In this document: piece after piece, positions 1 to 64,000 of the stretch | Position numbering within the stretch: position 1 is the stretch's first letter | Layout of the letters: every line of letters begins with the position of its first letter | From: an uncultured bacterium | GTDB taxonomy: Bacteria > Patescibacteriota > Minisyncoccia > UBA6257 > 2-01-FULL-56-20 | Reading direction: 5' to 3' | Length of the DNA: 64,000 nucleotides | NCBI GenBank assembly: GCA_963844965.1 | Contig: CAWJQC010000004.1 | Span: 128,001 to 192,000 of the forward strand | Made by a program: the position numbers and the translations under genes | The notes under the pieces: generated by a model | What the model saw: the letters and a program-made list of their open reading frames with translations, nothing else | What the model was told of the DNA's origin: nothing | Databases searched by the model: none

Positions 1-163
1 ATTGCCAAGACGGGGCTGGACAGCAAACCCATCGCGGCGATTTTCTGAATGTCGTTCACATACTCGACCTCCGTCCCCAAGTTCAATTCCTCGACCGCCT
101 TTTTAGTCAGCTCAAACAGCTTTTTGCACTTTTGACAGCCCGAACCCAACACTTGAATCTTCA
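1..163 (-). CDS. thioredoxin-family small redox-active disulfide protein (partial, runs off window edge)
   Basis: Minus-strand ATG at 161-163; translation MKIQVLGSGCQKCKKLFELTKKAVEELNLGTEVEYVNDIQKIAAMGLLSSPV with CxxC motif; sits next to ArsR as in arsenic/redox loci. Confidence 0.55.
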
Positions 164-168
164 TGTTG

Positions 169-489
169 TTATTTGATTTGCTTTATCATCTGTACAAATT
201 TCCGACCTTTCTTCGTTAATCGGTATTCCACGAACGTGCTTTCTTTGGAGCTTTCGATAATGCCTCCGTCGGCCAAATCCTTGAGATGATGGGAGAGGAG
301 GGTTTGCGACAATCCCGTATGCGTTTCGAGGTCGCAGACGCAATGAGGGGCTTTATACAAAAGCGAGAGCATGGCGATTCTGCTTGGGGCGGAAACGAGC
401 TTCATCTGCTCCGCCACGGGGTTGAACTCCGCGAGGTCAACCTTATCGTGAGGCCGTACCTTGCATACACACCGCTTATATATGAACAT
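169..489 (-). CDS. ArsR/SmtB-family HTH transcriptional regulator
   Basis: 106 aa; metal-site/HTH signature CVCDLETHTGLSQTLLSHHLKDL typical of ArsR/SmtB. Confidence 0.75.
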   Translation of the reverse strand: MFIYKRCVCKVRPHDKVDLAEFNPVAEQMKLVSAPSRIAMLSLLYKAPHCVCDLETHTGLSQTLLSHHLKDLADGGIIESSKESTFVEYRLTKKGRKFVQMIKQIK

Positions 490-555
490 GCGTTCATATT
501 ATAGCGATGCCCAGAGTGCGTCAAGTATGACCACGGCCATGCGGCCGTGAGCTAT

Positions 556-1000
556 TTTGGGGGAGGAATTTGGGCGCGCCATACGCGAAGCCCCGAAGCC
601 CGAACAACAGTGAGCGGCTGAGGGGCTGAGCACAGACCCGTTTAGGGGTATTGTCGGGGGTCAGGATTTTTGAGAAAAGCGAGGTCTCGTAAGGGCGGAA
701 TGGCCGTCAGGGTAGTCAATCGTGATTGACGGGGTGATTGACTAGGCAAACCGGAGTGAAGTAGGACTTCTGGTTTTGTCCGGCGAGAGTCAAAAAGCCC
801 AGCGTTTTCAGGGCAATCAGGACTTGCTACCCCTTCATTCCGAGCATACCCGAATGAAGGGGTGAATGAAGGGGTAAATCCGGTGGCTAATCCCTCGGAT
901 TTTCGATAAAATAGGTTCGTACAGCGTTCAGCAACTGCGACAATAAATAAAAACGGCGAGGTAAACTCGTCGCCTTTAGGTCCCACTTTAGACGTCCCGG
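556..1000. repeat. divergent third copy of the ~330-bp element that forms the inverted repeats of the mobile island (32395-32720, 37650-37995); non-coding
   Basis: Shared blocks with IR-R in the same orientation: gaggggc..aggggtattgtcggggg..gaaaagcgaggtc..gggtagtcaatcgtgattgacgggg vs cgaggggcgaagggg..ggaggtattgtcggggg..gaaaggtccgaggcg..ggggtagtcgttctggaacgacccc; several local hairpins; the only ORF is an implausible antisense frame. Confidence 0.45.
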
Positions 1001-1165
1001 CCAACTGCCAGGTGGGCTCCTCAGTCGGACTTACCGGGATCAACTGTTTTAAGAGCCGACCCACCGAGTCTGACTATTGCGGATCCCTAAATAGATTGTT
1101 TGATCCGGAATCTACAAGTGGGATTGTTTTTATCATAACATAAAGCGAGGTGAACGCAATGTGAA

Positions 1166-1231
1166 CCCCCACACCCAACGAGGAGTGCTGGTAACAACGC
1201 ACAAGGCATTGCTCCTCGTTAGGTGTGGGGG
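1166..1231. repeat. palindromic element of the CCCCCACACC...GGTGTGGGGG family (intergenic copy)
   Basis: cccccacacccaacgaggagtgc...gcattgctcctcgttaggtgtggggg; ~25-bp imperfect stem; same termini as copies at 45720, 63584 and 63818. Confidence 0.65.
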
Positions 1232-1454
1232 TGAATTCAACGAAAAAGTGCATAAGTTACAAACCAGTGATTGATAAAGCACAGGTTTTCGGTTATAAAG
1301 CTTAATATATGCCCGGTACTACAACTTTGACGACGCCACTCTGTGCTTATATGTTTTATTCGGCAACAGCGGCCATAATAAACGGCCCGCACAAAGTTTT
1401 GTTACCAGGCAAACGGTCAAGGTCGCAGCATAAATCAAAGTTGTAGCACTGGGT

Positions 1455-2777
1455 ATGACCAAAAAAAGGCGGCGAATCATATTTTATACGCTTCTTCTCC
1501 TTTTTATTCTCGCGGGGGCGAGCGTCATTCTGTACGTAAACGGCTGGAGATTCAATTTCACGACATTCAGATTGGGGAAGGTCGGGGCCATATACGTCCG
1601 AAGCTATCCCCCCCAGGCGAACATGTATCTCGGCGGCCGGTCGGTGGAGAACAAATCCGGATTTTTCCAGAAAGGCACTTTCGTGAGCGACCTTTTTCCT
1701 AAGAACTACAAGCTTAAACTCACCCTGGATGGTTACGAAACTTGGGAAGAAAATGTCCCAGTTTTGCCGTCACTCGTGAGCGAGGTGAAATACGCGGTCC
1801 TTATACCGGAAAATTCCCGAATGGCTGCCACGGGGACTTTCAAAAACTTCTGGCTGCTCGGCAGCGGGGCGCTCACGGAAAACGCCGGAAATAATCTGCT
1901 CTACGACGGCAAAAAAATCGGCGCCGGCAGCGCCGCGGGATGGACGAGCGATTTCAAAAATATTCTCATACACAATGAGGCGCTTGGTAGCTATTCCCTG
2001 TACAACACCGACACCGCAAGCAGCACCGACGTGAATCTCCTCCTGAAAAAATCCAAATTCAACACGAAGCAGGATTTTGAAGTTTTCGCGGATTCGGAGG
2101 ACAAGAGAACACTCATAGTCCGGCAGCAGAATAAATTATACGCGCTGAACATCGGGGAGCCGTCGCTCACGAGTATTTACAAAACAAATCTGGAGCTCGG
2201 AGAAAAAATCGTATCGTCCCAATTCTATTACGCCTGGACGGAATGGAATGTCGCGGAAAATACTTCCACCCTTGTCGTTTACGACAAATTTCTGCAAAGA
2301 ATCAGACCGGAACTGCCAGAACTTCACGGCAAAAACTCGGAACTTGAGTGGATAAACGGAACGAACGAGATCGCCTTGCTTCAGGACGACGGCAGTTTAT
2401 ACACCTACGACATTTCAAGCGATAACATGCAAAAAATCGCCGACGACGTGAAAACATTTGCGTTCACGGACGGTGGCGACGCAGTGGCCGCCCTCGAACA
2501 CCGGTCGCTGGAAATCTTCTTCTTCAACGCGGACAAGGATTACTACCGTTTCAATTTGCCGGATGTCGGCCGCGCCGAAAGTATCATCTGGTACTCCGAC
2601 AAGAACCATCTGTTCGTCGTTTACCCCGGCGAGATAAAATTCCTGGACATTCAAGACGCTTCGCTTGATTACTTCCCCGTTGTCGCCGAGGGCCACCTGC
2701 CGCAATATGACGAGAAAAACAACATTCTCTATCTCGTGGCAAACGATGGCCTGAAAACGCTGGATTTTCCGAAGTGA
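1455..2777 (+). CDS. hypothetical membrane-anchored/secreted protein
   Basis: 440-aa ORF with N-terminal TM helix (IIFYTLLLLFILAGASVILYV); no recognisable catalytic motif. Confidence 0.6.
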   Translation: MTKKRRRIIFYTLLLLFILAGASVILYVNGWRFNFTTFRLGKVGAIYVRSYPPQANMYLGGRSVENKSGFFQKGTFVSDLFPKNYKLKLTLDGYETWEENVPVLPSLVSEVKYAVLIPENSRMAATGTFKNFWLLGSGALTENAGNNLLYDGKKIGAGSAAGWTSDFKNILIHNEALGSYSLYNTDTASSTDVNLLLKKSKFNTKQDFEVFADSEDKRTLIVRQQNKLYALNIGEPSLTSIYKTNLELGEKIVSSQFYYAWTEWNVAENTSTLVVYDKFLQRIRPELPELHGKNSELEWINGTNEIALLQDDGSLYTYDISSDNMQKIADDVKTFAFTDGGDAVAALEHRSLEIFFFNADKDYYRFNLPDVGRAESIIWYSDKNHLFVVYPGEIKFLDIQDASLDYFPVVAEGHLPQYDEKNNILYLVANDGLKTLDFPK

Positions 2778-2863
2778 GCGGGGTGGAAAGATTCGCTGAG
2801 TCGGTTACGAAAACAGCCCCGATTTTCTCGGAGTTGTTGTACATTTCTGCCCACGGTATCGCT

Positions 2864-3649
2864 TTACCGTTTCTCCCATTTATTCAATTTATTCTGCTCG
2901 TCCTGTTGAAGCGTCTGGAGGGCTTCCTTAACGGTTGTCATGAACTGCGCCGGGAAAATTATCGTGGAATTCTTTTCGGTGGCTATCTCCGCCATGGTCT
3001 GGAGCGTGCGGAGCTGGAGCGCAACGGGATGGGTCGCAATGATATCAGCCGCTTGCCCCAATTTTTCAGCCGCTTGAAATTCACCTTGCGCGGCGACGAT
3101 CTTCGCCCGGCGCTCGCGTTCGGCTTCGGCCTCTTTCGCCATGGCTCTTTGCATGTTGTCGGGTAAAATAACGTCCTTAATTTCTACGGCGGTCACCTGG
3201 ATGCCCCACGGCTCCGTATGGACGTCTATCACATTTTTTATTTTTTCGTTTATATCAACCGTCTGCGACAAAAATTGGTCAAGCATAAATTGGCCCACGA
3301 CGTTCCTCACTGTCGTCTGGCTTATCTGATTCACCGCATCGTGGACGTTCTCTATCGCAACTACGGACTTCTGGGAATCCACCACGTGGTAATATGCCAC
3401 AGCTGCGATGTCTATTGAAACATTATCCTTTGTAATAATCTTCTGCGACGGGATATTCATCGTAACCGTCCGAAGCTCCACACGCACCATCCTCTCAAAA
3501 ATAGGAAGGATGTAAATCAGACCAGGACCACGCGCTCCAACAAGGCGGCCCAAGCGGAACACAACCGCTCGCTGATATTCCTTTATCACCTTAATCCCCG
3601 AGAGGAGCAAGACAACAATGATGATAGCTATGTACATGAGCCACTCCAT
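2864..3649 (-). CDS. SPFH/band-7 (stomatin/HflC-like) membrane protein
   Basis: N-terminal TM then band-7 core ([24 protein letters not shown]...) and a C-terminal coiled coil ([20 protein letters not shown]); ORF extends to 3736 but the likely start is MEWLMY at 3649. Confidence 0.7.
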
Positions 3650-3817
3650 GTAGTCATTATATACTATTGCGGGTATTAATAATAGGGAAACGCAGAAATG
3701 ATGATGCTTTAAAAGCCCACCTATCGCTTCGTCCACAAGTAAAAATCCGATACTATTGACAAATATTTTATTGCATACTAACCTACGGCCAGCTATCTCC
3801 AGCCAGGAGGTTATCCA

Positions 3818-4135
3818 ATGAAAATTCTGGGTTGTGCTGCAGTACCGCTAGTTTGCATCCAAATGACCGTCGGCGACATAGGAATCCCCGAAAAGGGCGG
3901 CATCGTCCCTTTACTAGAGAAACCAGAAGAAGGAAAATTGCGACTTTACATCCCCAAGAAACTCGCTAAGGAACTTTTTCCGGGAAGCGTAATCGAAGCT
4001 CTATGTGTGCCCACGCCGGATTTGTCGATGGGCTATCAAACTTTTGTCCTCGCCAAAAAAGATGGCGGCATCACGCGGGTGATATACTCAGCTGGAAACT
4101 ATTGGGCAGAGCAATTTCGCTCACTGGTTTTCTGA
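3818..4135 (+). CDS. hypothetical small protein
   Basis: 105-aa ORF preceded by strong SD aggagg 8 nt upstream of the ATG. Confidence 0.5.
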
Positions 4136-4212
4136 CAAGCTCCCAGAACAAAATCATGGGGCTCCGACCAAAATCGGGGCCTGTTTTTATATCTCCCGGC
4201 CGTGCAGCACTT

Positions 4213-4684
4213 CTAGCGCTTCGCCCACTGGGGAGCCCTTCGTGCTTTCTTTAAGCCGTATTTCTTTCTTTCCACCATGCGCGGGTCGCGGCGGAGGTAG
4301 CCGAGCTTACTCAGGCGCTTTTCAAAATCGGGGTTCTTCAGGGCGAGCGCGCGGGCAAGTCCCAAACGCACCGCCTCGGCTTGGGCATTGATGCCGCCGC
4401 CATAGACCTTAGCCGACACGTCATACTTGTCACCGAGCTTCATTTTCTCCAGCGGCGCGAAAGCCAGTAATATGCAAGCGCGACAGGTCAAAGTAATTCT
4501 TGTATCCTTCTTCGTTCACCAAAAACTTTCCGTGCCCGCCTAAAACTCGCACGCGCGCAATGGCGGTCTTTCTTCTTCCCACACCCTCAACGTATCTGTC
4601 CGGTTTTTTCACCGCCTTAACCGCGGAGACCTCTTTGGTTTCCTTCGTTTGGATCTTTTTTGCTGGTTCTTTCTTTGTTGGCAT
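4213..4684 (-). CDS. rpsI: 30S ribosomal protein S9, interrupted by an apparent 1-nt frameshift (~4450-4490)
   Basis: N-terminal ORF (GVGRRKTAIARVRVLGGHGKFLVNEEGYKNYF) and overlapping C-terminal ORF (PLEKMKLGDKYDVSAKVYGGGINAQAEAVRLGLARAL...RKKYGLKKARRAPQWAKR) together make a full S9. Confidence 0.8.
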
Positions 4685-4708
4685 TTAAATAATATATTGG
4701 TACCGCCG

Positions 4709-5055
4709 TTATTTATCAACGAAGATCAAATTCTTCAACCTTTTTTGATTCAGAAAATTTTTGGGCAGCATGTGGCGCACCGTTTCCCTGAGCGTTTTCT
4801 CCGGATCTTTGGTAAAAACCTGCTCAAAAGTCTTTTCTTTCAGGGTGCCCCATGTAGCCGGTATGGCGATAATAGATCTTCTCTTTGAACTTTTTTCCGG
4901 TAACAACGAGGATCCTTGCAATTTTTCACGTATACTTTGTCACCACCGACGAGCCGCCGCTCGTATTTCGGGCTTTTCTTACCCTGTAAAATCAAAGCTA
5001 TCTCCGAGGCCAGTCGCCCCAATATCTTGTTTTTGGCATCTATGTGATAATCCAC
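4709..5055 (-). CDS. rplM: 50S ribosomal protein L13, GTG start, interrupted by two apparent frameshifts (A5 run ~4923-4927 and C4 run ~4848-4851)
   Basis: Three frames carry consecutive L13 segments: IDAKNKILGRLASEIALILQGK..GDKVYVKN / IARILVVTGKKFKEKIYYRHTGYMG / GTLKEKTFEQ..RHMLPKNFLNQKRLKNLIFVDK. Confidence 0.8.
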
Positions 5056-5058
5056 AGA

Positions 5059-5093
<35 letters not shown>

Positions 5094-5132
5094 TATATGT
5101 TTTATTCTATTTTCTAAATTCTAAATCCTTTA

Positions 5133-5486
5133 TTATACGAATTCCACGGCTGCCAGCCGCGAACCGTCCCTTTTTCTGGACTTTTGAAGTTTGATGATCC
5201 TGAGATATCCGCCGGCGCGCGCAGCGTAACGCGGACCCAGTTCTTCATAAATTTTATTGGCGATCCTCGGATTGTGCACGCGTTTCAAGATAAGGCGGCG
5301 TGCCGCCAAATTCTGTTTTTTCGCGATGGTGACGAGGCGCTCCACAACCGGCCTGATGGCCTTAGCTCTCGCCTCGGTAGTTTCAATTCGTCCCACCTTT
5401 ACCAAATCGTTCGCGAGATTGCGTAAAAAAGCACGCCTCTGTCCCCTTAACCTGTGAAATTTTTTCCCTTCTTTTAAATGTCTCAT
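5133..5486 (-). CDS. rplQ: 50S ribosomal protein L17
   Basis: 117 aa MRHLKEGKKFHRLRGQRRAFLRNLANDLV...; typical L17. Confidence 0.9.
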   Translation of the reverse strand: MRHLKEGKKFHRLRGQRRAFLRNLANDLVKVGRIETTEARAKAIRPVVERLVTIAKKQNLAARRLILKRVHNPRIANKIYEELGPRYAARAGGYLRIIKLQKSRKRDGSRLAAVEFV

Positions 5487-5490
5487 AAAC

Positions 5491-5524
5491 TAGAATCTAG
5501 AAAGTAGAATCTAGAAAGTAGAAG
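5491..5524. repeat. GTAGAAAG-type repeats interleaved with TCTAGAAT, upstream of the rplQ start
   Basis: tagaatctagaaagtagaatctagaaagtagaag begins 5 nt after the rplQ start codon (transcript sense upstream). Confidence 0.75.
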
Positions 5525-5569
5525 TCTTAGATTCTATTTTCTATTTTCCATTTTCTAGTTACGGCGCTA

Positions 5570-6337
5570 TTATGATTTCTTCGTTCTGCCGCGCTTCTTC
5601 GGCGCAGCTGCTTCGGCCTCAACTTTCGGCGCTGCGAATTCCTGGACGTTCAACGCCGAGACCTTCTCAAAATGATCTTTCAGGGCATTAGCCGATTTAT
5701 GCAAAGCCGACGACGGACTGATGGTTCCGTCGGTCTCTATCTCAACGCGCAAGCGGTTATAGTCGGTCCTGTCACCGACGCGCATGTTCTCAATTGAATA
5801 ATTGACCCTCTGCACCGGCGTGAAGATGGCGTCAATGGCTATGGTGCCGATGGAAAGCCGGCCTTCCTTCCGCGCCTCGACCGGCGAGTATCCGAGGCCG
5901 CGCTCCACCTTAACCTCCATATCAAGTTCAGCGTCTTTCGCTGTCAAGGTGGCTAGATAACTGTCCGGATTTACAAGTTCAACTTCCGAGCTCATTTTTA
6001 TCTCGCTGGCAGTCACGCCTTTCTCACCCTTTACCTTCAAGGTCAACACTTGTGGTTCATCGGTATGCATGCGGAATCTCAGTTTTTTGAAGTTCAGGCT
6101 TAGCTCTACCAGGTCCTCTTTGACTCCCGGCAAAGTTGAGAACTCATGGGGCGCGTTTTTGATCTTCAGTTCCGTAACGGCCGCGCCCGGCAGAGACGAG
6201 AGAAGCGCCCTTCGGAGCGCGTTGCCGACCGTAAGCCCGTAACCGGCGTATAATCCTTCAATCTCAAAAACGCCGTTTTTCGCGTCCTCGGAAACGGTTT
6301 TTATGGTAACGGTGGAACTTAAGTGAGAATGCTCCAT
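5570..6337 (-). CDS. rpoA: DNA-directed RNA polymerase alpha subunit, N-terminal domain only, with a Lys/Ala-rich tail
   Basis: 255 aa; alpha-NTD motifs (VFEIEGLYAGYGLTVGNALRRALLSS, GVTELKIK); ends AAPKVEAEAAAPKKRGRTKKS with no alpha-CTD; sits between rpsD and rplQ. Confidence 0.85.
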   Translation of the reverse strand: MEHSHLSSTVTIKTVSEDAKNGVFEIEGLYAGYGLTVGNALRRALLSSLPGAAVTELKIKNAPHEFSTLPGVKEDLVELSLNFKKLRFRMHTDEPQVLTLKVKGEKGVTASEIKMSSEVELVNPDSYLATLTAKDAELDMEVKVERGLGYSPVEARKEGRLSIGTIAIDAIFTPVQRVNYSIENMRVGDRTDYNRLRVEIETDGTISPSSALHKSANALKDHFEKVSALNVQEFAAPKVEAEAAAPKKRGRTKKS

Positions 6338-6353
6338 TGTTTTTTAATTATTG

Positions 6354-6959
6354 TTATTTGCTGAATGATTCGACCAATAAGTTGACATCAAACGGGGAGG
6401 TAGCCTCCGGAGGCGAAAGCACGCGCCCCTCCAATTTCTCTCTGTCCAAATGAAGCCACGCGGGCGGCTCGTATTTCTTGAGAATTTCGGCTCTCTTCTT
6501 TACCGCGTCAACGTCGCCCTGCGCAGTTATAACATCGCCAGCCTTGACCGAATACCCCGGCGATCTCACCCTGCGCTTGTTAACAAAAATATGGCCGTGG
6601 ACTATAAGCTGGCGCGCCGCTCCGCGCGAAGAAGCAAACCCAACCCTGTAAACCACGTTATCAAGCCGGCTCTCTAAAAATTCCACGATTTTCGCAGCCG
6701 AAGATCCTTTCGCTCTGACCGCCATCGCGAATATTCGCCTCAAATTACGCTCGTCCAAGCCGTAGCTCAACTTGAATTTCTTTTTTTCTTTGAGCTGCAA
6801 CCCGAATTCCGACAAACTCCTTCTTTGACGCTGCGGACCGTGAACGCCCGGCCGGTATGGCTTTCTCACAAAAGCACATTTTGGCGTGGAACAACGCTCG
6901 CCCTTCAGATTAAGGCGCTCGCCGACCGCTCTTTCTTTTTTTTCTTTGGGACCGATCAT
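6354..6959 (-). CDS. rpsD: 30S ribosomal protein S4
   Basis: 201 aa; S4 N-terminal zinc-ribbon-like region (CSTPKCAFVRKPYRPGVHG) and S4 domain (RLDNVVYRVGFASSRGAARQLIVHGHIFVNKRRV). Confidence 0.9.
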   Translation of the reverse strand: MIGPKEKKERAVGERLNLKGERCSTPKCAFVRKPYRPGVHGPQRQRRSLSEFGLQLKEKKKFKLSYGLDERNLRRIFAMAVRAKGSSAAKIVEFLESRLDNVVYRVGFASSRGAARQLIVHGHIFVNKRRVRSPGYSVKAGDVITAQGDVDAVKKRAEILKKYEPPAWLHLDREKLEGRVLSPPEATSPFDVNLLVESFSK

Positions 6960-6964
6960 AAACG

Positions 6965-6997
6965 TAAGTGTAAAGTTAAAAGTGTAAAGTGTAAAGT
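6965..6997. repeat. tandem octamer (GTGTAAAG/GTTAAAAG)x4 directly upstream of the rpsD start
   Basis: taagtgtaaagttaaaagtgtaaagtgtaaag; in transcript sense CTTTACAC repeats end ~8 nt before the ATG. Confidence 0.75.
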
Positions 6998-7029
6998 TTT
7001 TTGGCCATTTCCCATGTCGCTTTTCACAT

Positions 7030-7485
7030 TTATACTCGCCTCACTTTCGGCGGCCGGGGGCCGTTGTGCGGAATCGGCGTGACATCTTTTATGGAAAGGA
7101 CATCAAATCCCTGATTGATGAGAGACCTGATGGCGGAGTCACGACCGCCGCCTATCCCCTTCACGATTATCTCAACCTTGTTCGGACCGGTGTTCTTAAG
7201 CTTCTCCGCGATAACGGCAACAACTTTGGAAGAGGCGAAAGGTGTCGCTTTTTTCGGACCGGAAAAACCCAGGGCGCCCGCGGATGACCAGGCGAGCACG
7301 TCGCCCCGCGTATCCGTCACTGTCACGACCGTGTTGTTGTAAGACGCGTTAATGTAGACGCGGCCTTCTTCTGTTTTCTTGGATTTCTTGGCTGTCTGCG
7401 CGGCCTGCGGCGCTTGAGCCGCCGGGCTTTCTTTCCCGGTCTTAACTTCTTCAGCTGTTTGTTCTTTTATTTTTTTCTTACCCAT
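7030..7485 (-). CDS. rpsK: 30S ribosomal protein S11 with a Lys/Ala-rich N-terminal extension
   Basis: GRVYINASYNNTVVTVTDTRGDVLAWSSAGALGFSGPKKATPFA...GIGGGRDSAIRSL. Confidence 0.9.
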   Translation of the reverse strand: MGKKKIKEQTAEEVKTGKESPAAQAPQAAQTAKKSKKTEEGRVYINASYNNTVVTVTDTRGDVLAWSSAGALGFSGPKKATPFASSKVVAVIAEKLKNTGPNKVEIIVKGIGGGRDSAIRSLINQGFDVLSIKDVTPIPHNGPRPPKVRRV

Positions 7486-7487
7486 GT

Positions 7488-7871
7488 TTACTTCAATTCA
7501 ACTTTCCTCTTACCGCTGCCGGCGGTTCTCCGAACGTTTCCGCGGACGGTCCGCGAATTCGTGCGCGTCCGCTGTCCTCTTGAGGGCAGCCGCCGCAAGT
7601 GGCGCGAACCGCGATACGTCTTCAAGTCTTTTAACCTTTGGATATTTCTTTTTATAAGCTGGCGGAGTTCGCCTTCTATCGCGAAATTTTTTTCAACGAT
7701 ATTTTGGACGCGCGCAATCTCTTCGTTCGTGAGCGCGTTCGCCCTTTTATTCATGTCAACTTTGGCCGAACCCAAAATTTTCCGGCTCGCCGGCACGCCT
7801 ATGCCGTAAATATAAGTCAGCGCTATCTCAATTCTTTTATTATCTGGAATGTTAACGCCGAGAATGCGCAT
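7488..7871 (-). CDS. rpsM: 30S ribosomal protein S13
   Basis: MRILGVNIPDNKRIEIALTYIYGIG...KTYRGSRH. Confidence 0.9.
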   Translation of the reverse strand: MRILGVNIPDNKRIEIALTYIYGIGVPASRKILGSAKVDMNKRANALTNEEIARVQNIVEKNFAIEGELRQLIKRNIQRLKDLKTYRGSRHLRRLPSRGQRTRTNSRTVRGNVRRTAGSGKRKVELK

Positions 7872-7873
7872 GC

Positions 7874-7907
<34 letters not shown>

Positions 7908-7954
7908 TTATGTTTTTATTCTATTTTCTATTCTCTAAATTCTAGATTCTTTAT

Positions 7955-8068
7955 TTATCCTTGTCTTTGTTTATGTTTGGGATTAACACAGACGATATAA
8001 AGCCGCCCCCTGCGCTTAACGACCTGGCAATTTTTGCAAATTTTTTTTATTGAACTTCTTACCTTCAT
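7955..8068 (-). CDS. rpmJ: 50S ribosomal protein L36 (not in the supplied ORF track, below its length cut-off)
   Basis: Manual minus-strand translation [37 protein letters not shown] (38 aa); expected position between infA and rpsM. Confidence 0.85.
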
Positions 8069-8158
8069 GTTAACGCAATCCGAATCTGCGAATACATCCG
8101 AATGATACGAATTTTTATTCGGGGCATTCGGATGAAATTCGGATTTTTCGGGTCGCTA

Positions 8159-8377
8159 TTATAACCTCCGCACTATTCTTCCTCTTCTGCCGTCCGGACC
8201 AAGCTCAACCAAAACCCTATCGCCGGCTAGAACCCGGATATTGTTCAGCTTCATTTTGCCCGCCAAGTGAGCCAAAACCTCCACGCCTGCCTTTTGTTTA
8301 AGGCTGACCCTGAAAGTTAGACCGGGCAATGCTTCTAAAACCGTGCCTTCCTCGGACGCTTTCATCACGTTACTCAA
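8159..8377 (-). CDS. infA: translation initiation factor IF-1
   Basis: [62 protein letters not shown]; S1-like fold. Confidence 0.85.
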
Positions 8378-8482
8378 AAATTGAATGACGCATATATCCT
8401 ATGTGTGGGGTGGCTCAACTCACAACTTATTATGTAGATTATAAGCGATAGGGAGTATATCTGTCAATGCCTTTTCGTAACC

Positions 8483-10195
8483 CTAATTTACCGTTATTTT
8501 CACATGATTCGGGTTCGCGGGCAGGCTCCAAAGCCAGATCGGCCAGAGTGAAACCTTCGCCGAAGCAAGGTGAGGCAATGCGGCGATTGCAGAGCGCACG
8601 TCGCTCACATTTTTGCCGAGAATGCTTGACTTGAAATCGTCGGCGGAGAAATCGGGTTTCAGATCGCCCGAGGCGGAAACGTCAAAAGTTTCTTTGCCAT
8701 TTTTAAAATCCACCTTTATCTGGCTGTAGTTGATCTGCGGATTGCCGTCAAAAACCATATTCGGGTTGCTCGCCGCCGCCGCCGCAGAAAGGAAAGAATC
8801 CAAACTTTTTTCTCCAGTCTCGCGGAAACACAGAACTAGAATATTTGCTTCTCCCAAGACGCTGAAACTGCCGCTCGCATTGGTATCTTCATCCACCTTC
8901 AGTTTCGTGACATTGAATTGCTCGGCGCCGTCCAAAACCTTGCAATCCGTCGGATAAGCGGCGGTAAGAGAATTATCAAGGGCGCTACGCAAGGCCGCAG
9001 TAGTTTTATCCTTGGCTTTCGCAATGTCGTCCGCGGTGGGCACCGCTTTTTCGCCGATGAAACCGCCGCTTGTCCCGCTCTTCAGTTCCCCGTAAAAACC
9101 GTCGTAGCGCGGTGAACCCTTGAAACCGGGGATAGTAAGCTTGGAAACCGGCCCGACATTGTATCCCTCGCCGGCAACGTCGGCTACCACGGTGGCATCT
9201 ATCGACGACGGTATGATATTGCCGTTATTGATTTGCGCGCCGGGAACAATCACGCTTGCCGGAATTCTGAAAATCTTGCCGTCTGGGGTCGCGAACCGCG
9301 TGGTTGCCACCAGTGTTTGGGGCGCTGAGCTGTAAGCGTTGTAGATAGTGATGGTTCCCTGCGCTTTTTGCGATACATCCTTATTTGAAGATGCTGGGTA
9401 AAGCTGAACGGTGTTCTTGGTATCGGTCACTATCCAGCCGGGCAGAATATTCTTGTTAAAATCAACGTTTGAAACGGACTTATCCGCCGAGAAAGCGTGC
9501 TCGTAACTCCACGGCGTCCTCGTAAAAGTTATCACTACGTCGGCTTTGTTGAAATAGTTGTTAACGATCAAAAAGATGGCGACGAGAATCAAAATCGAAA
9601 CTCCTATCAAGAGCACCGGTTTGAAAATTTTACGCCTCTGTTCCGCTGTTATGACGGGAATTCTACTAATCTTCCCAACGGCCGGCTCTTTCACGATCTT
9701 TTCCACCACAGCTTCCTGCTTAGGAGGCGCGCTTACCGGAGCTGCTTCTTTCTCGTAAAGCACGGCTGGGGGTTGCTCTTCTTTTTCTTTGCGGCCTCTT
9801 TTTGGCTGGATGGGCGCTTCCGGCTTATCTTCTTTCGAGCCGCGCGGAACTATGTCGGAAAGCGAAGAACTCTTGCGGTCTCCCTCAAAAAATGAATGGG
9901 TAGCGACGAGATTCGCGGACTTGGACAACGCCAGAATCTCATCGTCCACGGACTCCACAAAAACATTCTTGCCGCTCGCAGCGGCTTCCCTCCTTATTAA
10001 ATGAAAATTGCTCACAGACTCCTTGAGCCGTGAATTTTTCGGCACGACGAGCGTCAAATCCGTCTCTTCGTCGCCGATGATTTTTTCCACAACCTCCGCC
10101 ACGCCTTCGTTTTTGTCTATGAAAAGTTTTTTCACGGAGTATTCGCGAATAATGCGAATTTTGTTTGGATAGTAACCGCTAAAGCCGATTCGCAT
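8483..10195 (-). CDS. hypothetical membrane-anchored extracellular protein
   Basis: 570 aa; cytoplasmic N-terminal domain, one TM helix (VLLIGVSILILVAIFLIV), large extracellular domain. Confidence 0.6.
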   Translation of the reverse strand: MRIGFSGYYPNKIRIIREYSVKKLFIDKNEGVAEVVEKIIGDEETDLTLVVPKNSRLKESVSNFHLIRREAAASGKNVFVESVDDEILALSKSANLVATHSFFEGDRKSSSLSDIVPRGSKEDKPEAPIQPKRGRKEKEEQPPAVLYEKEAAPVSAPPKQEAVVEKIVKEPAVGKISRIPVITAEQRRKIFKPVLLIGVSILILVAIFLIVNNYFNKADVVITFTRTPWSYEHAFSADKSVSNVDFNKNILPGWIVTDTKNTVQLYPASSNKDVSQKAQGTITIYNAYSSAPQTLVATTRFATPDGKIFRIPASVIVPGAQINNGNIIPSSIDATVVADVAGEGYNVGPVSKLTIPGFKGSPRYDGFYGELKSGTSGGFIGEKAVPTADDIAKAKDKTTAALRSALDNSLTAAYPTDCKVLDGAEQFNVTKLKVDEDTNASGSFSVLGEANILVLCFRETGEKSLDSFLSAAAAASNPNMVFDGNPQINYSQIKVDFKNGKETFDVSASGDLKPDFSADDFKSSILGKNVSDVRSAIAALPHLASAKVSLWPIWLWSLPANPNHVKITVN

Positions 10196-10256
10196 TATTT
10201 GCTATCATTCGCGTTATTAGCGATTACTCCAAAATTATAGCACAAAACTCCAAACA

Positions 10257-11396
10257 TTACTCCTGTATCAGCCAGTGCAGGCGCCTGCGCAGTTTATTGT
10301 TTATATCCGAATCGCTCTTGTCGCGGTAAAATTCAAAAAATGGCGCGAGTTTAATGAATATATCCCGCTCGGCGAGTGGCCACTCGCCGAAATCCGCCCG
10401 AAAACCTCCTTTTTCAAGAGCTTTCGCGAGCGGAAGGTCCGAGAAAGCAAGCCGCCCGACGGCCCGCGACGCGTCAAATGGAACCGGAACCGTCGAATAC
10501 AGGAACACCCGACCCTTGAGCCGCGACTTCTTGACCTCGGCCAAAAAATTATCAACCTCCGGCCGCAGAATTCGGTAAAAAGAACCGACAAAGGCGGGAG
10601 AAGCGTCTTTCCTCATAAAGGCGCCGTATAGCTTCATTGACGCCGGCTGGCTCACTTGGAGCGCCGAGATAATCGCCTTCCAGAACGACTTCATCCGCCA
10701 CTCTATTTCTCCCGAATAAACAGCGTTGCCCCAAGCGGCCTTGTCCAGTGTGAGGTAGGAAGTTTTTTCTTCGCCGACCAAAAGCAAATTGACCGGCAAC
10801 GATTCCACCCAGGCGAGAGAACGCAGGCCGGCAAGATGCGAGCCGGTAAAGAAAAAGCCTTCTTTGGAATTGAATAGGTCCTTGAGGCCGTAGAAAACCG
10901 GGCGCGTCGTGAACGTAAGCTCCAGCACCCCCTCAACCGTTTTGCCGCCAAAGCCAACGGGGTTCAAGACGGCGTGGCCGTCCATTTTGAAGTTGGTGAT
11001 CTTGGAATTAACGAGAATGGTATCAAGCTCGTCCGCCCCCAGGCGCGCGCTTGCGTTCTTCCTCTCATTATTGAACAATCTGCCGATTGCCTGTGCGAGA
11101 AGATTTTCCAGCTCCACGAGCGTAAGCGAATGAGAGACGGCGGACGTATCGCGCGCGAGCTTGACCGGAAAAGTTGTCGTGTGTATGAGCTCGGGCGCGG
11201 CCGAGACAATGACTTTCCTCCCGCGCAAATTCCGCGCCCGCGCGGCGCCGATTTTCTTCAAAGGAAAATCGTGCCAAATTTTTTCAAGACGCAAATTTCT
11301 TTCGCCGTCAACGCTCAAAAGCAAGGCGGAGGTTTTATCCTCGGCAACCTCCAAAAGCAAAAATTTTTCCTTGCCCCGTAGTAAATTTCTAAACAT
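10257..11396 (-). CDS. hypothetical protein
   Basis: 379-aa ORF, no recognised motifs. Confidence 0.55.
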   Translation of the reverse strand: MFRNLLRGKEKFLLLEVAEDKTSALLLSVDGERNLRLEKIWHDFPLKKIGAARARNLRGRKVIVSAAPELIHTTTFPVKLARDTSAVSHSLTLVELENLLAQAIGRLFNNERKNASARLGADELDTILVNSKITNFKMDGHAVLNPVGFGGKTVEGVLELTFTTRPVFYGLKDLFNSKEGFFFTGSHLAGLRSLAWVESLPVNLLLVGEEKTSYLTLDKAAWGNAVYSGEIEWRMKSFWKAIISALQVSQPASMKLYGAFMRKDASPAFVGSFYRILRPEVDNFLAEVKKSRLKGRVFLYSTVPVPFDASRAVGRLAFSDLPLAKALEKGGFRADFGEWPLAERDIFIKLAPFFEFYRDKSDSDINNKLRRRLHWLIQE

Positions 11397-11536
11397 CTAC
11401 GTAAACTGCCTTAATTTTGCGACGCAGGATACGAGGATTTTCCCGAGAAAATCATTGTTTGAAATTTTACTTCGGGGGCGCGGGCGAAAAAAATTTAGAT
11501 TCATCGCTTACTATTATCTTAACACAAACGGCGCGT

Positions 11537-12442
11537 TTACCGAAGCACGTTGTGCGGAAAATTTTCAAATCGACGGATGACGAAGCGGGGGACAGAATGC
11601 AAAAACTGGAGATAGGCGCGGAGATAATGTTTTTTTATGATCATCTCGCTGTTGTGCTCAACTATGAGCTTGAAAATCGTGTCAAGCGTCCGCCGATAAT
11701 GAGCGAGGTCTTCGCGCCGAATCGCGCCTTGCCATGTTTTCGTAAGATTTTCAGTCAGAGGCAGAGTCGCTTCAACTGAAAAAAGAGATTTCGTGTGGAG
11801 AATGCTGTAAATTTCGTGCGCGTCCGGATCGCCGATGATGGGATATTTCCCTTTGTAGCTGCAGAGGATGCGGGGAAACGGGTCATATCCGGTTTTTTCC
11901 TCAACGAGAAGCGGCGCCTTCACGTGTTCCTCTTCTATCTCGCTCTCCAATTTTCTGATCTGCTTTTTTCCATAGTAATCAACCACAAAATGTTTCGGAT
12001 GCGGAACAATAAGGACCATCTCCCGCTTTTTCGCGATATAATCCAAAAATTCCGTTTCCGTGAGATTTCCAAAAATCTCGTCGTTCTTGAGAATTGTGTA
12101 ATTGGTCCTCTTTTTGACGTAGTCGCGGAGATTGTCGTGGTCACCGAACGTTAAAAGTTCACGCCGGGCCACCAGTTTGAAAACCGCGTCAACGAACCGC
12201 TTTTTCAATTTCCACTGTATCCCAGGAATGACAAGAACTTTTTCGGTGCTGTAGGCCAACGCTTCTTTCATCGTTATCGGAATCACATTATGGTCCGAGA
12301 TTCCGAGAACCGCGCGCTCGCCGCCGGGCAGGTTGCGTTCAAGATACTCAACGTACCTCTCAATCGGCACCGCCGAATCGTGCGAGCGGTCGGAGTGAAC
12401 GTGAAATTCCAGAAGCAGCCGCGGTTTCATCGTAATTGTCAT
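11537..12442 (-). CDS. PHP-domain metal-dependent phosphoesterase
   Basis: PHP histidine motifs LEFHVHSDRSHDS and GISDHN; 4-nt overlap with the alaS start. Confidence 0.7.
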   Translation of the reverse strand: MTITMKPRLLLEFHVHSDRSHDSAVPIERYVEYLERNLPGGERAVLGISDHNVIPITMKEALAYSTEKVLVIPGIQWKLKKRFVDAVFKLVARRELLTFGDHDNLRDYVKKRTNYTILKNDEIFGNLTETEFLDYIAKKREMVLIVPHPKHFVVDYYGKKQIRKLESEIEEEHVKAPLLVEEKTGYDPFPRILCSYKGKYPIIGDPDAHEIYSILHTKSLFSVEATLPLTENLTKTWQGAIRREDLAHYRRTLDTIFKLIVEHNSEMIIKKHYLRAYLQFLHSVPRFVIRRFENFPHNVLR

Positions 12443-14379
12443 TCAATAACTCCGCGGATGCGCCTCACGCCCGCGCCGACCGCCTCTTCTTTCGCGATCC
12501 TGAAACGCCCTATTTCTCCGGTGTGTTCCACGTGCGGGCCGCCACAAAATTCTATAGAGAACGCCTTATCGAACTGCGGACTTTCCGGCGTAGCCGATTT
12601 CGGTCCAACGGAATAGACCGAGACGCGGTCGGGGTACTTCTGCCCAAACTCGTGCTCGGCGCCCAGCTTCTCCGCCTCTTCGCGGGCTATTTCACTACGG
12701 ATAACGGGTAAATCTTCGGCGATTTTTTCATTCACGATACGCTCAACTTCTTTCTTTTGTTCTTCGGTCATCTTTTCATTGTGGACAAAATCCATCCGCA
12801 AACGTTCACTCGTGATATTACTCCCCCGCTGTTTCACCTCTGGTCCAAGCACAATTTGCAGGGCCTTCAATAGCAAATGATGCGCAGTATGCAACCGCGT
12901 CGTCTTTTCGGAATGGTCGGCAAGCCCACCTTTAAATGTACCGGCGGATGCTGTACGGGATAGTTTTTGATGCCCCGCAAAAGATTTTTCGAACCCAGCT
13001 TCATCAACTTTTATCCCAACTCTTTCCGCCTCATCCTTAATGTAGTCTATGGGCAAACCATACGTCGAAAAAAGAATGAAGGCTTTATCCCCAGGAATAA
13101 CGCCATCGGATACCGATATTCGGATGACTCTCTCTAACTCTGAACGCGATTTTAGAATTTCGGTGAATTTTCCAGCTTCCCTCAAAACAACTTCTTTAAT
13201 CTTGTCTTCTTTTCCCACTAACTCCATATAGAATTTTATTGCATTCGAAATAATAGAATTAATAACAAAATGCGTTTTCTCATCCCATCCCATTCGCGGC
13301 CTCGAATCTAATGGAATAATTGCATCTTTTTTGGTAAGGCTGATAACATGAAAAATTGCTCTACGGAGAATGCGCCGCAAAACATATCCTCGCTCTTTAT
13401 TGCTTGGTTCTACGCCATCACCAATCAAATTTATGGCGGCCCGTAAATAATCTAGGATTATTCTCTTTTTTCGGACATCCTCACTTTCTTTATATTGATG
13501 AAGTGGTTCGGCCATAGCTTGGAATACGTCGATTTTGAAGATGTCGGGGTCGTTATTCGCCGCCGCGGTAATGCGCTCAAGTCCGCCGCCGAAATCTACG
13601 TTTCGCTGCGGAAGTTTTTCAAAAGAGCCATCCTCTCTTTTTTTGAATTCCATAAAAACGGAGTTCCCTATTTCAAGAAAGCGTCCACAATCACAGTTCG
13701 GATGGCACTTTTTCCCAAACTTAGTATCGTGCGACGTACCAAAATCGTAGAAAACTTCCGAATCCGGTCCGCCCGGCTCGCCCGCAGGCATCTCTGAGGG
13801 CATGCCGGCGCGGCTCCACCAATTCTTTTTTACTCCGTAGCCGAAAATGCGTTCGTCGGTCCGCATACCCTTCTCGCTTGCGTCTTCTTCGGTATTCATC
13901 TCGGCATATTTCGCAGAAATTTTCTTTTCGGCAAAAAGTTTCTGCCAGATTTCAACGGAATCATTATCGCGCTCAACGCCTTCTCCTCCTGAAAACACCG
14001 TTACATAAAGATTCTCCGGTTTGAGGCCAACGCCGCCTTCTTCCGGTTTATTCGTCAAAAATTCAAAGAACCAGCGAAGTTGGTCCCGTTTCCAATAATC
14101 TCCGAGCGACCAGTTGCCGAGCATCTCGAAAAAAGTCGTATGCCGATTGTCGCCTACTTCGTCTATGTCTTCGGTGCGAAAACTTTTTTGCGAGTTAGCG
14201 ACCCGCTTTCCTTCTGGATGCGGTGCGCCCAAAATATACGGCATGAGCGGCTGCATACCGCTTCCCGTAAAAAGCGTCGTCGGATCATTTTCTGGCACAA
14301 GCGAAGCCGAAGGAATAATCGCGTGCCCGCGCGCCTTGAAAAACTCCAGAAACTTTCGGCGGATTTCTTCAGAAGTCAT
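12439..14379 (-). CDS. alaS: alanine--tRNA ligase (short form, 646 aa)
   Basis: Class II AlaRS N-terminus (FLEFFKARGHAIIPSASLVPENDPTTLFTGSGMQP) and editing-domain HTAHHLL motif. Confidence 0.9.
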   Translation of the reverse strand: MTSEEIRRKFLEFFKARGHAIIPSASLVPENDPTTLFTGSGMQPLMPYILGAPHPEGKRVANSQKSFRTEDIDEVGDNRHTTFFEMLGNWSLGDYWKRDQLRWFFEFLTNKPEEGGVGLKPENLYVTVFSGGEGVERDNDSVEIWQKLFAEKKISAKYAEMNTEEDASEKGMRTDERIFGYGVKKNWWSRAGMPSEMPAGEPGGPDSEVFYDFGTSHDTKFGKKCHPNCDCGRFLEIGNSVFMEFKKREDGSFEKLPQRNVDFGGGLERITAAANNDPDIFKIDVFQAMAEPLHQYKESEDVRKKRIILDYLRAAINLIGDGVEPSNKERGYVLRRILRRAIFHVISLTKKDAIIPLDSRPRMGWDEKTHFVINSIISNAIKFYMELVGKEDKIKEVVLREAGKFTEILKSRSELERVIRISVSDGVIPGDKAFILFSTYGLPIDYIKDEAERVGIKVDEAGFEKSFAGHQKLSRTASAGTFKGGLADHSEKTTRLHTAHHLLLKALQIVLGPEVKQRGSNITSERLRMDFVHNEKMTEEQKKEVERIVNEKIAEDLPVIRSEIAREEAEKLGAEHEFGQKYPDRVSVYSVGPKSATPESPQFDKAFSIEFCGGPHVEHTGEIGRFRIAKEEAVGAGVRRIRGVIE

Positions 14380-14494
14380 AGTATATAAACTTTATCCCGC
14401 AAATCATAAATCGTCAAAAACAAAACGACCCTCCTACCTCTTCGCGATTGCGAAGTTTCGGAGGGTCGGGCACTAAAGCCAAAGTGAAAAAGAA

Positions 14495-15082
14495 TCAGCG
14501 GGCGAGGACCTGGGAGCCGACGAGCCACCTGAACGGGCGATCGACCGAGTAGGCGTGCATGTCCCAGCCACTGCCGTGCCAGTCCGCGTATACCGCCCAG
14601 AGGTTGCCGTCGCTGCCAATGATGTAAGCGATGTTCGCATACCCATTGGTAAGGAACAGCCCTGCCTCGCCCTTTGACTGCTTTTCGAGCAGTTCAAAGA
14701 AGTGGGCGAGAAAAATCCGGGCCCGTTCACCGAGTTCAGCGAGGACTTGGGCGTCGAGCAACGCCCTTTCCAAATTGTACGCGTTGAGGGTCGTTGCCTC
14801 GACGTTTTCCTCAACCATGTCGAAGAAAAGCTTCCTAAAGTTGCCGTCCATCCGGACGACGTTCGCTGCCTTGATGTGATCTTTGGCGACAAATTTCTTC
14901 GAGCCGTTGACCGCGACTGTCGCGACTTGTTTAAGCAAATCTGACATTTTCACGACAAGCTCGCCGCGGAGGAACCGTTCGGGTCCGTCTTCGCCGGCCT
15001 GCTTTTTGAGTAACTTAACAATTGCGTTCAGTTTGCCAGCGGTATAATCCTTCGATGCAAACTCTGCATTCTCTGCACTCAT
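14495..15082 (-). CDS. hypothetical protein
   Basis: 195-aa ORF, no recognised motifs. Confidence 0.5.
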   Translation of the reverse strand: MSAENAEFASKDYTAGKLNAIVKLLKKQAGEDGPERFLRGELVVKMSDLLKQVATVAVNGSKKFVAKDHIKAANVVRMDGNFRKLFFDMVEENVEATTLNAYNLERALLDAQVLAELGERARIFLAHFFELLEKQSKGEAGLFLTNGYANIAYIIGSDGNLWAVYADWHGSGWDMHAYSVDRPFRWLVGSQVLAR

Positions 15083-15159
15083 GGTCTTGCCTCCTTACCC
15101 TAATTTGGGCGTTTAGATTTTCCTCTAATCCGAGGATGGAGCTGCCACACGGCAAAGCA

Positions 15160-15790
15160 ACTTGCGCTTGGCTTCGTAGTCACAGCCAGAAATCCCCTGT
15201 TTTCCAAGGAACTTTTGGCCGTGACTACGATTTACGATTTTCAATGTACGCCAACATTATACATCCAAATAGTCTATTTTGTCAATCACCGCGGGCTAAA
15301 GCCCGCGGCTTGTGTTCGGCTCCTGTTCCCACTGGTTTCTGATATATTCTCTCATCGCTTTTTCGTTTTGACGGCCAACGGTTTCGGCAAAGTAACCATC
15401 CTGCCACAAGCTGTCTCCCCAGAGGAATTCTTCCAGCTCGGGAAATTCTTTTCTGACAGCCCTGGACGTACCGCCTTTGAGATAAAACACCGCTTTGGCA
15501 ACCGTCAGGGTAGCAGGAATTTGAAGCAATAGATGGACATGGTCGGGCATTATCTGCGCTTCATGGATGAACCATTTATTCATCTTGGCGGCTTGAAAGA
15601 ACAATGTCTTGAGTCGCCCGACCATGTCCCCTCGCAGTATCGAGCGGCGGTACTTTGGGCAGAAAACAACGTGGTACAAACATCGCGTATAGCTGTGGTT
15701 GCTTGGCCAGAATCCAGAGGGCATTATCTTCATTATCGCACCGGCAGAAACCAGTGGGAACAGGCAAATAAGCCCTCCGCCCCTCGCTTC
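15160..15790. mobile_element. IS200/IS605-family insertion sequence (boundaries approximate)
   Basis: TnpA gene flanked by the perfect 18-bp inverted repeat tgttcccactggtttctg (15318-15335 and 15741-15758) and subterminal hairpins (cgtagtcacagcc...ggccgtgactacg; ccgcgggctaaagcccgcgg). Confidence 0.45.
15296..15733 (-). CDS. tnpA: IS200/IS605-family Y1 (HuH) transposase TnpA
   Basis: 145 aa; YHVVFCPKYRR, HuH motif MPDHVHLLLQIP, catalytic Tyr context REYIRNQ. Confidence 0.85.
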   Translation of the reverse strand: MKIMPSGFWPSNHSYTRCLYHVVFCPKYRRSILRGDMVGRLKTLFFQAAKMNKWFIHEAQIMPDHVHLLLQIPATLTVAKAVFYLKGGTSRAVRKEFPELEEFLWGDSLWQDGYFAETVGRQNEKAMREYIRNQWEQEPNTSRGL

Positions 15791-15960
15791 GCTCGGGGCT
15801 ACGGGGTCGCCTTATCCTCGGCCTAAAGGCCGGGGCTTGCGGCGGAGCGGGTCAATGTACTATCTTGTCCTTGTTTTACAATGAAAACTGCAATGGTACA
15901 TATCCATTTCTTGGGCATGGAGATCCCCCGCCTGCCGGTAGGCAGGTTCGCCGTGCTCAG

Positions 15961-15997
15961 GATGACATAAAAATCAGCGATTATATCTCGCTGATTT
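15961..15997 (-). terminator. rho-independent terminator of rpoD
   Basis: Hairpin aaaatcagcga-ttatatc-tcgctgatttt immediately after the rpoD stop, followed by a U-run on the minus strand. Confidence 0.6.
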
Positions 15998-17209
15998 TTA
16001 TGTCAGGTTCTCAAAACCTTCTAGTGCCTTTGATTTCCCATGCTCCCTAATTTTCTCCAGCGCCTTCGCCTCAATCTGGCGGATGCGCTCGCGCGTGACG
16101 CCGAAGGCCTTTCCCACTTCTTCAAGCGTGTGGTTCACGCCATCGTCCAAGCCGAAACGCATCTTGAGAATTTTCTGTTCGCGCTCCGCGAGGTCCACCA
16201 GAATTTCCTTTATCAAATCGCGGAGCAGGGCGTGCGCGGCGAGCTGAGCCGGTGTTTGGTTCCGCTCGTCGGGGATGAAATCGGAGAGCGTGGAGTCCTC
16301 CTCGTCGCCGATGGGAGTTTCAATGGACAGAACCTCCTGCGAAATTTTTTGGATGTGCCGCACCTTGTCCACTTCCAACCCCATCTCGGCGGCGATTTCT
16401 TCCGCCAAGGGTTCACGCCCGAGTTCCTGGATCAGCTGGCGGCGCGCCTGCGTGTATTTGGAAATCGTCTCCACCATGTGCACCGGAATGCGCACCGTGC
16501 GCGACTGGTCGGCGAGTGCCCGCGTAATCGCCTGCCGAATCCACCACGTCGCATACGTTGAAAATTTGAAACCCTTGCGGTAATCAAATTTCTCCACGGC
16601 GCGCGAAAGCCCGATATTCCCCTCCTGTATCAAGTCAAGAATGGAGAGGTGCGGCGTGCGGTTCACGTAACGCTTGGCGATGGAAACCACGAGTCGCAGG
16701 TTGGCTTTCATAAGTTTCTGGCGGGCGTCTTCGTCCCCACGCTCGGCGCGCTTCGCCAATTCTTTTTCTTCTGCCTTAATTAAGAGCGGGGTCTTCCCTA
16801 TTTCCTTGAGATATATCTGAACCGCGTCCGGCACCTCTCCTTCCATCGCCAAGGCGTCGTCCAATTCTTTTTGGGCGAGTTCTTCCTTTGAAAAGCCGAC
16901 GAGTGCGCTTGTTTCTATGACTTTGATGCCGGCTTTTTCCAGACGGTCGTACACTTCATCCAAAAACGCCACGTCGTCTTCTATTTTCGGAAAGTAATAG
17001 AGAATCTCATTATCTGTCACAAAACCGCGCGGCTTCCCGCGTTCCAAAAGTTCCTTCAGGGATTCTTCGCGCGCCTCGGCCGCCGCCGCGGCTTTCCTGC
17101 CTAAACGGCGGGTCTTGCGCTTGGCTTTCTTCGGCTTCGCCGAAGACCGTCGTTCCCCCCTGTGCTTGCGGTACTTCCCGCGTTTTTTCCCGGACTTTTT
17201 ATTTTCCAT
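15998..17209 (-). CDS. rpoD: RNA polymerase sigma factor RpoD (sigma-70)
   Basis: Regions 2-4 conserved ([41 protein letters not shown]); ORF extends to 17257 but the likely start is MENKKSG at 17209. Confidence 0.9.
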
Positions 17210-17341
17210 AACTTTATCATAAAAAACTCCCAAAACTTCACACCATATACGAAGCAATTATGGACATTTTATTAATAGAATACAGGTGTTTCCATAATTT
17301 TTCAACCCAATCGCAGAAGTTAAATGAACAAGCGCGAAACA

Positions 17342-17818
17342 TTAAAACCAGCTGGCGTTATTCACAATCAAACCTCCCAAGTATTTGCTTAACAATACAA
17401 TAACAAGGGCGACGGCGGCGTGCTCAACAATTATCGGCAAAGGAGCCACCCGTTTCCTTTCGGCGACGGCGCGGCTCACTAACGACAAAACCGCCAGGCC
17501 GTACACAAGAGAGGCAAGAATCGCAATATTTAAGGGAAGGAGGGCGACAATAATGACAAATCCAAGCGAAACAATCAGCCGGCTGACGAAATTGGTGAAA
17601 GTGGATATCCAAACGTTGCGTGAATTCTGCCCTTCCGATTCCTGAAATATATGGATCCCAAGAGAGTCGGATAAATTATCCGCGATGGCGATCACAAACA
17701 AGCCGTCTATGATGCCCACCTTGGCGTTGACCGCCGAGCTGAGTCCCGTAATCAGGGCCATGTTGGTGATTATCGCCGACGCACTTCCGAAACTTATCCT
17801 GGTTAGGGGCAATTTCAT
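17342..17818 (-). CDS. hypothetical integral membrane protein
   Basis: 158 aa with ~4 TM helices. Confidence 0.5.
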   Translation of the reverse strand: MKLPLTRISFGSASAIITNMALITGLSSAVNAKVGIIDGLFVIAIADNLSDSLGIHIFQESEGQNSRNVWISTFTNFVSRLIVSLGFVIIVALLPLNIAILASLVYGLAVLSLVSRAVAERKRVAPLPIIVEHAAVALVIVLLSKYLGGLIVNNASWF

Positions 17819-17879
17819 TTATTAAAATCGAAAAAAATAATTTAACCGATCCAGATTACGATTTGGATAGTGATATTTT

Positions 17880-19625
17880 CTAAGATTCGTACACGGGCGC
17901 TGACAGGCCGTTCAGCTTCTCATTGATGCTCTGCAATTCCCGAATGGCGGATTCGCGGCCGGCTTCGTCGCCCACATCCTCGCGCTGCTTGACCTCATCC
18001 GCGAGCCGGCGTCTTTCTTCTTTGCAATGTTCTTTGATCAGCTCCGTTTTCAGCTCACCAAGTTCCTGCGCGCCGATATCAGCCGCACCAAGCACGATAA
18101 AATCCAAGAATCTCGTCCAAGGCGGGATCCGGAAGCTTCCTTTCTCCCTTTTGGAGAGCTTCCAAAATTTTTCCGCAATCCTTCGCAAGATAAGGAACAA
18201 TGTCATCCAAAATGCCGTAGTCGCTCTTCGCAACCGCCGCGCGCAGGAGAGTTTCGCTCACAAGTTCGCGCCGCGAATATTTCCGCGCGTGCGCATTCGA
18301 GACGTCCGTATCTTTTGAAAAGTCGCTGGTTTTAGATTCCGGTTTCGGCAAATTCATTTTTTCTGATTCCTCAATCAAAATCTTTTCGTCAATGCGCGCG
18401 CGCTTGGAAAGTTCCTTGAGCCAGAAACTTCTCTCAATCGGACTGGAGATGTTCACGATCTTGCCCAGCACAAGCCGCACATTATGGAGACCCCTGCGGC
18501 TGGAATAATCGGCTGAATTGCCTTTTTCCAAGTACTTGTCAAGATAGAATGCCATCGCCGGCACGGCTTCCTTGATGGCTTTCGTGAGATTTTCCGCTCC
18601 GGCTTCCGCGGCTTCGGCGGGATCCTTGAAGTCGGCGAACGTCGCGACCTTGACGCTGAAATCGTTGGCTTCAGCGAGGTCAATCGCCCGCTCCGAGGCC
18701 GCGGAACCGGCCGCGTCGGAATCAAAACTCAAAATAATTTCCTCGGTAAGGCGCTTAATACTCTAAGATGGTCGGCCGTAAGCGCGGTGCCGGAAGTCGC
18801 CACGGCATTCTTCACTCCGGCTTGCCAGCTCGCGAGAAAATCCATCTGCCCCTCCACGAGGAAAACCGAGCCGGCGTCGTGTATGGAATTTTTGCTTTTC
18901 CAAAATCCGTAGAGGAGACGGGACTTGTTAAAGATTGGCGTCTCCGGCGAATTCACGTACTTGCCGACGTTCTCGTTCTCAAACTGAGGAAGCAGCCGCC
19001 CGGTAAAGCCGACCACCTTGCCGAAATGATTGTGGATGGGAAACATTATCCGGCCGCGGAACCTGTCAAGAAGCAGGCCGCGCTCGGTTTTCACCGCGAG
19101 CCCGGCGCGTAAAATATCGTCCGGCGCGTAGCCCCTGTTCAAAAAATGCATGGAGAGCGCTTCCGGCTCGTTCGGCGCCCAGCCCAATTCAAACTCGTCT
19201 ATGGTTTCGGGTTTTAGCTGCCGGCCCACGAGATACTTCTTCACGACGGGAGTGCTCGTGAGCGCTTTGATATAAAATTCTTTCGCGGCGTTCTGAAGTT
19301 CAAATAAAAGTCCCGTATATTTGTGTTCGGCGGGATCAAGCCGCCTTAACTCCACGCCCGCCTTCTCGGCCAAAATCCGCAAGGCCTCGCCGAATTCCAG
19401 ATTCTCGTAGCGCATGACGAATCCGAAAATGTCGCCGCCCAAACCGCAGCCGAAGCAATGCCAGGACTGCCGTTCCGGCGAAACCATGAAAGAAGGCGTC
19501 TTCTCCTTATGGAAAGGGCAGGATGCCTTGAAATTTTTTCCGGCCGGCTGCAAATTCAAATACCCGCGCAGGAACTGCACTATGTCCAATTTCTCCTTGA
19601 TAAGCTCGGTGGTGGAGGAAGGCAT
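17880..19625 (-). CDS. dnaG: DNA primase, interrupted by two apparent frameshifts (~18735 and ~18105)
   Basis: Zinc finger CPFHKEKTPSFMVSPERQSWHCFGCG, TOPRIM EGQMDFL..SFDSDAAG and the C-terminal helical domain lie in three consecutive overlapping frames. Confidence 0.8.
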
Positions 19626-19705
19626 TTGTCTTCATTGTAGGTTGTAAATTGGAAATTGGAAATTGGTTTCTGTGCGTATCTTGGGCAAGAGATAGGTCAA
19701 TCATC

Positions 19706-19734
19706 TTGACGCATGCCCGAGGCTTCGCTAGAAT
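19706..19734 (+). promoter_or_regulatory. sigma-70-like promoter for the 19762 gene
   Basis: TTGACG (19706-19711), 17-nt spacer, TAGAAT (19729-19734), then SD aaggagg and ATG at 19762. Confidence 0.5.
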
Positions 19735-19761
19735 CATGGAAGTCCATTAAGGAGGCGGGTC

Positions 19762-20109
19762 ATGAAACGAAAAACTGGCTGCCTTTTCGTTCCTCTTACG
19801 AAAAGCGCCTTTGAAGATTTTCTGCGCGGGAAGTCGTGGGAGTTGCGGAAGGCGGAACGGCAATGGAACGAAAGACAAATTGTTAGCGGTAAAAAGGCAA
19901 TACTCTCGCGCGGCTATAATGGCCCGCGCATTGAAGGACTCACCGTCGGTAAAGTTGTTTTCGGCGCTCTTCGGGAAATTTTTGAAAAGGTGCCGTGGCA
20001 AAAAATTGAACCTCGTGCGCAAAACAGGGCTGAGGCGATAAAGATGAATCGGCTGCTTTTGGGCAAGGCGCGGCGTTATGTCGCATTCCGAGTGTACGTC
20101 AAATTTTGA
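19762..20109 (+). CDS. hypothetical small protein (possibly ASCH/PUA-like)
   Basis: 115 aa with promoter and strong SD; GKSWELRKAERQWNERQIVSGKK weakly resembles ASCH domains. Confidence 0.45.
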   Translation: MKRKTGCLFVPLTKSAFEDFLRGKSWELRKAERQWNERQIVSGKKAILSRGYNGPRIEGLTVGKVVFGALREIFEKVPWQKIEPRAQNRAEAIKMNRLLLGKARRYVAFRVYVKF

Positions 20110-20290
20110 CCGCGGTCCGATAGAATCGGGCCGTTTTTTATTACACAACAATCGGCAACGAAAAATAACGAAAAATTAAGTGTTAATCCCTTTCTCTTCC
20201 CTTCCGATTCAACCCAGATTTTTCCGCTCATTTTTCCTACACAAACAATAAAATAAAAGCTCCGACGCCGGTCGGAGCACAATCATCGTC

Positions 20291-20944
20291 TCAACGCACA
20301 AATAAATTCATTGCGGTCAATATTAAACCGGCAGCGACGGGACATAACCACAAATTATCCTCACCGTCCGTCAACTTTCCTTCAACAATTGTCAGAACAC
20401 CAGCCATCAGCAGGCTAAACAGAAACGCTTCAATAAGCGACGCGTGGGCAAGAGCCAAAATCACGAAGCCGATGAGAACGGCGCTTGCAAAAAACGCCGC
20501 GCTTCCGGCATATGACTTATCGGCGCATAAAAGCCGGCGAAATTTTCTTATGCCATACCTTTGGCCAATAATACTTGCCAAGGCGTCGCTTATTCCCAAA
20601 ACCAGCACGCCGTATACGTATTGCGACACATTTGGAAAAAATAGGGCTGTTACAAGAACTCCAAGCGGAAAATAAATCTCGCCGTAGGTATGGCGCCTAA
20701 CGCCATGCATTGAGCTGAAAACATTGTACCTTATGGATAAACATATTATCGCCACAAAACATGAACTAAGAAAGGCGATCTGGTCAAACGACATATATCT
20801 CGGCAATAATGCTGAGATAACCCCTGCGGTAATATGAATTATTCTCCGGGAGACATCTTTGCTCAAAGGCGAACTTTTCACGATGAGCTCCATCAATCCC
20901 AGCAATGCAAGATAGACCGCTGCCGCGATAAGCATCGCTATCAT
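20291..20944 (-). CDS. polytopic membrane protein, possibly CTP-dependent polyprenol/dolichol-kinase-like
   Basis: 217 aa, ~6 TM helices, GISDALASIIGQRYG motif. Confidence 0.4.
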   Translation of the reverse strand: MIAMLIAAAVYLALLGLMELIVKSSPLSKDVSRRIIHITAGVISALLPRYMSFDQIAFLSSCFVAIICLSIRYNVFSSMHGVRRHTYGEIYFPLGVLVTALFFPNVSQYVYGVLVLGISDALASIIGQRYGIRKFRRLLCADKSYAGSAAFFASAVLIGFVILALAHASLIEAFLFSLLMAGVLTIVEGKLTDGEDNLWLCPVAAGLILTAMNLFVR

Positions 20945-21056
20945 TGGTTATCCTCCTCTCCTGTCAACGTAAAATAGCCAATAAAAACATAGCGCAGACA
21001 GACCTCCGCGTCAATCCGGAGCCAAATCAGACCAACCGCTTACCAACAATGAAAAA

Positions 21057-22106
21057 CTAAATAATAATCACGCCTGTATAGGCGAAATGCTGATTGAGCA
21101 CGATAAGCAATCCGACGATGAGAATGACGAGCATGCCGCCCAAAATCACCTGCGAATGCTGAATGTGAATTTTTATGAATACATTAAGGACGAGAGCGGC
21201 GGCGAAAATCAAAACAACCGCCAGATAAAAATAATCAATGGTGCGGCGCGGATTCGCGGCCGCGCGCTGGACGATATTGGCCTGTTCCGTGTTGACTTGC
21301 TCCGCATGTGCAAGCGGAGCGGGCGTTGCTGTCGCTTCCGAAGCGATCCCGGTTCCGGCTCCTTTCACGGCAACAAAGAGATCTCCGCCGGTCGTTGAAG
21401 CCATCATGAGTTCCGGCGCGGGCTTCGCGGACACCTCCGGCGGGCGCGCGGCTGCCGCGGCAATCGGTGCGACCGCGGACGGCGGCGCCGGCTTTCCGAA
21501 AAGTTCAACCACGTAAACAGCTGGCTGGCCGTTAAATTCCCCCTGGGCGGTAGCCATACCAATATCGGTGAAGCCGGCGTTCGTAATATTCGCCCTATGT
21601 TCGGGAGAACTAAGCCAGGCATCGGTAACGTTTTGCGAATCCGAAAAGTTCACGGCGAGATTTTCGCCGGCGGCGAGAAAATTGTATCCGACTTTTTCAA
21701 ACCAATACCACGGAGTGACGCCGGAGGGACTCGTATGCGCGAAATAATTGTTCGCCACCATATCGTTCGCCTTGGCCTGCGCCGCCGCATCAAGAAGATA
21801 ATTCTCGCGGAGCACGTACAAATTGTTCGCGGCCCGGGCGGCATTGGTTTCGTCAATCAGCGCGTTCACGAGGACAATGCCAAAAAACTTTGAACGCGTG
21901 ATGACGGCGGACGAGCCGAAAATAAAAAGCGACTCCAGAGCGAGGGCAATGATAATCACGAACGCCACTATCCGCGGCCGCAGAATATGCGGCTTGTAAT
22001 CGTTCTCTTCGTGGGGAATGAAATATTTTTTCAGTTTCCTCGTTATGCCACCCATGGCCATATTATACCACATAAACCTTGAAAACACAACCGCCCCGTC
22101 ATCCAT
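21057..22106 (-). CDS. CAP/SCP (PR-1-like) domain protein, membrane-anchored
   Basis: CAP motifs YFAHTSPSG..GENLA..WLSSPEHRANI; N- and C-terminal hydrophobic segments; the true start may be the internal MAMGG. Confidence 0.65.
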   Translation of the reverse strand: MDDGAVVFSRFMWYNMAMGGITRKLKKYFIPHEENDYKPHILRPRIVAFVIIIALALESLFIFGSSAVITRSKFFGIVLVNALIDETNAARAANNLYVLRENYLLDAAAQAKANDMVANNYFAHTSPSGVTPWYWFEKVGYNFLAAGENLAVNFSDSQNVTDAWLSSPEHRANITNAGFTDIGMATAQGEFNGQPAVYVVELFGKPAPPSAVAPIAAAAARPPEVSAKPAPELMMASTTGGDLFVAVKGAGTGIASEATATPAPLAHAEQVNTEQANIVQRAAANPRRTIDYFYLAVVLIFAAALVLNVFIKIHIQHSQVILGGMLVILIVGLLIVLNQHFAYTGVIII

Positions 22107-22145
22107 ATGGATGACGGGGCGGTTGCTGATTTTTACAGTCAGTCG

Positions 22146-25100
22146 TTACGGCAATTGCGGGATCTGAAGATTCAGAGAAGGGCACATGAGCATGTTGATC
22201 CACCACCTCGTTGTCTTGTAGACGTAACCTGTGGCGATGGTGTTGCTCTTAAGACCGTGCGGTACCCACGGCTCAAGCACCTTAATGTTGTACTTCAACT
22301 GAAATTGTATCACGGCGTTGTACGTCAAACTTCCATAATATCCGGTGACGGGAAGGTTAATCCCCAAATTCTGATTTAGGAATTCCTGAAGTTTTTTCAC
22401 TTCACTTGGATCGTTGTTCGCTCCAAGCTTGATGTAATCTCTGAGGTACATGCCGCAGCTCACTGAAGCGCCGAGTACTTGTCCGCCTGTTTGTCCGCCC
22501 AAAAGCTGAATTGAATCATCGGCAGTCCCGATATCAGTATTGGTTACGGAGCGGTACTTAACATACACGGTCTCCGTACCCTGTGTGGACCCGATAACCC
22601 ACGGCTTAGTGGTAACGTACGGCTCCCATGTGGCGCCGGCGAAATCCGGAGTGTTGGAGAGTTCCATCGTGTACGCGCCTGTTCCGTAAAGGGACAGCGT
22701 CACGCTCGTGGTCGCGGTTGAAGGAGCTCCACTATCAATGGAGATGCTATATGCCGATCCACCGCCGCCACCCAAAACCGTAGAGCCTCCTCCGCCACCT
22801 CCGCCACCGCCTCCACCACAATTTGACGTGCAGGGTGCGGCTTGAACCGCAATCGAAACTGAAGACGAATTATTGGCGGGGTCATCTACAAGTGAATCCA
22901 ATTCCTTGATCGTCGCGGTATTTGTGAGCGTTGTCCCCGCAGTCTGCGGGAGAACCGTCACTGAAATAACGAGTGTTGCCGTGGCGTTCGGTGAGATTGT
23001 TCCGACGCTCCATCCGATGGTAGCGCCCATACTGGAAGTACCCTGTGATGAAGTTATGGAGTTTACGCTCAAGCCGATCGGGAGGATATCGTTTACTACA
23101 ACGTATGTGGAAGTCACGGAACCGAGGTCGGTCGCGGTTAGGGTATATGTTATCGTATCGCCGCCTTTCGGATTTGCATTATCCACCGTCTTTGTGATCG
23201 CGACGTCCGCCGTGTTATTTGCTATTGCCGTTGGCGTGAAGGTCACAGAGCATGTCGTGCTCGCGGAAAGCGTCCCTGCGCAACCGCTGGAAGTCGCAAC
23301 CACGTAGTTGGAACTCGCCGCCGTAACGCCATAGAGGTCATTTGTAGGAAGAACGAACAATCCCGTGCCGTTACCGGTGGACGTTGACTGCGTTGCGGAA
23401 GCCGTTGAATCCAAAACCGTGATCGTCGCGGTATCGCTCGCGTTGAGGCCGCTCACGGAAACCGAGAGTGTGCTTGTCGTGTTTAGGGCAGGCGATCCTC
23501 CGGTCCCCACCAATACAGTTGCGTCTGACGAATTGTTCCCCAAATTAGGATCGGTGGTTGAAGAATTCTCACCGACCGAAGCTGTATTGGTTATCGTCCC
23601 CGTGGCGTTCACCACTGCCGCGATCGCCAATGTCGCCGTAGAGCTCACAGGCATGTCGCCTATCATCCAGCTTCCTGTTGAACTCACGTAGCTTCCTTCG
23701 GAATTGGAAGAAGTGGCATTCAGGAAAGTGAGACCGGAAGGCAGAGTGTCGGTAGCTACTACGCCGGTTGACGTAGAAGGGCCGAGCGCCGTCACGGTAA
23801 GCGTATAGTGAACGGTGCCGCCTTCAACGGTTGAAGTCACGTCGGCCACTTTAGCGATGGAGATGTCGGCGGAAGGAATGGTTGAGGTGGGAGTCGGAAC
23901 CGGCGCGCCGCATGAAGAACCGGCTTCGGTCACGGTGAGCTTGTAAAGCAAACCGGCCGGATTTGACTGAGCCGTAGAGCTCGCCAGACCAAAGTTCGTC
24001 ACCGTAAGCGCCAGATGATTCACACCCTGGTGCACCGCGGATAACGCGTCAACGTGCCCCTCGTTCTCGAGGAAATAGTTGAATTCACCAGAGTTGAGAG
24101 CCACGTCCGTCCCATTCAGCGCCGCATCGTACGAATTATCTGCCGCGATATCAAGATGGGCCGCGAGAGGACCGCCAGTCACCATAAAGTCCTTAGTGAA
24201 TGTGAATGTCTGGTTATGCGCCGGGTCAGTCACGTAAGGCGTCGCCCAAATCCACGTCGCGCCAGGAATTGAGGCGGTCCAACGCGAATCGTAGGGCGTC
24301 GCGACGAGCGCCGCCGAGCTGCCGTTTACCATGTTCGTCGCATCGCTCACGATGACATCCGAACAAGTAGCAGCCGGCGCAGGCGTCGCGGTTATAGACG
24401 ATGTCGCATTGTTGTTTGTCGTGTTCGGATCGGTGGTTGAAGAATTCTCACCGACCGAAGCTGTATTGGTTATCGTCCCCGTGGCGTTCACCACTGCCGC
24501 GATCGCCAATGTCGCCGTAGAGCTCACAGGCATGTCGCCTATCATCCAGCTTCCTGTTGAACTCACGTAGCTTCCTTCGGAATTGGAAGAAGTGGCATTC
24601 AGGAAAGTGAGACCGGAAGGCAGAGTGTCGGTAGCTACTACGCCGGTTGACGTAGAAGGGCCGAGCGCCGTCACGGTAAGCGTATAGTGAACGGTGCCGC
24701 CTTCAACGGTTGAAGTCACGTCGGCCACTTTAGCGATGGAGATGTCGGCGGAAGGAATGGTTGAGGTGGGAGTGGAGGTTGAAATCGCGCCGAGGAACCG
24801 ATTGAGAACGATAAGCTGCCGCGTGGGCCGCGATGCCTCAAGATAGATGTCTCCGTCGGCGTTCGTATTCCTTAGACCATCGTTCGTCGGATCGTTGTCA
24901 AACAATTGCCCGCTGTAGGAGAAAAAATCGGATGTCGCATTTGCGGTAACTGTGTCCTGGTCGTTGTAAAGCGGCATTGCCCAGTTGTAGCTCGAGCTCG
25001 CAATCCGCTCCTCGCCATAGTAATAATGGCCAAGCGCGAGATTGTTGTAAGTCACGCACTGGGCGTTCGCCGCGGACGCGCCGAAAAGCTCTGCGTTCGC

Positions 25101-25670
25101 GGAAAGTGGGGTCGTGAAAACCGCGGTAGGCAGTAATCCTGCCGCAGCGGCCGTTGTTGAGGGCACGGAAACGAAGCCGGGAACCGTAAAGGTCTGCCCC
25201 GGAAACGCCGTGCCGTCCACGACCGTGCCGCTCGCATTCACAATCGCCTTGCAGACGCTTATAGACCCCGTCGTTGGCGCGGGAGGAACGAAGGTATCGG
25301 TGATGACGCAGGTCTTCGCGTCTTTTCTTTCCATCGTTCCCGAACAGTCAGCGGAAAAACCAGCAGTGTAATCCGAACTTGAAGCCTGACTAACGTGGTA
25401 CGTTCCGGTTCCCATTGAGACCAAGGTTCCGGAAGCGGAACCCTGGAACGTTGACGGAGAAGGATTGTCGCCGGAAACCATCACTGTAAAATCGGAGGCG
25501 GATTTGGTGCCGCCACCGGTGTTCACGACGTTCACGACAACTGTAAGCTTGGCGCAAGAATCAGAATCCTCGCCGCAACTGCATGCATATGTTTTTGTCG
25601 CCGCGAGGATCGCCGACCAGAGAAGAATTCCAGTAATAATCAGACCTGTAATCGCAATCTTTCTTTTCAT
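22146..25670 (-). CDS. giant surface protein (1174 aa): signal peptide, two DUF11-type repeat domains, poly-Gly linker, C-terminal peptidoglycan-binding domain
   Basis: The unit ADVTSTVEGGTVHYTLTVTALGPSTSTGVVATDTLPSGLTFLNATS...NTASVGENSSTTDPN occurs twice; CGGGGGGGGGGG run; C-terminal LQEFLNQNLGINLPVTGYYGSLTYNAVIQFQ matches the PG_binding_1 signature. Confidence 0.8.
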   Translation of the reverse strand: MKRKIAITGLIITGILLWSAILAATKTYACSCGEDSDSCAKLTVVVNVVNTGGGTKSASDFTVMVSGDNPSPSTFQGSASGTLVSMGTGTYHVSQASSSDYTAGFSADCSGTMERKDAKTCVITDTFVPPAPTTGSISVCKAIVNASGTVVDGTAFPGQTFTVPGFVSVPSTTAAAAGLLPTAVFTTPLSANAELFGASAANAQCVTYNNLALGHYYYGEERIASSSYNWAMPLYNDQDTVTANATSDFFSYSGQLFDNDPTNDGLRNTNADGDIYLEASRPTRQLIVLNRFLGAISTSTPTSTIPSADISIAKVADVTSTVEGGTVHYTLTVTALGPSTSTGVVATDTLPSGLTFLNATSSNSEGSYVSSTGSWMIGDMPVSSTATLAIAAVVNATGTITNTASVGENSSTTDPNTTNNNATSSITATPAPAATCSDVIVSDATNMVNGSSAALVATPYDSRWTASIPGATWIWATPYVTDPAHNQTFTFTKDFMVTGGPLAAHLDIAADNSYDAALNGTDVALNSGEFNYFLENEGHVDALSAVHQGVNHLALTVTNFGLASSTAQSNPAGLLYKLTVTEAGSSCGAPVPTPTSTIPSADISIAKVADVTSTVEGGTVHYTLTVTALGPSTSTGVVATDTLPSGLTFLNATSSNSEGSYVSSTGSWMIGDMPVSSTATLAIAAVVNATGTITNTASVGENSSTTDPNLGNNSSDATVLVGTGGSPALNTTSTLSVSVSGLNASDTATITVLDSTASATQSTSTGNGTGLFVLPTNDLYGVTAASSNYVVATSSGCAGTLSASTTCSVTFTPTAIANNTADVAITKTVDNANPKGGDTITYTLTATDLGSVTSTYVVVNDILPIGLSVNSITSSQGTSSMGATIGWSVGTISPNATATLVISVTVLPQTAGTTLTNTATIKELDSLVDDPANNSSSVSIAVQAAPCTSNCGGGGGGGGGGGSTVLGGGGGSAYSISIDSGAPSTATTSVTLSLYGTGAYTMELSNTPDFAGATWEPYVTTKPWVIGSTQGTETVYVKYRSVTNTDIGTADDSIQLLGGQTGGQVLGASVSCGMYLRDYIKLGANNDPSEVKKLQEFLNQNLGINLPVTGYYGSLTYNAVIQFQLKYNIKVLEPWVPHGLKSNTIATGYVYKTTRWWINMLMCPSLNLQIPQLP
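23548..23894. repeat. ~347-bp direct repeat inside the giant surface-protein gene (copy 1)
   Basis: Near-identical to 24427-24774; encodes the duplicated DUF11 repeat. Confidence 0.85.
24427..24774. repeat. ~347-bp direct repeat inside the giant surface-protein gene (copy 2)
   Basis: Near-identical to 23548-23894. Confidence 0.85.
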
Positions 25671-25984
25671 GGATATTCATTTTTATTATTTATTTTTCGA
25701 CCTTTGAATTTATATTCAGTTCTCAAAGGACGAAAAATATTTTCAAGGAACAAAGCACTCTTTTAAACCAAGAGTGCTTTAGAGCATCCCATTGCTTAAC
25801 CAAAATAAGTTACGAAGCGGCCGTGAAACATAGACCGCTCTGACCTATTATGGTTCAAGAATACTCCGTTTTTCTACCATAGGACACGTGAAAAAGCAAA
25901 ACCGTGTGTCAATACCCGCAACCCGCCGTGGCAATTGCCGCCGCGCGGAAATTTTCTATCAGTAAAAATTGGAGCGAAAATATA

Positions 25985-27805
25985 CTAACCAGCGGAGTTG
26001 TCCGTTGACTTCTTGTTTTCAGGCGGCGCGACTTGCAGCGAAAAAGTGAAGGTTGAACCCTTGCCTTCCCCGGCGGATTCCGCCCAGATCGTCCCTCCCA
26101 TTTTCTCCACCGTTTCCCTCACGATGAAAAGACCGAGGCCCGTCCCCGTGATGCCCTTGGTTTGGTCCGTTTGCACGCGGTAAAACTTCTGGAAAAGTTT
26201 CGTCTGCGCTTCCTTGGAAATGCCGAATCCCGTATCTTTCACGCGCGTTATTAAATTATCGCCGTAGATCTCATGAGTGATGATGACCCTTCCGCCGGGA
26301 TCGCTGTACTTTATAGAGTTACCCACTAAATTAACAATAATTTCCTTCAACCGCTCGGAGTCGGCCATAACTTTCGGAATGTTTTCCGGTATTTCGTAAA
26401 GCATCTCCGTCTTATTTTGATCGGCCAATGATTTCAGCTCGCCTAACGCCGAATCAATCGCCTCGGTTATGTCCACCGGCGAGACCTTGATCATGAGCCG
26501 TCCCGCTTCCGAACGGGAAACATCAAGAAGGTCGTTCACAAGCTGGATCAGGCGCTGGTTGGAATTGATAACCTTATTCACGAATTCCTTCGTCTTATCC
26601 GTGATGGGCCCCGTAAGGCCGTCGCGTATGAGGGTAAGATATCCCTTCATCGCCGCAACCGGCGTCCGAAGTTCGTGGGCGGCGATGAAGACGAATTCGT
26701 CTTTCAATTGCTGCAGTTGTTTCAGCCCGGCAATCATTTTATTGAACGCTTGTCCCAGTTCCTCAAGCTCGTCTCCGCTTTTGATATCAACACTCTCATC
26801 AAACTTCCCCTCCGCGACAAGTCTCGTTCCTTCCTCCAGTTTGCGCACGGGGCGGACAATAACCACGGCCAGCGCTATGCTCGCGATAATGACCGCAAAA
26901 AGCACGAAGGCCGAAACGGCGACATCCTTATACATGAGGTCGTTGACGCTCGCGTCCGCTTCCTTAGCCGGCCACTCGGCTATCAGTCCCAGCTTAAAAT
27001 CGGGCAGATACTTGCCGGCGGCAACGACCTCTTCGCCAAAATAATTTTTGTAGCGACGCTGACCGTCGGCGCCGAGAAAATCCATCCCATTCACGGTTTC
27101 GGAAACAATTCCTATATTGCCCACAAAAGTGTACAAAGGAACCCTAAGACCTCCGCCGACAAGAACGCCCTTGCCATCAACGAGGTACAAATAACCGCTA
27201 TTGCCCAAGGAAACATTTTTAAGGATCGCCTGAATACCGGCCAAACTTATCTCACCGCGCGTCACGGAAATAATCTTCTTCTCGCTGTTCAAAACCGGGA
27301 AGGCAACGGTCATCATCGGGACGTTCGCGGTAAAGTAAAGAGGGCTTACGTAGTCGTCGCCCTTGATCGCCGCGAGGAACGCCTCGCTTTGGCTTTCGTC
27401 CTTTAGATCGGAGCCGGCAATGCCGCTGGGATTTTTCCTGTTTATCACGAAAGCTTCGGTTCCGGAAGTGTTCAGCCAGGCGAATTCCTGCAATTCCTGG
27501 TGAGAATTCATAGCGGCAATGGCGCCGATCTTCACTCCGTCCATGTCAACGCTCTCCAGCGTGACCGGGAATGGAACGTATGTTTTTATCCCGCCCTCCG
27601 CGCCGGCTATGAAATCTTCTATTTCGTTGTACTTCTGTTCAATCAGCGCGTTCTCCAGATTCGCCACGTCTATGCGGTGCGACAATGTGACGCTGTATAT
27701 GGACAAAAATGCTGCGATCAAAATCGGCAGCAAACCGACAAGCATCATCAATAAAAATATCTTATTGCGCAATTTGCCTCGCGGATGTGAAACCTCCTCG
27801 GCCAT
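25985..27805 (-). CDS. sensor histidine kinase (extracytoplasmic sensor, HAMP, HisKA, HATPase_c)
   Basis: H-box AAHELRTPVAAMKGY, N/G boxes VNLVGNSIKYS..GTGLGLFIVRETVEKMGG; two TM helices around a ~270-aa sensor domain. Confidence 0.85.
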   Translation of the reverse strand: MAEEVSHPRGKLRNKIFLLMMLVGLLPILIAAFLSIYSVTLSHRIDVANLENALIEQKYNEIEDFIAGAEGGIKTYVPFPVTLESVDMDGVKIGAIAAMNSHQELQEFAWLNTSGTEAFVINRKNPSGIAGSDLKDESQSEAFLAAIKGDDYVSPLYFTANVPMMTVAFPVLNSEKKIISVTRGEISLAGIQAILKNVSLGNSGYLYLVDGKGVLVGGGLRVPLYTFVGNIGIVSETVNGMDFLGADGQRRYKNYFGEEVVAAGKYLPDFKLGLIAEWPAKEADASVNDLMYKDVAVSAFVLFAVIIASIALAVVIVRPVRKLEEGTRLVAEGKFDESVDIKSGDELEELGQAFNKMIAGLKQLQQLKDEFVFIAAHELRTPVAAMKGYLTLIRDGLTGPITDKTKEFVNKVINSNQRLIQLVNDLLDVSRSEAGRLMIKVSPVDITEAIDSALGELKSLADQNKTEMLYEIPENIPKVMADSERLKEIIVNLVGNSIKYSDPGGRVIITHEIYGDNLITRVKDTGFGISKEAQTKLFQKFYRVQTDQTKGITGTGLGLFIVRETVEKMGGTIWAESAGEGKGSTFTFSLQVAPPENKKSTDNSAG

Positions 27806-27904
27806 AGATAAATTATAGCAGATAATGAATGGTTCCGGGCCCCGCGTGGCGGCATTTGAGCATAAGCCGGCGACGGGTTAAAATGATTGATATAAGAAAG
27901 AGAG

Positions 27905-28618
27905 ATGCAAAAAATCCTGACGGTTAAAGATCTCAGCGTGAGCTTCGGCGAACAGAACGTGCTCGCCAATTTAAATTTTGACCTGGACAAAGGCGAAAAT
28001 CTGGCGGTCATCGGACCGAACGGCGCGGGAAAAACCGTGCTCCTGCGGGCGCTTTTGAACATGATCCCGTACAACGGCGAAATCTCCTGGGAGACGGGAA
28101 TACGCCTAGGCTACGTGCCGCAAAAGATAGAGGCCGACCGACACCTACCCATCAATCTGAAAAATCTTCTCGCGGCTAAAGCAAGTGTTCTTGGCCTGCC
28201 GAAATCGGATATAAAAACGGTGGTTGAAGCGACGAAGCTGACCGAAAAAATAATGACGACGCCCATCGGCCACCTCTCCGGCGGACAATTTCAGCTGGCG
28301 CTCATCGCCTTCGCGCTTCTCGGCCGCCCCGACGTGATACTTCTTGACGAGCCGACCGCGAGCATTGACCAGCTCGGCGAAGAACAGGTGTACGAACTGA
28401 TACACGAGCTTCAGGACAAATACGGCATCACCGTCATGCTCGTCACGCACGATCTGCATTTCGTGAACCATTACGCAACGAAAGTTTTGTGCATCAACAA
28501 AGCCGGCCTTTGTTACGGCACTCCCGAAGAAGCATTGACGCCGGAAATTTTGCACAAGCTCTACGGCGAACAGCACAAATACTACCACCACATGCATCAC
28601 CACGAACACGGCCAGTAA
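27905..28618 (+). CDS. metal (Zn/Mn-type) ABC transporter ATP-binding protein with a His-rich C-terminus
   Basis: Walker A GPNGAGKT, signature LSGGQFQ, Walker B ILLDEPTASID; tail YYHHMHHHEHGQ. Confidence 0.85.
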   Translation: MQKILTVKDLSVSFGEQNVLANLNFDLDKGENLAVIGPNGAGKTVLLRALLNMIPYNGEISWETGIRLGYVPQKIEADRHLPINLKNLLAAKASVLGLPKSDIKTVVEATKLTEKIMTTPIGHLSGGQFQLALIAFALLGRPDVILLDEPTASIDQLGEEQVYELIHELQDKYGITVMLVTHDLHFVNHYATKVLCINKAGLCYGTPEEALTPEILHKLYGEQHKYYHHMHHHEHGQ

Positions 28619-28645
28619 TTTCCAACAATATTCAAGTTTCAAAAC

Positions 28646-29413
28646 ATGCTTAGCGAAACATATTCAATAATTTTGGCGATATGCGCGGCGGCGGCGGCCG
28701 GCCTCGTCGGCGCTTTCGCGTTGATGAAAAAAACCGTGCTTGCCGGGGACGTAATGTCGCACGTCGCGATTCCCGGTTTGGGACTCGCCATCATCTGGCA
28801 CCTGAATCCCCTGCTCGGCGGCGGACTCACTCTTTTGGTTGGTGCGATTCTCATTTCGCAACTTGAAAGGAAAGCGGAACTGTCGTCGGAAGCGGCGATC
28901 GGCGTGATTTTCGCGAGTTCGGTCGCTCTGGGCGCGCTTCTCATCAACTCAAAGGAAGAACTGATAGACGCTCTCTTCGGTGGCTTCGGTAACTTATCCC
29001 TGAACGAATTTGTCTTCGGCGTCGCGGCAAGCGTTTTCATCGTCGTAGCACTTTGGCTTCTCCGCAACCGGCTCATCATCAGATTGTTCTCGGAGGACCT
29101 GGCAACCGCGACAAATATAAAATTGGGCGCTTTGAATCTCTGGTTTCTCCTTCTTTTCGCGCTTGCCATCCTTTTGGGACTTAGATTTCTCGGCGCCCTA
29201 TTAGCCGGAGCTCTGATAATAGTCCCGGCCTCCGCCGCGAGGCAGCTCACGCACACCCTCGGCTGGTTTCTCACCTCCTCGGTAGCTCTTTCGGTGCTAT
29301 CAATGGTGCTTGGCTACGCCATTTCTTCGGTCTATGGACCGGAGCTCGGCCCGACAGTCGTTGTCGTCGCCGCGGCGCTTTTCGTCTTGAGCTTACTGAA
29401 AAAAAAGGAGTAA
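28646..29413 (+). CDS. metal ABC transporter permease (ZnuB-like)
   Basis: 255 aa, ~8 TM helices; adjacent to the ATPase. Confidence 0.8.
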   Translation: MLSETYSIILAICAAAAAGLVGAFALMKKTVLAGDVMSHVAIPGLGLAIIWHLNPLLGGGLTLLVGAILISQLERKAELSSEAAIGVIFASSVALGALLINSKEELIDALFGGFGNLSLNEFVFGVAASVFIVVALWLLRNRLIIRLFSEDLATATNIKLGALNLWFLLLFALAILLGLRFLGALLAGALIIVPASAARQLTHTLGWFLTSSVALSVLSMVLGYAISSVYGPELGPTVVVVAAALFVLSLLKKKE

Positions 29414-29473
29414 AAAAACCAAAAAGAGCGGCTTACTTGCCGCTCCCAAAAGCTCGCCAGGCGCGGAAGCGTA

Positions 29474-29890
29474 TCAATTATGGGCGGATTCGGAAAGATA
29501 ACCGCACAGCGTCTCGTGGATCTCGCCCGCCATCCTCCGTAAAAGTTCCCGGCGCTTCCAGAAAGAATTGTTCTCGGAGACCTCTTTGTTCCGGATCAGG
29601 CCGAGCTCGCGGATAGCCACATAACGATCGTGCCCAAGATCGTCCGTGGTGCGGATATCTATATCTTCAATCCCCTGATAGACCTGCTTCATAATGAAAT
29701 ATTTGGGAGAGAGCTCGGATGCCCGGCTACCCCTTTTCGCGCCTTTGAAAAAGACCGCAAACGACGGCGTGGATTCTATATATTGGACGAAATCGTGGAG
29801 TGAGACGAAAAAAGGAAAGCTCGCGGGAGTTTCACGGACAATTTTGAGTTTTTGATCAAGAACCAGCCTGACTTTTTCCGTTGTTGTCAT
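29474..29890 (-). CDS. hypothetical protein
   Basis: 138-aa ORF. Confidence 0.45.
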   Translation of the reverse strand: MTTTEKVRLVLDQKLKIVRETPASFPFFVSLHDFVQYIESTPSFAVFFKGAKRGSRASELSPKYFIMKQVYQGIEDIDIRTTDDLGHDRYVAIRELGLIRNKEVSENNSFWKRRELLRRMAGEIHETLCGYLSESAHN

Positions 29891-30191
29891 TTACCTTATT
29901 CTACCACGCCCGCGGTAAAATAGCCATATTCTGCGGGATGTCTTTGCCCGTTTCTTTGTTTTAACAAAGAAGTGCGGGCTTTGGAAAATTAACGCGGGGG
30001 GCGGGTTAGTGAATAACGATAGAACCTGTTTTGTGCAAAAAATCCAGCATTTTCAGGTGCCGAGTTGTTCATGATCAAGAAATGTTGAAGAAAAAATGTT
30101 CCAGCGGCCGGAGGATGTAGAACTTCCTGCCTTGGTTACTAGGCAGGAGAGAACCAGTTTATACCAGTTTATATAAGTAAACACACTTGTA

Positions 30192-30977
30192 TTAAAGCTG
30201 ATATTTTCGCTTAAACCTTTTTATCGCCTCTCTAGCGCCAGGCAAAGCTGTGGTGTTGTACAACTTACTTAGGTTGTCAAGAAAACTCGGACCAAATGAT
30301 TCCTCAAATAATTTAACAACGTCCTGGTTTTCAAGCGTCTCCCCGTTCAATAAAGCCTGCACCAATGCCTCCCAACACACGCGCTCGCTCTGCTGATTCT
30401 TAGTTGCCAACCTCTTTACCATGGCATTGACTAAAGAAACTTCTAGGTTATAGGAAAATCCTTGATCGCTTGCGACTGCCGTTTTGTATGCACTTACCCG
30501 ATCCTCGGGCCATCTTGATCGCTCTGCGTAAGCCACGGTGATTTCCCTGGAGAGCTTTTCCACTACGCCCTCGTTAAGCGCATCGAACAAGCAGCCGAAA
30601 TTACTGTTGCGGTATATGCTGCTGACTCGGCCCGACCTTCGGAAGTTGATGCCTTCTTCGCCCAACTTTCGAAACAGGCCGGATTGTTTATAGTCTACGT
30701 ATTCTTCGGTTCTTCGATCTGGGTGTTCGTAGGTATTCCACATACAGATATTTCGACTTACTGCATGCGTTTCCTCGTGTGCCAGCACAGCAAGCTGTAT
30801 TAACTCTGCCCCTCCGCATTTTTCAAGTTTCGCTTTTGCTGACTTCCGCCTTTTCGGATCCAAGTCAGAATAATCATCAACACGGCTAAGCACAATGACG
30901 TTGTTTTCCGGATTGTAGCTATGACCTGGACCCGCTATTTTAGACACAAAGGTCGAAACCAAGTACCATTGTGTCAT
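30192..30977 (-). CDS. HExxH-motif putative metallopeptidase-like protein
   Basis: AVLAHEETHAV zinc-binding motif; start trimmed to MTQWYLV because the upstream part of the ORF is antisense to the recombinase. Confidence 0.5.
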   Translation of the reverse strand: MTQWYLVSTFVSKIAGPGHSYNPENNVIVLSRVDDYSDLDPKRRKSAKAKLEKCGGAELIQLAVLAHEETHAVSRNICMWNTYEHPDRRTEEYVDYKQSGLFRKLGEEGINFRRSGRVSSIYRNSNFGCLFDALNEGVVEKLSREITVAYAERSRWPEDRVSAYKTAVASDQGFSYNLEVSLVNAMVKRLATKNQQSERVCWEALVQALLNGETLENQDVVKLFEESFGPSFLDNLSKLYNTTALPGAREAIKRFKRKYQL

Positions 30978-32394
30978 GACTAACAAAAAGGGGCATCGTA
31001 TCCCCATGCTCCGCCGCATTGAGCGGGGCGAGGCGCAGGGTATCATCTGTTGGAAACTAGATCGAGTGGCACGCAATATGCAGGACGGCGGAAAGACCAT
31101 TGAACTCCTTAAACAAGGAGTGATCCAACATATTCGTGCCTTCGCAAGCAGTTACTATCCGCAAGACAACGTGCTCCTCATGTGCATAGAGTTCGGCATA
31201 GCTGACCAATATGTTCGCGATTTAAGTGCTAACACTTCGCGCGGATTGAGATACAAAGCAAGCTTGGGTATCTACCCCGGCCTCGCCCCGTTCGGATATA
31301 TAAACGATCCACAGACCAAGACCGTTATCGTAAACCGCAAGAACGCAAAGCTCGTCAAAAAAACTTTTGAGATTTACGCGACGGGCAAAGTCCGCCTTGA
31401 AAATCTTGCCGATCTTTGGGAGAAGGCGGGCGTCATGTCTAAAGGCAACCGTCGCGTCCATATTTCAAGAATGTCTTTCATTCTGCAAAATCCTTTCTAC
31501 TACGGACACTTTCGTTATTGCGGCGAGATACACGAAGGCAAGCATGAGCCAATCATTACGAAAGACCTCTACGATAAAGCGAACGCTGTCCTGCGAAGCC
31601 GAGGCCGTGTGCCGGACATTAAGAACGACCCAAGCCCTTACTGCGGCCTCCTGCGGTGCGGCGAGTGCGGTATGGGTATTACGGCCGAGGACAAGACAAA
31701 GCACCAAAAGAACGGCAACGTCCACCACTACGTTTATTACCGTTGTACCCGCAAATCGAAGACGCACAAGTGCCACGAAGCACCCGTGCGGAGCGAGATA
31801 CTGGATCGGCAGTTGTCGGCTCTTATCGCCGACTACGCCATGCCCAAAGAGTGGGTAGCCCCTTTGTCGGCTATGCTCGACCAAGAGGCCATAAACGCCA
31901 AACAGACGGCGTCGGTGGCCGTTCAAGAGTTGCGGGAGCAGGTGCAAGACCTTACCCGCGACCTCGCCAGACTTACCGATGTCTATGTTGCACAAGACAT
32001 AGAGCGAGATGACTACCTTGAGAGGCGTCGTTCGCTCATGTCGGAAAAGAAGTCCGTCGAGGAGCAAATAGCCCGTCTTGAACGAACCCCCTCCGCGTGG
32101 ATTGAACCTGCCCGAAGTTGGATTCGGGACGCTTCAATACTGGACGAAACAGCAAAAAACTTCGACCTCCCCTCCAAAAAACTCTCCCTCCAAAAAATCT
32201 TCGGATTGAACCTCTTTCTTAAAAACCGTCGTATCGAATTTAACCCCATCAAACCTTACGCTTCGCTCCGCGAAGCGCGCGTAAATTTTTCTGAAACTGA
32301 CTTACCTTTGAAACTGGAGCGGGTAACGGGAATCGAACCCGTGTGTCAACCTTGGCTCCGTCACCATAAGAAGGACTGCTTGCTTTTTCCGTGA
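30976..32394 (+). pseudogene. large serine recombinase lacking the N-terminal catalytic-serine segment (truncated paralog of the 43135 gene)
   Basis: Aligns to the intact paralog from GEAQGIICWKLDRVARN onward (zinc ribbon CGECGM..YYRCTRKSK, coiled coil, C-terminal ERVTGIEP); no YARKST.D..Q active-site region upstream; the 3' end is a degenerate tRNA-3'-half-like sequence. Confidence 0.7.
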
Positions 32395-32720
32395 GTGTAT
32401 TTACAACACCGCTTGGACTTATTTTAACAAAAAACTCTGACTTTGGCGAGGCCGGAAGGGGTCGTTGAGGGGGTCGTTCCAGAACGACTACCTTTTGAAT
32501 TGAAAATACTCGGCGAGCACTGGCTTCTCTGCCTCTCGCGGAGTTTTTTCTTACCCCCGACAATACCTCCTTTGAGGAGGTTGAAGGTTGCCCCTTCGCC
32601 CCTCGCCTGCTGGCTCGGGGCTCGGGGCTTATATTGTTGTGGGCTGGATGCGCTAATTTTCCTCGGCTCCGCTCTCCTTGGCCGAGTTGAAAAACACGAA
32701 CCGCAGTTGATGCGCGCGGG
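32395..32720. repeat. ~330-bp element, left inverted-repeat copy (IR-L), starting at the recombinase stop codon
   Basis: Reverse complement matches 37650-37995 at roughly 85% identity (e.g. cccccgacaatacctcc / ggaggtattgtcggggg). Confidence 0.8.
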
Positions 32721-32800
32721 TGGGAGAGAAACTTTGAGCCAAGGAGGAGCGGAGGCCTCGGAAAATCGGCCTCTTACTGATATAATGAATATATAATGCT

Positions 32801-33673
32801 ATGCCGAAACATACCAGCAAAAAATTTGTCAGAAGCCCAGACAATGGCGGCCGATTGCGCATCCAGCCCAGCGACGTCGCGCTCCTCCGCGATTTGTCGG
32901 AATATCGTTTCCTGAACACCGAGCAGGTTTTGGCCCTGCACCACCGAGGTTTGCGCAACCTCCAACGCCGCTTGCACGATTTGTACCACGCGGGGTATCT
33001 TGAACGCCCTCCCCAGCAGAACATCTCCGCTCTGCCGAAAGGTCATATCGTTTACGGCTTGGGGGCGAAGGGTGCGGAGCTTCTTTATGAAAATCGGGAG
33101 GAGCGCGCCGAAAAACTCCGGCAAGTGAAGCTGAACCGCGAGACAACGTTTCCCTACATCGCCCACGCTTTGATGATTTCCCAGTTCCGCGCGGCCTTGA
33201 CACTGGCGGCGGAAAAAACCGGAGGGAAGATGAAAGTTGCGAGATGGCGACAGGGCTTTGAATTGAAAAACTATTTGAAGCTCCGCGGCGGAACTCCCGA
33301 ACTCATGCCGGACGCGTTTTTCGCGATTGAACAGGGCGACAGACGCTGGAACTTGTTTTTGGAAACCGACCGCTCCACGATGACACTTGACCGGTTTTTG
33401 GTAAAGCTCAAAACATACTGGAAATGGTGGTGGGAGGAAAAATACAAAGAACAGCTCGGCATCTCGCACTTCCGCGTGCTTACCATAACCATTTCCGAAG
33501 AACGGAAGGAGAACCTTCTCCGCGTCGCCAAAAACGCCGACCCGAGAAGGCAAGGGAGCAACATGTTTTTGTTTATTTCCGAAAAAGAGTTTTCGCTGAA
33601 GAAGCCGGAGGCGGTGTTGTCTCCGGTGTGGCTTTCGCCGAGAGACGGATTGAAACATTCGTTTCTTGAATAA
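32801..33673 (+). CDS. replication-relaxation family protein (plasmid/ICE-type)
   Basis: 290 aa; N-terminal wHTH (LLRDLSEYRFLNTEQVLAL) and core PDAFFAIEQGDRRWNLFLETDRSTMTLDRFLVKLKTYWKWW typical of that family. Confidence 0.7.
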   Translation: MPKHTSKKFVRSPDNGGRLRIQPSDVALLRDLSEYRFLNTEQVLALHHRGLRNLQRRLHDLYHAGYLERPPQQNISALPKGHIVYGLGAKGAELLYENREERAEKLRQVKLNRETTFPYIAHALMISQFRAALTLAAEKTGGKMKVARWRQGFELKNYLKLRGGTPELMPDAFFAIEQGDRRWNLFLETDRSTMTLDRFLVKLKTYWKWWWEEKYKEQLGISHFRVLTITISEERKENLLRVAKNADPRRQGSNMFLFISEKEFSLKKPEAVLSPVWLSPRDGLKHSFLE

Positions 33674-33733
33674 ATTAGCGGCGGCCACGAGGTCGAAGCG
33701 GCCGCCAGTTTTTTAAAAAGTTCCCTATACTTT

Positions 33734-34492
33734 ATGCCGCATACGCCGACGACAACGACAATAATCGTGGGCGCGCTCATGGTCATCGCCACCGCGCTTT
33801 TTTGCGTCGCGGCTTATTTTGTCATCAAATACGCGCTCCGCTTCGTCGGAAAAATGTTCAGCTTCGTAAACGAGGTGGCAAACATCGTCAGGGAAAGGAA
33901 AGACCGGTATCTTGTTGGGCCGGTTTGGGGATGGGACATACAAGACCGGATAGAAGAATGGGACAAGCCGGACGAGGAGTGGTCGGTTATGGTCGAAGGA
34001 GCGGCGGGATACGGCGAAGAATTTTTGGAGCGCGTCGCTCGCCGCGCGCTTGACGAAAACATTCCCCGGCTTGTGGTGAGAAAGCGGATTGTCTGGCCGT
34101 ATCTGCGCCGAAAATGGCAACCGGTTCTTGTGATAACCAACAAGAAAATAAAGGGCTATCAAATGCTGATTGACGCGACAGACTACACCGACCGCCTTGA
34201 TGTTTGGTGGCGAGTTGATAAAGGCGACCGCGACCAACTGCCCTTGAGAGGGGCGGAAATACGGGAAAAGAGATTCGGGCTCGATTCGTCGGGCGTTCTT
34301 GAAGCCCAAGCCCAACAAGAGAAAAACTGGGTATTTCCCGAACAGATGACCGCTCTCGACAAGCAGGAGTGGGACAACTGCACTGGTTTGGTGCGCGATA
34401 TTGTCAGAGCCGAGGTAAAACGGATGGCGGACGAAGTTCGTATCGGCGGCGGCGTGGCTGGCGGCGCGAAGGGATTTATTGACATCAACTAA
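33734..34492 (+). CDS. membrane-anchored hypothetical protein, 14-nt overlap with the downstream T4CP-like ATPase
   Basis: N-terminal TM helix IIVGALMVIATALFCVAAYFVI; translationally coupled to the next gene. Confidence 0.55.
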   Translation: MPHTPTTTTIIVGALMVIATALFCVAAYFVIKYALRFVGKMFSFVNEVANIVRERKDRYLVGPVWGWDIQDRIEEWDKPDEEWSVMVEGAAGYGEEFLERVARRALDENIPRLVVRKRIVWPYLRRKWQPVLVITNKKIKGYQMLIDATDYTDRLDVWWRVDKGDRDQLPLRGAEIREKRFGLDSSGVLEAQAQQEKNWVFPEQMTALDKQEWDNCTGLVRDIVRAEVKRMADEVRIGGGVAGGAKGFIDIN

Positions 34493-36071
34493 CTATGAAA
34501 AACGGATTTTTAAAAACAATTTTGGACTGGATACTGGACTGGCGTTATCCGCTCCCGCCCCCGCCGGAGCCGGACTTGCCTCTTTTTCCGAGCAGTCGGA
34601 GGAACCGATGGCGGACAAATTCAAACTGCCGAGGCCCAACGAGCTTGTTCTCGGCAGTACGACAACCAAAGGGCCGGACGGCAAGGCAGAAGGCAAGACA
34701 AAGGGCGTGTCGCAGGACGACCGCTCGACCCATTTTTACGTGGTGGGAGCGACCGGCACGGGCAAGACGAAATTTTTGGAAACCCTAATCTTGCAGGACG
34801 CGATGAACGCGCACGGCTTTGGCATCGTGGACGCGCAGGGCGATTTGACGGAAGACATCAAGAGCTATCTTTTCATTCTTACCTTCCCAAACGAACCGGA
34901 GGAAACCGCCGAATTTGAAAAAGATTCGGAAAAAGCCCTCAAAAAAATTAAAAGATTTTTGAGCGAACGCGTCGTGCTGATAGACCCGTCCGACAGGGAA
35001 AGAACTGTTTGCTTTAATCCGCTTGAAAAAGTGGAGGGGCTTTCGCCCGCCGGAATCGCGAGCGAAGCAGTGGAGGCGTTCAAGAAAATCTGGCATGACG
35101 CTTGGGGCGCGAGAATGGAAGACCTGCTCAAAAATTCTCTGATAGCCCTCGTCGAGAACGACCTCACCCTCGCCGAACTTCCCCTGTTTCTTTCCGACAT
35201 CGGGGCGAGAAAAAAGATTCTGAAAAAAGTCATCCATCCCGTCTGCCGCCAGTATTTTGAAAAGTTCAATTCTTTGAGGTCGTCGTTGCAGGACGAGTGG
35301 GCGGAATCAACTCTGAACAAGGCCCGCGCCTTCATGTCCAACGACCACGTGCGGCAGATGCTCTCGGCGGTTAAAAGCACTTTCAACTTCCGCGACATAA
35401 TGGACGACCGGAAAATTCTGCTGGTGAAGCTGAATCGCGGAAAATTGAAGGGCGACGCCGACCTGCTCGGCTCTTTGCTTCTCTCCAAAATCCAGATGGC
35501 CGCCTTTTCTCGGACGGACGTTCCGCAATCCGAACGCGTGCCGTTTTATCTTTACATCGATGAGTTTCAGAATTTTGCGACCGAGAGTTTTATCCAAACG
35601 CTCGCCGAAGCGAGAAAGTATGGCCTGTCGATTACGCTGGCTCATCAGAATCTCGCCCAGCTACCGCCGTCCCTGCGGGCGTCGATACTCTCCAACTGCG
35701 GCTTGCAGGCGTACTTCCGCATCTCGCGCGACGACGCGAACATGCTAGCTAGGGAATCTCTCGCTTCCGTTTACGAAGAGCCGCCCGGCTGGGAGTTTTA
35801 CGTCCGCTCGCTTCAAGAACTGCCGAGGCGCGAGTGCGTGATAAAACATAAAATCGCGGGAGGCGTGATTGCCGTCCACACCATCGGACTGCCTACCCCT
35901 TGGGAATGGGCGAAGATGGACGAAAAGAAATTCTCGGAGGGACTGGCCGCGATGAATACCGGCGGCGCGTACATGCGCAAGCGCGAGGACATAGAGAAAG
36001 AATATCGGTCGAGGCAAGAGGCCCTCCGATTTATGGACGAGCCGGAGAGTTTCTGGGAGCGGAAGGTTTAA
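34479..36071 (+). CDS. VirD4/TraG/TraD-like type IV coupling-protein-type ATPase (soluble domain only)
   Basis: Walker A VVGATGTGKTKF; Walker B YLYIDEFQNFATE; ARKYGLSITLAHQNLAQL motif characteristic of T4CP/TraD-like ATPases. Confidence 0.65.
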   Translation: MTSTNYEKRIFKNNFGLDTGLALSAPAPAGAGLASFSEQSEEPMADKFKLPRPNELVLGSTTTKGPDGKAEGKTKGVSQDDRSTHFYVVGATGTGKTKFLETLILQDAMNAHGFGIVDAQGDLTEDIKSYLFILTFPNEPEETAEFEKDSEKALKKIKRFLSERVVLIDPSDRERTVCFNPLEKVEGLSPAGIASEAVEAFKKIWHDAWGARMEDLLKNSLIALVENDLTLAELPLFLSDIGARKKILKKVIHPVCRQYFEKFNSLRSSLQDEWAESTLNKARAFMSNDHVRQMLSAVKSTFNFRDIMDDRKILLVKLNRGKLKGDADLLGSLLLSKIQMAAFSRTDVPQSERVPFYLYIDEFQNFATESFIQTLAEARKYGLSITLAHQNLAQLPPSLRASILSNCGLQAYFRISRDDANMLARESLASVYEEPPGWEFYVRSLQELPRRECVIKHKIAGGVIAVHTIGLPTPWEWAKMDEKKFSEGLAAMNTGGAYMRKREDIEKEYRSRQEALRFMDEPESFWERKV

Positions 36072-36081
36072 CCGCGCCTAT

Positions 36082-36111
36082 TTGACAAACCGGACTTGAA
36101 AATGGTATCTT
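36082..36111 (+). promoter_or_regulatory. candidate sigma-70 promoter
   Basis: TTGACA (36082-36087), 18-nt spacer, TATCTT (36106-36111). Confidence 0.3.
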
Positions 36112-36267
36112 CTCCCCAGTTTCATTACCCCCGCCGTCCGCGCTAAAGCGGTGCGGCGGGAAAGCGGAACGCGAGGGAGATCGCGCTCTCGCCCGTTCCC
36201 TTGGATGGCTCCTCCTCGAACCGCCGAGAAGAAGGAATGAAACTTTTTCATAATAAAGAGTACAATA

Positions 36268-36300
36268 AAAGGACGTCACGGGACGTCCTTTTATTTTTTT
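36268..36300 (+). terminator. rho-independent terminator
   Basis: aaaggacgtc-acgg-gacgtcctt followed by ttattttttt. Confidence 0.5.
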
Positions 36301-36354
36301 GAACTGGAACATCTCGCAACCGAAATAGAGCCGCTCGGCAAAACCACCTTCCAC

Positions 36355-37597
36355 GAGAAGGGCGTTTTATTCGGCATCAGGCCCAAAGACCGCCGCCATC
36401 ATATGTACGTTATCGGGCAGACCGGCACCGGCAAGTCCACGCTCTTGAAGAATATGGTGATACAGGACTTGCGGTTCGGCCACGGGGTGCGCGGTCATTG
36501 ATCCCCACGGCGAACTGGTGGAAGACATTTTGAACTTCGTGCCGCGCTCGCCGCACGAACGAGGTCGTGTATTTCAATCCGGCGGACACGGAAAACCCCA
36601 TCGGCTTGAATATCCTTGAAGCCCGCGACGAGAACGAAAAACAGCTCGTCGCTTCGTCGCTCATCTCGGTATTCAAGCATTTGTGGAAAGGGTTTTGGGG
36701 TCCGCGGCTTGAGCACGTTTTCCATAACGCCATACTTGCTTTGATGGACACGCCGGGCAGTACCTTGCTCGGCATTTACCGGATGCTCGCGGACGACGAA
36801 TACCGGCAGCAAGTCGTCGGCGCAGGTCAAAGACCCCGTCGTGAGATTGTTTTGGAAGGAGGATTTTGAGAAGTATCCGCCGCAACTTCAAAAAAGAAGT
36901 CGCCTCGCCGATTCAGAACAAAATCGGCCAGCTTCTCACGAGCACGCCCTTGCGAAACATCGTCGGCCAGTCCCGGAGCACGATTGATCTGCGCTTCATT
37001 ATGGACAACCAGAGAATTTTCCTTGTGAACCTCGCCAAAGGCACGGATCGGCGAGGACAAGGCAAATCTGCTCGGCTCGGTGCTCGTTACGAAGCTGTAC
37101 CTTGCCGCGCTTGAACGGCAGGACATGCCGGAGGAGGAACGCAAGGATTTTTATCTGTACATTGACGAGTTTCAGAACTTCTCCACGGACGTTTTCCCGT
37201 CTATCTTGTCGGAAGCCAGAAAATATCGGCTTGAACCTCATTCTCGCCCATCAATATCTTATATCAGCTTTCGGAGAGCGTGAAGCACTCGGTTTTCGGC
37301 AACGTCGGCACGCTCGCGTCTTTTCGCGTCGGAAGCATCGACGCGCGCGAACTGGCCGAGGAGTTCAGCCCGACTTTCACCAAAGAAGACCTGGAACACA
37401 CCGAAAACTATCACGCCTACCTCAAGCTGATGATAGACGGGAAGCGATCCACTCCTTTTTCCGCCGAAACGCTCCCGCCTCTCGCCCATCAGGGCGACGA
37501 GGCGCAGAAAGAAACGCTCATTAGAGTTTCACGGGAGCGTTTCGCGTCAAAGCGAGAGGACATGACGGAGAAAATCGAAAAATGGTTTTCAAAGTAA
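36355..37597 (+). pseudogene. degenerate T4CP-like ATPase paralog with at least five frame disruptions
   Basis: Consecutive frames give MYVIGQTGTGKSTLLKNMVIQDL / VYFNPADTENPIGLNILEARDE..FWGPRLEHV / KEVASPIQNKIGQLLTS..DLRFIMDNQRIFLVNLAKG / DFYLYIDEFQNFSTDVFPSILSEARKY / SVFGNVGTLASFRVGSIDAREL..; collinear with the 34479 gene. Confidence 0.7.
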
Positions 37598-37649
37598 ACC
37601 ATTTTTCATGTTTTTTTTCCTCGGCCTTGCGGCCTGAGCGGATTTTCTT

Positions 37650-37995
37650 TTTTTGTTTTCCTTCCCACCCGCGCGTAGAATACGATTCGGTTTTTTCAAC
37701 TCGGCCAAGGAGAGCGGAGCCGAGGAAATACGCTAGAGACAGCCCAGCATACAATAGTAAGTCCCGAGCCCCGAGCAGCAGCGAGGGGCGAAGGGGCAAA
37801 CCTTCACCCTCCCAAAAGGAGGTATTGTCGGGGGTGTCGAAAGGTCCGAGGCGGAGCGAAGAAGCCAATATCAGCGGAGTAATTTCAATTCACGGGGTAG
37901 TCGTTCTGGAACGACCCCCTCAACGACTCCTTCGGGCCTCGCCAAAGTCAGAGATTTTGGTTAAAATAAGTCCAAGCGGTGTTGTAAATACACTC
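37650..37995. repeat. ~330-bp element, right inverted-repeat copy (IR-R)
   Basis: Reverse complement of IR-L; outer end ...gtaaatacactcc abuts the recombinase-3'-end duplicate. Confidence 0.8.
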
Positions 37996-38140
37996 CATAA
38001 CACAACTTAAAGGTTTTTTATTCACCGAACAATGGGCTTCCACAATGGAAGCCCATTGTTTTTCCGCAAAACCGCGCGCTTCGCGCGCGTGGAGTGTCAG
38101 GTTCAATCCGAAAATTTTTTGAGCGAACGATTTTTTGAGG
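37996..38140 (-). repeat. near-identical duplicate of the last ~140 nt of the 43135 recombinase gene (att-like junction with IR-R)
   Basis: Reverse complement matches 44515-44650, then switches at gttatg|gag into IR sequence instead of tRNA-Gly. Confidence 0.75.
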
Positions 38141-38244
38141 GGTAAGGGGGTCGCAGATAAAGATATAATGCTTGCCCCGCCCTTCCCGTGCGCGCATTAT
38201 GTATTTTTGCCGATTTTGAAATCGGCAACTCCCTTATAACGATT

Positions 38245-40950
38245 TTACCTTTTCAGACCATATTTCTGTTCTCGTTTCTGGAAAGCTTCTGTGCCGCCCT
38301 CAAGAACGTCATAGATTGTCTTCCGCATCTCTATATTCTCTAACGAACCTTGTAGGGCATTAACCTTACTTTTATCATCAACGGATAAAGCAGTTATCAA
38401 TTCTGAATCGCCCAAGACAACGATATTGGCGTTATGGGTGCAAATAATTATCTGCCTGTTCACTTTTTGCTCTCTAACCAAAGTTACTACCTTCTCTGCT
38501 ACGAATTTTGCGTCAAGGTGATCCTCCGGCTGGTCAATGATAAGTGGATGGTCGCCAGACAACAATATAAGTTCCACCAAAGTGCCGCATCGCTCGCCGA
38601 ACGACATACTATCTTTGCCGAGTATTTTAGTTCCATATTTAATGTGATTTTCTCCGGTTTCCGCATATTCATCTAGCCGCATTATTAGGTCTTCTCTAAT
38701 AATTTGAGTATTCGGGTCTTCAAAAAACCACCGCAGAGTTTCTGTCTTTCCGCTACTATCTTGTAATTTTGGTATTCTATTTTCTTTAATAGTGGAAATT
38801 ATCTTTTCCCTTGCGACATCACCAGTAGCTTTGCCGACAAGTTCGTTTATTACATCTTTAACGTAATCCTCTCTGACGGGAGATTTTATCTTAAAATTCT
38901 TTTCAATGACACCCTTTAACTCGTCGTTTGATTGGAGGAACTGCTCCTTTATCCACGGAGCAATATCACCACTTGGATCGTCCCATACGGCAGTGATTGT
39001 TGTATCCTTAAAAGATTCGTTGAACCCGCCAATAAGTTTTTGGTTTTCCTTTATCCAGAGTTTTAGTTTTGCCGCCAGTTGATTCACGAGTTGGCTGTGT
39101 TGTTTCTTATCGCCTTCAAACTTTTTTAGGCGATTTTCAAGTTGCGATGATTGCTGGTCAATAAACTTAATTCTGTTGTTTCGCTTTTCTACCTCACTCT
39201 TTGTTATAGTAACGCCGTTTAGCTTACAGTAATCGGTAAACTGCTTTGTAAGTTCTGCGCTTTCTCTATCCAGTTCTTTTTTTACATCGGATTCTCTTAC
39301 TTCCTTTACTGCTCCTTCTAAATTCTTAACTACGGAATCCAGTTGAGATTCTTTTAGGTTATAAAAATCTTCAATTTTTTTCTTTAGCGCATTTTTCTCC
39401 GCAAAAAGTTCTAAAACTTTATCTTTATCAACAGTAGTAGAAAGTTTAAGTTGCCCTGCGAATTTTTTAATGAGGACGGCTTGGGCTTCAATATCTTGGA
39501 TCAAGCCATCAATCAACTGGCGTTTGGCTCTATTGCTTTTAATTTTTTCGGCAAGGTCTTTATATTCTTTTGTTTTTAACTTCTTAAAGTAAGATTCAAT
39601 TTGTTCTCGTTCCGCTTCAAGTTTCTTTTTGTCTATTTCTACTTGGAGTTTATCGGCGTAACTGTTACGGGTAGTTTCCATTTCTACAGCCAACGCCTCT
39701 ATTTCCTCTTTTGTCTTAATGAGTAGATCGGAATGAAGACGGCCTCCTATGTAATCCGCTATCTGTTTTGGGCTATCGGCTTTTTTCTCAATTTCTCCTT
39801 GTGTCCAGTATTCAACTTGAAAGGACGAAGTATAAAATGGGTCATTCCACTCTTTGACTTGACGCTTTAGAGATACTGGGTCTTCTGCTCCACTTTGAAA
39901 GATAACCTCAACTTCAAGATTGGGGAACTCCCTACTCAAAAATTCAATTAAGGAAAGTTTTTTGTCGCCTTTATCGGATGAAAACTTGTTAGCTACATAT
40001 CCAATCAATTCTGCTAAAGCGGTCTTTCCGGCGGCTCGTGGCCCGATAACCGTGGTTAAATTCGGACTAAAAAACAGTTCTTGATTTAGAGTAATTGGTG
40101 GAAATATACTTCTCTTTGATTGATAACTTTGATGATTTAGCAATTTTGCGGATACAATCTGCGGATGAAGATAAAGTGGCGGACTATCATCAAGACAAAC
40201 TCTAATAACTGGCTCATAAATAATTTGTTTCAAACCTTCAAATGTTGGATCGGCCTTAATCCAACTATACTTCTTACCAATTACTTCCGTTGAGTGGCCG
40301 CTTTTGTATTGAAGTTTTGATCTATCGCAAGCGTCGGAAGTAATAATACACGGAAACTCCTGTTTAATCTTTGGGAACACTATTTTTCTGTAATCCTCAA
40401 CCTGTTTTATGGCCGATACTTCAAAAATATCAACCAAAAACGCTAAATCTTTTTTTAGTGTCGCACGGACATCACTATCCAATTGTTCTATCCCGTTGGA
40501 CTTGTTACCCGCGTGGAGTAAAACAAGCCCGTCTAACTCGTGTATTTTTTGACACGCGTCTTCAAAGTTACAGTAAATCTCCTTATCCCCCTTACCCTTA
40601 ATATCGTTTTCCGAAAAATTAAGAGGGCAGAGTAATTTATCGTAAATAGTTTTTGAAGTAGTGGAAGAATCAAAAACTCCGATAATATGTATCCCTTTAT
40701 TGCCCTTATCGGTGCGCAGTTCAACGCCGGGGAGAATTGTTATATCTTTTCCTTTAGCAGCTTTTAGAACCTCGTCAATTCCTTTAACGGTATGGTGGTC
40801 TGTAATAGCAATAACAGATATATTTTCTGTTATTGCCTTTTTCACTATGTCTTCCGCTTTGTCTTTACAGCCACTATCCCAATCATAAGAAGACGGGGTA
40901 TGAACGTGCAAATCCCACTTTCTCCAAATTGAACCGCGGGGTGAATTCAT
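38245..40950 (-). CDS. PHP-domain phosphoesterase fused to an SMC/SbcC-like ABC ATPase with a long coiled-coil insert (901 aa)
   Basis: PHP motifs WDLHVHTPSSYD and VIAITDHH; Walker A GPRAAGKT; ~350-aa coiled coil; signature-like MSFGERCGTLVELIL; Walker B LIIDQPEDHLD; H-loop IICTHNANI; start codon 6 nt after the MTase stop. Confidence 0.75.
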   Translation of the reverse strand: MNSPRGSIWRKWDLHVHTPSSYDWDSGCKDKAEDIVKKAITENISVIAITDHHTVKGIDEVLKAAKGKDITILPGVELRTDKGNKGIHIIGVFDSSTTSKTIYDKLLCPLNFSENDIKGKGDKEIYCNFEDACQKIHELDGLVLLHAGNKSNGIEQLDSDVRATLKKDLAFLVDIFEVSAIKQVEDYRKIVFPKIKQEFPCIITSDACDRSKLQYKSGHSTEVIGKKYSWIKADPTFEGLKQIIYEPVIRVCLDDSPPLYLHPQIVSAKLLNHQSYQSKRSIFPPITLNQELFFSPNLTTVIGPRAAGKTALAELIGYVANKFSSDKGDKKLSLIEFLSREFPNLEVEVIFQSGAEDPVSLKRQVKEWNDPFYTSSFQVEYWTQGEIEKKADSPKQIADYIGGRLHSDLLIKTKEEIEALAVEMETTRNSYADKLQVEIDKKKLEAEREQIESYFKKLKTKEYKDLAEKIKSNRAKRQLIDGLIQDIEAQAVLIKKFAGQLKLSTTVDKDKVLELFAEKNALKKKIEDFYNLKESQLDSVVKNLEGAVKEVRESDVKKELDRESAELTKQFTDYCKLNGVTITKSEVEKRNNRIKFIDQQSSQLENRLKKFEGDKKQHSQLVNQLAAKLKLWIKENQKLIGGFNESFKDTTITAVWDDPSGDIAPWIKEQFLQSNDELKGVIEKNFKIKSPVREDYVKDVINELVGKATGDVAREKIISTIKENRIPKLQDSSGKTETLRWFFEDPNTQIIREDLIMRLDEYAETGENHIKYGTKILGKDSMSFGERCGTLVELILLSGDHPLIIDQPEDHLDAKFVAEKVVTLVREQKVNRQIIICTHNANIVVLGDSELITALSVDDKSKVNALQGSLENIEMRKTIYDVLEGGTEAFQKREQKYGLKR

Positions 40951-40956
40951 AAATTA

Positions 40957-42072
40957 TTACCTTTGTTTCAAAAACTCGTACTCAATCTTTGAAAATAAAT
41001 TACTGGGTAAGTTAGACAATCTTTTTTTAGCAACCTTGATGGCCTGTTCTGATTTATCAATACCAATCCAATGTCGGCCAAGCTCTTGGGCGGCAACGAG
41101 GGTTGTCCCAGAGCCGCAAAAACAATCAAGAACTAAATCGTCTTTATTTGACGAAGCTTCAATAATAAACTTTAACAAGTCCAAACTTTTTTCTGTTGGA
41201 TAATTGGGATACTGCGGGTCTTTAAATTCCCAAATATCCTGCATTTTCTTCCCTGTTCTCTCATCGAGGAAAATTTTTTTGCGTGGTACTCCGCTTGCCG
41301 ACCATTCAATAAGTCCTTGCTTATCCCATTCTTCTAAAATAGCCGGATTAGTTCGCCAATGGCGTCCTTTTGGTGGTTTTTGCCCTCGCCACTCCTTACT
41401 TGTATTCCCGTTTGATGTTTCTCCGGGTGCGTGGAGTGGGATTGTTGTATATCGCCGTCCGTCTTTATCAACTTTCTTAAACAAGCGATCCTCGTCTTCC
41501 TCGGAGAATGAAACGTGTGGATCATTCCAAATCGGGTTTTCTGATTTGGAGTAAAAAAGTATCAAATCCTTGATATTGCCGTAGGCCTTACGATGAAAAT
41601 TTTTCGGGTTACACTTAATGCGAGTAATATCGTTACGAAAACTTTTGCGACCAAAAACTTCATCCATTATAAGTTTCACATAGTGGCCGATTTTATAATC
41701 AATGTGAAGGTAAATTGACCCACGCTCGGATAGAAGTTCGCGCAAAAAAATCAGGCGTTCGCGTAGAAATTCTAAAAATTCCGCACCAATTAACGTATCG
41801 CTATATGCAATCTCATCGCTATTGCTACTACTGATTGTATTGGCACGCCCCTCGCTTATTTTGAAATGGCCATTGGTTGCAAATGGTGGATCAATATAAA
41901 TCAAATCAACCTTACCCCCATAATTATCAAGTAACGTTTTGAGAGTGGAAAGATTATCGCCATGAACAAGTTTATTTTTTGCCCCTTTGCCGGAAAGCAC
42001 TTTCAAGTTAGCTCTTGGAGTGCTTTCAAGAATTTCACGCTCACCCTTTTTGCTTTCATAACTAAGAAGCAT
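40957..42072 (-). CDS. beta-class DNA methyltransferase (N6-adenine or N4-cytosine)
   Basis: Motif IV LIYIDPPF precedes motif I VLDCFCGSGTT (beta-class order). Confidence 0.8.
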   Translation of the reverse strand: MLLSYESKKGEREILESTPRANLKVLSGKGAKNKLVHGDNLSTLKTLLDNYGGKVDLIYIDPPFATNGHFKISEGRANTISSSNSDEIAYSDTLIGAEFLEFLRERLIFLRELLSERGSIYLHIDYKIGHYVKLIMDEVFGRKSFRNDITRIKCNPKNFHRKAYGNIKDLILFYSKSENPIWNDPHVSFSEEDEDRLFKKVDKDGRRYTTIPLHAPGETSNGNTSKEWRGQKPPKGRHWRTNPAILEEWDKQGLIEWSASGVPRKKIFLDERTGKKMQDIWEFKDPQYPNYPTEKSLDLLKFIIEASSNKDDLVLDCFCGSGTTLVAAQELGRHWIGIDKSEQAIKVAKKRLSNLPSNLFSKIEYEFLKQR

Positions 42073-42078
42073 ATAAAA

Positions 42079-42861
42079 TTATATTTGATATAAGAATTCG
42101 CGCAGGACGAGTGCGCTCATAATATTCTCGTCCTTTAACTCGCCAGCGACCGCTTTATACATTTTGTTGTTGCCCTTGATATAAAGTACCCCATCTAAAA
42201 TGGCCACCTTAACCGCTTTAACACCCTTCGCTTTGATAGTGGCGATTGCGTCGTTAAATTGAGCATTTTGATGACCCCCAAAATCGGTTAAAAATTTTGC
42301 CTCTCCAATAACATACTTCCCGTTAAAACGCCCTATCAAATCAAGTCCTTTGTTATGATTGTAGTTCAAGTATTTTTTAGCAAAGGCCATCGTTTCCGCA
42401 TCTCCCGCATCAAGAACTGCGTTTCCTTTTGCCACTAAAAATTCCGACATCTTCAGCGGTTGCACTCCGAGAGTTTTTCTATTCAGCCAGCGGCGGAAAA
42501 GTGGGCCAATTTGTCGGTTTGTTTCTTTTGGCTCTGATGAACGAGAGAAAATTTGCTTAAGACCCATCTCATACAATCGGCCACATAGACGAGCAACCGT
42601 CGCCGGATTGCGCTTTAATGCTTCTTTGTCGCGCTTAAGATAAGCAATGTAGGAATCTTTAATAGGAAATAAATCAAGCTTCAAAAGATTTTCAAGAAGC
42701 GCAACATTGTTCCTTTTTTCAAACGCCTGTTCTACGTTTTTCCAAAGCGCCTTGTTAATGTCGCGAATTCCCTCTGGAATTGTTGGATATACTTGAAACA
42801 AATCATCGAGGTAGCTTCGCTGATTTGCGTAATCAATACTTAATTTTGTCCAATGGTTCAT
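42079..42861 (-). CDS. putative type II restriction endonuclease (PD-(D/E)xK-like)
   Basis: 260 aa between the C-protein and MTase genes; GLDLIGRFNGKYVIGEAKF fits a D...E-x-K motif; no other recognisable motifs. Confidence 0.55.
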   Translation of the reverse strand: MNHWTKLSIDYANQRSYLDDLFQVYPTIPEGIRDINKALWKNVEQAFEKRNNVALLENLLKLDLFPIKDSYIAYLKRDKEALKRNPATVARLCGRLYEMGLKQIFSRSSEPKETNRQIGPLFRRWLNRKTLGVQPLKMSEFLVAKGNAVLDAGDAETMAFAKKYLNYNHNKGLDLIGRFNGKYVIGEAKFLTDFGGHQNAQFNDAIATIKAKGVKAVKVAILDGVLYIKGNNKMYKAVAGELKDENIMSALVLREFLYQI

Positions 42862-42865
42862 GGTT

Positions 42866-43078
42866 TTATTTTATTAAGTCATCAACTGCGACATTTAGGG
42901 CTTTGGCTATTTTCGCCAAAGTTTCTATTGTCGGATTCTTATTAACACCCGATTCAATTTTAATCATGGTGTTATAGGTAACATCCGCCAATTTGGACAA
43001 ACGATCTTGTGAAATGCCGAGTTTACTACGGTATTTTTTGATATTCTCGGCAATCCTTGATTTGTTGCTTGCTCCCAT
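42866..43078 (-). CDS. XRE-family HTH controller (C) protein of the R-M operon
   Basis: 70 aa; KKYRSKLGISQDRLSKLADVTYNTMIKIESGVNKNPTIETLAKIAKAL; first gene of the operon, 4 nt before the REase. Confidence 0.7.
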   Translation of the reverse strand: MGASNKSRIAENIKKYRSKLGISQDRLSKLADVTYNTMIKIESGVNKNPTIETLAKIAKALNVAVDDLIK

Positions 43079-43134
43079 AGTAATATAGTAGTATGATTGA
43101 ACTAATAGCGAGTGATTTTGTTTAATCTATTACT
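43079..43134. promoter_or_regulatory. divergent control region between the C-protein gene and the recombinase gene; contains inverted repeats (candidate C-box)
   Basis: ccatagtaata...tattactatgg 11-bp inverted repeat spanning the 56-bp intergenic region. Confidence 0.35.
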
Positions 43135-44739
43135 ATGGTATCAAAAAATACACCGCACGTAAATACCTATTTTCTCTACGCCCGCAAATCCACCGACGTT
43201 GAAGACAAGCAAGTCCGGTCTATTGAGGACCAGCTTGCCGTATTGCGGGCGTTGGCCAAAGGCGAAGGACTAACTATCGCCAGAGAGTTTATTGAGCGGC
43301 AATCGGCCAAGAAGCCGGGCCGCCCCGCTTTTAACGAAATGCTCGCCTTGATTGAAAAAGGCGAAGCGCAAGGAATCCTCTGTTGGAAACTTGACCGCTT
43401 GGCTCGCAATCCGGTTGATAGCGGCCGCATATCTTGGCTCTTACAGCAGGGCGTTATCCGGCACATCCAAACGCACGACCGAAGCTTTTATCCTACGGAC
43501 AATGTTTTGATGACGAGCGTAGAGTTCGGGATGGCGAACCAGTTTATCCTTGATTTGAAAGTGAACACCAAACGCGGCCTTGACGCCAAAGCCAAGCGCG
43601 GCGACTATCCGGGCCATGCTCCCATCGGCTACATCAACGACACCCGCGTAAAGCTCGTGGCCGTTGATAAAAGGAAATCCAAAATTATCAGGCGCGCGTT
43701 TGAACTCTACGCCGAGGGCAACTGGCGTTTGGAAGACGCCGCCAAATTCCTTTTGGAGAACGGTATTAAAACGAAAGGCGACAAACCCTTGTCGCGCGAC
43801 CGAATCTCTTATCTCTTGACCAATCCTTTTTATTACGGCAATTTCCGCTACAACGGGGAACTTTACGAAGGCAATCACGAGCCGATAATTACGAAGCAAC
43901 TTTTTGACAAAGTTCAGGCGGCGTTGAAAGCGCGAAGCAAGCCGCCCTCAAGTCCCGCCAATCACCCGCAAGCTCTTTGCGGGGCTATCCGGTGCGGCAC
44001 TTGCGGCATGATGATAACCGCCGAGCGTAAGATAAAACACCAGAAAAACGGCAATGTCCACGAATACACTTATTATCGTTGTACCCGCAAGAACAAAGCG
44101 ATCCGGTGCTCCGAGCCGCCTATCCGCGAGGACGCGCTTAATCGGCAGTTATCGAACCTTATCAAAAAGTATGCTTTGCCGGACGATTGGGCGGCGGAGC
44201 TATTAAAAATGTCCGAGCGGGACGAACAGGAAGCCGCCCAATCAACGACCGCCCTCGTCCGAGAGGCGCGGGACGAGATACAGGCCATTTCTCAAAAACT
44301 CCAACGCCTTCTTGACGCATATCTTGACCAAGATATTGAGCGGGAAAGCTACCGCTTCGAGAAGGCAAACCTTCTCTCCCGCAAGAAGTCGTTGGAGGAG
44401 AAAATCGGCAATTTGGAGCAAGGGGCGATTGCTTGGGTTGAACCCCTGCGCGATTGGATAAAAGACGCTCAAACGCTGAACGAAATGACGGAAACGACCC
44501 CCTTACCCCTCAAAAAATCGTTCGCTCAAAAAATTTTCGGATTGAACCTGACACTCCACGCGCGCGAAGCGCGCGGTTTTGCGGAAAAACAATGGGCTTC
44601 CATTGTGGAAGCCCATTGTTCGGTGAATAAAAAACCTTTAAGTTGTGTTATGGAGCGGGCGAAGGGAATCGAACCCTCGTCTATAGCTTGGGAAGCTATC
44701 GTACTGCCACTGTACTACGCCCGCAAGATAGCCCACTAA
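43135..44739 (+). CDS. large serine recombinase (integrase), intact; 3' end overlaps tRNA-Gly in antisense
   Basis: 534 aa; catalytic N-domain YARKSTDVEDKQVRSIEDQ, recombinase domain, zinc ribbon CGTCGM..YYRCTRKNK, coiled coil; last ~30 codons are antisense to tRNA-Gly. Confidence 0.85.
   Translation: MVSKNTPHVNTYFLYARKSTDVEDKQVRSIEDQLAVLRALAKGEGLTIAREFIERQSAKKPGRPAFNEMLALIEKGEAQGILCWKLDRLARNPVDSGRISWLLQQGVIRHIQTHDRSFYPTDNVLMTSVEFGMANQFILDLKVNTKRGLDAKAKRGDYPGHAPIGYINDTRVKLVAVDKRKSKIIRRAFELYAEGNWRLEDAAKFLLENGIKTKGDKPLSRDRISYLLTNPFYYGNFRYNGELYEGNHEPIITKQLFDKVQAALKARSKPPSSPANHPQALCGAIRCGTCGMMITAERKIKHQKNGNVHEYTYYRCTRKNKAIRCSEPPIREDALNRQLSNLIKKYALPDDWAAELLKMSERDEQEAAQSTTALVREARDEIQAISQKLQRLLDAYLDQDIERESYRFEKANLLSRKKSLEEKIGNLEQGAIAWVEPLRDWIKDAQTLNEMTETTPLPLKKSFAQKIFGLNLTLHAREARGFAEKQWASIVEAHCSVNKKPLSCVMERAKGIEPSSIAWEAIVLPLYYARKIAH
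44651..44724 (-). tRNA. tRNA-Gly (anticodon CCC)
   Basis: 74 nt: GCGGGCG-TA-GTAC-AGTGGCA-GTAC-G-ATAGC-TTCCCAA-GCTAT-AGAC-GAGGG-TTCGATT-CCCTT-CGCCCGC-T-CCA; perfect acceptor stem; CCA encoded. Confidence 0.85.
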
Positions 44740-44751
44740 GTCCTTCTTTGG

Positions 44752-44817
44752 TGCGGGGCTTGGGAAGGTCTCGCCTGCATACCGGCAGGCAGGTTCTGCC
44801 ACTGAACCATACCCGCG
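44752..44817 (-). other. tRNA-like remnant: 5' half with a Tyr-like GTA anticodon arm joined to a degenerate 3' end
   Basis: GCGGGTA-TG-GTTC-AGTGGCA-GAAC-..CCTGC-CGGTATG-GCAGG then only 15 nt (no T-arm) before GCCCCGC-ACCA; cannot fold a complete cloverleaf. Confidence 0.4.
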
Positions 44818-44845
44818 TTTTTTGTTACATGCTACATGTTACATG

Positions 44846-45679
44846 TCACTTGTCGCTAACGAGCGGCACAAAACTGAAACCGAAATACTCTTTCTCTTTC
44901 CAGCCGGAGGCTGGTCCGCCTTTGGCGGAAACACCTTTCCCTGAAATTTTATCCAAAACGACGATGCTTTGTCCAACGGGAGCGACGATGCGGCCGCCGA
45001 TCTTGAGCTGATTCTTCCATTCTTTGGGTATCAGCTCAAGCACGGATGAACGCGGATAAGACGCGGATTGAAGCTGATTCTCAATGGCGGCGCTTGCGAG
45101 AATCTTGTCAAATCCTCCGACCGGCAAAAATTCTTTTGGCGCGCCGCGATAGCCGTCGCCGCAATGAAATTTAACAATCCCCTTCTCTACAAAATTGTAT
45201 TTGCGCACGTTCACCTCGCCGAATTTGCACAGTTCCTGGATGCGTTCTATGGCTATCACGCATCCCGCGGATGTACGCTGAACTGACGCGGAACTACGCG
45301 GAATTTTTTTCGCATTAAGCCGCGCAGCATTGCTAGGAATTTTTTCTGCGTTATTCTGCGTACTGTCCGCGTTTATCCGCGCGGCTCTGCTCACACAGTA
45401 TGCGAGCAGAGCCGACGTCCAGCCGGAGCCCGCACCGACATCCAGAATTTTTTCTCCCGCGTGCGGCTCGAAAAGCTCCAGCATGAACGCCACGGTAAGT
45501 GGCTGGGAAATCGTCTGCCCATGACCGATGGACAAAGGATAATTTCCGTAAGTCTCTCCCATCGTCTCCGGCAAAATGAAATCCTTGCGGTCAATTTTTT
45601 CAAACGCCTCTATCAAGCGGGGTGTTTTTAGGTATCTGTCTTTTATCAAGGACTGTACTAAAAATTCTTTATCTGTCAT
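44846..45679 (-). CDS. pcm: protein-L-isoaspartate O-methyltransferase with a low-complexity in-frame insertion
   Basis: TISQPLTVAFMLELFEPHAGEKILDVGAGSGWTSALLA; ~30-aa insertion ARINADSTQNNAEKIPSNAARLNAKKIPRSSASVQR encoded by a repeat-rich segment at 45280-45390; ORF extends to 45868 but the likely start is MTDKEF. Confidence 0.75.
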   Translation of the reverse strand: MTDKEFLVQSLIKDRYLKTPRLIEAFEKIDRKDFILPETMGETYGNYPLSIGHGQTISQPLTVAFMLELFEPHAGEKILDVGAGSGWTSALLAYCVSRAARINADSTQNNAEKIPSNAARLNAKKIPRSSASVQRTSAGCVIAIERIQELCKFGEVNVRKYNFVEKGIVKFHCGDGYRGAPKEFLPVGGFDKILASAAIENQLQSASYPRSSVLELIPKEWKNQLKIGGRIVAPVGQSIVVLDKISGKGVSAKGGPASGWKEKEYFGFSFVPLVSDK

Positions 45680-45719
45680 CGTATGTAAAAATTTTATACG
45701 CCGATTGCAAAAGAGTAAA

Positions 45720-45747
45720 CCCCCACACCTAAGCATGGGTGTGGGGG
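45720..45747. repeat. short palindromic element of the CCCCCACACC family (intergenic)
   Basis: cccccacacctaagcatgggtgtggggg. Confidence 0.65.
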
Positions 45748-45825
45748 TGAACCCCCCGCGCCATAACGAGGATAAAAAAATGGGCCGAGGGGTTTTACCT
45801 CCGGCCCGCCGCAGTTGGACAGCGG

Positions 45826-46848
45826 CTATCGGCGAATGCCGACGCCCTGCGAAAACTGCTTCAGCCAAATTCGCATGAACTCAATGGCTTTTTCAAATTG
45901 CGTAAAGGTCAAACTATGGTCGCCCAGCATATCCAGGATCTGCCGGTCGGGGCAAACCGAGATCACGAGGCGCGCCGGTCTCATTGCCTTTGCCGCGGCG
46001 ACGCCGGTAAAGAAATTCGCGTAGTCGTGGAGTTCGCCGTCAGATTCGGCGTAAGCAATAACAAGATCTGCCTCCCAAGAAAGGAAATCCCGAAGGGCGC
46101 GCCTTTCATAAACATTGAAGGGCTTGCCTTCAACTGATTGATTTTTCGGGAACGAATCATGGTGCAAGATGTGAAGCACTTTTCCGTTACGTACAACTTC
46201 ATCGTCCACACAGGCAAACCAGTCCGAGTCACCGTAAGCAAGGGAGATATCCCCGATGAGATTTACGAACACCGGCTCGTGGTAATCGGGAATGGAAAAT
46301 TGCAGCGCCGCTCTCTCAAGGAACGCCAGTCCCTCTTCAAAGGTCCGATATCCCATGAAAGGAAATTCTCCGGAGCCCGTGATGGGCATGTACGGATTGC
46401 CGGCGAGCATGAAAAATCTCCGATACCTTGAGCGGTTATGGACAAATGCTTTTTCAAACACGCCTTTCAGATTTATATCAATCTCACGAATCTCACCCCT
46501 CGAATCATTCAGCGCGTCCTCAAGAACGACTACGCGCAGACCGTGCGGATTCTTGCCTTTGTGAAGGTAGGTCTCACCTATGGCTCCTTCTCCGCCCGGG
46601 TTGTCTCTTTCAAGATAGCCGAAAATGATATCGGCCTCCGCCGCCATCCATAAATCCAAGCTCCCCCAGCCGTCGTGCGGAAGAGATTCGTCTGTGCTCT
46701 CCGGCCGGTTTCGGCGCGGGTCAAAATAACGAATCATCCTCGAGGGCGGTACGGCGTTCATAATCTCATCGTGCCAGTATATGACCCTGTCTCCATCTTT
46801 CTTCGGGTGCATCCCGCCGGAAAGATACACTGAAATCGGTACGCGCAT
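45826..46848 (-). CDS. protein with two tandem nucleoside 2-deoxyribosyltransferase-like (NDT/LOG-fold) domains
   Basis: Domain 1 VYLSGGMHPK..DLWMAAEADIIFGYLE..GEGAIGETYLHKGKNPHGLRVVV resembles NDT YFGAGWF..GLGMELGYAL.GKYV; the pattern repeats in domain 2. Confidence 0.5.
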   Translation of the reverse strand: MRVPISVYLSGGMHPKKDGDRVIYWHDEIMNAVPPSRMIRYFDPRRNRPESTDESLPHDGWGSLDLWMAAEADIIFGYLERDNPGGEGAIGETYLHKGKNPHGLRVVVLEDALNDSRGEIREIDINLKGVFEKAFVHNRSRYRRFFMLAGNPYMPITGSGEFPFMGYRTFEEGLAFLERAALQFSIPDYHEPVFVNLIGDISLAYGDSDWFACVDDEVVRNGKVLHILHHDSFPKNQSVEGKPFNVYERRALRDFLSWEADLVIAYAESDGELHDYANFFTGVAAAKAMRPARLVISVCPDRQILDMLGDHSLTFTQFEKAIEFMRIWLKQFSQGVGIRR

Positions 46849-46992
46849 TAAGTCCTCCTTTTTTGTCTCAAAGCTACTAACAGAGTATCAATAAAACAAC
46901 GGGCAATGCAATAAAAGTTATCCACAGTGACTTCTGCACGTTACGCGATCACGCCGCTATAAAAACAAAGGCCTCGCACCTAAGTGGGGTGT

Positions 46993-47022
46993 AAAAAAAA
47001 CTCCCCGACTTTTACATCGGGG
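46993..47022 (-). terminator. rho-independent terminator downstream of the exonuclease gene
   Basis: ccccga-cttttaca-tcgggg hairpin followed by a U-run on the minus strand. Confidence 0.5.
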
Positions 47023-47047
47023 ACAAATTGGCCAACTTTTGACCTAC

Positions 47048-48034
47048 CTACAATCTTACTATTCTGTCCACTCGTTTCCTGAATATCGCGTACCGGCCCG
47101 CTTCGTTATCGGGCAACGACAAAACTTCTTCCCTCGTCACGATTTTCCTGCCGCGAAATTTTGTTCCCTCGCCGAATTGCGAGGACGAGAAGTCAACATC
47201 CTCCCCGCTTAAACAATTGAAATAATGGGGAGCAACGATGCCGCCAGGCAAAACCGCTTCAACGAAAACGATCTCTCCCCCAAAGGCCTCGTTGGCATAG
47301 AGCGCAAACATCACACAGTGTCCCCATGCGGGTCTTTCCAGCGACCAATCCTTGGCGCATCCGGGCCAGCAAGTGTCTTTTCCGGAAGCGTTTTTTGATA
47401 CTCTTTCCAGTTTTTTGTACATAAGCTTCCTGTAAACCTCAAACGCTTTCCGCGCGCCGTTTATGGCTTCGTGGACTTCCGGCTCCGGCTCAAGACCTAG
47501 ACGCGTGAGGAGCCGGCCGTTCCGGATGCTGAATTCGGCGGGGTCGTAAACTTCTCCCGGTCGAAGAAGTTCCTGCACGGCCATGGAACGCGTGTCAAAG
47601 CGGGTGTAATGCAAGTGCTTGCTGTATTCGCTTTCGGAAATATCGCACCAGGCGAAGGCGACAGTGAGAAAACTCCAGTCAAAGAACCAGTTCTGCCCGC
47701 CCGGGACCGCAACTGTCCCGTATTTTGAAGCGAAGGGAAGAAGTTCGTCCAATGCGTGTCTGAGCGGCACCGCTTCATCCCACTCGCCGCGCGCAGCGCG
47801 TTCCGGATAATGATTAACGAGGTTGGGCAAGCACCGTTCGGGATGTTCGGGGCGCACTTTTGTCTTTAAAAAACCCAGAACTTTAAGATTTTTTTGTTCA
47901 ACGAGAAGCGCGGCAATGTCTATAATCTCGTGCCAAGGGACAAGATAACCATTAACTTTTTTAAGCGGGTCATGGCCGGTCGTTTCCAGGTCCAGGAAGA
48001 GAAGCGAGTTGTTCATCGTTATTGTCCTTTTCAA
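47048..48034 (-). CDS. DEDDh (DnaQ-like) 3'-5' exonuclease domain fused to a C-terminal domain of unknown function
   Basis: Exo I LFLDLETTG, later H..FD.R; C-terminal ~150 aa novel. Confidence 0.65.
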   Translation of the reverse strand: MKRTITMNNSLLFLDLETTGHDPLKKVNGYLVPWHEIIDIAALLVEQKNLKVLGFLKTKVRPEHPERCLPNLVNHYPERAARGEWDEAVPLRHALDELLPFASKYGTVAVPGGQNWFFDWSFLTVAFAWCDISESEYSKHLHYTRFDTRSMAVQELLRPGEVYDPAEFSIRNGRLLTRLGLEPEPEVHEAINGARKAFEVYRKLMYKKLERVSKNASGKDTCWPGCAKDWSLERPAWGHCVMFALYANEAFGGEIVFVEAVLPGGIVAPHYFNCLSGEDVDFSSSQFGEGTKFRGRKIVTREEVLSLPDNEAGRYAIFRKRVDRIVRL

Positions 48035-48118
48035 CGTTTCAAATTCTCCCTATAGTTTAAGGCCTAAAAAGAAAAAGTCAACGAAAAAGGAGCGGTGATA
48101 GCCGCTCCATGCGAACAA

Positions 48119-48343
48119 TCAGGATTTCGGTTTCCAGATCGGGCAACGAGTAATCGTAAGCGCAACGTTGTCGTTGACACAAATCTGGTACAGTGCCTGA
48201 GCGACGCGACAATGGTCGGGACTTCCGGGCTTCATATTACCGCAGTTCAAACAAAGACATTCTTCGCGCCGCACCGACTCCGTCGTGGGGTTGACCCATA
48301 CCAACTTTCCATAATGTTCTTCTTGTACTGGTTGCACTCTCAT
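48119..48343 (-). CDS. small Cys-rich (zinc-ribbon-like) hypothetical protein
   Basis: 74 aa with CLCLNCG...HC...C...C. Confidence 0.45.
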   Translation of the reverse strand: MRVQPVQEEHYGKLVWVNPTTESVRREECLCLNCGNMKPGSPDHCRVAQALYQICVNDNVALTITRCPIWKPKS

Positions 48344-48458
48344 TCAGAACCTCCTTCAGTTTTTAACAATTCCAAAATTTATATTAACAGGTGAGACGAG
48401 AAAGTCAAGGAAAAAGAAAAAGGCCTGGGGAAAAATCACCAGGCCGGATTTCAAAAGA

Positions 48459-51449
48459 TCAGACAGGATTCGGCAGGAATTCCGCCCAATCAAAGTCAAA
48501 TGGTTTCTTCCAATAATCACGGAGGAAGTCGAACGGCAACGTTCGGATAAGTATGGGCCCGCCATCGGGACCGGACACGGGAAGTCCGACAAAAGAAACA
48601 CCTGTGTTGTTCGGCGGGAAACCAAGCTCGCCGTACACCTCCGTCGGCACGCCGGGCATTGCCATGACATAGACAGTATGTCCGGTGAGAACCGCGCCGT
48701 CGAAGTGCTTGTCGCCGTAGACCTTGAGCGTCATGCGCCTGTCAAAGATGCGGGAGTAGTTCCCGCGCCTTTCGTCGTTGCGAACGGCAGCAAGAAGCGT
48801 GTTACCCCAGCTTGAGAGCTTGGTGGGCTTGTTCCGCACTTCAAGGCCCCACTCATATCCGCCGGGGGCTTTAACAGTTCCCCAGCCGACCGTGATGTTG
48901 CCGTAAACCGGCGCCTTCACGAGCTCGTCGAGCAATTCCTCCTTGCCATTCCACTGAGGCCTTGCCCGAAGCATGAGCCGCAGATTCTTGGCGTAGATCG
49001 GGCCTTCCAAGATCGCCCACTCCACGGTATTGAGGAAATGATTTCCCGTGGAAAAATTCACCGCGCCAATATCTCTCGTGTCGGGAGTGCCCGCGGGAAA
49101 ATGGTCGTTGTCGTTGAACGCACTTACGCCGCGCAGGACTATTCCCGCGTCCACCGTACGCGTCAAGAGCGCATCAAAGAAATCAATATTCGGCTCAAGT
49201 AGGCGCTCGATAGCTTGGTCAACCTGATCCTGCGTCCAGTGCTCGCCTCGCACCTGAAACTGATAAAGGTTGAAGCGCCGCATTTCGCGCAGAACTTCGA
49301 GCCGCTTCGCCGCGTCACCGCGCTCCGCCTCTTTCAATGCCGCGAGCCATCTTCCTTCGATCTTGTGGAAGGGAATCTTGTGCTGATGAGGCTGTTTTTG
49401 AGTTTCAAAGTGGTTGCCCTGCGTAGGGTCGTCCGCTATCGCGAAAATATGCAGGGGCATTTTCCCTTTCTCAAAAAGCTTTGCGCGCCGCATCATTTCG
49501 ATGACGGCTTCACACATGCCGAGGTCTCGCCCGTTTTCGGGATGGACAAATTCTTTCCAGCCCCAGCCCCAGTGCGGGTCGGAGGGAAGCATTGCCCAAA
49601 TATACTTATCGCTCGGTGCATCTTTCGTTTTAGAATAGATGCCATGTCCCACTTCGCTCTTGATGAGCGCGCCGACCGTGAAAGGCTCGGCGTGCACCAC
49701 GCCGTCGATGCAGGCAAGATCTATCACGCCCGCCTGGAATTGGCCGGCCCAGATCGCCTTCTCCAGAGGATGAACTCTCTTTGTGGTCTCCAGAAGTTGC
49801 GATCGGAGGAACTTCTCGTCAATAAGAATGGGGGCGACATATACCCGCGCAGAGCCCCTTTTGCCGCGGACATCCACTTCGCGTGTCGTCCTGCGGAAAT
49901 TTAGCGAGTGCGGATGGCAGCGGACAACCGTCCTCGGGATCTCACCGCGAAGAACGCGCGGTCCGTAGTGGTCGGAAAAATCCGCGAGCAATTCGTCGGT
50001 AACCCGAGTATGGGGCGGGATCTCAAAAAGCACCATCTCGTCGCCGATCTTCATGTAGGTAGAACCCTGTCCGATGACTTTCGAGTTGGGGATCGCCTCT
50101 TCGATCTTTTGAACAACAAATGTGCGGATGCGTCGCGCATAATCTTCCATGTCTTCGCGGCGATGGTTCGAAACCCTCGTTCGGGAAAGTTCTTCGGCAA
50201 TCATGTTGCGATTTTCGGTAAGTTCCTCAATTTTCTTTTTGGCCGCGCCGGATTCCAACGCCTTTTTGAGCTCCTTGTTCGCAAGCGACAGTTCAACCGC
50301 AAGGTCTTTCTGCCGTAAGAGCGTCTTGTAACGGAGTTCCCAATAGGTCGCGGTCTTGATGAAGTCATCTTCTTTCGGTCCGAGAATAATGAACACGGAA
50401 CCCTGAAATTCCGGCTTGCCGTCGGGGCGCATATCGTTCTTTCTCCATCCGGAGAGAATGTTCAGGAATTTTTCCGCAACCGTTTCGTAGATGAATCCTT
50501 CCTCATCACCAGCGAGAACCGCTTTGGCCCGCGGCTGGTAAGATTCCGACAGGATATCCACGTTCGTGTTGTAACCGGAGATCTGAGAACGGTAAATCTG
50601 CGGAGTGCCTCCGGCCTTTTTAAGGTCAAGGTCAATGAGGCTCACGAGAACCACGAAATCTTCTTTCCTGCGTTGAGCATTGGCCAATGCGCAACGGACG
50701 GGATTCTCTTCAATGATAGGCGTGTGCTTGATACCGATGTTCGCGCCGTTAATGACCCTTCCCGTCCAATGAGACTTCGTGACGCCCGATATATAGGGAT
50801 GCTTGATGGAGTTTTTCTCGAACCGTACGATATCCCTCGGATCGATCTTGCTCACGTCGGTTACGCGCCCGATGCCGCGCATGAACTCAGCCGGGTGCTT
50901 CAGGTTGCTTATGCCACGGAGTTCTCTCACCTTCGCTGCCGCAAATCTTTGCGGAATATACGAGTAGTACTTCAGGAAGGTTTCTATCGGCATGCCGCGC
51001 CGCATCACTTTCTCAAACGCCTTAAGCGTCTCGCTGTCCCAGACAATTCCCGAAACCTTTTCGGTAAAATCTTCGCGGTTCTGGAGAAAATTCGGCTTGA
51101 TGCTCGCCACGTCGGCTTCCTTGCGGAGTTTTTCGTGGAGTTTTGCTATGGCATTATCACCATCGAGCAAAGCGCCGTGAACTATCAGCTCACGCAGCTC
51201 GCCTTCGAGCGGTTCTTCCTGCGCATTGCCGCGCTCATAGCTGATACGCAAATTACTAGCCAGAGATTTAATGTATTCCTGAGTAGTTTCAACACCGTGT
51301 GCGTTTTTGACATGCTCTAGCACGCCACGCGCGCCGAAGCGTTCATAATACTTCTTAACGGCTTCGCGGATTATCTTTGCCTTAGCGCCTGGATCCTGGT
51401 ACTTTATCCCAAGTTCACCGGCCGTGTGAGAGATCGTGCTTACTGACAC
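48459..51449 (-). CDS. large hypothetical protein (996 aa) whose C-terminal half carries RtcB-like RNA-ligase motifs
   Basis: LPSDPHWGWGWK (cf. RtcB PDVHxGYG), DLGMCE (cf. DINCG), two GNHF motifs (QGNHFE, TGNHFL); N-terminal ~600 aa unassigned. Confidence 0.6.
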   Translation of the reverse strand: MSVSTISHTAGELGIKYQDPGAKAKIIREAVKKYYERFGARGVLEHVKNAHGVETTQEYIKSLASNLRISYERGNAQEEPLEGELRELIVHGALLDGDNAIAKLHEKLRKEADVASIKPNFLQNREDFTEKVSGIVWDSETLKAFEKVMRRGMPIETFLKYYSYIPQRFAAAKVRELRGISNLKHPAEFMRGIGRVTDVSKIDPRDIVRFEKNSIKHPYISGVTKSHWTGRVINGANIGIKHTPIIEENPVRCALANAQRRKEDFVVLVSLIDLDLKKAGGTPQIYRSQISGYNTNVDILSESYQPRAKAVLAGDEEGFIYETVAEKFLNILSGWRKNDMRPDGKPEFQGSVFIILGPKEDDFIKTATYWELRYKTLLRQKDLAVELSLANKELKKALESGAAKKKIEELTENRNMIAEELSRTRVSNHRREDMEDYARRIRTFVVQKIEEAIPNSKVIGQGSTYMKIGDEMVLFEIPPHTRVTDELLADFSDHYGPRVLRGEIPRTVVRCHPHSLNFRRTTREVDVRGKRGSARVYVAPILIDEKFLRSQLLETTKRVHPLEKAIWAGQFQAGVIDLACIDGVVHAEPFTVGALIKSEVGHGIYSKTKDAPSDKYIWAMLPSDPHWGWGWKEFVHPENGRDLGMCEAVIEMMRRAKLFEKGKMPLHIFAIADDPTQGNHFETQKQPHQHKIPFHKIEGRWLAALKEAERGDAAKRLEVLREMRRFNLYQFQVRGEHWTQDQVDQAIERLLEPNIDFFDALLTRTVDAGIVLRGVSAFNDNDHFPAGTPDTRDIGAVNFSTGNHFLNTVEWAILEGPIYAKNLRLMLRARPQWNGKEELLDELVKAPVYGNITVGWGTVKAPGGYEWGLEVRNKPTKLSSWGNTLLAAVRNDERRGNYSRIFDRRMTLKVYGDKHFDGAVLTGHTVYVMAMPGVPTEVYGELGFPPNNTGVSFVGLPVSGPDGGPILIRTLPFDFLRDYWKKPFDFDWAEFLPNPV

Positions 51450-51703
51450 ACGAATACCAACTTTCCGGAGTCTCTCTGACCATTTTCGGCCCCTCTTTCG
51501 CGTACCATACCTTTACGATCTCGCGAATTTTCGCTGCCTGAGCCAATATCTTTTGACGTGTCATTCGACACCTCCTTCATATTCAGTTGTGATTATTCTG
51601 CCCTCATTATCACAGGTATGCCAACCACAAGCAATTGTTTTCTGTGCATAACTTGCTCAGCGTGACCAGAAAATTTTGGAAGGATTACGTCAAATTCACC
51701 CGC

Positions 51704-53173
51704 TTATGGGTGTTTCACTCCCTCCATGTATCCTTCGGCGGTTTGCGACACAAATCTTCCTTTTTCATGGAGCTCTTTAAGGTTTCTCGCTCCGATATAG
51801 GCCATCGCCGAGGCGAGGCCCTGCAGGAGGTCATCAACAAGCTCGTTCACCGTGCACGTAACCGGCACCGTCTCTGTAACACCCTCCGGCCGCCGGATTC
51901 TTTCCAGGTCCCCGCGCTTGTACCGATAGAGCTGAGCAAAGAATGAAGCGGAGCCGACATAATTTTTTACCGGCCGCCCTTCGTCATCCAAAAATTCCGG
52001 ACTCGCCGATTCCTCTGTGCGCGCGAGCATTTGCCCCAACATTACGGCCGAGGCGCCGGCAACCAGAGCCTTAGCCAGATCGCCAGGATCTTTTATGCCA
52101 CCATCGGCGATAATCGTTTTCCTATAGCGACGCGCTATGACCGCACATTCCGCAACGGCAGCAAGCTGCGGAATACCAACACCAACAGCGCGCGTCCGGC
52201 AGACAAATCCTGGTCCCTGCCCCACCTTCACGACGTCCGCGCCAATCTCAAAAAGAAACTTCGCGCCTTCCGCCGTTGAAACGTTGCCCACCGCGAGCGG
52301 CAGGTCCGAAAATTCTTTTTTGATTTTCTCCACGGCTTCCTTGGTGTTTACAGAATATGCTCTCGCCGTGTCAATGAGAAGCATGGATATTCCTTCCTTC
52401 AATTGCGCCTCAACTTCATAAAGATGCTGTTTGGTAAAAACCCTGCCGACTCCGATGCTACCGGCGCGGACGAATCTCCCGTTAAGATCGCGCGTCGCGC
52501 GCGGATGTCGGGACTTGTAAAAAAGTCCGTTCGCCGTTATCAAACCGGCCAGTTTCCCGTTCTTTTGGACGAGCGGCAGTTTTTCTATTTTGTTTTCGCG
52601 AAGGATCTCGGAGGCCTTGGTGAATTTTATTCCGAGCGGAGCCGTAATCACTTTTTTTGTCATAAGGTTGCGCACCAGCTTGCCGTTCTCTTTTTCGTAA
52701 AGCCAGTCGCGGGTGGAAAGAATACCGACAGGACGTTTATCCTTGTCAACGACGATCAAACTCCGCACGTTGAATTCTTTCATAAGCTCCTTGGCATCTT
52801 TCAGGCCGCTTGTAGGAGTTATGGTCAGTGGCTCGTCGATCAAGGCGGAATCCACGCGTCCAATCCTGCGTATCAAGTCCAGGCGTTCTTTTATCGGCAA
52901 CGTCTGCGGCGGAAAGGCCAACCCTCCCTCGCGTTCAAGCGCGACCGCCAATTCCAATCCCATCACCGATTCCATGTTCGCGCTCACGATAGGCGCGGCG
53001 AGTTCAATAGCCGGCGTCAGCTTCGTTTTGAAATCAAAAATTTCCGCGCGTGAGCGGATATCCGAATAATCCTCCGGGAGAACAACGTCGTTGTACGTCG
53101 CGGCAAGGCCGAGCGGCAGGCCTTTTGACGCAAAAAATTCTTCAATTGCAAGTTTTTCTTCGCTCGTAAGCAC
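51704..53173 (-). CDS. guaB: IMP dehydrogenase with CBS pair
   Basis: CBS pair, catalytic loop GIGPGSICTTR-like ([22 protein letters not shown]), [23 protein letters not shown]. Confidence 0.85.
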
Positions 53174-53353
53174 GCCCCGTAGTAGAAACTCAATTTATTT
53201 TTTTAATCGCCTGCGCCGAGTCGAATTCCCGCCGCAGCCAATACCTCCTAATGAAAGCTCATCATTTGCTCCTTCTGCCACTTTGCGGCCAATTGAGTTT
53301 TCACTACGGGGCACGAAAGTAATTATAACAAACAAAGAGCGCTTGCGTAGCGC

Positions 53354-53653
53354 TTATTGTTGACCGGTGGAAGACATCGCCGCTGTTGAGCTTTGCGGAA
53401 CGATGATTATCATCTTTTCGCCAGGCGCCTTGTAATTGAAGCGCGCGCGAAGTTCTTTTTCCAAATTCGCGGGGTTGGAGTAGTAATCCAGTTCGGCCTG
53501 AAGCTCCGCATTGTCCTGTTTCGCCGCGTTGACTTTATCCTCCAAGGAAAAATATTCCTTCATCGCCGTGTTCGCCTCGCCCCAGAACTTATAAACCTGG
53601 ACGCCGAGCAGCACGATTACAATTGATAAAACTATGGAAGCGGTTAATTTCAT
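53354..53653 (-). CDS. ftsB: cell-division protein FtsB/DivIC-like (septum formation initiator)
   Basis: N-terminal TM, coiled coil (KQDNAELQAELDYY), ARFNYKAPGEKMIIIV. Confidence 0.65.
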   Translation of the reverse strand: MKLTASIVLSIVIVLLGVQVYKFWGEANTAMKEYFSLEDKVNAAKQDNAELQAELDYYSNPANLEKELRARFNYKAPGEKMIIIVPQSSTAAMSSTGQQ

Positions 53654-53895
53654 CCCGTTAGAAGCAGATCGCGATTGGCGACCAGCACAACAATTTGTTT
53701 GATTTGCGATAATTGTCCATTCATTGATAAAAATTTCATAATCGCACCAAGCAATCGCGCCTGCCTGCCGGCAGGGCTTCTAACGGGATTCATTCCTATC
53801 ACCTTTTATGGTAACTCATAAATTTATATTGCCAAGTCATTGACATAAAAAATGTTGTTTTATACAATACATCCAGCTCGCATAAGGAGATAAAC

Positions 53896-54198
53896 ATGGA
53901 AGAAACAGACGGACACGAGCGGGAAGAAAGAATGGTGTTTTGCGGGCAAGTTGGCCACGTCCAAGCAACAACCATCGTTATTGTTGAAGGCGGCGTGACC
54001 CCTTCCGCGCGTATTGTGCTCAAGCACGACGATACCTATCGGAACGATATGCCACCGAAATTTGAAAAGCTCCCGCCGCTCTTTAAGTTAGAGCCCTACG
54101 AGGCAACACTTCTCGCCGAGACTCTTATCGCGGCCGCCGAAGCGGCGAAGGCCGCCATCGGCAAACGTAAACGTGATCCAATCATACGGGGAGGATAA
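53896..54198 (+). CDS. hypothetical protein
   Basis: 100 aa; SD aaggag 7 nt upstream of the ATG. Confidence 0.5.
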   Translation: MEETDGHEREERMVFCGQVGHVQATTIVIVEGGVTPSARIVLKHDDTYRNDMPPKFEKLPPLFKLEPYEATLLAETLIAAAEAAKAAIGKRKRDPIIRGG

Positions 54199-54208
54199 TA
54201 CGACGACA

Positions 54209-54376
54209 ATGCCGAACGGAAATCCATCCACCAAAACAGAAAAACTCAGCAAATGTTGCAACGCGCCCATAGAACCAAACATTGGCGTTATTCCTGGAGA
54301 CAATATCTGGCGCGACTATTGCACAAAATGCGACTGCGTCGTTGAACCAAGCCTGGGAATCTGTGCCGATGCCTGA
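54209..54376 (+). CDS. small Cys-rich peptide (55 aa, six Cys)
   Basis: MPNGNPSTKTEKLSKCCNAPIEPNIGVIPGDNIWRDYCTKCDCVVEPSLGICADA; SD gggagga upstream; alternative ATG at 54173 overlaps the previous gene. Confidence 0.4.
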   Translation: MPNGNPSTKTEKLSKCCNAPIEPNIGVIPGDNIWRDYCTKCDCVVEPSLGICADA

Positions 54377-54404
54377 ACGCCCGATACCCAAGCCCAACTC
54401 TTCT

Positions 54405-54440
54405 GCGGGGACGAACTAGCACCTTGCCCCCGTTTTTTAT
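54405..54440 (+). terminator. rho-independent terminator
   Basis: gcgggg-16 nt loop-ccccg followed by ttttttatttc. Confidence 0.45.
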
Positions 54441-56343
54441 TTCTTCAAAATCTCCCGGAACACCTCCGGCGACAGCTCCACCTTAGCCATACTCTGCAAT
54501 TTCTCCTTACCGCGCCGCTGTTTCTTCCAAAGTTTCATCTTGCGCGTCCTATCGCCGCCGGTCTTGCCGAAATTGCCGAGCAATTTTTTCATCGCCGGGA
54601 TCGTTTCACGGGCTATTATTCTCCCCTGCGCCCGTGCCTGGATCGCCTGCACGAACTGCTCCTTGGGCAAAAGATTTTTCAGTCGCTCAACCGTTGCGCG
54701 CCCTTCACGCTCCAGGTCTTTCTTGGGCACGATGCGCGTCAAAGCCGGCACGACATCGCCCACAATTAAAATCTCCAATTTCTCCACGTCCGCTTCTTCC
54801 TCGCCGGCTAATTCATAGTTGAAAGAGGCATAACCCGCGGAAACCGATTTCAACCTATCGTCAAAATCGCGGATAAGTTCGGCAAGTGGCATCCGGCCGA
54901 CCAGAAGCAGGTTCTCGCCCATATTTTGGATTTCCGAGATTTCCAGATCAAAAACCATTTTCAGGTTCATGATCTGGTTCAGGTATGTCTGCGGCGTGAG
55001 TATTTCCACTTTAATCATCGGCTGCCAAACCTTCTCCGGCTTATCCGGAAACGCATGCGCCTCTTTAGCAATGAACTCGCGCGAGCCGTCCTTGATGTGA
55101 TAGGCGATGGACGGAAAGCTCGTCAAAAAATCCAGATTGAATTCCCGTTGCAGCCGGCTCGCCGTAATCTCAAAATGCAACTGGCCGAGAAATCCCACTT
55201 TCAATCCTCTCCCCAGCGCTTCGTTCGCGTCGGGCTCAAAGCTCAAAGCGGCATCGGTTAGGCGCAAGCGCTCAAGCCCTTTTTTTAAATCCTCAAACTT
55301 AGTAGCGCCATCGGGATAAAACGAAATAAAAACCACCGGTGCCGGCTCACGGTAGCCGGGAAGCGGTTTCGCTGACGCATCCGGTTTTGTGACCGTATCG
55401 CCGATTTTGATGAGCGCCGGCTCTTTGAGACCAGTCGCAATATAGCCCATACCGCCGGCGGAAATTTTATCCTCCGGCTTCAATTCCGGCGCGAAACAGC
55501 CGGTTTCTTTTATCTTTACTTTCGTTCCCTGGGCGAGCAGTTTTATTTCCTCGCCGCTTCGGAATTCGCCGCTGAACACACGGATGAACGCGAGTATTCC
55601 CTTGTGGTCATCGTAAAGCGAATCGAAAATGAGTGCGCTCGCTTCGGCATGGAAAATTTCTTTCGGGGGCGGAACTCGCGAATTACCGCTTCCAAAAGTT
55701 CTTTCGCTCCTTCGCCGGTTTTTGCCGAAACCTTGAAAATTTCCCCTTCGTCGACGCCCAAGAGCTCGGCGGTCGCTTTTACGATTTTATTCAAATGCGG
55801 CAGCTGTAAATCAATCTTGTTCACCGCGCCGATGATTTTGAGCCCGGTCTTGCGCGCCGCGCGGAGATTGGATAAGGTCTGCGCCTGGATCCCTTTCGTG
55901 CCGTCAACCAAAAGTATCGCGCCCTCAACCGCCGCAAGCGCGCGGGAAACCTCATAAGAGAAATCGGAATGTCCCGGCGTATCTATCAAATTAAGAATGT
56001 ATTCTGAATTTGAATTTTTAATTTTCAATTTTGCAATTTCCAAATTGTTTGAAAATTGAGAATTAGAAATTGAAAATTGCGGATGGTACGCCATCCGGAC
56101 GGGCGCCATTTTGATGGTTATCCCCCGCTCGCGTTCAAGTTCCATCTTGTCCAAATACTGCGGCACCATATGCCGCGCGTCCACCGTGCCCGTGAGTTCC
56201 AAAAAACGGTCGGCAAGAGTGGACTTGCCGGAATCGATATGAGCGATAATAACAAAATTTCTGATGTTCTCTTCCATATTGTTGCAGTGTACAAAAAAAA
56301 GCGGCCGTTCACAAGGAACGGCCACCAGCGATCTTTCCGGCAC
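54437..56343 (-). CDS. lepA: elongation factor 4 (LepA), interrupted by a single frameshift in a G5/C5 homopolymer (55665-55669), with an in-frame ~21-aa insertion in the G domain
   Basis: N-terminal ORF NFVIIAHIDSGKSTLADRFL..DKMELERERGITIK..LIDTPGHSDF; in the other frame PPKEIFHAEASALIFDSLYDDHKGILAFIRVFSGEF continues as the C-terminal ORF. Confidence 0.85.
56005..56080. repeat. AT-rich imperfect palindromic insertion inside the lepA coding sequence (in frame)
   Basis: aattttcaattttgcaatttccaaattg / tttgaaaattgagaattagaaattgaaaattg encodes FSISNSQFSNNLEIAKLKIKN between the conserved ITIK and LIDTPGH. Confidence 0.6.
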
Positions 56344-56698
56344 ACAATTGCCGCAGGAATGGACTACCCTTTATAGTTCCGGCGTAGCCGAGTGTTTCGC
56401 CCACCTTGGCATGAGATTGATAGTAGGGAGCGACGCCTCCTCCGATTTCAACCATGGTTTCATGAGCCCACTTGGCGAGCTCATCGGCTGGCCTTTCGCA
56501 TATTTTCACCATCACTATCTCCCGGCCCCCTTCCGACAAAACCAGGCATCCGGGATTCATGTCCAAGCGGGCGCGGAATATCCGCTCGGCTCCGCCCATA
56601 GAAACCCTCACATCGCCCTCCAAGCAAAGGTCTTTCTGTAATACAAGTTCTGCCCTAAGCTCTCCTCTTTCCTCAAAATCATTGCCATTTGGTTTCAC
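56309..56698 (-). CDS. hypothetical protein
   Basis: 129-aa ORF; weak MOSC-like resemblance only. Confidence 0.35.
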   Translation of the reverse strand: MKPNGNDFEERGELRAELVLQKDLCLEGDVRVSMGGAERIFRARLDMNPGCLVLSEGGREIVMVKICERPADELAKWAHETMVEIGGGVAPYYQSHAKVGETLGYAGTIKGSPFLRQLCAGKIAGGRSL

Positions 56699-56760
56699 AA
56701 CAACATCCTCCTGCCCAAATTCTGAAACAATCTATATGCCAGTGCCAATTAAACAATGCT

Positions 56761-64000: not shown

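Follow-up and report, generated by a model that had tools for sequence, protein, structure and literature searches.

In the classical layout of an origin of transfer (oriT), the mobilisation genes enter the recipient last. Integrative mobilisable elements that combine a serine integrase with a MobC relaxase and a VirD4 coupling protein form a known class, and relaxases of family PF13814 are scored as MOBC by CONJscan (PMC5357655). The MOBC prototype, TraX of pAD1, binds direct repeats located 70–120 bp from nic (PMC12857230). IncX plasmids carry two oriTs within long inverted repeats, with the relaxase gene next to one of the two, an arrangement called unique to IncX so far (PMC3402527). In the MOBF plasmid R388, the nic region comprises hairpin IR2 followed by a strictly conserved single-stranded stretch (PMC4176350), and in SGI1 transfer requires the sgm-sRNA, whose gene lies between a mobilisation gene and oriT (PMC9299015). 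An operational definition takes as oriT-comprising region the conserved intergenic stretch that comes first upstream of the relaxase; chromosomes commonly carry oriT copies without a relaxase (iOriTs), and defence genes cluster near oriTs (Ares-Arroyo et al. 2026, bioRxiv 10.64898/2026.01.13.699239).

The stretch of patescibacterial DNA analysed here (the window, 64 kb) contains three copies of one non-coding element: IR-L and IR-R, which bracket a relaxase module on an integrated island, and a solo copy among core genes. We consider it somewhat probable that the family represents the oriT-comprising region of a mobilisable island of the serine-integrase/MOBC/VirD4 type, with the solo copy as an orphan; the other readings, taken together, fall a little short of probable. 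The concepts themselves are known (an oriT region, a double oriT borne on long inverted repeats, an orphan oriT), and we found no description of this element.

Compared with oriT2 and TraX of pAD1/pAM373, the locus shares a relaxase of the same superfamily (PF13814, MOBC), a TraG/VirD4-like coupling partner, and the combination of an inverted repeat with short direct repeats, which in pAD1 are bound by the relaxase away from nic (PMC12857230). IR-L has a large inverted repeat of this type, and each unit of the element carries two to three short repeats with a period of 12 nt, along with one inverted copy. The sequences are unrelated, and pAD1 has five direct repeats; unlike pAD1, the element is built of modular units with two motif types, has a second, inverted element copy, and is integrated by a serine recombinase in a patescibacterial host. 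With IncX plasmids of the R6K type, the window and two related contigs (L152 and L156) share two inverted copies, one of them beside the relaxase gene; however, the IncX relaxase TaxC is an HUH enzyme, and IncX is a plasmid whereas the element lies on an integrated island. Like an iOriT, the solo copy is a chromosomal copy of a relaxase-associated upstream region without a relaxase, and defence genes lie near the putative oriT. Unlike iOriTs, which lie inside att/integrase-delimited islands without a relaxase, it lies in core-gene surroundings, in which neither an integrase nor an att repeat was found, is truncated on the relaxase-proximal side, and belongs to another phylum. As in R388, a hairpin of free sequence is directly followed by an invariant motif of ~10–15 nt, but TrwC belongs to the HUH enzymes and MOBC relaxases to the restriction-endonuclease fold, and the motif of the element is a candidate nic only. 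The octamer GTATTGTC of the 15-mer core motif is presumably common to the R388 nic region, which may be chance. In its placement as non-coding sequence at a mobilisation gene/oriT, the element also resembles the SGI1 sgm-sRNA; unlike that sRNA, which has mapped promoters and processing, its copies are preceded by a terminator-like hairpin.

The solo copy lies in a 965-nt non-coding gap (490–1454) between the genes for an ArsR-type regulator and a PEGA-domain protein (Table 1). A sequence-only reading had described it as a solo, diverged copy of the island element at 556–1000, between ArsR and a housekeeping gene. The copy extends over ~559–941, the described end being slightly generous; the adjoining gene is that of the PEGA-domain protein, and true housekeeping or core genes (SPFH, rpoA, S4, S11, AlaRS) stand farther on. 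The homology itself was confirmed: a profile built from eight relaxase-upstream regions of other contigs, containing no sequence from the window, gave exactly three matches in the 64 kb, namely IR-L, IR-R and the solo copy. The blastn comparison of the solo and island copies was unconvincing by itself, with a single 77-nt block (71% identity, E=0.06), but MAFFT aligned them in collinear blocks with conserved order and orientation, as had been noted for IR-R. The hairpin that had been singled out, gggtagtcaatcg/tgattgacgggg, was found at 710–733, and its island counterpart, ggggtagtcgttc/gaacgacccc, at 37894–37918 and on the minus strand at 32458–32492. The 15-mer GGTATTGTCGGGGGT occurs in the window only at 647, 32553 (minus strand) and 37821.

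Relative to the relaxase-proximal copies, the solo copy has neither the C-rich motif nor the 5′ arm of the large inverted repeat, and its start corresponds to the 3′ arm of that repeat. It looks like a distal-type copy, because the same type of terminator-like hairpin (consensus CNCGGCC-NNGC-GGCCNNG, then T's) precedes both the solo and the distal copies. No integrase or tRNA remnant was found 3′ of the solo copy (930–1460), and no relaxase gene lies beside it.

Table 1. Features of the solo copy and of the island, in window coordinates
Feature	Position	Strand	Detail
ArsR-type regulator	169–489	-	
ArsR promoter-like site	524–496		
Terminator-like hairpin	532–549	+	CACGGCC-ATGC-GGCCGTG then AGCTATTTTG; directly upstream of solo copy
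Solo element	559–941	+	Leader, two units, tail; no relaxase adjoining; nhmmer, alignments
Solo profile match	575–927	+	E=1e-18
Leader stem	589–627	+	AGCCCCGAAGCC / GGCTGAGGGGCT; tiered helix, GAA internal loops
Small hairpin into 15-mer, unit-1 core	635–661	+	GACCC-GTTTA-GGGG into GGTATTGTCGGGGGT (647–661)
Hairpin triple 1	713–744	+	TAGTCAATC, GTGATTGAC (722–730), GTGATTGAC (734–742); 12-nt period
Unit-2 core motif	753–769	+	GGAGTGAAGTAGGACTT
Hairpin triple 2	828–876	+	TACCCCTTCATTC, 11-nt loop, GAATGAAGGGGT (852–863), GAATGAAGGGGT (864–875)
Tail	903–941	+	T-rich run, TCGATAAAAT box, terminal motif ending ~941
PEGA-domain protein gene	1455–2777		
Second recombinase gene	30976–32394		N-terminally short; its end overlaps the tRNA-Gly fragment
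tRNA-Gly 3′ fragment	32315–32355		Displaced, diverged; marks other island end
IR-L	32393–32798	-	Relaxase-proximal copy, divergent from relaxase gene
IR-L profile match	32798–32393	-	E=6e-46
IR-L tail box	32421–32430		
IR-L hairpin triple	32458–32492		
IR-L 15-mer	32553–32567		
IR-L large inverted repeat	32667–32682 / 32738–32754		55 nt between arms
IR-L C-rich motif	32712–32724		
MOBC-type relaxase	32801–33673	+	Pfam Replic_Relax PF13814, E=1.8e-25
VirD4/TraD-like type IV coupling protein	34479–36071	+	
Terminator-like hairpin before IR-R	37620–37638		
IR-R	37646–37995	+	Distal inverted copy, after degraded second ATPase gene
IR-R profile match	37646–37995	+	E=1e-35
IR-R C-rich motif	37664–37675		At start of IR-R
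Large serine recombinase of island	43135–44739	+	
tRNA-Gly(CCC)	44651–44724	-	Overlapped by recombinase 3′ end

Across the family, the element has a common architecture: a leader rich in stems, one or two ~130-nt units, and a tail with a TAAAAT box. Each unit opens with an invariant core motif of ~15 nt, either GGTATTGTCGGGGGT after a small hairpin or GGAGTGAAGTAGGACTT, and closes with a hairpin triple, in which the 3′ arm of the hairpin recurs exactly 12 nt downstream. IR-L and IR-R have one unit, and the solo copy and both copies of locus L052 (L052-A and L052-B) have two. The leader stem takes the family form AGCCCC..GCCC../..GGGC..GGGGCT. The unit-1 core motif is a candidate nic or recognition site; the unit-2 core motif is invariant within the solo-type subfamily and also adjoins the relaxases of L155 and L156. 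The repeats at 12-nt spacing include the types GAACGAC, GATTGAC and GAATGAAGGGG, and many triple arms belong to one motif family (GAACGAC, GATTGAC, AACGACT, AATAACT). The tail box is outward-facing and extended −10-like, with a position conserved in all copies.

Relatives of the element were collected by pattern scans of genome and metagenome collections. L052, an 888-kb MAG chromosome (OY970382.1) of a related genome, has two copies, one of which is 94% identical to the solo copy and lies in a different neighbourhood. Eleven near-full solo-type copies are 76–94% identical, and farther family members occur in L053, L054, L062 and L141. A homologue search with the relaxase of the window listed 265 sequences. 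Linkage to relaxase genes was assessed in ten loci, the window and nine patescibacterial contigs with relaxase homologues (49–63% identity); these are metagenomic, with possible assembly errors at repeats, and many contigs end inside the element. In all ten, the element occupies the first intergenic region upstream of the PF13814/MOBC relaxase gene and is divergent from that gene, with the leader next to it. Among these relaxase-upstream members, nhmmer E values ranged from 1e-49 to 1e-88. IR-L and its counterparts in the nine other loci are thus the first conserved intergenic region of >50 nt upstream of a relaxase, as in the definition of an oriT-comprising region, to which the solo copy belongs by homology only.

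The relaxase of the window scores 90.6 bits against PF13814 (cut-off 25.3); its best plasmid match is 31% identical, and a search for a PDB relative found none. Next to the relaxase promoter boxes, the relaxase-proximal copies extend further inward by a large inverted repeat with the C-rich motif in its loop; equivalent inverted repeats are present in L148–L156 and absent from the solo copy. In three of the ten loci (the window, L152 and L156), an inverted second copy follows the last gene of the relaxase/coupling-protein module, 100% identical to the proximal copy in L152, ~97% in L156 and ~90% in the window. The edges of these paired repeats are sharp, the inner edge at the C-rich motif and the outer ~45 nt past the TAAAAT box.

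The ten relaxases form four clades, and the type of core motif differs by clade: GGTATTGTCGGGGGT in the window/L148 clade, TATATTGTC(A/G)TTTTC in L152/L154, GAGTGTAGTAGGAG-like in L150/L151/L153, and GGAGTGAAGT(A/C)GG in L155/L156. The solo copy combines the units of two clades, the window/L148 type at 647–661 and the L155/L156 type at 753–769, and its second unit closely resembles the single unit beside the L155 relaxase.

These results favour the oriT reading on several grounds. The position and orientation of the element match the operational definition used for oriT discovery; the independent profile recovers the three copies and nothing else in the window; and the element follows a grammar of a large inverted repeat by the relaxase promoter, a hairpin with an invariant motif, and 12-nt repeats. 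In addition, the core motif type tracks the relaxase clade in four clades, inverted pairs bracket the module in three loci, the two strands are asymmetric in G.T departures and in folding (see below), and there is precedent in relaxase-less chromosomal oriTs and in the defence genes by IR-R.

On this oriT reading, the element would serve as the oriT or relaxosome-assembly region of small integrative mobilisable elements of Patescibacteria. The relaxase (PD-(D/E)XK, Replic_Relax) would bind the ~15-nt core motif after the hairpin, together with the triple repeats at 12-nt spacing, and would nick the strand whose 5′→3′ direction leads away from the relaxase gene. The nicked strand would fold into the conserved hairpins and pass to the coupling protein, with the mobilisation genes entering last, and the second, inverted copy would close the module, giving the long-inverted-repeat arrangement. 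The solo copy would have kept the leader stem, two units of two relaxase clades and the tail, whereas the relaxase with its promoter and the proximal large inverted repeat would be gone; such losses would make it either a hitch-hiking oriT on which a relaxase from elsewhere could act in trans, or what is left of a decayed module at its distal end. Since it shares the exact 15-mer of that clade, the resident relaxase could possibly use the solo copy in trans; its 12-nt repeats differ from those of the island. The homology, the architecture, the link to relaxase genes, the patterns of pairing and repeats and the match of motif type to relaxase clade are what the sequences show; nicking, binding, the transferred strand and any activity of the solo copy are what we infer.

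Several observations run against the oriT reading. Solo-type copies are without two features of the proximal copies, the large inverted repeat and the C-rich motif, and if nic lies in that part, the solo copies would be dead. They are numerous and often form inverted pairs around unrelated gene sets of 2.5–4 kb, and L080 has head-to-head stubs; a plain oriT leaves these cassette-like pairs and stubs unexplained. The repeats per unit are fewer than those of pAD1, and no mating-pore genes were seen within the island. Little is known of MOBC oriTs in general, and the relaxase is only remotely related to the MOBC relaxases that have been studied. Three extras have no explanation: the composites of two units, the triple with its fixed 12-nt spacing and the pairs that resemble cassettes.

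A tentative extension of the oriT reading, which we regard as unlikely, is that the two-unit orphans are dual-specificity transfer origins with one unit per clade, and that the inverted pairs delimit exchangeable cassettes. If so, any resident mobilisable island could invert, exchange or export adjacent genes of the chromosome, so that Patescibacteria, regarded as having little mobile DNA, would in effect possess a cassette system driven by relaxases. As a variant of this idea, the arm–complement–copy triple may act on the transferred strand as a signal of a new type for single-strand initiation or loading.

The hairpins themselves bear on a further question, which the sequence-only reading had left between a structured RNA and a protein-binding site. 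Its observation that hairpins are conserved despite sequence drift holds across the family, where the arms take 16 different heptamers, every one still complementary. A search for the triple pattern (arm, loop of 2–16 nt, perfect complement, 5 nt, copy) found 26 triples in 14.3 kb of element, 25 of them on the element strand, versus 14 in the other 1.05 Mb examined. Given this concentration and the variety of heptamers, it is the arrangement that is conserved, not the sequence. In the solo-type alignment, 96% of cells are paired versus 38–50% in slid controls. The covariation test proposed earlier was weakly positive in this close subfamily: five pairs have changed on both sides, a number that 7 of 500 shuffles reach, and most pairs are invariant. 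In the leader stem there are true compensatory changes, with C:G, T:A and A:T at the same positions, and four pair types occur in its middle tier among family members (GCCCC:GGGGC, GTCCC:GGGAC, GCCAC:GTGGC, GACAC:GTGTC). Most positions that depart from pairing are G.T when read on the element strand, a bias resting on ~5 independent events. For that strand the folding energy is −74.6 kcal/mol (z=−2.9) and for its complement −63.1 kcal/mol (z=−2.1), the element strand folding better by 11 kcal/mol. The strand asymmetry in departures and folding is suggestive, not significant.

Conserved and partly compensatory stems, departures compatible with G.U and confined to one strand, and the low fold z-score would all suit a structured non-coding RNA gene on the islands, for example a mobilisation regulator like the SGI1 sgm-sRNA, with the solo copy as an extra or degenerate copy; an sRNA between a mobilisation gene and oriT has precedent (PMC9299015). 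We nevertheless consider an RNA gene improbable. Rfam returned only tRNA-Gly for the whole window at gathering thresholds, and for 400–1500 at E<=10 the best match was far below threshold and nothing relevant appeared; the search thus places the element in no known family and agrees with the earlier by-eye rejection of tmRNA, RNase P, SRP RNA and group II intron. No promoter stands upstream: a terminator-like hairpin and T-run come immediately before the solo and distal copies, and a search between the relaxase gene and the leader found no consistent promoter box driving the element strand. There is likewise no terminator at the 3′ border, where the sole promoter-like box lies at the very end and faces outward. 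Most stems in the subfamily are invariant and hence uninformative, and the complementary strand too folds better than shuffles. Moreover, the 3′ arm is duplicated at 12 nt, and in L077 and L109 the direct repeats are mutually identical while the 5′ arm no longer matches them, a pattern that would suit a helix no better than iterated binding sites.

Between the two options, the evidence therefore leans to a DNA site: all ten loci link the family to MOBC relaxase genes, a terminator-like hairpin and not a promoter precedes the copies, the 3′ arm repeats at a 12-nt period like binding sites, the direct repeats co-vary mutually at least as well as with the 5′ arm, and the invariant motif type tracks the relaxase clade. 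If the oriT reading is right, a false lead is removed, in that the region would not be an unknown housekeeping RNA.

The inverted pairs can also be read as long terminal inverted repeats, or recombination substrates, of a swappable cassette, with ends that the serine recombinase would recognise or that would serve homologous inversion and exchange, the solo copy being a leftover end. This reading explains the pairs around unrelated cargo, found with solo-type copies in L052, L073, L080, L085, L120 and L145, and the head-to-head leader stubs of L080 better than an oriT does. It also accords with the sharp-edged inverted pairs, 90–100% identical within a locus (window, L152, L156), and with the recombinase genes or 3′-end remnants that abut the outer edge of the element at IR-L, IR-R, L052-B, L062, L077, L125, L140, L152 and L156. 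However, seven of the ten relaxase loci have only the proximal copy within the pieces examined, no target-site duplication was found around the L152 pair, and the element accompanies the relaxase gene without a nearby recombinase in L150, L151, L153 and L155. Large serine recombinases need sites of only ~40–50 bp, not structured arms of 350 bp. We judge this reading to be just as improbable as an RNA gene.

Transcriptional control is less probable again. Here, operators in the element would autoregulate the relaxase operon, an outward promoter would drive the integrase or tRNAs, and the solo copy would be a stray module. The large inverted repeat does lie beside the duplicated TATAAT boxes of the relaxase promoter, and every copy keeps a TGnTAAAAT-like box at its outer end, an end that faces a serine recombinase gene in some loci (L077, L125, L140, L156) and tRNA genes in others (L152, L153). 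Nonetheless, the promoter boxes are consensus matches only, and ~300 nt of conserved hairpins and motifs, for which a regulatory need is not obvious, separate the two promoter regions. Such control would also be compatible with an oriT, as overlap between an oriT and the relaxase promoter is usual.

In Streptococcus pneumoniae, the intergenic BOX repeats (boxA-(boxB)n-boxC) are modular, have a variable number of internal units and stable hairpins, and occur in >100 dispersed copies that are not tied to relaxases. That the solo-type copies are functionless selfish repeats of this BOX/REP/MITE-like kind, derived from relaxase-linked sequence, is very improbable: the element shares with BOX a modular build with a variable number of ~130-nt internal units (one versus two), several copies can lie within a few kb, many contigs break inside it, and a 94%-identical copy sits in another neighbourhood (L052), but it is tied to relaxase genes, numbers only three copies in the 64 kb of this genome (relatives being seen as 8-kb pieces), has no linked transposase, and keeps invariant motifs and intact triples at ~80% overall identity, which argues for constraint.

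Other candidates were rejected. A minus-strand ORF at 642–1064 is not supported as a gene, its counterpart in the 94%-identical L052 copy being frameshifted and the changes mostly non-synonymous, and mini-ORFs in the 12-mers (ATG AAG GGG TGA) are unconserved in other arm types. A CRISPR-like array, integron attC, IS200/REP and omega/bridge RNA have no matching linked protein, and the relaxase linkage explains the pattern. The solo copy and that of L148 both lie near an SPFH gene, but the SPFH proteins are only 21% identical, and a shared insertion site was discarded. A 15-mer scan of viral contigs gave 42 chance matches and zero homologues.

If the oriT reading is correct, the element would be the first candidate oriT architecture for MOBC-type mobilisable islands of the Candidate Phyla Radiation. 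The 15-nt core, the repeats at 12-nt spacing and the long-inverted-repeat layout could then be used to find mobilisable DNA in metagenomes, and chromosomal regions such as that beside the solo copy would be predicted to be exportable by a resident relaxase.

With regard to the island itself, we infer two tandem islands in the window, the right-hand one spanning ~32356–44650. Its first part consists of IR-L, the relaxase, a 252-aa ORF, the coupling protein, the degraded second ATPase and IR-R. Beyond IR-R follow a perfect, inverted 161-nt duplicate of the recombinase 3′ end, a Ppl-type defence gene, a Tsp45I-type restriction-modification pair and the recombinase, so that both defence systems adjoin IR-R. 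A tRNA/tmRNA scan of the window returned the tRNA-Gly at 44651–44724 alone. The layout in which the element tail is followed by a tRNA-Gly fragment or a recombinase 3′-end remnant recurs in L062, L052-B, L140, L152 and L156.

The 3' end of the island's serine recombinase gene was found to be duplicated perfectly and in inverted orientation immediately after IR-R, the right-hand element copy bracketing the relaxase module, and the 161-nt duplicate includes the last 5 nt of tRNA-Gly. A similar recombinase 3'-end remnant follows the element tail in contigs L062, L140, L152 and L156, and at copy B of L052, a related 888-kb MAG chromosome (OY970382.1). This recurrence suggests repeated recombinase-mediated events at the outer edge of the element; alternatively, the inverted duplicate within the window could be an assembly artefact. 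The island cargo adjoining IR-R includes a defence protein comprising PHP plus ATPase (PADLOC, E=1e-33).

Another large serine recombinase ORF is missing ~55 residues from the start of its resolvase domain, and at its end it overlaps a tRNA-Gly 3' fragment that has diverged to 78% identity with the real tRNA. Together, these features resemble an older island arranged in tandem with the island that carries the relaxase.

Intact tRNA genes were also identified downstream of the element tail in L152 and L153, in the same orientation and ~50 nt past the TAAAAT-like box; therefore, a putative tail promoter may drive these tRNAs.

Features at and around the element copies and elsewhere in the window
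Location	Coordinates	Strand	Feature
Window	37993-38153; 44495-44655		Recombinase 3'-end inverted duplicate
Window	30976-32394		Second recombinase ORF
Window	32315-32355		tRNA-Gly 3' fragment
Window	38245-42861		Cargo: Ppl-type defence protein and Tsp45I-type type II restriction-modification pair
L153	5310-5560		tRNA-Phe and tRNA-Gly(GCC) after element tail
L152		reverse	Several tRNA-like genes downstream of proximal copy
L052	2000-2409	minus	Element copy
L052	5340-5700		Element copy
L080	1688-1738		Truncated element leaders
Window	1165-1232; 63583-63656; 63859-63883		Palindromic element
Window	953-985	minus	Hairpin
Window	1165-1137; 1333-1304	minus	Promoter-like sites
Window	23545-23844; 24424-24723		Direct repeat
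Window	22146-25670		1174-aa ORF
Window	5030-5092; 5461-5523; 7845-7907		(TAGAAAG)n runs

The 75-nt leader is identical in the two L052 copies, but their unit sets differ; between them lies a 794-aa ORF that matches no family. In the relaxase-less solo copy of the window, the hairpin found upstream of one L052 copy is combined with the units of the other. On contig L080, two truncated leaders lie head-to-head (GGGGAGGAATTTTGGC, 19 nt, GCCAAAATTCCTCCCC) and separate two unrelated gene sets; this junction may be a recombination scar between cassettes.

The gap 3' of the solo copy contains a palindromic element, CCCCCACACC...GGTGTGGGGG, found twice more inside an ORF near the window end. This ORF looks to be of the alanine-racemase type, and the palindrome copies within it appear as if a small hairpin repeat had inserted in frame. 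On the minus strand, a hairpin (GGCGACGAG-TTTAC-CTCGCC) and the GTTTTTATTTATT that follows it resemble an intrinsic terminator that no gene precedes. Two promoter-like sites lie on the same strand, and the interval from the PEGA gene to the solo element may give rise to a small minus-strand transcript.

Elsewhere in the window, a perfect 300-nt direct repeat, its copies 879 nt apart, falls within a 1174-aa ORF, and (TAGAAAG)n runs occupy intergenic gaps near the rpoA/S4/S11 genes.

Follow-up and report, generated by a model that had tools for sequence, protein, structure and literature searches.

The C-terminal domain (CTD) of the alpha subunit of bacterial RNA polymerase (RNAP) recognizes UP elements, and class I activators dock to it. 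In the enzyme of Escherichia coli the N-terminal domain (NTD) of alpha lies on the upstream face, and a flexible linker lets the CTD reach the DNA upstream of the -35 element. Subunit D of the archaeal RNAP and the eukaryotic subunits Rpb3 and AC40 are homologues of the alpha-NTD, which serve as assembly platform and are naturally devoid of an alpha-CTD.

[quoted passage not shown] It has been described for Hodgkinia and Tremblaya and has been cited for Euglena plastids, and a single sentence of the same article mentions it for Parcubacteria (PMC8321222). The study that this article cites for Parcubacteria, Nelson and Stegen 2015 (PMC4508563), is silent on the alpha subunit and on RNA polymerase in its main text. 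Because of the one-sentence mention for Parcubacteria (PMC8321222), CTD loss itself is not new.

Short peptides that contact DNA are known from other proteins. CarD of Myxococcus xanthus has been described as a combination of an RNAP-binding domain (CarD_CdnL_TRCF) with HMGA-type AT-hooks (PMC4374960, PMC2919716). The core of the HMGA AT-hook is RGRP, and H-NS and Lsr2 contact the minor groove with Q/RGR(TP); in the H-NS family the full motif reads TW(S/T)G(Q/R)GRTP, and RGR(T) is the "AT-hook-like" core of Lsr2 and the H-NS family (PMC4466236). The gene that is analyzed here, rpoA of an uncultured member of the Patescibacteria (CPR) of the Paceibacteria/Parcubacteria type, encodes an alpha subunit that lacks the CTD and ends with a basic peptide. 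The term "window" denotes the whole stretch of 64 kb of DNA that was analyzed.

Results

An intact rpoA gene in the alpha operon

The rpoA gene is intact and is situated within a conserved rpsM-rpsK-rpsD-rpoA-rplQ operon (Table 1). The genes for S13, S11, S4, alpha, and L17 follow one another without interruption on the minus strand, from position 7871 to position 5133, as is typical for the alpha operon, and the order of the larger cluster is infA, rpsM, rpsK, rpsD, rpoA, rplQ, and then rplM and rpsI. A preceding interpretation of the letters and open reading frames, called the sequence-only reading in the following, had placed rpsD behind the rpoA stop codon, after a gap of 16 nt. This order has to be reversed, because on the minus strand rpsD is the upstream neighbor, and it is rplQ that follows downstream after 83 nt. 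A perfect TTGACA-N18-TATAAT promoter is found upstream of infA (8438-8467, minus strand).

Table 1. Positions of rpoA, of the parts of its product, and of the neighboring features in the window
Feature	Positions	Strand	Basis or remark
infA	8377-8159	minus	
rpsM (S13)	7871-7488	minus	
rpsK (S11)	7485-7030	minus	
rpsD (S4), 5' neighbor of rpoA	6354..6959	minus	PF00163 + PF01479
Gap from rpsD stop to rpoA start, 16 nt	6338-6353	minus	
rpoA CDS	5570..6337	minus	255 codons + stop; ATG-to-stop ORF; product without CTD
Alpha N-terminal domain, residues 1-227	5657..6337	minus	Pfam, AlphaFold2, Foldseek
Linker, residues 228-244, ALNVQEFAAPKVEAEAA	5606..5656	minus	Composition, alignment, pLDDT
Basic C-terminal end, residues 245-255, APKKRGRTKKS	5573..5605	minus	Sequence, alignment
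rpoA stop codon	5570-5572	minus	
rpoA-rplQ spacer, 83 nt	5487..5569	minus	AT-rich imperfect hairpin
rplQ (L17), 3' neighbor of rpoA	5133..5486	minus	PF01196, E = 5.8e-30

A complete N-terminal domain with a disordered tail

The rpoA product has a length of 255 aa, and its C-terminal sequence is AAPKVEAEAAAPKKRGRTKKS. Pfam detected PF01000 at residues 58-173 (E = 8.6e-30) and PF01193 at residues 31-223 (E = 1.1e-22), and no match to PF03118, the family of the alpha-CTD, was obtained at a threshold as lenient as E<=1. With NCBIfam the curated equivalog threshold for RpoA was passed (TIGR02027, 245.6 bits versus a cutoff of 227.8), the PRK05182 sub-models scored below their own cutoffs because the C-terminal third is missing, and a weak match to the archaeal subunit D was obtained (NF001988, E = 2.7e-6). 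Alpha subunits in the PDB matched with E values down to 1e-57, and the identity to the solved alphas is 45-50%. Both with the solved alphas (305-368 residues) and with the NCBIfam rpoA models (298-344 positions), the alignment was confined to the query residues ~1-247. One database protein (P0001) is 100% identical to the rpoA product.

An AlphaFold2 model, which was built with 42 homologues, is confident up to the last helix (residues 208-227). The pLDDT drops to 60 and then to 36 in the linker, and residues 238-255 are disordered (pLDDT<50). Foldseek found the model to resemble the alpha-NTD chains of many RNA polymerase structures, with a target-normalised TM-score of up to 0.87. The protein is a two-part alpha, composed of a complete N-terminal domain and a disordered tail of ~28 residues that ends in a Lys/Arg cluster. 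The N-terminal domain would be responsible for dimerisation and would be the scaffold for beta and beta', i.e., the assembly platform of the enzyme. The sequence-only reading had proposed that the gene encodes the alpha-NTD only, with a basic tail at the site where linker and CTD are expected to start, and this is borne out by the Pfam, NCBIfam, and PDB alignments.

Distribution of the short alpha subunit

The short form was found in all of the best 120 matches (73-100% identity) from a collection of 5.8 billion proteins. These homologues have 252-276 aa, they contain the NTD Pfam families only and lack a CTD, and the named members belong to the Patescibacteria, Paceibacterota, or Minisyncoccia. 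In addition, 80 loci were taken from species-representative genomes, and 48 of them encode a short alpha (Paceibacteria, Parcubacteria, Liptonbacteria, and Minisyncoccales); a CTD is present in 31 of the 79 compared sequences. Other Patescibacteria have kept the domain, namely, Giovannonibacteria (L055), Portnoybacteria (L033), and genomes that use genetic code 25 (L040, L041, L060, and L064). The nearest 150 representatives of clusters formed at 50% identity include 97 proteins with and 53 without a CTD; about 30 of the latter are intact short alphas with basic ends, and some are fragments or frameshifted. The gene rplQ begins 1-120 nt after the short rpoA in 22 of the 48 loci, including that on a complete chromosome (L003), which is a count of the loci in which the search pattern located rplQ, the other 26 being loci in which the pattern did not locate it.

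As all close relatives are short, the short alpha is a trait of the lineage and not a peculiarity of one genome. The NTD is intact, the CTD is absent, and this combination is common to the lineage rather than a lesion of a single genome. The alpha-CTD has been cleanly deleted, and the deletion is fixed in a large and diverse set of relatives. The sequence-only reading had suggested an alignment with related RpoA proteins and had counted a short form shared by close relatives among the findings that would refute it, as the truncation would then simply be a lineage trait; the best 120 homologues and the 48 loci show that this is the case. With a short form that is clade-wide and already present in the literature, CTD loss as such is ordinary for this lineage. 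In a neighbor-joining tree of the NTD alone the short forms fell into two or more clades, with L066 apart from these, and such a tree of one protein is too weak for counting CTD losses, be it a single loss or multiple losses.

Several candidates for aberrant forms had to be discarded or treated with caution. Seemingly extreme truncations, i.e., three alphas of 220 aa (L041, L060, and L064) and an ORF of 28 aa (L040), turned out to be artefacts of translation with table 11; in table 25 (UGA = Gly) all four proteins have 309-311 aa and a normal CTD. The four records are titled "uncultured Candidatus Saccharibacteria", yet their rpoA genes need code 25. The four genomes probably belong to Gracilibacteria or Absconditabacteria, and the titles are unreliable for taxonomy. 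L025 was rejected as a short form, as its assembly is frameshifted. In three of the cluster representatives, P0121 (569 aa), P0123 (526 aa), and P0159 (664 aa), the alpha-NTD is matched twice or at a great distance from the N-terminus; tandem or fused alpha genes are possible explanations, as are mis-called ORFs.

A conserved basic terminus related to the AT-hook

Of the last 28 residues of the window protein, 7 are Ala, 5 are Lys, and 2 are Arg, in accordance with the Lys/Ala-rich tail of the sequence-only reading. The last 11 residues (APKKRGRTKKS) have a net charge of +6, and the linker of ~17 residues has a net charge of -2. The terminal basic cluster is conserved far above the genome background, for which 67 ORFs of the window were used: at least six Lys or Arg within the last 20 residues are present in 117 of the 120 homologues and in 47 of the 48 short genome loci, versus 9 of the 67 window ORFs. 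In alignment A1 the residues K247, K253, and K254 are conserved to at least 90%, and most tail positions from E233 to K247 have no majority residue, i.e., the linker is variable among relatives.

The motif RGRP occurs in 30 of the 120 best homologues, including most of those with more than 82% identity, as PKKRGRPKK with basic flanks. It is also present in two of the 48 short genome loci, and most short alphas have plain Lys-rich ends without RGRP. The exact sequence K(K/R)RGRPKK forms the extreme C-terminus in L009, L066, P0154, and P0214. L009 belongs to clade A, like the window protein, to which it is 74% identical. The NTDs of L066, P0154, and P0214 are 44-53% identical to that of the window and to one another, which is no higher than their identity with CTD-bearing alphas, and the linkers in front of the four AT-hooks are unrelated, acidic, and 20-55 residues long. 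The preservation of an octapeptide over that distance, beside a freely drifting linker, suggests that the hook itself is under selection. It would have been kept over a very long time, or have arisen more than once.

The AT-hook core R-G-R-P is absent from the window tail, which contains R-G-R-T. The Thr is encoded by ACG, one nucleotide away from a Pro codon, which is presumably the codon of the relatives. The surroundings resemble those of an AT-hook: in PKK-RGRT-KKS the core is flanked by Lys or Arg and is part of the disordered segment. The Pfam model AT_hook (PF02178) did not match the window tail. The relatives with RGRP scored 9.0-9.5 bits (E = 1.4-1.9), below the gathering cutoff of 17.4 bits, which a single hook rarely reaches because the model has only 13 positions. 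The window tail was therefore not classified as a formal AT-hook, given its RGRT core, the missing Pfam match, and the scores of the relatives below the cutoff; it may be viewed as a degenerate, weakened version of the hook. The motif scan of the other window proteins yielded only weak KRGRK-type matches, in a 570-aa ORF (8483-10195) and at the N-terminus of a 996-aa ORF (48459-51449), and no genome-wide AT-hook pattern. In the open-access literature no paper was found that links the AT-hook to RpoA or to CPR bacteria, and in the searchable literature no description of an alpha C-terminal tail was found. The conserved AT-hook or basic terminus is apparently an undescribed variant, and it suggests a testable mechanism.

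Intergenic elements and further features of the window

The rpoA-rplQ spacer (5487-5569) contains an inverted repeat with arms of 29 nt that are 79% complementary, and its RNA is predicted to fold with -24.3 kcal/mol (z = -3.95). The hairpin is made of short tandem units. Equally strong hairpins of unrelated sequence are found at the same site in several relatives, including L001, L007, L009, L015, L016, and L018, and in other relatives the spacer has a length of just 1-30 nt. Processing, attenuation, or a terminator-like function are possibilities for this element. The rpsK-rpsD spacer contains another short-repeat intergenic element of the same operon, i.e., tandem 14-nt units similar to AAGTGTAAAGT (6966-6993).

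A block with a GC content of 39% (38000-44800) stands out from the window with its ~50% GC. Within it lie a PHP/SMC-like ORF of 901 aa and two others, its flanks encode an HTH_3 protein of 70 aa and a large serine recombinase (43135-44739), and it is probably an integrated mobile element or a defence island. The window also encodes a type IV coupling protein of the TrwB/TraG type (34479-36071) and a DUF11-repeat protein of 1174 aa with a peptidoglycan-binding domain (22146-25670), which are surface and DNA-uptake genes typical of Patescibacteria.

Discussion

Possible function of the tail

Our best reading, which we regard as rather probable, is that the tail makes a tethered minor-groove or electrostatic contact with DNA, which would replace UP-element binding. 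As the NTD of canonical alphas lies on the upstream face and their linker is flexible, the cationic tip of a disordered 28-residue tail should have access to the same DNA. An alpha dimer has two such tails, and each of them would be a tethered contact to the DNA immediately upstream of the -35 element. With an RGRP or RGR core this contact would be directed to the minor groove and would prefer AT, and with only lysines left it would be mainly electrostatic. The tail would add affinity and would be a minimal substitute for the UP-element binding and the non-specific upstream DNA binding of the alpha-CTD. Class I activation via protein contacts of the alpha-CTD would be lost in the lineage, and regulation would have to operate via contacts to sigma or core, or by repression. 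A DNA contact of the basic tail had been put forward in the sequence-only reading. The canonical AT-hook of many relatives strengthens this idea, which is still a proposal drawn from sequence. It is possible rather than probable that a large part of the Patescibacteria carries, in place of the folded alpha-CTD, one flexibly linked AT-hook or basic peptide, so that each polymerase would have two minor-groove readers, a minimal version of the UP-element reader for AT-rich DNA upstream of -35.

Alternatively, the tail might be the remnant of a Lys-rich interdomain linker that was left behind when the CTD was deleted in the course of genome streamlining, and that was kept for solubility or charge balance or is not under selection. 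The alpha subunit would then have no contact to upstream DNA, and the sigma-promoter contacts alone would operate. The interdomain linkers of the CTD-bearing Patescibacteria L024, L026, L033, and L058 are Lys-rich just after the NTD, and the tail could therefore be a leftover linker. Most short forms end with low-complexity, Lys-rich sequences without RGRP, and the tails of a few CTD-less representatives are acidic (P0172, P0178, and P0245). Lys-rich extensions are common in the genome and occur on other nucleic-acid-binding proteins (S11, S9, and the N-terminus of sigma), and thus part of the tail signal may be a lineage-wide habit. Furthermore, a scan of the 64-kb window revealed only eight consensus-like promoters, which have no consistent AT-rich stretch upstream of -35 (AT fraction 0.24-0.72) and no clear UP-like AT tract, a result that says little about an UP-element signature. 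However, the basic cluster is always found at the extreme C-terminus, past a non-basic linker, whereas linkers of the L024 type are basic directly after the NTD. The exact KKRGRPKK recurs at NTD identities of at most 53% together with unrelated linkers, which would not be expected of neutral remnants, and the high content of basic residues at the end is kept in nearly all of the best 120 homologues. We consider it unlikely that the tail is nothing but such a remnant, and in part it may be a linker that was kept and has hardly any specific role.

The primary sigma factor of the window (15998-17257, minus strand) contains regions 1.1, 1.2, 2, 3, and 4. An extremely basic N-terminal extension of ~45 residues, with KKRGK and RGER motifs, precedes region 1.1. 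It may be a second DNA-contacting basic tail of the same polymerase, and it may belong to the strategy that would have put a basic peptide in the place of the alpha-CTD, in which peptide-DNA contacts would replace protein-protein activation surfaces that these regulator-poor organisms no longer use. Downstream of the sigma gene a perfect TTGACA-N18-TATAAT promoter is present (15256-15285, minus strand), which is preceded by a GC-rich hairpin.

The search for a separate CTD and the integrity of the gene

The sequence-only reading had left room for a CTD that is encoded elsewhere. In such a split rpoA the product of the separate gene would join the polymerase or would act alone. A CTD profile was derived from 27 full-length alphas and was used for an unfiltered search of the 64-kb window at maximum sensitivity, with every six-frame ORF from 30 aa upward as a target. 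There was no significant match in the window; the best one (E = 0.022) comprises 21 residues within ribosomal protein S13. Nothing positive speaks for a split gene in the searched window, which is part of a contig of at least 216 kb. Moreover, a free CTD would not be tethered to the NTD, and the clade-wide basic or AT-hook tail argues that the short alpha is the finished product. On the basis of the 64-kb window and of the conserved tail, a separately encoded CTD is very improbable.

Due to the length of the spacer there is no room for a CTD of ~80 residues between the rpoA stop codon and rplQ. A Logan contig (L081), an independent assembly from run ERR10755942, is identical to window positions 5067-7903 with the exception of one mismatch outside rpoA, and rpoA is identical in both assemblies. 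This comparison mattered because apparent frameshifts exist nearby: on the minus strand (4213-5055) rplM (L13) occupies three different reading frames and rpsI (S9) occupies two, and the N- and C-terminal halves of each Pfam family fall in separate ORFs. These apparent frameshifts are assembly indels or real lesions; the Logan contig does not reach rplM, as it stops at 5067 and the start codon, at 5055, lies 12 nt further downstream. A frameshift or read-through that would restore the CTD is ruled out by the AT-rich hairpin spacer of only 83 nt and the identical independent assembly, and in this respect the sequence-only reading, which had seen no frameshift that extends the ORF, was right. 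That the truncation is an assembly or sequencing error of the metagenome-assembled genome (MAG), such as an indel or a premature stop, for which only the rplM and rpsI frameshifts within 1.4 kb downstream speak, is effectively refuted and essentially excluded by the identical rpoA in the Logan assembly, the non-coding, hairpin-forming spacer, and the same length class of the best 120 homologues, which stem from many samples and assemblers.

Implications

A whole environmental radiation without an alpha-CTD means that the domain is dispensable in nature also outside of degenerate endosymbionts. Models of promoter strength and regulation that were developed with E. coli and Bacillus cannot be transferred to CTD-less Patescibacteria. 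Should the conserved AT-hook or basic tail indeed contact upstream DNA, no smaller functional stand-in for a DNA-binding domain of a polymerase would be known. For annotation it follows that short rpoA calls in MAGs of Patescibacteria should not be flagged as truncated genes or pseudogenes.

Comparison with known systems

The short alpha shares an orthologous NTD (PF01193, PF01000, and TIGR02027) and the position between rpsD and rplQ with the canonical alpha, RpoA of E. coli. It also shares the same logic, i.e., a folded assembly domain with a flexibly tethered C-terminal element. However, the canonical element is a helix-hairpin-helix CTD of ~80 aa (PF03118), which the short alpha lacks, and the short alpha tethers a basic peptide of ~11 residues instead of a folded domain, so that there is no surface for class I activators. 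The 265-determinant, a feature of the E. coli alpha-CTD, has no counterpart in the short alpha. Compared to the archaeal subunit D and to Rpb3 and AC40, the rpoA product is clearly of the bacterial alpha type, as indicated by TIGR02027 and the bacterial operon context, and its dimer is presumably a homodimer, in contrast to the D/L heterodimer.

The alphas of Hodgkinia, Tremblaya, and Euglena plastids have likewise kept the NTD and lost the CTD, and they too belong to small genomes. In contrast to the handful of degenerating endosymbionts, the loss in Patescibacteria is fixed across a large and diverse environmental radiation. A further difference is the conserved basic or AT-hook terminus of the patescibacterial short alpha, which is unmentioned in PMC8321222.

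With HMGA-type hooks the relatives have the R-G-R-P core, the Lys/Arg flanks, and the location in a disordered segment in common, at Pfam AT_hook scores below the cutoff. The R-G-R-T of the window agrees in all four residues with the "RGRT" of the H-NS family, and it is followed by Lys, not by Pro. In H-NS and Lsr2 the motif is part of a loop of a folded domain (PMC4466236), whereas the RGRT of the window is located in a tail that is predicted to be free.

The closest functional analogue is CarD of M. xanthus. Both would unite an RNAP-bound module, an acidic or variable stretch, and RGRP AT-hooks that contact DNA near promoters, and L066, P0154, and P0214 have a CarD-like layout of NTD, acidic linker, and KKRGRPKK. 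There is no sequence homology between CarD and the short alpha. As an accessory factor, CarD binds to the beta subunit and has several AT-hooks, whereas the short alphas carry one hook per core subunit, and thus two per enzyme.

Follow-up and report, generated by a model that had tools for sequence, protein, structure and literature searches.

The locus and its repeats

The window, the whole 64,000 nt stretch of DNA analysed, comes from an uncultured member of the Patescibacteriota and carries two serine recombinase genes, labelled recA and recB here (RecA denotes the homologous recombination protein). The intact one, recB (43135-44739, forward strand), encodes a large serine recombinase of 534 aa with Resolvase, Recombinase and Zn_ribbon_recom domains and 4282 homologues at E < 1e-30. 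Its catalytic domain matches PF00239 over residues 13-157 (E = 2e-20), and there are further matches to PF07508 and PF13408, the Recombinase and zinc-ribbon families; an R-K-S-T-D motif is invariant in an alignment of 89 recombinase sequences, and the AlphaFold model of P0002, which is 81-82% identical to recB, has the long helices of a coiled coil (342-389 and 395-422). As a sequence-only reading of this DNA had noticed, the open reading frame runs antisense through the whole of a tRNA-Gly(CCC) gene, found with ARAGORN at 44651-44724 on the reverse strand; the last 28 codons of recB are such read-through.

The 3' end of recB up to the dinucleotide AG at 44654-44655 constitutes an arm, P (44495-44655, forward strand), from which both the CCA end of the tRNA and its downstream sequence come. 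A second, spare P arm (37993-38153, reverse strand), including its AG at 37994-37993, is 161 nt long and 100% identical to the reverse complement of the first. This had correctly been described as an inverted duplicate of the recombinase 3' end, but as a near-identical one of 140 nt. The point at which the two copies part had been placed before gag; as their identity runs through gttatgGAG, it lies after the AG instead.

At its outer end the spare P arm joins X-right (37657-37992, reverse strand), recognised by repeat, X-motif and tail comparison as an inverted copy of X-left (32396-32731, forward strand). X-left comprises the P' half-site of attP and a lineage-specific repeat body; it matches the X-motif profile with E = 4e-8, and its first 42 nt, followed by a stop codon at 32438-32440, code for the native recombinase tail CIYNTAWTYFNKKL. 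X-right encodes the tail CIYNTAWTYFNQNL followed by a stop. As inverted repeats (32393-32731 against 37657-37995) the two extend over 339 nt with 83.6% identity, in agreement with the pair of about 330 bp noticed earlier. A third copy suggested at 556-1000 is real but degenerate, having an X motif at 895-928 on the reverse strand (nhmmer E = 2e-4) and a collinear stretch of 83 nt at 72% identity, which scores 35-38 against a maximum of 27 for shuffled sequence.

The spare P arm and X-right together form an internal, inverted attP-type junction, J2, at about 37995; on either side of it lies a segment of the element with inverted repeats at its ends. The X-bounded one encodes a relaxase and a coupling protein. 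Its cargo, module 1 (32801-36071, forward strand), consists of a Replic_Relax protein (32801-33673) and a type IV coupling protein (34479-36071), both assigned with Pfam, and an ORF without assigned function (33734-34492); a Replic_Relax gene also directly follows the forward X in loci L018, L025 and L162. The P-bounded segment contains the recombinase and module 2 (38245-43078, reverse strand), where GC content drops to 0.37-0.42: a TrlF-family PHP/AAA ATPase (38245-40950), an N6/N4 methyltransferase (40957-42072) and a Tsp45I-type restriction enzyme (42079-42861), the defence cargo, and an HTH_3 regulator (42866-43078), a gene that throughout the family is conserved in divergent orientation to the recombinase gene. 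Besides the Replic_Relax and TraG/TrwB-like proteins, the ORFs scanned showed no further transfer genes; the integrative element is probably mobilisable. Its X arms are less alike than those in other loci, which are 93-100% identical, and the history of module 1 may be mixed.

A relic at a second tRNA-Gly

Upstream of X-left lies recA (31006-32319, forward strand), which is 49% identical to recB. It had been recognised as a truncated recombinase without a catalytic N-terminus, and indeed about 58 N-terminal residues are missing, including the catalytic serine region, the Resolvase match covering only profile positions 55-141. The ORF at 30976-32394 had, however, been read as recombinase-like up to the repeat, whereas the homology stops at an AG at 32318-32319. 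There recA is joined to a split tRNA-Gly(CCC) pseudogene, T_A, of which the 3' part, with everything from the anticodon loop through the CCA, lies here (32315-32355, reverse strand); this part matches the tRNA-Gly of L070 from CCAAGGTTGA to the 3' end and is also present in contig L087. Beyond it, a 22 nt stretch (32356-32377) is the terminal repeat of a further small insert, and a 16 nt spacer follows, so that X-left, beginning 76 nt after recA, is not contiguous with it. The 5' part of T_A is found at 44759-44816 on the reverse strand, with a 20 nt hairpin insertion at 44773-44792; this is the exact extent of what had been noted as a tRNA-like remnant at 44752-44817. On the sequence, recA is the decayed relic of a separate, older element at this second, now split tRNA-Gly. 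Two recombinase-bearing elements do lie side by side, as had been proposed.

A single insertion with a dinucleotide crossover

In L087, a related metagenome contig, a spacer homologous to 32378-32395 directly adjoins tRNA-Gly(CCC) with nothing inserted between them, and the window without 32396-44655 aligns collinearly with this contig through the junction, placing both at the same chromosomal locus. Since spacer and tRNA adjoin there, 32396-44655 is a single insertion of 12,260 bp; it follows from the empty site (...TTCCGTG-AG-CG...) that the two cargo modules entered together, in a single insertion for which the intact recombinase was responsible, X-left and the forward P having arrived together. 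Such a comparison with an island-free relative, as had been suggested, also defines attB: the B arm at 32378-32393 (forward strand) is the chromosomal spacer that lay 3' of the tRNA before insertion, equivalent to the L087 spacer gcttgcttcttccgtg joined via AG to tRNA-Gly(CCC), and is followed by the attL crossover dinucleotide AG at 32394-32395, where spacer and X meet. None of the other samples searched yielded the window's own strain.

The same AG is common to all three junctions (32394-32395, 37994-37993 on the reverse strand and 44654-44655), and in the tRNA the crossover falls at positions 72-73. Within a locus the core dinucleotide is identical at every junction, the dinucleotide to the left of the forward X being that of attR in 11 other loci; between loci it varies with tRNA positions 72-73. 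Only 2-3 nt, (g)AG, are shared by attL and attR, such identity at a central dinucleotide without long identity around it being characteristic of large serine integrases. A direct repeat of the tRNA 3' segment, tens of nt long, is absent from the distal end, the fragment at 32315-32355 belonging to another, older tRNA copy; no Phage_integrase domain is present and the sole recombinase is a serine enzyme, and a classical Islander-type tRNA island was accordingly rejected.

The half-sites show a second feature of large serine integrases. The B' half-site corresponds to the acceptor 3' strand and T arm of the tRNA, and in every locus the T-loop motif is the same distance from the core. Measured from the site centre, a conserved motif occupies +17-32 in X and +11-21 in the tRNA, the offset between the two being 4 nt; TCGAAC is found 14-19 nt after the core in the tRNA and 18-23 nt after it in X, the best profile match being at a shift of +4. 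The outer (ZD) motif is therefore nearer the centre in the attB-type half-site, and in phiC31 footprints the ZD covers 17-27 on attP and sits 5 bp nearer the centre on attB. A 2020 survey called the tRNA or tmRNA 3' end unreported as a serine integrase target; the proposal that these recombinases target tRNA 3' ends is supported.

The recombinase gene continues into X

Across P and X the reading frame stops 14-17 codons past the core in 46 of 46 loci, giving the tail xLY(N/D)xARTYFxxN and then a stop. The conserved native tail (LYNxARTYF) is encoded by X with variation at third codon positions, and is present in at least 17 of the 120 top database homologues; the tails read from P into a tRNA range from 3 to more than 50 residues. 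The native recombinase ORF spans attP and ends in this X-encoded tail, and because the conserved frame continues from P into X, X belongs with the recombinase. X may be conserved mainly for DNA binding or mainly for its coding role. In the AlphaFold model the tail lies beyond the folded zinc-ribbon domain with low confidence (pLDDT about 50-60), so any functional effect of exchanging it is putative.

A family across the Patescibacteria

The layout of the window, in which the flank joins X, an inverted X joins an inverted P, and the recombinase gene runs through P into a tRNA, recurs in 164 related Patescibacteria loci. In these loci and the window, 108 recombinase copies have a tRNA or tmRNA antisense at their 3' end, the targets comprising 14 tRNA isotypes and tmRNA. 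About 90% of the informative copies have an inverted spare P, whatever the tRNA: it is flanked by X upstream of 85 copies, with arms 86-100% identical where aligned (further inverted P copies, with unresolved flanks, exist besides these 85), and is absent from only 10 copies having at least 3 kb of upstream sequence. Long inverted X pairs occur in 12 loci, and in L028 and L068 the left X adjoins the next tRNA of a cluster across a 12 nt spacer. A built-in, inverted spare attP is thus a design shared by elements across these tiny-celled bacteria, of which we found no earlier description in the literature.

We regard it as probable that 32396-44655 is one integrative element of a Patescibacteria-wide family, whose recombinase has its attP inside its own gene and recombines it with a tRNA 3' end. 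The left arm of attP, P, would be the end of the ORF and the right arm, X, its last 15 or so codons and stop; recB would cross attP with the tRNA at the dinucleotide of positions 72-73, producing attL (spacer and X, at 32394) and attR (P and tRNA, at 44654). The tRNA would stay intact, its CCA end now coming from P, and the native tail (CIYNTAW-TYF...) would be exchanged for 28 tRNA-antisense codons. J2 would then be a built-in, inverted, non-coding spare P joined to a second X. Our best guess is that it serves to invert the recombinase module: if J2 and attR crossed over, through the recombinase or through RecA acting on the 161 nt arms, recB would be rejoined to an X-encoded native tail, with the spare P preserving the tRNA end. 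In three loci (L027, L087 and L106) the flipped state is seen, the spare P adjoining the tRNA and the recombinase gene pointing away, though such states are rare (3 against about 80). Inversion driven by the recombinase would be unorthodox, because attP and attR should not synapse in the phiC31 model; RecA could drive it instead. Rather more speculatively, and with considerable doubt on our part, tail swap and flip might form a self-contained toggle between integration and excision that relies on T-arm/acceptor recognition and needs no separate directionality factor. If so, flipping the recombinase segment would restore the native enzyme and keep the tRNA intact, and an enzyme recognising the universal T-arm/acceptor end would have its choice of site set only by the 2 bp core.

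Other explanations of the spare junction

The spare P and X might have no function and merely hitch-hike, having arisen through gene conversion or an inverted duplication. The spare P arm does not code for protein, with frameshifting indels in 25 of 31 non-identical pairs, and simple elements without the spare junction exist (L025 and L023). However, the spare is kept in most copies although the recombinases accompanying it are only 52-87% identical, its outer end is always exactly at the core, the adjacent X tails hold their frame and stop throughout, and a similar insertion of about 10 nt recurs in the spare arms of many lineages; we consider this explanation unlikely.

It is quite improbable that the P-bounded segment (37993-44655) is an IS-like transposon with 161 bp terminal inverted repeats and a serine transposase, inserted between an X-bounded element and the tRNA. 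Its repeats are perfect, minimal P-bounded versions of 1.8 kb contain only the HTH and recombinase genes, P segments with X on both sides occur in L112-L114, with P segments in both orientations, and another tRNA copy in L087 has a nearly identical P arm. Against this, wherever its outer flank was resolved, the spare P borders X (85 copies) or, when flipped, tRNA, and never ordinary chromosome (about 20 flanks are unclassified); the conserved native ORF runs on into X; a circle joining P to inverted P would lack the left and right half-site form common to every observed junction; and X-left and the forward P arrived together. No target-site duplication flanks the P ends, and the element really begins at X-left, 5.6 kb further left than the spare P, so the locus was not classed with IS or terminal-inverted-repeat transposons.

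The sequence-only reading, confirmed in its observations, with the corrections given above, but only partly in its interpretation, had proposed that a single tRNA-Gly received two elements in tandem. The restriction-modification and PHP-ATPase cargo would belong to one, Replic_Relax, the coupling protein and the truncated recombinase to the other, and the 37995 junction would be a hybrid of the two. Two recombinase genes 11 kb apart, X arms more diverged than P arms, and the true tandem arrays of L113 and L162 would be in keeping with this. Yet the empty site in L087 places both modules in one insertion between spacer and tRNA-Gly; recA ends at a remnant of its own, different tRNA, short of X-left; the same inverted junction lies upstream of the recombinase in the great majority of informative relatives with all manner of targets; and the real arrays have the first recombinase running through P into X in direct rather than inverted orientation. 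Such a tandem origin is very improbable, and the junction at 37995 is attP-like, as had also been suggested, and no hybrid. That the 161 nt duplicate is an assembly artefact, a collapsed or chimeric repeat, can be set aside almost entirely: many related contigs do break at the P arm (23 recombinase copies are cut by a contig end, and L007 has P at both ends), but roughly 100 independent assemblies, produced by different projects and with different assemblers, show this layout, and their arms have diverged and carry indels specific to the lineage.

Comparison with known systems

Like the phiC31, Bxb1 and A118/LI integrases, recB has the Resolvase, Recombinase and zinc-ribbon order with a long coiled coil, and a 2 bp crossover common to all sites; as with phage and ICE integrases, the attB-type arm has its outer motif some 4-5 bp nearer the centre than the attP-type arm does. 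Unlike these, the Patescibacteria family targets nearly any tRNA or tmRNA at its 3' end, has attP inside the integrase ORF with P arms of 110-190 bp rather than about 25 bp, keeps an inverted spare attP in the integrated element, and has no identified directionality factor. In Mx8 (intP/intX) and SSV1-type systems attP also lies within the integrase gene, and integration changes or splits its coding sequence; Mx8 likewise integrates at a tRNA gene. Their enzymes are tyrosine recombinases, and neither system is known to have a spare inverted 3' end.

Tn4451 and Tn5397 (TnpX and TndX) share with the window element a large serine recombinase, cargo, a presumed circular form and a dinucleotide crossover; they differ in having a fixed GA dinucleotide, non-tRNA targets and short imperfect end repeats, and are not known to have an ORF-spanning attP or an internal inverted site. 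Hin/Gin systems and shufflons also place a recombinase-bearing segment between inverted sites, and both orientations occur among relatives of the window element. Hin/Gin-type invertases are small serine recombinases with a C-terminal HTH and crossover sites of about 26 bp; the element was not assigned to that class, as it has a 534 aa large serine integrase with Recombinase and zinc-ribbon domains, and 161 nt arms whose two sites differ in their outer halves (X against tRNA), its presumed inversion being suggested by relatives. Finally, integrative mobilisable elements with serine integrases similarly combine the integrase with a relaxase-like protein, a coupling protein and defence cargo and, as far as the scanned ORFs of the window element show, likewise lack a full transfer apparatus; the present element is set apart from them by its host phylum, its tRNA target and its double inverted-repeat layout.

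Repeats and junctions of the island

A single tRNA gene was identified in the window by ARAGORN, a tRNA-Gly(CCC) on the minus strand (44651-44724), and the intact recombinase gene, here termed recB (43135-44739; 534 aa, with three large-serine-recombinase domains), reads antisense across the whole of it. Self-comparison revealed two pairs of inverted repeats in the island (30192-44817). One, the P arm, is the 3' end of recB (44495-44655), repeated with 100% identity over 161 nt at 38153-37993 (the spare P); the other, X, consists of 339 nt at 32393-32731 and is 83.6% identical to 37995-37657. The three junctions at the ends of these repeats are P-tRNA (attR, 44654), reading ...gttatgg-AG-cgggcg; P-X (J2, around 37995), reading ...gttatgg-AG-tgtattt on the minus strand; and spacer-X (attL, 32394), reading ...ttccgtg-AG-tgtattt. 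The sequence-only reading had reported both the duplication of the recombinase 3' end at the tRNA junction and a switch point common to the junctions. The duplication is real and perfect over the 161 nt, and reading the three junctions side by side shows that the observation was correct with small changes: the switch point is indeed common, but lies after the AG.

The X copies enclose genes for a Replic_Relax protein and a TraG/TrwB-type coupling protein, with an unknown ORF lying between the two; the P copies enclose those for a TrlF-family PHP/AAA ATPase, a type II methyltransferase, a Tsp45I-type restriction enzyme and a small HTH protein, along with recB. A dip in GC content (0.37-0.42) is confined to 38-43 kb.

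Repeats were also found elsewhere in the window. A degenerate solo copy of X lies on the minus strand at ~590-940, with an X-motif match at 895-928 and an 83-nt stretch at 72% identity; its core side is flanked not by a P arm but by a terminator-like hairpin, and it may be the relic left end of another element running off the window. A 350-nt direct repeat (23545-23894 and 24424-24773; 99.7% identical, 879 nt apart) falls within a 1174-aa ORF (22146-25670, minus strand), and the heptamer TAGAAAG, with variants, forms three arrays (5046-5134, 5491-5560 and 7875-7955) between ORFs of at least 150 aa.

A conserved layout in related elements

Species-representative genomes contain more than 500 relatives of recB, almost all bearing the label Patescibacteria/CPR, and metagenomes more than 560; the database homologues of the recombinase family exceed 4,000. 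IMG/VR contained no close relative, hence the element is not phage-like. The layout was counted over the recombinase copies in 164 fetched loci and the window. Among these, 108 recombinase 3' ends adjoin an antisense tRNA or tmRNA, in accordance with the proposal that tRNA genes are targets, and cover 14 tRNA isotypes as well as tmRNA (Gly 22, Gln 18, Thr 14, Leu 11, Arg 9, Glu 7, Asn 6, Tyr 5, Val 4, Ala 3, Ser 3, Lys 2, Ile 1, Asp 1 and tmRNA 1). Another nine adjoin X and, in a count over 161 sources, 27 lie beside sequence that is either a remnant or unclassified, and 23 are truncated where the contig stops. On its outer side, the right P copy always finishes 4-5 nt within the annotated 3' end of the tRNA.

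The last 110-190 nt of the recombinase gene are repeated, inverted, upstream of it, this spare P being 86-100% identical to P in 47 aligned loci. Where enough upstream sequence is present, 85 recombinase copies have a spare with X outside it, further spares have an unresolved flank, and 10 copies have no spare. A motif of ~45 nt, TaTCTtTACaAC...GCTCGAACcTATTTTA, is always found outside the left P copy, and corresponds to the start of X in the window. In 12 loci, X forms long inverted pairs of 148-360 nt, separated by 2-8 kb and mostly 93-100% identical; its conservation between loci is limited to the first ~50 nt, and an Rfam search with it returned nothing significant. The family layout is therefore written as flank joined to X pointing inwards, cargo, X pointing back and joined to a P likewise inverted, (cargo), HTH gene, recombinase gene and P joined to the tRNA. 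As the same arrangement recurs in relatives, the junction at 37995 is the ordinary internal J2 of the family, and the suggestion that it was a hybrid of two elements is wrong. A reading of the layout as an IS bounded by 161-bp terminal repeats, its AT core being palindromic, was likewise rejected, the conserved X always being outside the left repeat and the ORF running into X.

The HTH gene (HTH_3, 70 aa; 42866-43078, minus strand) is divergent from the recombinase gene and is conserved throughout the family, with equivalents in more than 60 loci, even in 1.8-kb minimal modules; its product may serve as a regulator or a directionality factor. In the window (44506-44576; copy at 38142-38072) and in many other loci, the inner P arm exhibits DNA conservation far above that expected from the protein divergence, and contains two CCTCCAAAAAATC repeats, a T-loop-like TTCGG(C/A)T(C/T)GAACC and a CGCGCGCGAAGCGCGCG hairpin. 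One 6383-bp contig (L007) has 141-nt perfect inverted termini with a P arm at both ends, and three others (L040, L064 and L072) start and/or end exactly in a P arm; these family repeats systematically break Patescibacteria assemblies beside tRNA genes.

Element boundaries and the empty site

In two related loci (L028 and L068), a 12-nt spacer and then the next tRNA of the cluster lie to the left of the forward X, which is consequently the true left end there. Comparison with a genome lacking the island, a check put forward with the sequence-only reading, was provided by the metagenome contig L087. Its recombinase is 80% identical, and its minus strand holds the chromosomal stretch of the window in the order P arm, AG, the same tRNA-Gly 3' remnant, the same 22-nt repeat, gcttgcttcttccgtg-AG-tRNA-Gly(CCC), the partner 20-nt repeat and the 5' part of a tRNA-Gly; the spacer-AG-tRNA-Gly(CCC) sequence is thus uninterrupted. 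This empty site has ~85% identity to that predicted for the window, and removal of 32396-44655 in silico leaves a sequence collinear with L087 over the junction. All of this DNA, the two cargo modules as well as the X copies, the spare P and recB, is hence a single insertion of 12,260 bp separating the spacer from the tRNA, rather than cargo divided between two elements as had been proposed. An exact 24-mer of the predicted empty site had no match in metagenomes, and exact-protein look-ups with recB, the ABC-3 permease and a right-flank ORF found no other contigs.

The truncated recombinase and a split tRNA gene

The view that two recombinase elements stand side by side is upheld, the second being a relic. 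Its recombinase (here recA; ORF 30976-32394) is 49% identical to recB, and its first ~58 residues are missing. Homology between the two stops at an AG (32318-32319), and the distance from the FGLNL codons to the AG is 102 nt, exactly as in recB. Beyond this AG comes the 3' part of a tRNA-Gly in antisense, ending at 32355; two segments of different sequence, 22 nt and 16 nt long, separate it from X. The ORF simply stays open through these as far as X, and recA is not joined to X. Where the missing 5' end should be lies an unrelated minus-strand ORF (30192-30977; 261 aa, with a lower GC of 0.45), for which Pfam, NCBIfam and PADLOC gave no match.

The segments 44752-44817 and 32320-32394 were rejected as whole tRNAs, being two halves of one split gene. 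With the element removed, this older tRNA-Gly(CCC) is cut in the anticodon loop by a mini-insert of ~145 nt (32351-32377 plus 44739-44763), which contains the intact tRNA-Gly(CCC) (44651-44724) and is bounded by inverted repeats of ~20-22 nt (CTCCGTCACCATAAGAAGGACT and CCCCGCACCAAAGAAGGACT) with a flanking 5-bp duplication, CTTGG. The same structure is kept in L087 (770-1000), which lacks a 20-nt hairpin-forming insertion, gcctgcataccggcaggcag, found in the 5' part of the split gene at 44773-44792.

Attachment sites

The core dinucleotide, at which P identity ends, corresponds in antisense to tRNA positions 72-73. Its sequence varies among loci (AG, TG, CT, CG and others), yet within each locus is identical at attL, J2 and attR. 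Outward from the core, P has a weakly conserved profile, CCA.aAtaAAAC, and provides the tRNA gene with its CCA; X reads ..TACaAC..GCTCGAACcTATTTTA and the tRNA ..GGAaTCGAACC. The TCGAAC common to the latter two is 4 nt further out in X, the conserved stretches lying 17-32 nt from the site centre in X and 11-21 nt in the tRNA. The zinc-ribbon domain of the phiC31 integrase occupies positions 17-27 on attP, and lies 5 bp nearer the centre on attB. All junctions pair a weak left side (P or chromosomal spacer) with a strong right side (X or tRNA). On the strength of the core, the phiC31-like motif spacing and this junction form, P-X is the putative attP and spacer-tRNA the putative attB, with catalysis inferred; the original description of the 37995 junction as attP-like is supported.

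The integrase reading frame spans the putative attP

Across P-X, the recombinase ORF ends 14-17 codons past the core in all 46 of 46 loci, with a conserved native tail, xLY(N/D)xARTYFxxN*, in which variation falls at third codon positions. Across P-tRNA, by contrast, the tails vary in length between 3 and more than 50 residues, simply mirroring the tRNA. The C-terminal ~15 residues of the enzyme are therefore exchanged upon integration. Among the best 120 of the more than 4,000 database homologues, at least 17 have the native tail and 71 have tRNA-antisense tails. Native tails occur in two settings: where P and X are joined in direct orientation, in the upstream member of tandem arrays (L113, L112, L114 and L162), and on short contigs (L026, L066 and L161) that may be free forms. 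In the true tandem arrays (L113 1-7909 and L162 1-13610), the upstream recombinase is joined to the X of the next element and keeps its native tail, implying that newcomers integrate at the resident P-tRNA junction. An AlphaFold model of a native-tail homologue (P0002, 82% identical to the recB product) is confident to residue ~489, with a pLDDT of ~50-60 in the tail, which looks like an appendage past the folded zinc-ribbon domain.

The internal inverted site

The spare P is non-coding; it differs from the P arm of the recombinase gene by frameshifting indels in 25 of 31 non-identical pairs. Often these include a similar insertion of ~10 nt splitting the T-loop-like GGCT/CGAACC, in many lineages but not in the window. 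As J2 lies in the opposite orientation to attL and attR alike, it could take part only in inversions. A crossover between J2 and attR, made by the recombinase or by the homologous-recombination protein RecA, would flip 37995-44653, joining the recombinase P to the right-hand X, so restoring the native tail, and the spare P to the tRNA. Such a flipped state was found in three relatives, against ~80 copies in the orientation of the window: L106 has an insertion-marked spare P at tRNA-Leu with the recombinase pointing away, L027 a spare P at tRNA-Thr, and L087 a spare P beside the tRNA remnant. Under the phiC31 model, a pair of attP and attR should be inert. J2 is absent from a few simple elements (L025 and L023). 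We hold the structural claims with high confidence, and a functional role for the spare site with low to moderate confidence.

Comparison with known systems

The element appears to be an instance of an undescribed, very widespread family that appears to insert at the last two acceptor-stem base pairs of 14 tRNA isotypes and tmRNA. Full-text literature searches found a description neither of this recombinase family nor, for serine systems, of an attP spanned by the integrase gene or of one built in as an inverted copy. Serine integrases had been assumed to avoid tRNA genes. Mageeney et al. (2020) state that no tRNA-gene targets were known for these enzymes; they considered the use of tRNA or tmRNA genes 'not reported previously' and in need of proof, and listed 14 candidate cases among 297; the tycheposon preprint mentions, with no detail, a few large serine recombinases among tRNA-associated elements.

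If confirmed, these elements would provide an integrase family whose target is predictable and close to universal, a natural case of an attachment site lying within the reading frame of the integrase itself, and an inverted site, built in and stereotyped, with a possible role in regulating the enzyme. They would also explain many Patescibacteria contig breaks beside tRNA genes, and the possible spread of restriction-modification and other defence genes among Patescibacteria; to our knowledge, little is known of gene mobility in these reduced genomes. Serine integrases are prized genome-engineering tools.

By all the sequence-level tests, recB is a predicted large serine integrase. The element is neither an IS with terminal repeats nor a Hin-type invertase system. 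The nearest analogies for an attP inside an integrase gene are intP/intX of Mx8 and SSV1, both of which involve tyrosine enzymes. Classical tRNA islands have a tyrosine integrase and a direct repeat of a tRNA segment, whereas the element described here has neither, and it resembles an integrative mobilisable element.

Follow-up and report, generated by a model that had tools for sequence, protein, structure and literature searches.

Two 339-nt inverted repeats (IR-L and IR-R) enclose four genes at positions 32393-37995 of the window, the 64-kb stretch of DNA that was analyzed (Table 1). In order, these encode a Replic_Relax (MOBC-type) nuclease, RR; a single-pass membrane protein; a soluble T4CP-like ATPase, ATPase-1; and a second, frameshifted ATPase. 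The first-pass annotation had placed this gene set and its repeats here, and both are present far above chance (for the repeats, 83.6% identity over 347 aligned columns, blastn E=7e-91). The reading frames of RR, the membrane anchor, and ATPase-1 are still intact.

Table 1. Features of the segment and its surroundings (window coordinates).
Feature	Position	Strand	Basis or detail
Solo divergent third IR-type copy	560..950	-	profile match 748-928, E=6e-28
recA, remnant of second large serine recombinase	30976..32394	+	49% identical to recB
tRNA-Gly 3'-half fragment, 41-42 nt	32315..32356	-	acceptor, T-arm, down to anticodon; read from sequence
IR-L, left terminal inverted repeat	32393..32731	+	profile match E=1.7e-37; family alignments
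IR-L terminal hairpin	32395-32409		GTGT/ACAC
IR-L direct repeats	32458-32466 and 32470-32478		GGGGTCGTT
IR-L inverted copy	32483-32492		AACGACTACC
TATAAT promoter element	32775-32790		just 5' of RR, outside repeat
RR, Replic_Relax/MOBC-type nuclease, 290 aa	32801..33673	+	PF13814 E=1.8e-25
Single-pass membrane protein, 252 aa	33734..34492	+	one strong N-terminal hydrophobic helix
ATPase-1, soluble, T4CP-like, 487 aa	34608..36071	+	Pfam, fold; from ATG 34608
Promoter-like site	36082-36111
Intrinsic-terminator-like hairpin after ATPase-1	36264..36295	+	14-bp stem and T-run
ATPase-2 pseudogene	36322..37597	+	orthologous to ~425-aa DUF87/TrwB_AAD_bind partner
Terminator hairpins near pseudogene end	37577-37607 and about 37620-37645
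IR-R, right terminal inverted repeat	37657..37995	-	block architecture as IR-L; profile E=3e-43
X element, end of adjacent island	37996..38240	-	nhmmer E=4e-64
Island B cargo and integrase	38245..44739	.	family profiles
TrlF-family PHP/AAA ATPase	38245-40950	-	TrlF NF045780, 469 bits (cut-off 350)
N6/N4 DNA methylase, island B	40957-42072	-
Tsp45I restriction enzyme, island B	42079-42861	-
recB, full-length large serine recombinase	43135-44739	+	P at 44495-44655
tRNA-Gly(CCC)	44651..44724	-	3' end is right-hand junction of island B

Consistent with its earlier annotation as a replication-relaxation family protein, RR is a nuclease of the MOBC/Replic_Relax type, scoring 90.6 bits against PF13814 (cut-off, 25.3), a family that corresponds to MOBC (PMC5357655). 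It combines an N-terminal winged helix with a C-terminal PD-(D/E)XK domain; residues D171, E188, D190, K202, and Y206 are invariant. With its AF2 model (pLDDT 88), the fold matches were MarR-like and FokI/Bse634I/XisH-like, all of them distant (E of at least 2e-3). TraX, a MOBC relaxase, likewise pairs a winged helix with a PD-(D/E)XK domain; its binding sites are direct repeats lying 70-120 bp from nic, and its reaction involves no covalent intermediate (PMC12857230). The RR subfamily comprises 485 clusters at E<=1e-30.

ATPase-1 exceeded the cut-offs for TrwB_AAD_bind (44 bits), T4SS-DNA_transf (42), and TraG-D_C (33) and fell under that for FtsK_SpoIIIE (20.5 vs 24). Its only PDB profile matches were DotL and TrwB; in Foldseek searches with its AF2 model (pLDDT 82), Cag-beta (1.7e-9) and TrwB (~1e-8) came out on top, with HerA next (1.6e-6). 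By profile and predicted fold, it thus groups with TrwB, Cag-beta, and DotL and not with FtsK, in agreement with the T4CP assignment first proposed. It shares with these proteins the nucleotide-binding domain and an all-alpha insertion (residues 147-266); unlike them, it has no N-terminal transmembrane domain, and identities are 14-16%, with TM-scores about 0.5. The T4CP matches, like those to relaxases, are distant: the NCBIfam VirD4-like score of the T4CP-type protein was 50 bits against a cut-off of 250.

A hydropathy scan of ATPase-1 found no hydrophobic segment and no membrane domain. The adjoining 252-aa protein has its helix near residues 9-27 (19-aa window from residue 9, mean hydropathy 2.53). 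Searches of Pfam, NCBIfam, and PADLOC assigned it to no family, a word-indexed search gave no homologs, and it is fast evolving, with 31% identity to its counterpart at a related locus, L094. At all of the examined related loci that have both RR and ATPase-1, the two genes are separated by an ORF adjoining ATPase-1, and in the majority this ORF has a predicted hydrophobic helix. The 252-aa protein is presumably a membrane tether for the ATPase. The 14-nt overlap originally described between the two genes holds if ATPase-1 starts at TTG 34479, but that codon has no clear Shine-Dalgarno sequence, whereas ATG 34608, the start in the public gene call (P0001, 487 aa), has GGAGG upstream. The promoter-like site and the terminator noted 3' of ATPase-1 are both present.

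The last gene had been described as a decayed paralog of ATPase-1 with five frameshifts. It is indeed a frameshifted pseudogene, with seven frame changes, all in the same direction (2>3>1>2>3>1>2>3), collinear with residues 8-429 of an intact partner ATPase. However, it is not a recent duplicate: it is about 30% identical to ATPase-1 and 55-75% identical to intact copies of a distinct, conserved second ATPase, found in L001, L006, L094, L114, L125, and L165. Since the same unit elsewhere, in many Patescibacteria contigs, usually has an intact second ATPase, the supposed paralog is a conserved partner gene, dead here.

The layout of the repeats is oriT-like: a conserved outer end is followed by a lineage-specific 9-12-nt motif in direct-direct-inverted arrangement. 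There are at least eight motif variants, and every one keeps this layout. The variant correlates with residues just ahead of the RR recognition helix, although this could stem from common ancestry alone. In family alignments, the conserved blocks of IR-L are CCCCCGACAATAC and TGCGCGCGGGTGGGA. The repeats fold well on both strands (z=-2.6 and -3.1), implicating DNA palindromes rather than a strand-specific RNA, and an Rfam search gave no match. With an IR profile, 57 of 67 matches lay within 700 bp of module genes, and most of the other 10 border modules that are reduced or enlarged by cargo; there were none in 1.1 Mb around unrelated Patescibacteria loci. Thus, the repeat travels with these genes and is not ubiquitous. 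It flanks the module across independent contigs, bearing out its designation as the ends of an element. The suggestion of MITE-like termini fared less well: a single solo copy and no transposase were seen. That copy has the same layout: CCCCTTCATTC occurs twice in direct and once in inverted orientation, ahead of CCCCCGACAATACC. Next come a hairpin and an ArsR-family gene (169-489, minus strand).

Rather than an unusual, isolated minimal two-protein module, as first thought, the segment belongs to a large Patescibacteria family whose architecture is fixed and whose cargo varies. The unit is 6-11 kb, ends in ~300-nt terminal inverted repeats, and has a conserved core of RR, the small membrane protein, and the soluble T4CP-like ATPase; a second T4CP/HerA-like ATPase and one or two variable-cargo slots are frequent extras. 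The gene order recurs within 98-100% identical repeats in independent contigs (L001, L004, L006, L114, L125, L132, and L165). Complete identity in short-read contigs may partly reflect assembly collapse; the 98.5-99.7% in L004, L006, and L132 indicates two real copies. More than 3600 ATPase-1 homologs were found, the named sources being Patescibacteria or unclassified bacterium, with 55-77% identity within the Patescibacteria family. The cargo is of the kind carried by mobile elements: ArdC-N, S49/S26 peptidases, Amidase_3, ImpB/UmuC with SRAP, ArsP, an AadA-like nucleotidyltransferase, and TetR/radical SAM. Backbones of 92-95% nucleotide identity hold unrelated 2-6-kb cargo between IR-L and RR, and RR-only derivatives (L111 and L120) still bear the repeats.

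At 10 of 10 loci with both flanks assembled, and likewise in the distant lineage L149, one IR end abuts the end of a recombinase island, a link that the first-pass annotation had overlooked. In the window, this is a serine-recombinase defense island (37996-44650) with 161-nt perfect inverted repeats, joined to tRNA-Gly, with a cargo GC of 39%. At its near end, P' (37993-38153) repeats the recB 3' end in inverted orientation with 100% identity, and Y (38154-38240) is a conserved structured segment of the X element; X also abuts one repeat in L001, L004, L006, L111, L114, L120, L125, and L165. On the other side, recA is without roughly its first 68 residues, the catalytic-serine region among them, and its 3' end continues into the tRNA-Gly fragment and then IR-L. 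The fragment, called by neither ARAGORN nor Rfam, is a direct repeat of 44651-44691 (32/41 identical). The recombinases of these islands, as distinct from the module, resemble SCCmec CcrB/CcrC and XisF, their best NCBIfam matches, in having Resolvase, Recombinase, and Zn_ribbon_recom domains. Unlike those, the island recombinase scores far under the family cut-offs (109 bits vs 900), and its 3' end lies within a long inverted terminal repeat that abuts tRNA 3' ends or module repeat ends.

The MOBC mobilization regions of pAD1 (TraX/oriT2 with a TraG-like protein) and CloDF13 (MobC/MobB) share with the module a PD-(D/E)XK relaxase with an N-terminal winged helix, a T4CP-like ATPase of their own with a mating channel that would be encoded elsewhere, and an origin made of an inverted-repeat region with short, specificity-giving direct repeats tens of nucleotides from the presumed cut. 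In contrast to those regions, the module has its origin-like sequence twice, in the ~300-nt terminal inverted repeats that enclose the genes; its coupling protein comes in two parts, a soluble ATPase and a separate small membrane protein, often alongside a second ATPase; and the element is chromosomal, in Patescibacteria. Sequence similarity is confined to the profile level: in PLSDB, the module had no BLAST-level match except a weak one in Bradyrhizobium. Tn4451 is a mobilizable transposon with a large serine recombinase. Together with Bacillota IMEs that have a PF13814/MobC relaxase (PMC5357655), it resembles the present arrangement in combining a relaxase, sometimes a coupling protein, a serine recombinase, and cargo, as well as in chromosomal integration and a presumed reliance on a helper channel. 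Here, however, the recombinase is not part of the module but of a separate island, which has 116-161-nt inverted ends of its own, and the module ends in long terminal inverted repeats, not direct att repeats.

We lean toward the view that the segment is a partly decayed copy of a Patescibacteria-specific, chromosomally integrated DNA-mobilization element. In this best reading, the unit comprises a relaxase, a split coupling protein, and two inverted oriT-like ends. We imagine that the RR winged helix binds the two direct and one inverted motif copies in each repeat and that RR cuts at the conserved outer end, 40-80 nt away, so that each repeat would act as a MOBC-type oriT. The membrane protein would tether the ATPase ring(s) as a split coupling protein, and the ATPases may pass DNA to a type IV secretion channel whose genes would lie at another place in the genome; in the 64-kb window there is no T4SS gene, judging by the lack of a VirB4-type domain among its ORFs of at least 600 aa. 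There is no integrase or transposase gene between the repeats. The recombinase islands, inserted precisely at the outer repeat ends, could bring integration and excision, and their position would allow mobilization in cis. A pair of inverted oriT-like ends does not fit the needs of a classical mobilizable element: if the nic sites are on opposite strands, it is not obvious where transfer would terminate.

One can also envision a domesticated chromosomal DNA-translocation system serving the host cell, for example in DNA processing or pumping during uptake or export in an epibiotic lifestyle, with the repeats as regulatory or invertible boundaries kept identical by gene conversion. We regard this as possible but rather doubtful. 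In its favor, the family occurs very widely in Patescibacteria, is well conserved there, sits on large chromosomal contigs (216-635 kb), and has ATPase-2-type genes that are solitary in many genomes; possible exaptation of a T4CP gene for other functions is raised in a passage of PMC12102498. Module GC equals host GC at four of seven loci (the window, L004, L006, and L114), which fits a long-resident, possibly domesticated system, but it is below that of the flank in L001 and L125. Variable, mobile-type cargo that is unrelated even between near-identical backbones, recurrent decay (the window, L004, and L008), a patchy distribution, and the RR-only derivatives that keep their repeats also argue against domestication. 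A self-mobile transposon, in which the nuclease would cut both ends symmetrically, like TnsA-type enzymes, and the ATPases would be target-selection or DNA-handling partners without conjugation, seems unlikely. It would account for the long, near-perfect terminal repeats with sub-terminal protein-site-like repeats, the sharp ends against which other elements lie, the minimal RR-plus-IR derivatives, and the solo copy. However, the repeats enclose no gene for a strand-transfer enzyme (DDE, HUH, or recombinase), the repeat is not dispersed (no match in the 1.1 Mb), and T4CP-like ATPases paired with a membrane protein are needless for a cytoplasmic transposition machine. Nor are target-site duplications visible, since another element always adjoins one of the two ends.

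The Pfam family is annotated for plasmid replication and relaxation alike (PMC3424549, Table 1), and two direct and one inverted protein-site repeats beside an A/T-rich block resemble iterons with an operator. RR might then be the replication initiator of an integrated plasmid-like replicon, with the repeats as origins and the ATPases partitioning or transferring the episome. This is quite improbable, given that the long contigs are all chromosomal, that neither free circular nor plasmid contigs turned up (assembly breaks at repeats explain the double-IR-ended ones), and that IMG/VR gave no relative and PLSDB only the weak match. Very improbable, finally, is an anti-plasmid or anti-phage defense system of a nuclease and HerA/T4CP-like ATPases within a defense island. 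Defense genes always adjoin the module, and the ATPases weakly match PADLOC mad8 (66 bits) and HerA models; but neither RR nor the membrane protein is recognized by any PADLOC model, coupling proteins outrank defense HerAs among the fold matches, the defense genes sit in a separate recombinase-bounded island of different GC, and defense operons have neither terminal repeats nor internal cargo.

As a mobilization module, the copy in the window is old: it agrees with the host in composition, the identity of its repeats is down to 84% (98-100% elsewhere), and ATPase-2 is dead. The decay noted at first pass is thus real, and this copy is probably immobile or only partly functional.

In passages of a survey of Patescibacteria (PMC12102498), 5,713 VirD4-type T4CP homologues are reported from 2,918 genomes, most of the homologues being distant from virB4 (only 148 near it), and few relaxases were recognized (58 of them MOBC; 39 relaxases near a T4CP gene), which were read as sporadic acquisitions. 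The orphan T4CP homologues described in those passages are the same proteins as the module ATPases. A term search of its main text found no mention of inverted repeats, and the relaxase-anchor-ATPase-ATPase unit and the abutting recombinase islands are absent from the passages retrieved. The repeat-bounded unit is previously undescribed, yet widespread in ultra-small Patescibacteria, and it may provide the DNA-processing parts that their secretion machines were thought to lack.

The segment between the two inverted repeats of the window, IR-L and IR-R, is a decayed example of a module that recurs, with the same gene order and repeats, on other Patescibacteria contigs; it is not the isolated, unusual minimal element proposed in the first-pass annotation. 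For its ATPase-1, a soluble ATPase resembling type IV coupling proteins (T4CPs), upward of 3,600 homologs can be detected, and those with a named source are annotated as Patescibacteria or unclassified "bacterium" MAGs; identity is 55 to 77% among the matches listed. The assignment of the module to Patescibacteria is based on how these homologs are annotated. Three long contigs with such homologs (635 kb, 181 kb, and 35 kb) have one common gene order, consisting of a Replic_Relax gene, a small protein, ATPase-1, zero to four variable genes, and ATPase-2, a ~425-aa partner ATPase in which DUF87 (HerA-like) and TrwB_AAD_bind occur together. The inverted repeats flanking these units are 292 to 342 nt long and 99 to 100% complementary. 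A metagenome scan seeded with a Replic_Relax alignment yielded four further complete units (L114, L125, L132, and L165), with repeats of 285 to 307 nt that are 99.7 to 100% identical, and many contigs that break inside the repeats. All relatives are metagenomic, and assembly from short reads can create a spurious 100% identity between repeats or a spurious module orientation; arm identity is 98.5 to 99.7% in L004, L006, and L132, and therefore two distinct repeat copies exist.

Positions of the module, its repeats, and neighboring features in the window
Feature	Position	Observation
IR-L / IR-R	32393-32731 / 37657-37995	83.6% identity over 347 columns, E=7e-91
Replic_Relax gene (RR)	32801-33673	PF13814, E=1.8e-25, 90.6 bits against a cut-off of 25.3, profile positions 1-179 of 191
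Membrane-protein ORF, 252 aa	33734-34492	single strong hydrophobic helix at N-terminus
ATPase-1	ends 36071	Pfam T4CP-type families above cut-off
Promoter-like site	36082-36111	3' of ATPase-1
Hairpin and T-run	36264-36295	3' of ATPase-1
ATPase-2 pseudogene	36322-37594	related loci have an intact ATPase whose residues 8-429 are collinear with it
Recombinase remnant recA	30976-32394	first ~68 residues missing
tRNA-Gly 3' fragment	32315-32356	~41 nt, between recA and IR-L
Island end P'	37993-38153	right of IR-R; 161 nt, 100% identical inverted copy of P
Segment Y	38154-38240 (minus strand)	87 nt, next to P'
Recombinase gene recB	43135-44739	full-length large serine recombinase
Island end P	44495-44655	3' end of recB, tRNA terminator hairpin included
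tRNA-Gly 3' half	44651-44691	direct repeat of 32315-32356, 32/41 identical
Solitary repeat copy	~560-950 (minus strand)	divergent third copy, 31 kb from the module
ArsR-family regulator gene	169-489
ORF, 302 aa	30192-31100 (minus strand)	no family match
ORF, 996 aa	48459-51449	no Pfam match
ORF, 1174 aa	22146-25670 (minus strand)	DUF11 repeats with peptidoglycan-binding domain

The broken second ATPase of the window had been taken for a paralog copied from its neighbor. It is ~30% identical to ATPase-1 and 55 to 75% identical to intact ATPase-2, and because an intact ATPase-2 sits in the related units, it is the conserved fourth gene. Its decay is borne out in the window sequence, with seven frame changes rather than the five originally counted, every one in the same direction, and the Walker A motif (GQTGTGKST) and DEFQNFSTD are still legible. 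This pattern fits either recent, deletion-biased decay or a systematic sequencing error limited to the pseudogene; the one independent short-read contig available for comparison stops short of the first frame change. ATPase-2 is also broken in L004 and L008. Units with a more distant RR (L011, L158, and L149; 40 to 45% identical) have lost only ATPase-2 from this set, the repeats, RR, ATPase-1, and the small protein all being present; L111 and L120 are reduced to RR with both repeats retained. The core therefore consists of the repeats, RR, the membrane protein, and ATPase-1. Genes of the ATPase-2 type also stand alone (L013 to L089; ~425 aa, 43 to 56% identical to the module copies), without RR, anchor, ATPase-1, or repeats, and made up most of what a contig scan with the ATPase alignment returned. 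Most of their contigs bear the label of Saccharibacteria or other Patescibacteria, and a few that of Gammaproteobacteria, Actinomycetota, Bdellovibrionales, Nitrospirota, or Chlamydiae.

That ATPase-1 is of the T4CP type, as first suggested, is upheld by several comparisons. It scores above the Pfam cut-offs of TrwB_AAD_bind (44.2 bits; cut-off, 20.5), T4SS-DNA_transf (41.9 bits; cut-off, 20.1), and TraG-D_C (33.0 bits; cut-off, 22) and below that of FtsK_SpoIIIE (20.5 bits; cut-off, 24). A profile search of PDB sequences found DotL and TrwB only. With its AF2 model (pLDDT 82, with a helical insertion at residues 147 to 266), the top 38 Foldseek matches were Cag-beta and TrwB, at 1.7e-9 to 3e-7 (Cag-beta, 1.7e-9; TrwB, ~1e-8), followed by HerA from 1.6e-6; FtsK was absent from the top 50. 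A grouping with chromosomal FtsK/HerA-type proteins thus fails, because the PDB profile finds DotL and TrwB and Foldseek places Cag-beta and TrwB before HerA. The likeness to T4CPs is nonetheless distant; NCBIfam equivalogs are far from reached (VirD4-like CD1115, 50 bits against 250), and the best PADLOC match is mad8, at 66 bits. Membership of the module in a defence system was rejected, as RR and the anchor have no match in PADLOC and the ATPases match mad8 and HerA weakly there.

The VirD4, TrwB, and TraG coupling proteins carry their own transmembrane domain, whereas no N-terminal transmembrane domain was found within ATPase-1 (maximum 19-aa hydropathy, 1.29), in agreement with the first reading; the gene just upstream codes for a membrane protein of its own. 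In every examined locus having both RR and ATPase-1, an ORF lies directly upstream of ATPase-1. Most of these ORFs have a predicted hydrophobic helix, either at the N-terminus or in the middle, and no helix passes the threshold in about a dozen loci. The membrane protein evolves fast, and that of the window has no match in Pfam, NCBIfam, or PADLOC and found only itself in a homolog search. We think it reasonable to infer that the membrane protein and ATPase-1 may together form a split coupling protein. The hydrophobic helix supports the TM-anchored protein of the first-pass annotation; the 14-nt overlap with ATPase-1 does not stand as well, since it requires translation to begin at a TTG that lacks a clear ribosome-binding site. 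The ATG at 34608 is preceded by GGAGG, and the public gene call begins there. Roughly one-third of the closest ATPase-1 homologs among the matches listed (P0009, P0019, P0042, and L006 7909-9891, among others) are ~660-aa proteins with a C-terminal AlbA_2/Schlafen-type domain (PF04326), a putative DNA-binding domain absent from the window copy. No VirB4-type domain was found among the window ORFs of at least 600 aa or among the fraction of smaller ORFs that was scanned, and none was seen in the related loci examined. One window ORF of at least 600 aa, the 996-aa ORF, has no Pfam match; like the 1174-aa protein, it is a large protein of the surface type that is characteristic of Patescibacteria, and neither has a connection with the module.

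The Replic_Relax assignment of RR was likewise sustained. Its AF2 model (pLDDT 88) has a MarR-like winged helix at the N-terminus, and Foldseek matched the first ~100 residues to MarR (2e-3) and the rest to FokI (5e-3), Bse634I (7e-3), and XisH (5e-2), all weak matches in the expected order. Judging from the model, the C-terminal part bears a weak resemblance to PD-(D/E)XK nucleases. The candidate active-site residues D171, E188, D190, K202, and Y206 are invariant across 28 aligned RR sequences and present in the window copy. The family is large, with 7,696 cluster representatives at E<=1e-3, 3,140 at E<=1e-10, and 485 at E<=1e-30. PF13814 corresponds to the CONJscan MobC profile (PMC5357655). 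The MOBC relaxase TraX, with which RR shares its domain layout, is a two-domain protein of winged helix and PD-(D/E)XK nuclease that binds direct repeats 70 to 120 bp from nic and does not become covalently linked to DNA in an intermediate (PMC12857230; also PMC3424549 and PMC5357655). A MOBC oriT combines an inverted repeat with short direct repeats, and the architecture within each IR appears compatible with this, making the IR a candidate oriT. RR relatives were not found in IMG/VR, and a viral origin was rejected on this ground. PLSDB gave a single weak RR match and ATPases only 25 to 30% identical, which are remote relatives; no PLSDB entry shares the module.

The inverted repeats do enclose the segment, as had been described, and they travel with its genes. 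A repeat profile built from 22 sequences and searched against all loci gave 67 matches in 1.9 Mb of fetched DNA, 57 of them within 700 bp of module genes; of the other 10, most border modules that are reduced or enlarged by cargo. The negative control, 1.1 Mb surrounding ATPase-2-type genes that stand alone in other Patescibacteria, gave no matches. The repeat therefore does not behave as a ubiquitous element independent of these genes. The idea of MITE-like termini loses its footing as well, with one solo IR in 64 kb, none in the control DNA, and no transposase inside; neither DDE, HUH, nor recombinase genes lie between the repeats in the window and the related loci examined. One module end always abuts an island, where any target-site duplication would be hidden. 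The sole truly solitary repeat copy, near the start of the window, has two direct and one inverted CCCCTTCATTC and then CCCCCGACAATACC; 3' of it are a hairpin like the ATPase-2 terminator and the ArsR-family gene. A module that has since disappeared may have left it behind.

Four parts make up the repeat in all lineages compared. The outer end starts TGGAG or GTGAG and often forms a 4- to 5-bp hairpin, whose stem covaries (GTGT/ACAC, GCCTC/GAGGC, CCTC/GAGG, GAGT/ACTC). Next is a conserved TCGNAC-N-ATTTTA-NC-AAA block; ~40 to 80 nt inward comes a 9- to 12-nt motif in two direct copies and one inverted; and GC-rich conserved blocks follow, with TGCKCG..GGTGGG at the end. The motif differs by lineage (GGGGTCGTT in the window; TAGTCA, CCCCTTCAAT, CCCCTACAT, CCTAGTTATT, GGGTAGTCGT, and more elsewhere), and the direct-direct-inverted layout is preserved in at least eight variants. 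The residues preceding the predicted recognition helix of RR track the motif type, with HHRGLRN accompanying GTCGTT, H-x-GG-x-RN accompanying TAGTCA, and H-E/D-GS-x-RN accompanying CCCCTTCA; this correlation may also stem from common descent.

Such conservation might instead point to a structured RNA encoded in the repeat. The window repeat does fold better than its shuffles, on both strands equally well (z=-2.6 and -3.1), and in RNAalifold compensatory changes are confined to the hairpin built by the 9- to 12-nt motif. The third, direct copy of the motif co-varies with the hairpin pair, and because of this extra copy, sites for one DNA-binding protein are a simpler explanation than an RNA helix. 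Rfam gave nothing at the gathering threshold and nothing inside the repeat arms at E<=5, and with no Rfam family and no strand-specific fold we rejected a structured noncoding RNA gene. The RR promoter (TATAAT) lies between one repeat and RR, and the ATPase-2 terminator lies between ATPase-2 and the other repeat, which places both repeats outside the transcription units. The promoter-like site and terminator reported after ATPase-1 are also present, the latter as a hairpin with a T-run. We read the repeats as probable DNA-level sites. A tRNA or group I intron-containing tRNA was rejected (ARAGORN and Rfam negative), and the likeness of the terminal hairpin to a T-arm, which is not seen in all lineages, is speculative. 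A coding sequence was rejected too, as the ORF across one arm and the ORF across the other have just 12 residues in common.

Highly variable cargo occupies the gap separating the two ATPase genes or the stretch from the left repeat to RR. It includes DUF6119; ArdC-N with S49 peptidase; S26; M10; Amidase_3; ArsP; ImpB/UmuC with SRAP; FkbM methyltransferase; TetR/GT2/radical SAM/NMO/acyltransferase; and an AadA-like nucleotidyltransferase. Between L011 and three other loci (L156, L152, and L141), the left repeat is 88 to 92% and the backbone from RR to the right repeat 92 to 95% identical in nucleotides, and the intervening 2 to 6 kb is unrelated. Module GC is 9 to 12 points under that of the left flank in L001 and L125 and equals flank GC in the window, L004, L006, and L114. 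These sequence comparisons are consistent with an element that has cargo slots and may be, or may once have been, mobile. No recombinase lies inside the repeats, and a full serine recombinase is encoded in the adjoining island.

The window module is part of a composite island at a tRNA-Gly locus. Abutting IR-R is island B, 6.7 kb of low GC (39% between its ends) bracketed by the perfect 161-nt inverted repeat P'/P and encoding a TrlF-family PHP/AAA ATPase, an N6/N4 methylase, a Tsp45I restriction enzyme, and recB; the P sequence stops exactly at the tRNA-Gly(CCC) 3' end. On the left, recA runs into the tRNA-Gly fragment and then IR-L, so that direct repeats of the tRNA-Gly 3' half bracket the module and island B. 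P' and Y adjoin one repeat in the same position and orientation in L001, L004, L006, L111, L114, L120, L125, and L165. Defence genes follow them in all loci with neighbors examined, namely, L001, L006, L111, L120, and the window, the sets being DUF4411, M78, and HsdR; SIR2-HerA and ResIII; ThsB-TIR, ResIII, and methylase; and Mrr. The arrangement of P', cargo, and recombinase-P recurs in L111 and L120. The recombinase-P end abuts a tRNA 3' end or fragment in L120 and L101 and the module repeat directly in L132 and L149. The window junctions read ...ACACTCCA[TA]ACACAAC... and ...GTTGTGT[TA]TGGAGCGGG..., as might be expected if an element with a serine integrase and a long palindromic attP had inserted itself at the border of the repeat and tRNA ends. 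These long-inverted-end elements look like a family targeting tRNA 3' ends and module repeat ends. An island end left or right of the module was discarded as proof of inversion, short-read orientation being ambiguous when the repeat exceeds k.

Several further features of these islands were seen. The tRNA fragment runs from the anticodon side to the CCA end and is GCC-type by its last bases; the tRNA-Gly repeats bracket 12.3 kb, as the att repeats of a tRNA-integrated island would. Neither the recB nor the recA ORF meets a stop codon in the tRNA terminator hairpin or in the ~90 nt of antisense tRNA (or tRNA fragment), so that both end in "...GIEP..." tails, and their annotated C-termini are uncertain; in other genomes the island ends preserve the last ~55 recombinase codons at the DNA level. 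At the site of the missing recombinase N-terminus lies the 302-aa ORF, whose start is doubtful, its first ~35 codons being antisense to the truncated recA 5' end. L149 has the P'/recombinase-P design without cargo. Y, at the recombinase-distal island end (also L001 13230-13365, L006 13900-14040, and L004 11850-11980), is conserved and noncoding, with a hairpin TTGCCGAT/ATCGGCAA and an invariant GCGCACGGGAAGGGYGGGGCAA inside a stem that covaries across lineages (ATAATGC/GCATTAT versus AACAC/GTGTT).

One can envision that RR binds the repeat motifs and cuts near the outer end, that one or both ATPases are tethered by the membrane protein, and that DNA would be handed to a T4SS encoded elsewhere; the recombinase islands might be mobilized in cis or supply integration. 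With two inverted origin-like ends, the possibilities include bidirectional transfer of the flanks, a panhandle of the transferred strand, and symmetric double-strand excision. Because no paper describing the repeat-bounded unit was found in our literature search, we rate the module a putative newly recognized variant of a MOBC-type mobilization module or IME.

Patescibacteria, with their tiny genomes, account for much of bacterial diversity, and the type IV secretion system that almost all of them have is of debated function. The consulted passages of PMC12102498 give 5,713 VirD4-type homologues in 2,918 Patescibacteria genomes, 148 near virB4, and 58 MOBC relaxases, with 39 relaxases near a T4CP gene; they do not describe the four-gene unit, and a term search of that paper finds no mention of inverted repeats. 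It is a long shot that the module is the missing relaxase and coupling-protein half of this near-universal T4SS, that the systems are conjugative, and that the inverted oriT-like ends launch transfer both ways, mobilizing the defence islands docked at the repeat ends. If true, ultra-small bacteria would thereby have a platform dedicated to exchanging defence genes. The window copy matters mainly as an entry point to the widespread and well-delimited module family, which pairs a restriction enzyme-like relaxase with orphan coupling-protein homologues and candidate origin-of-transfer sequences. Whether Patescibacteria conjugate, and which DNA they transfer, is directly testable through the module, and the docking of defence islands at defined sites beside it bears on the exchange of immunity genes in streamlined symbionts.
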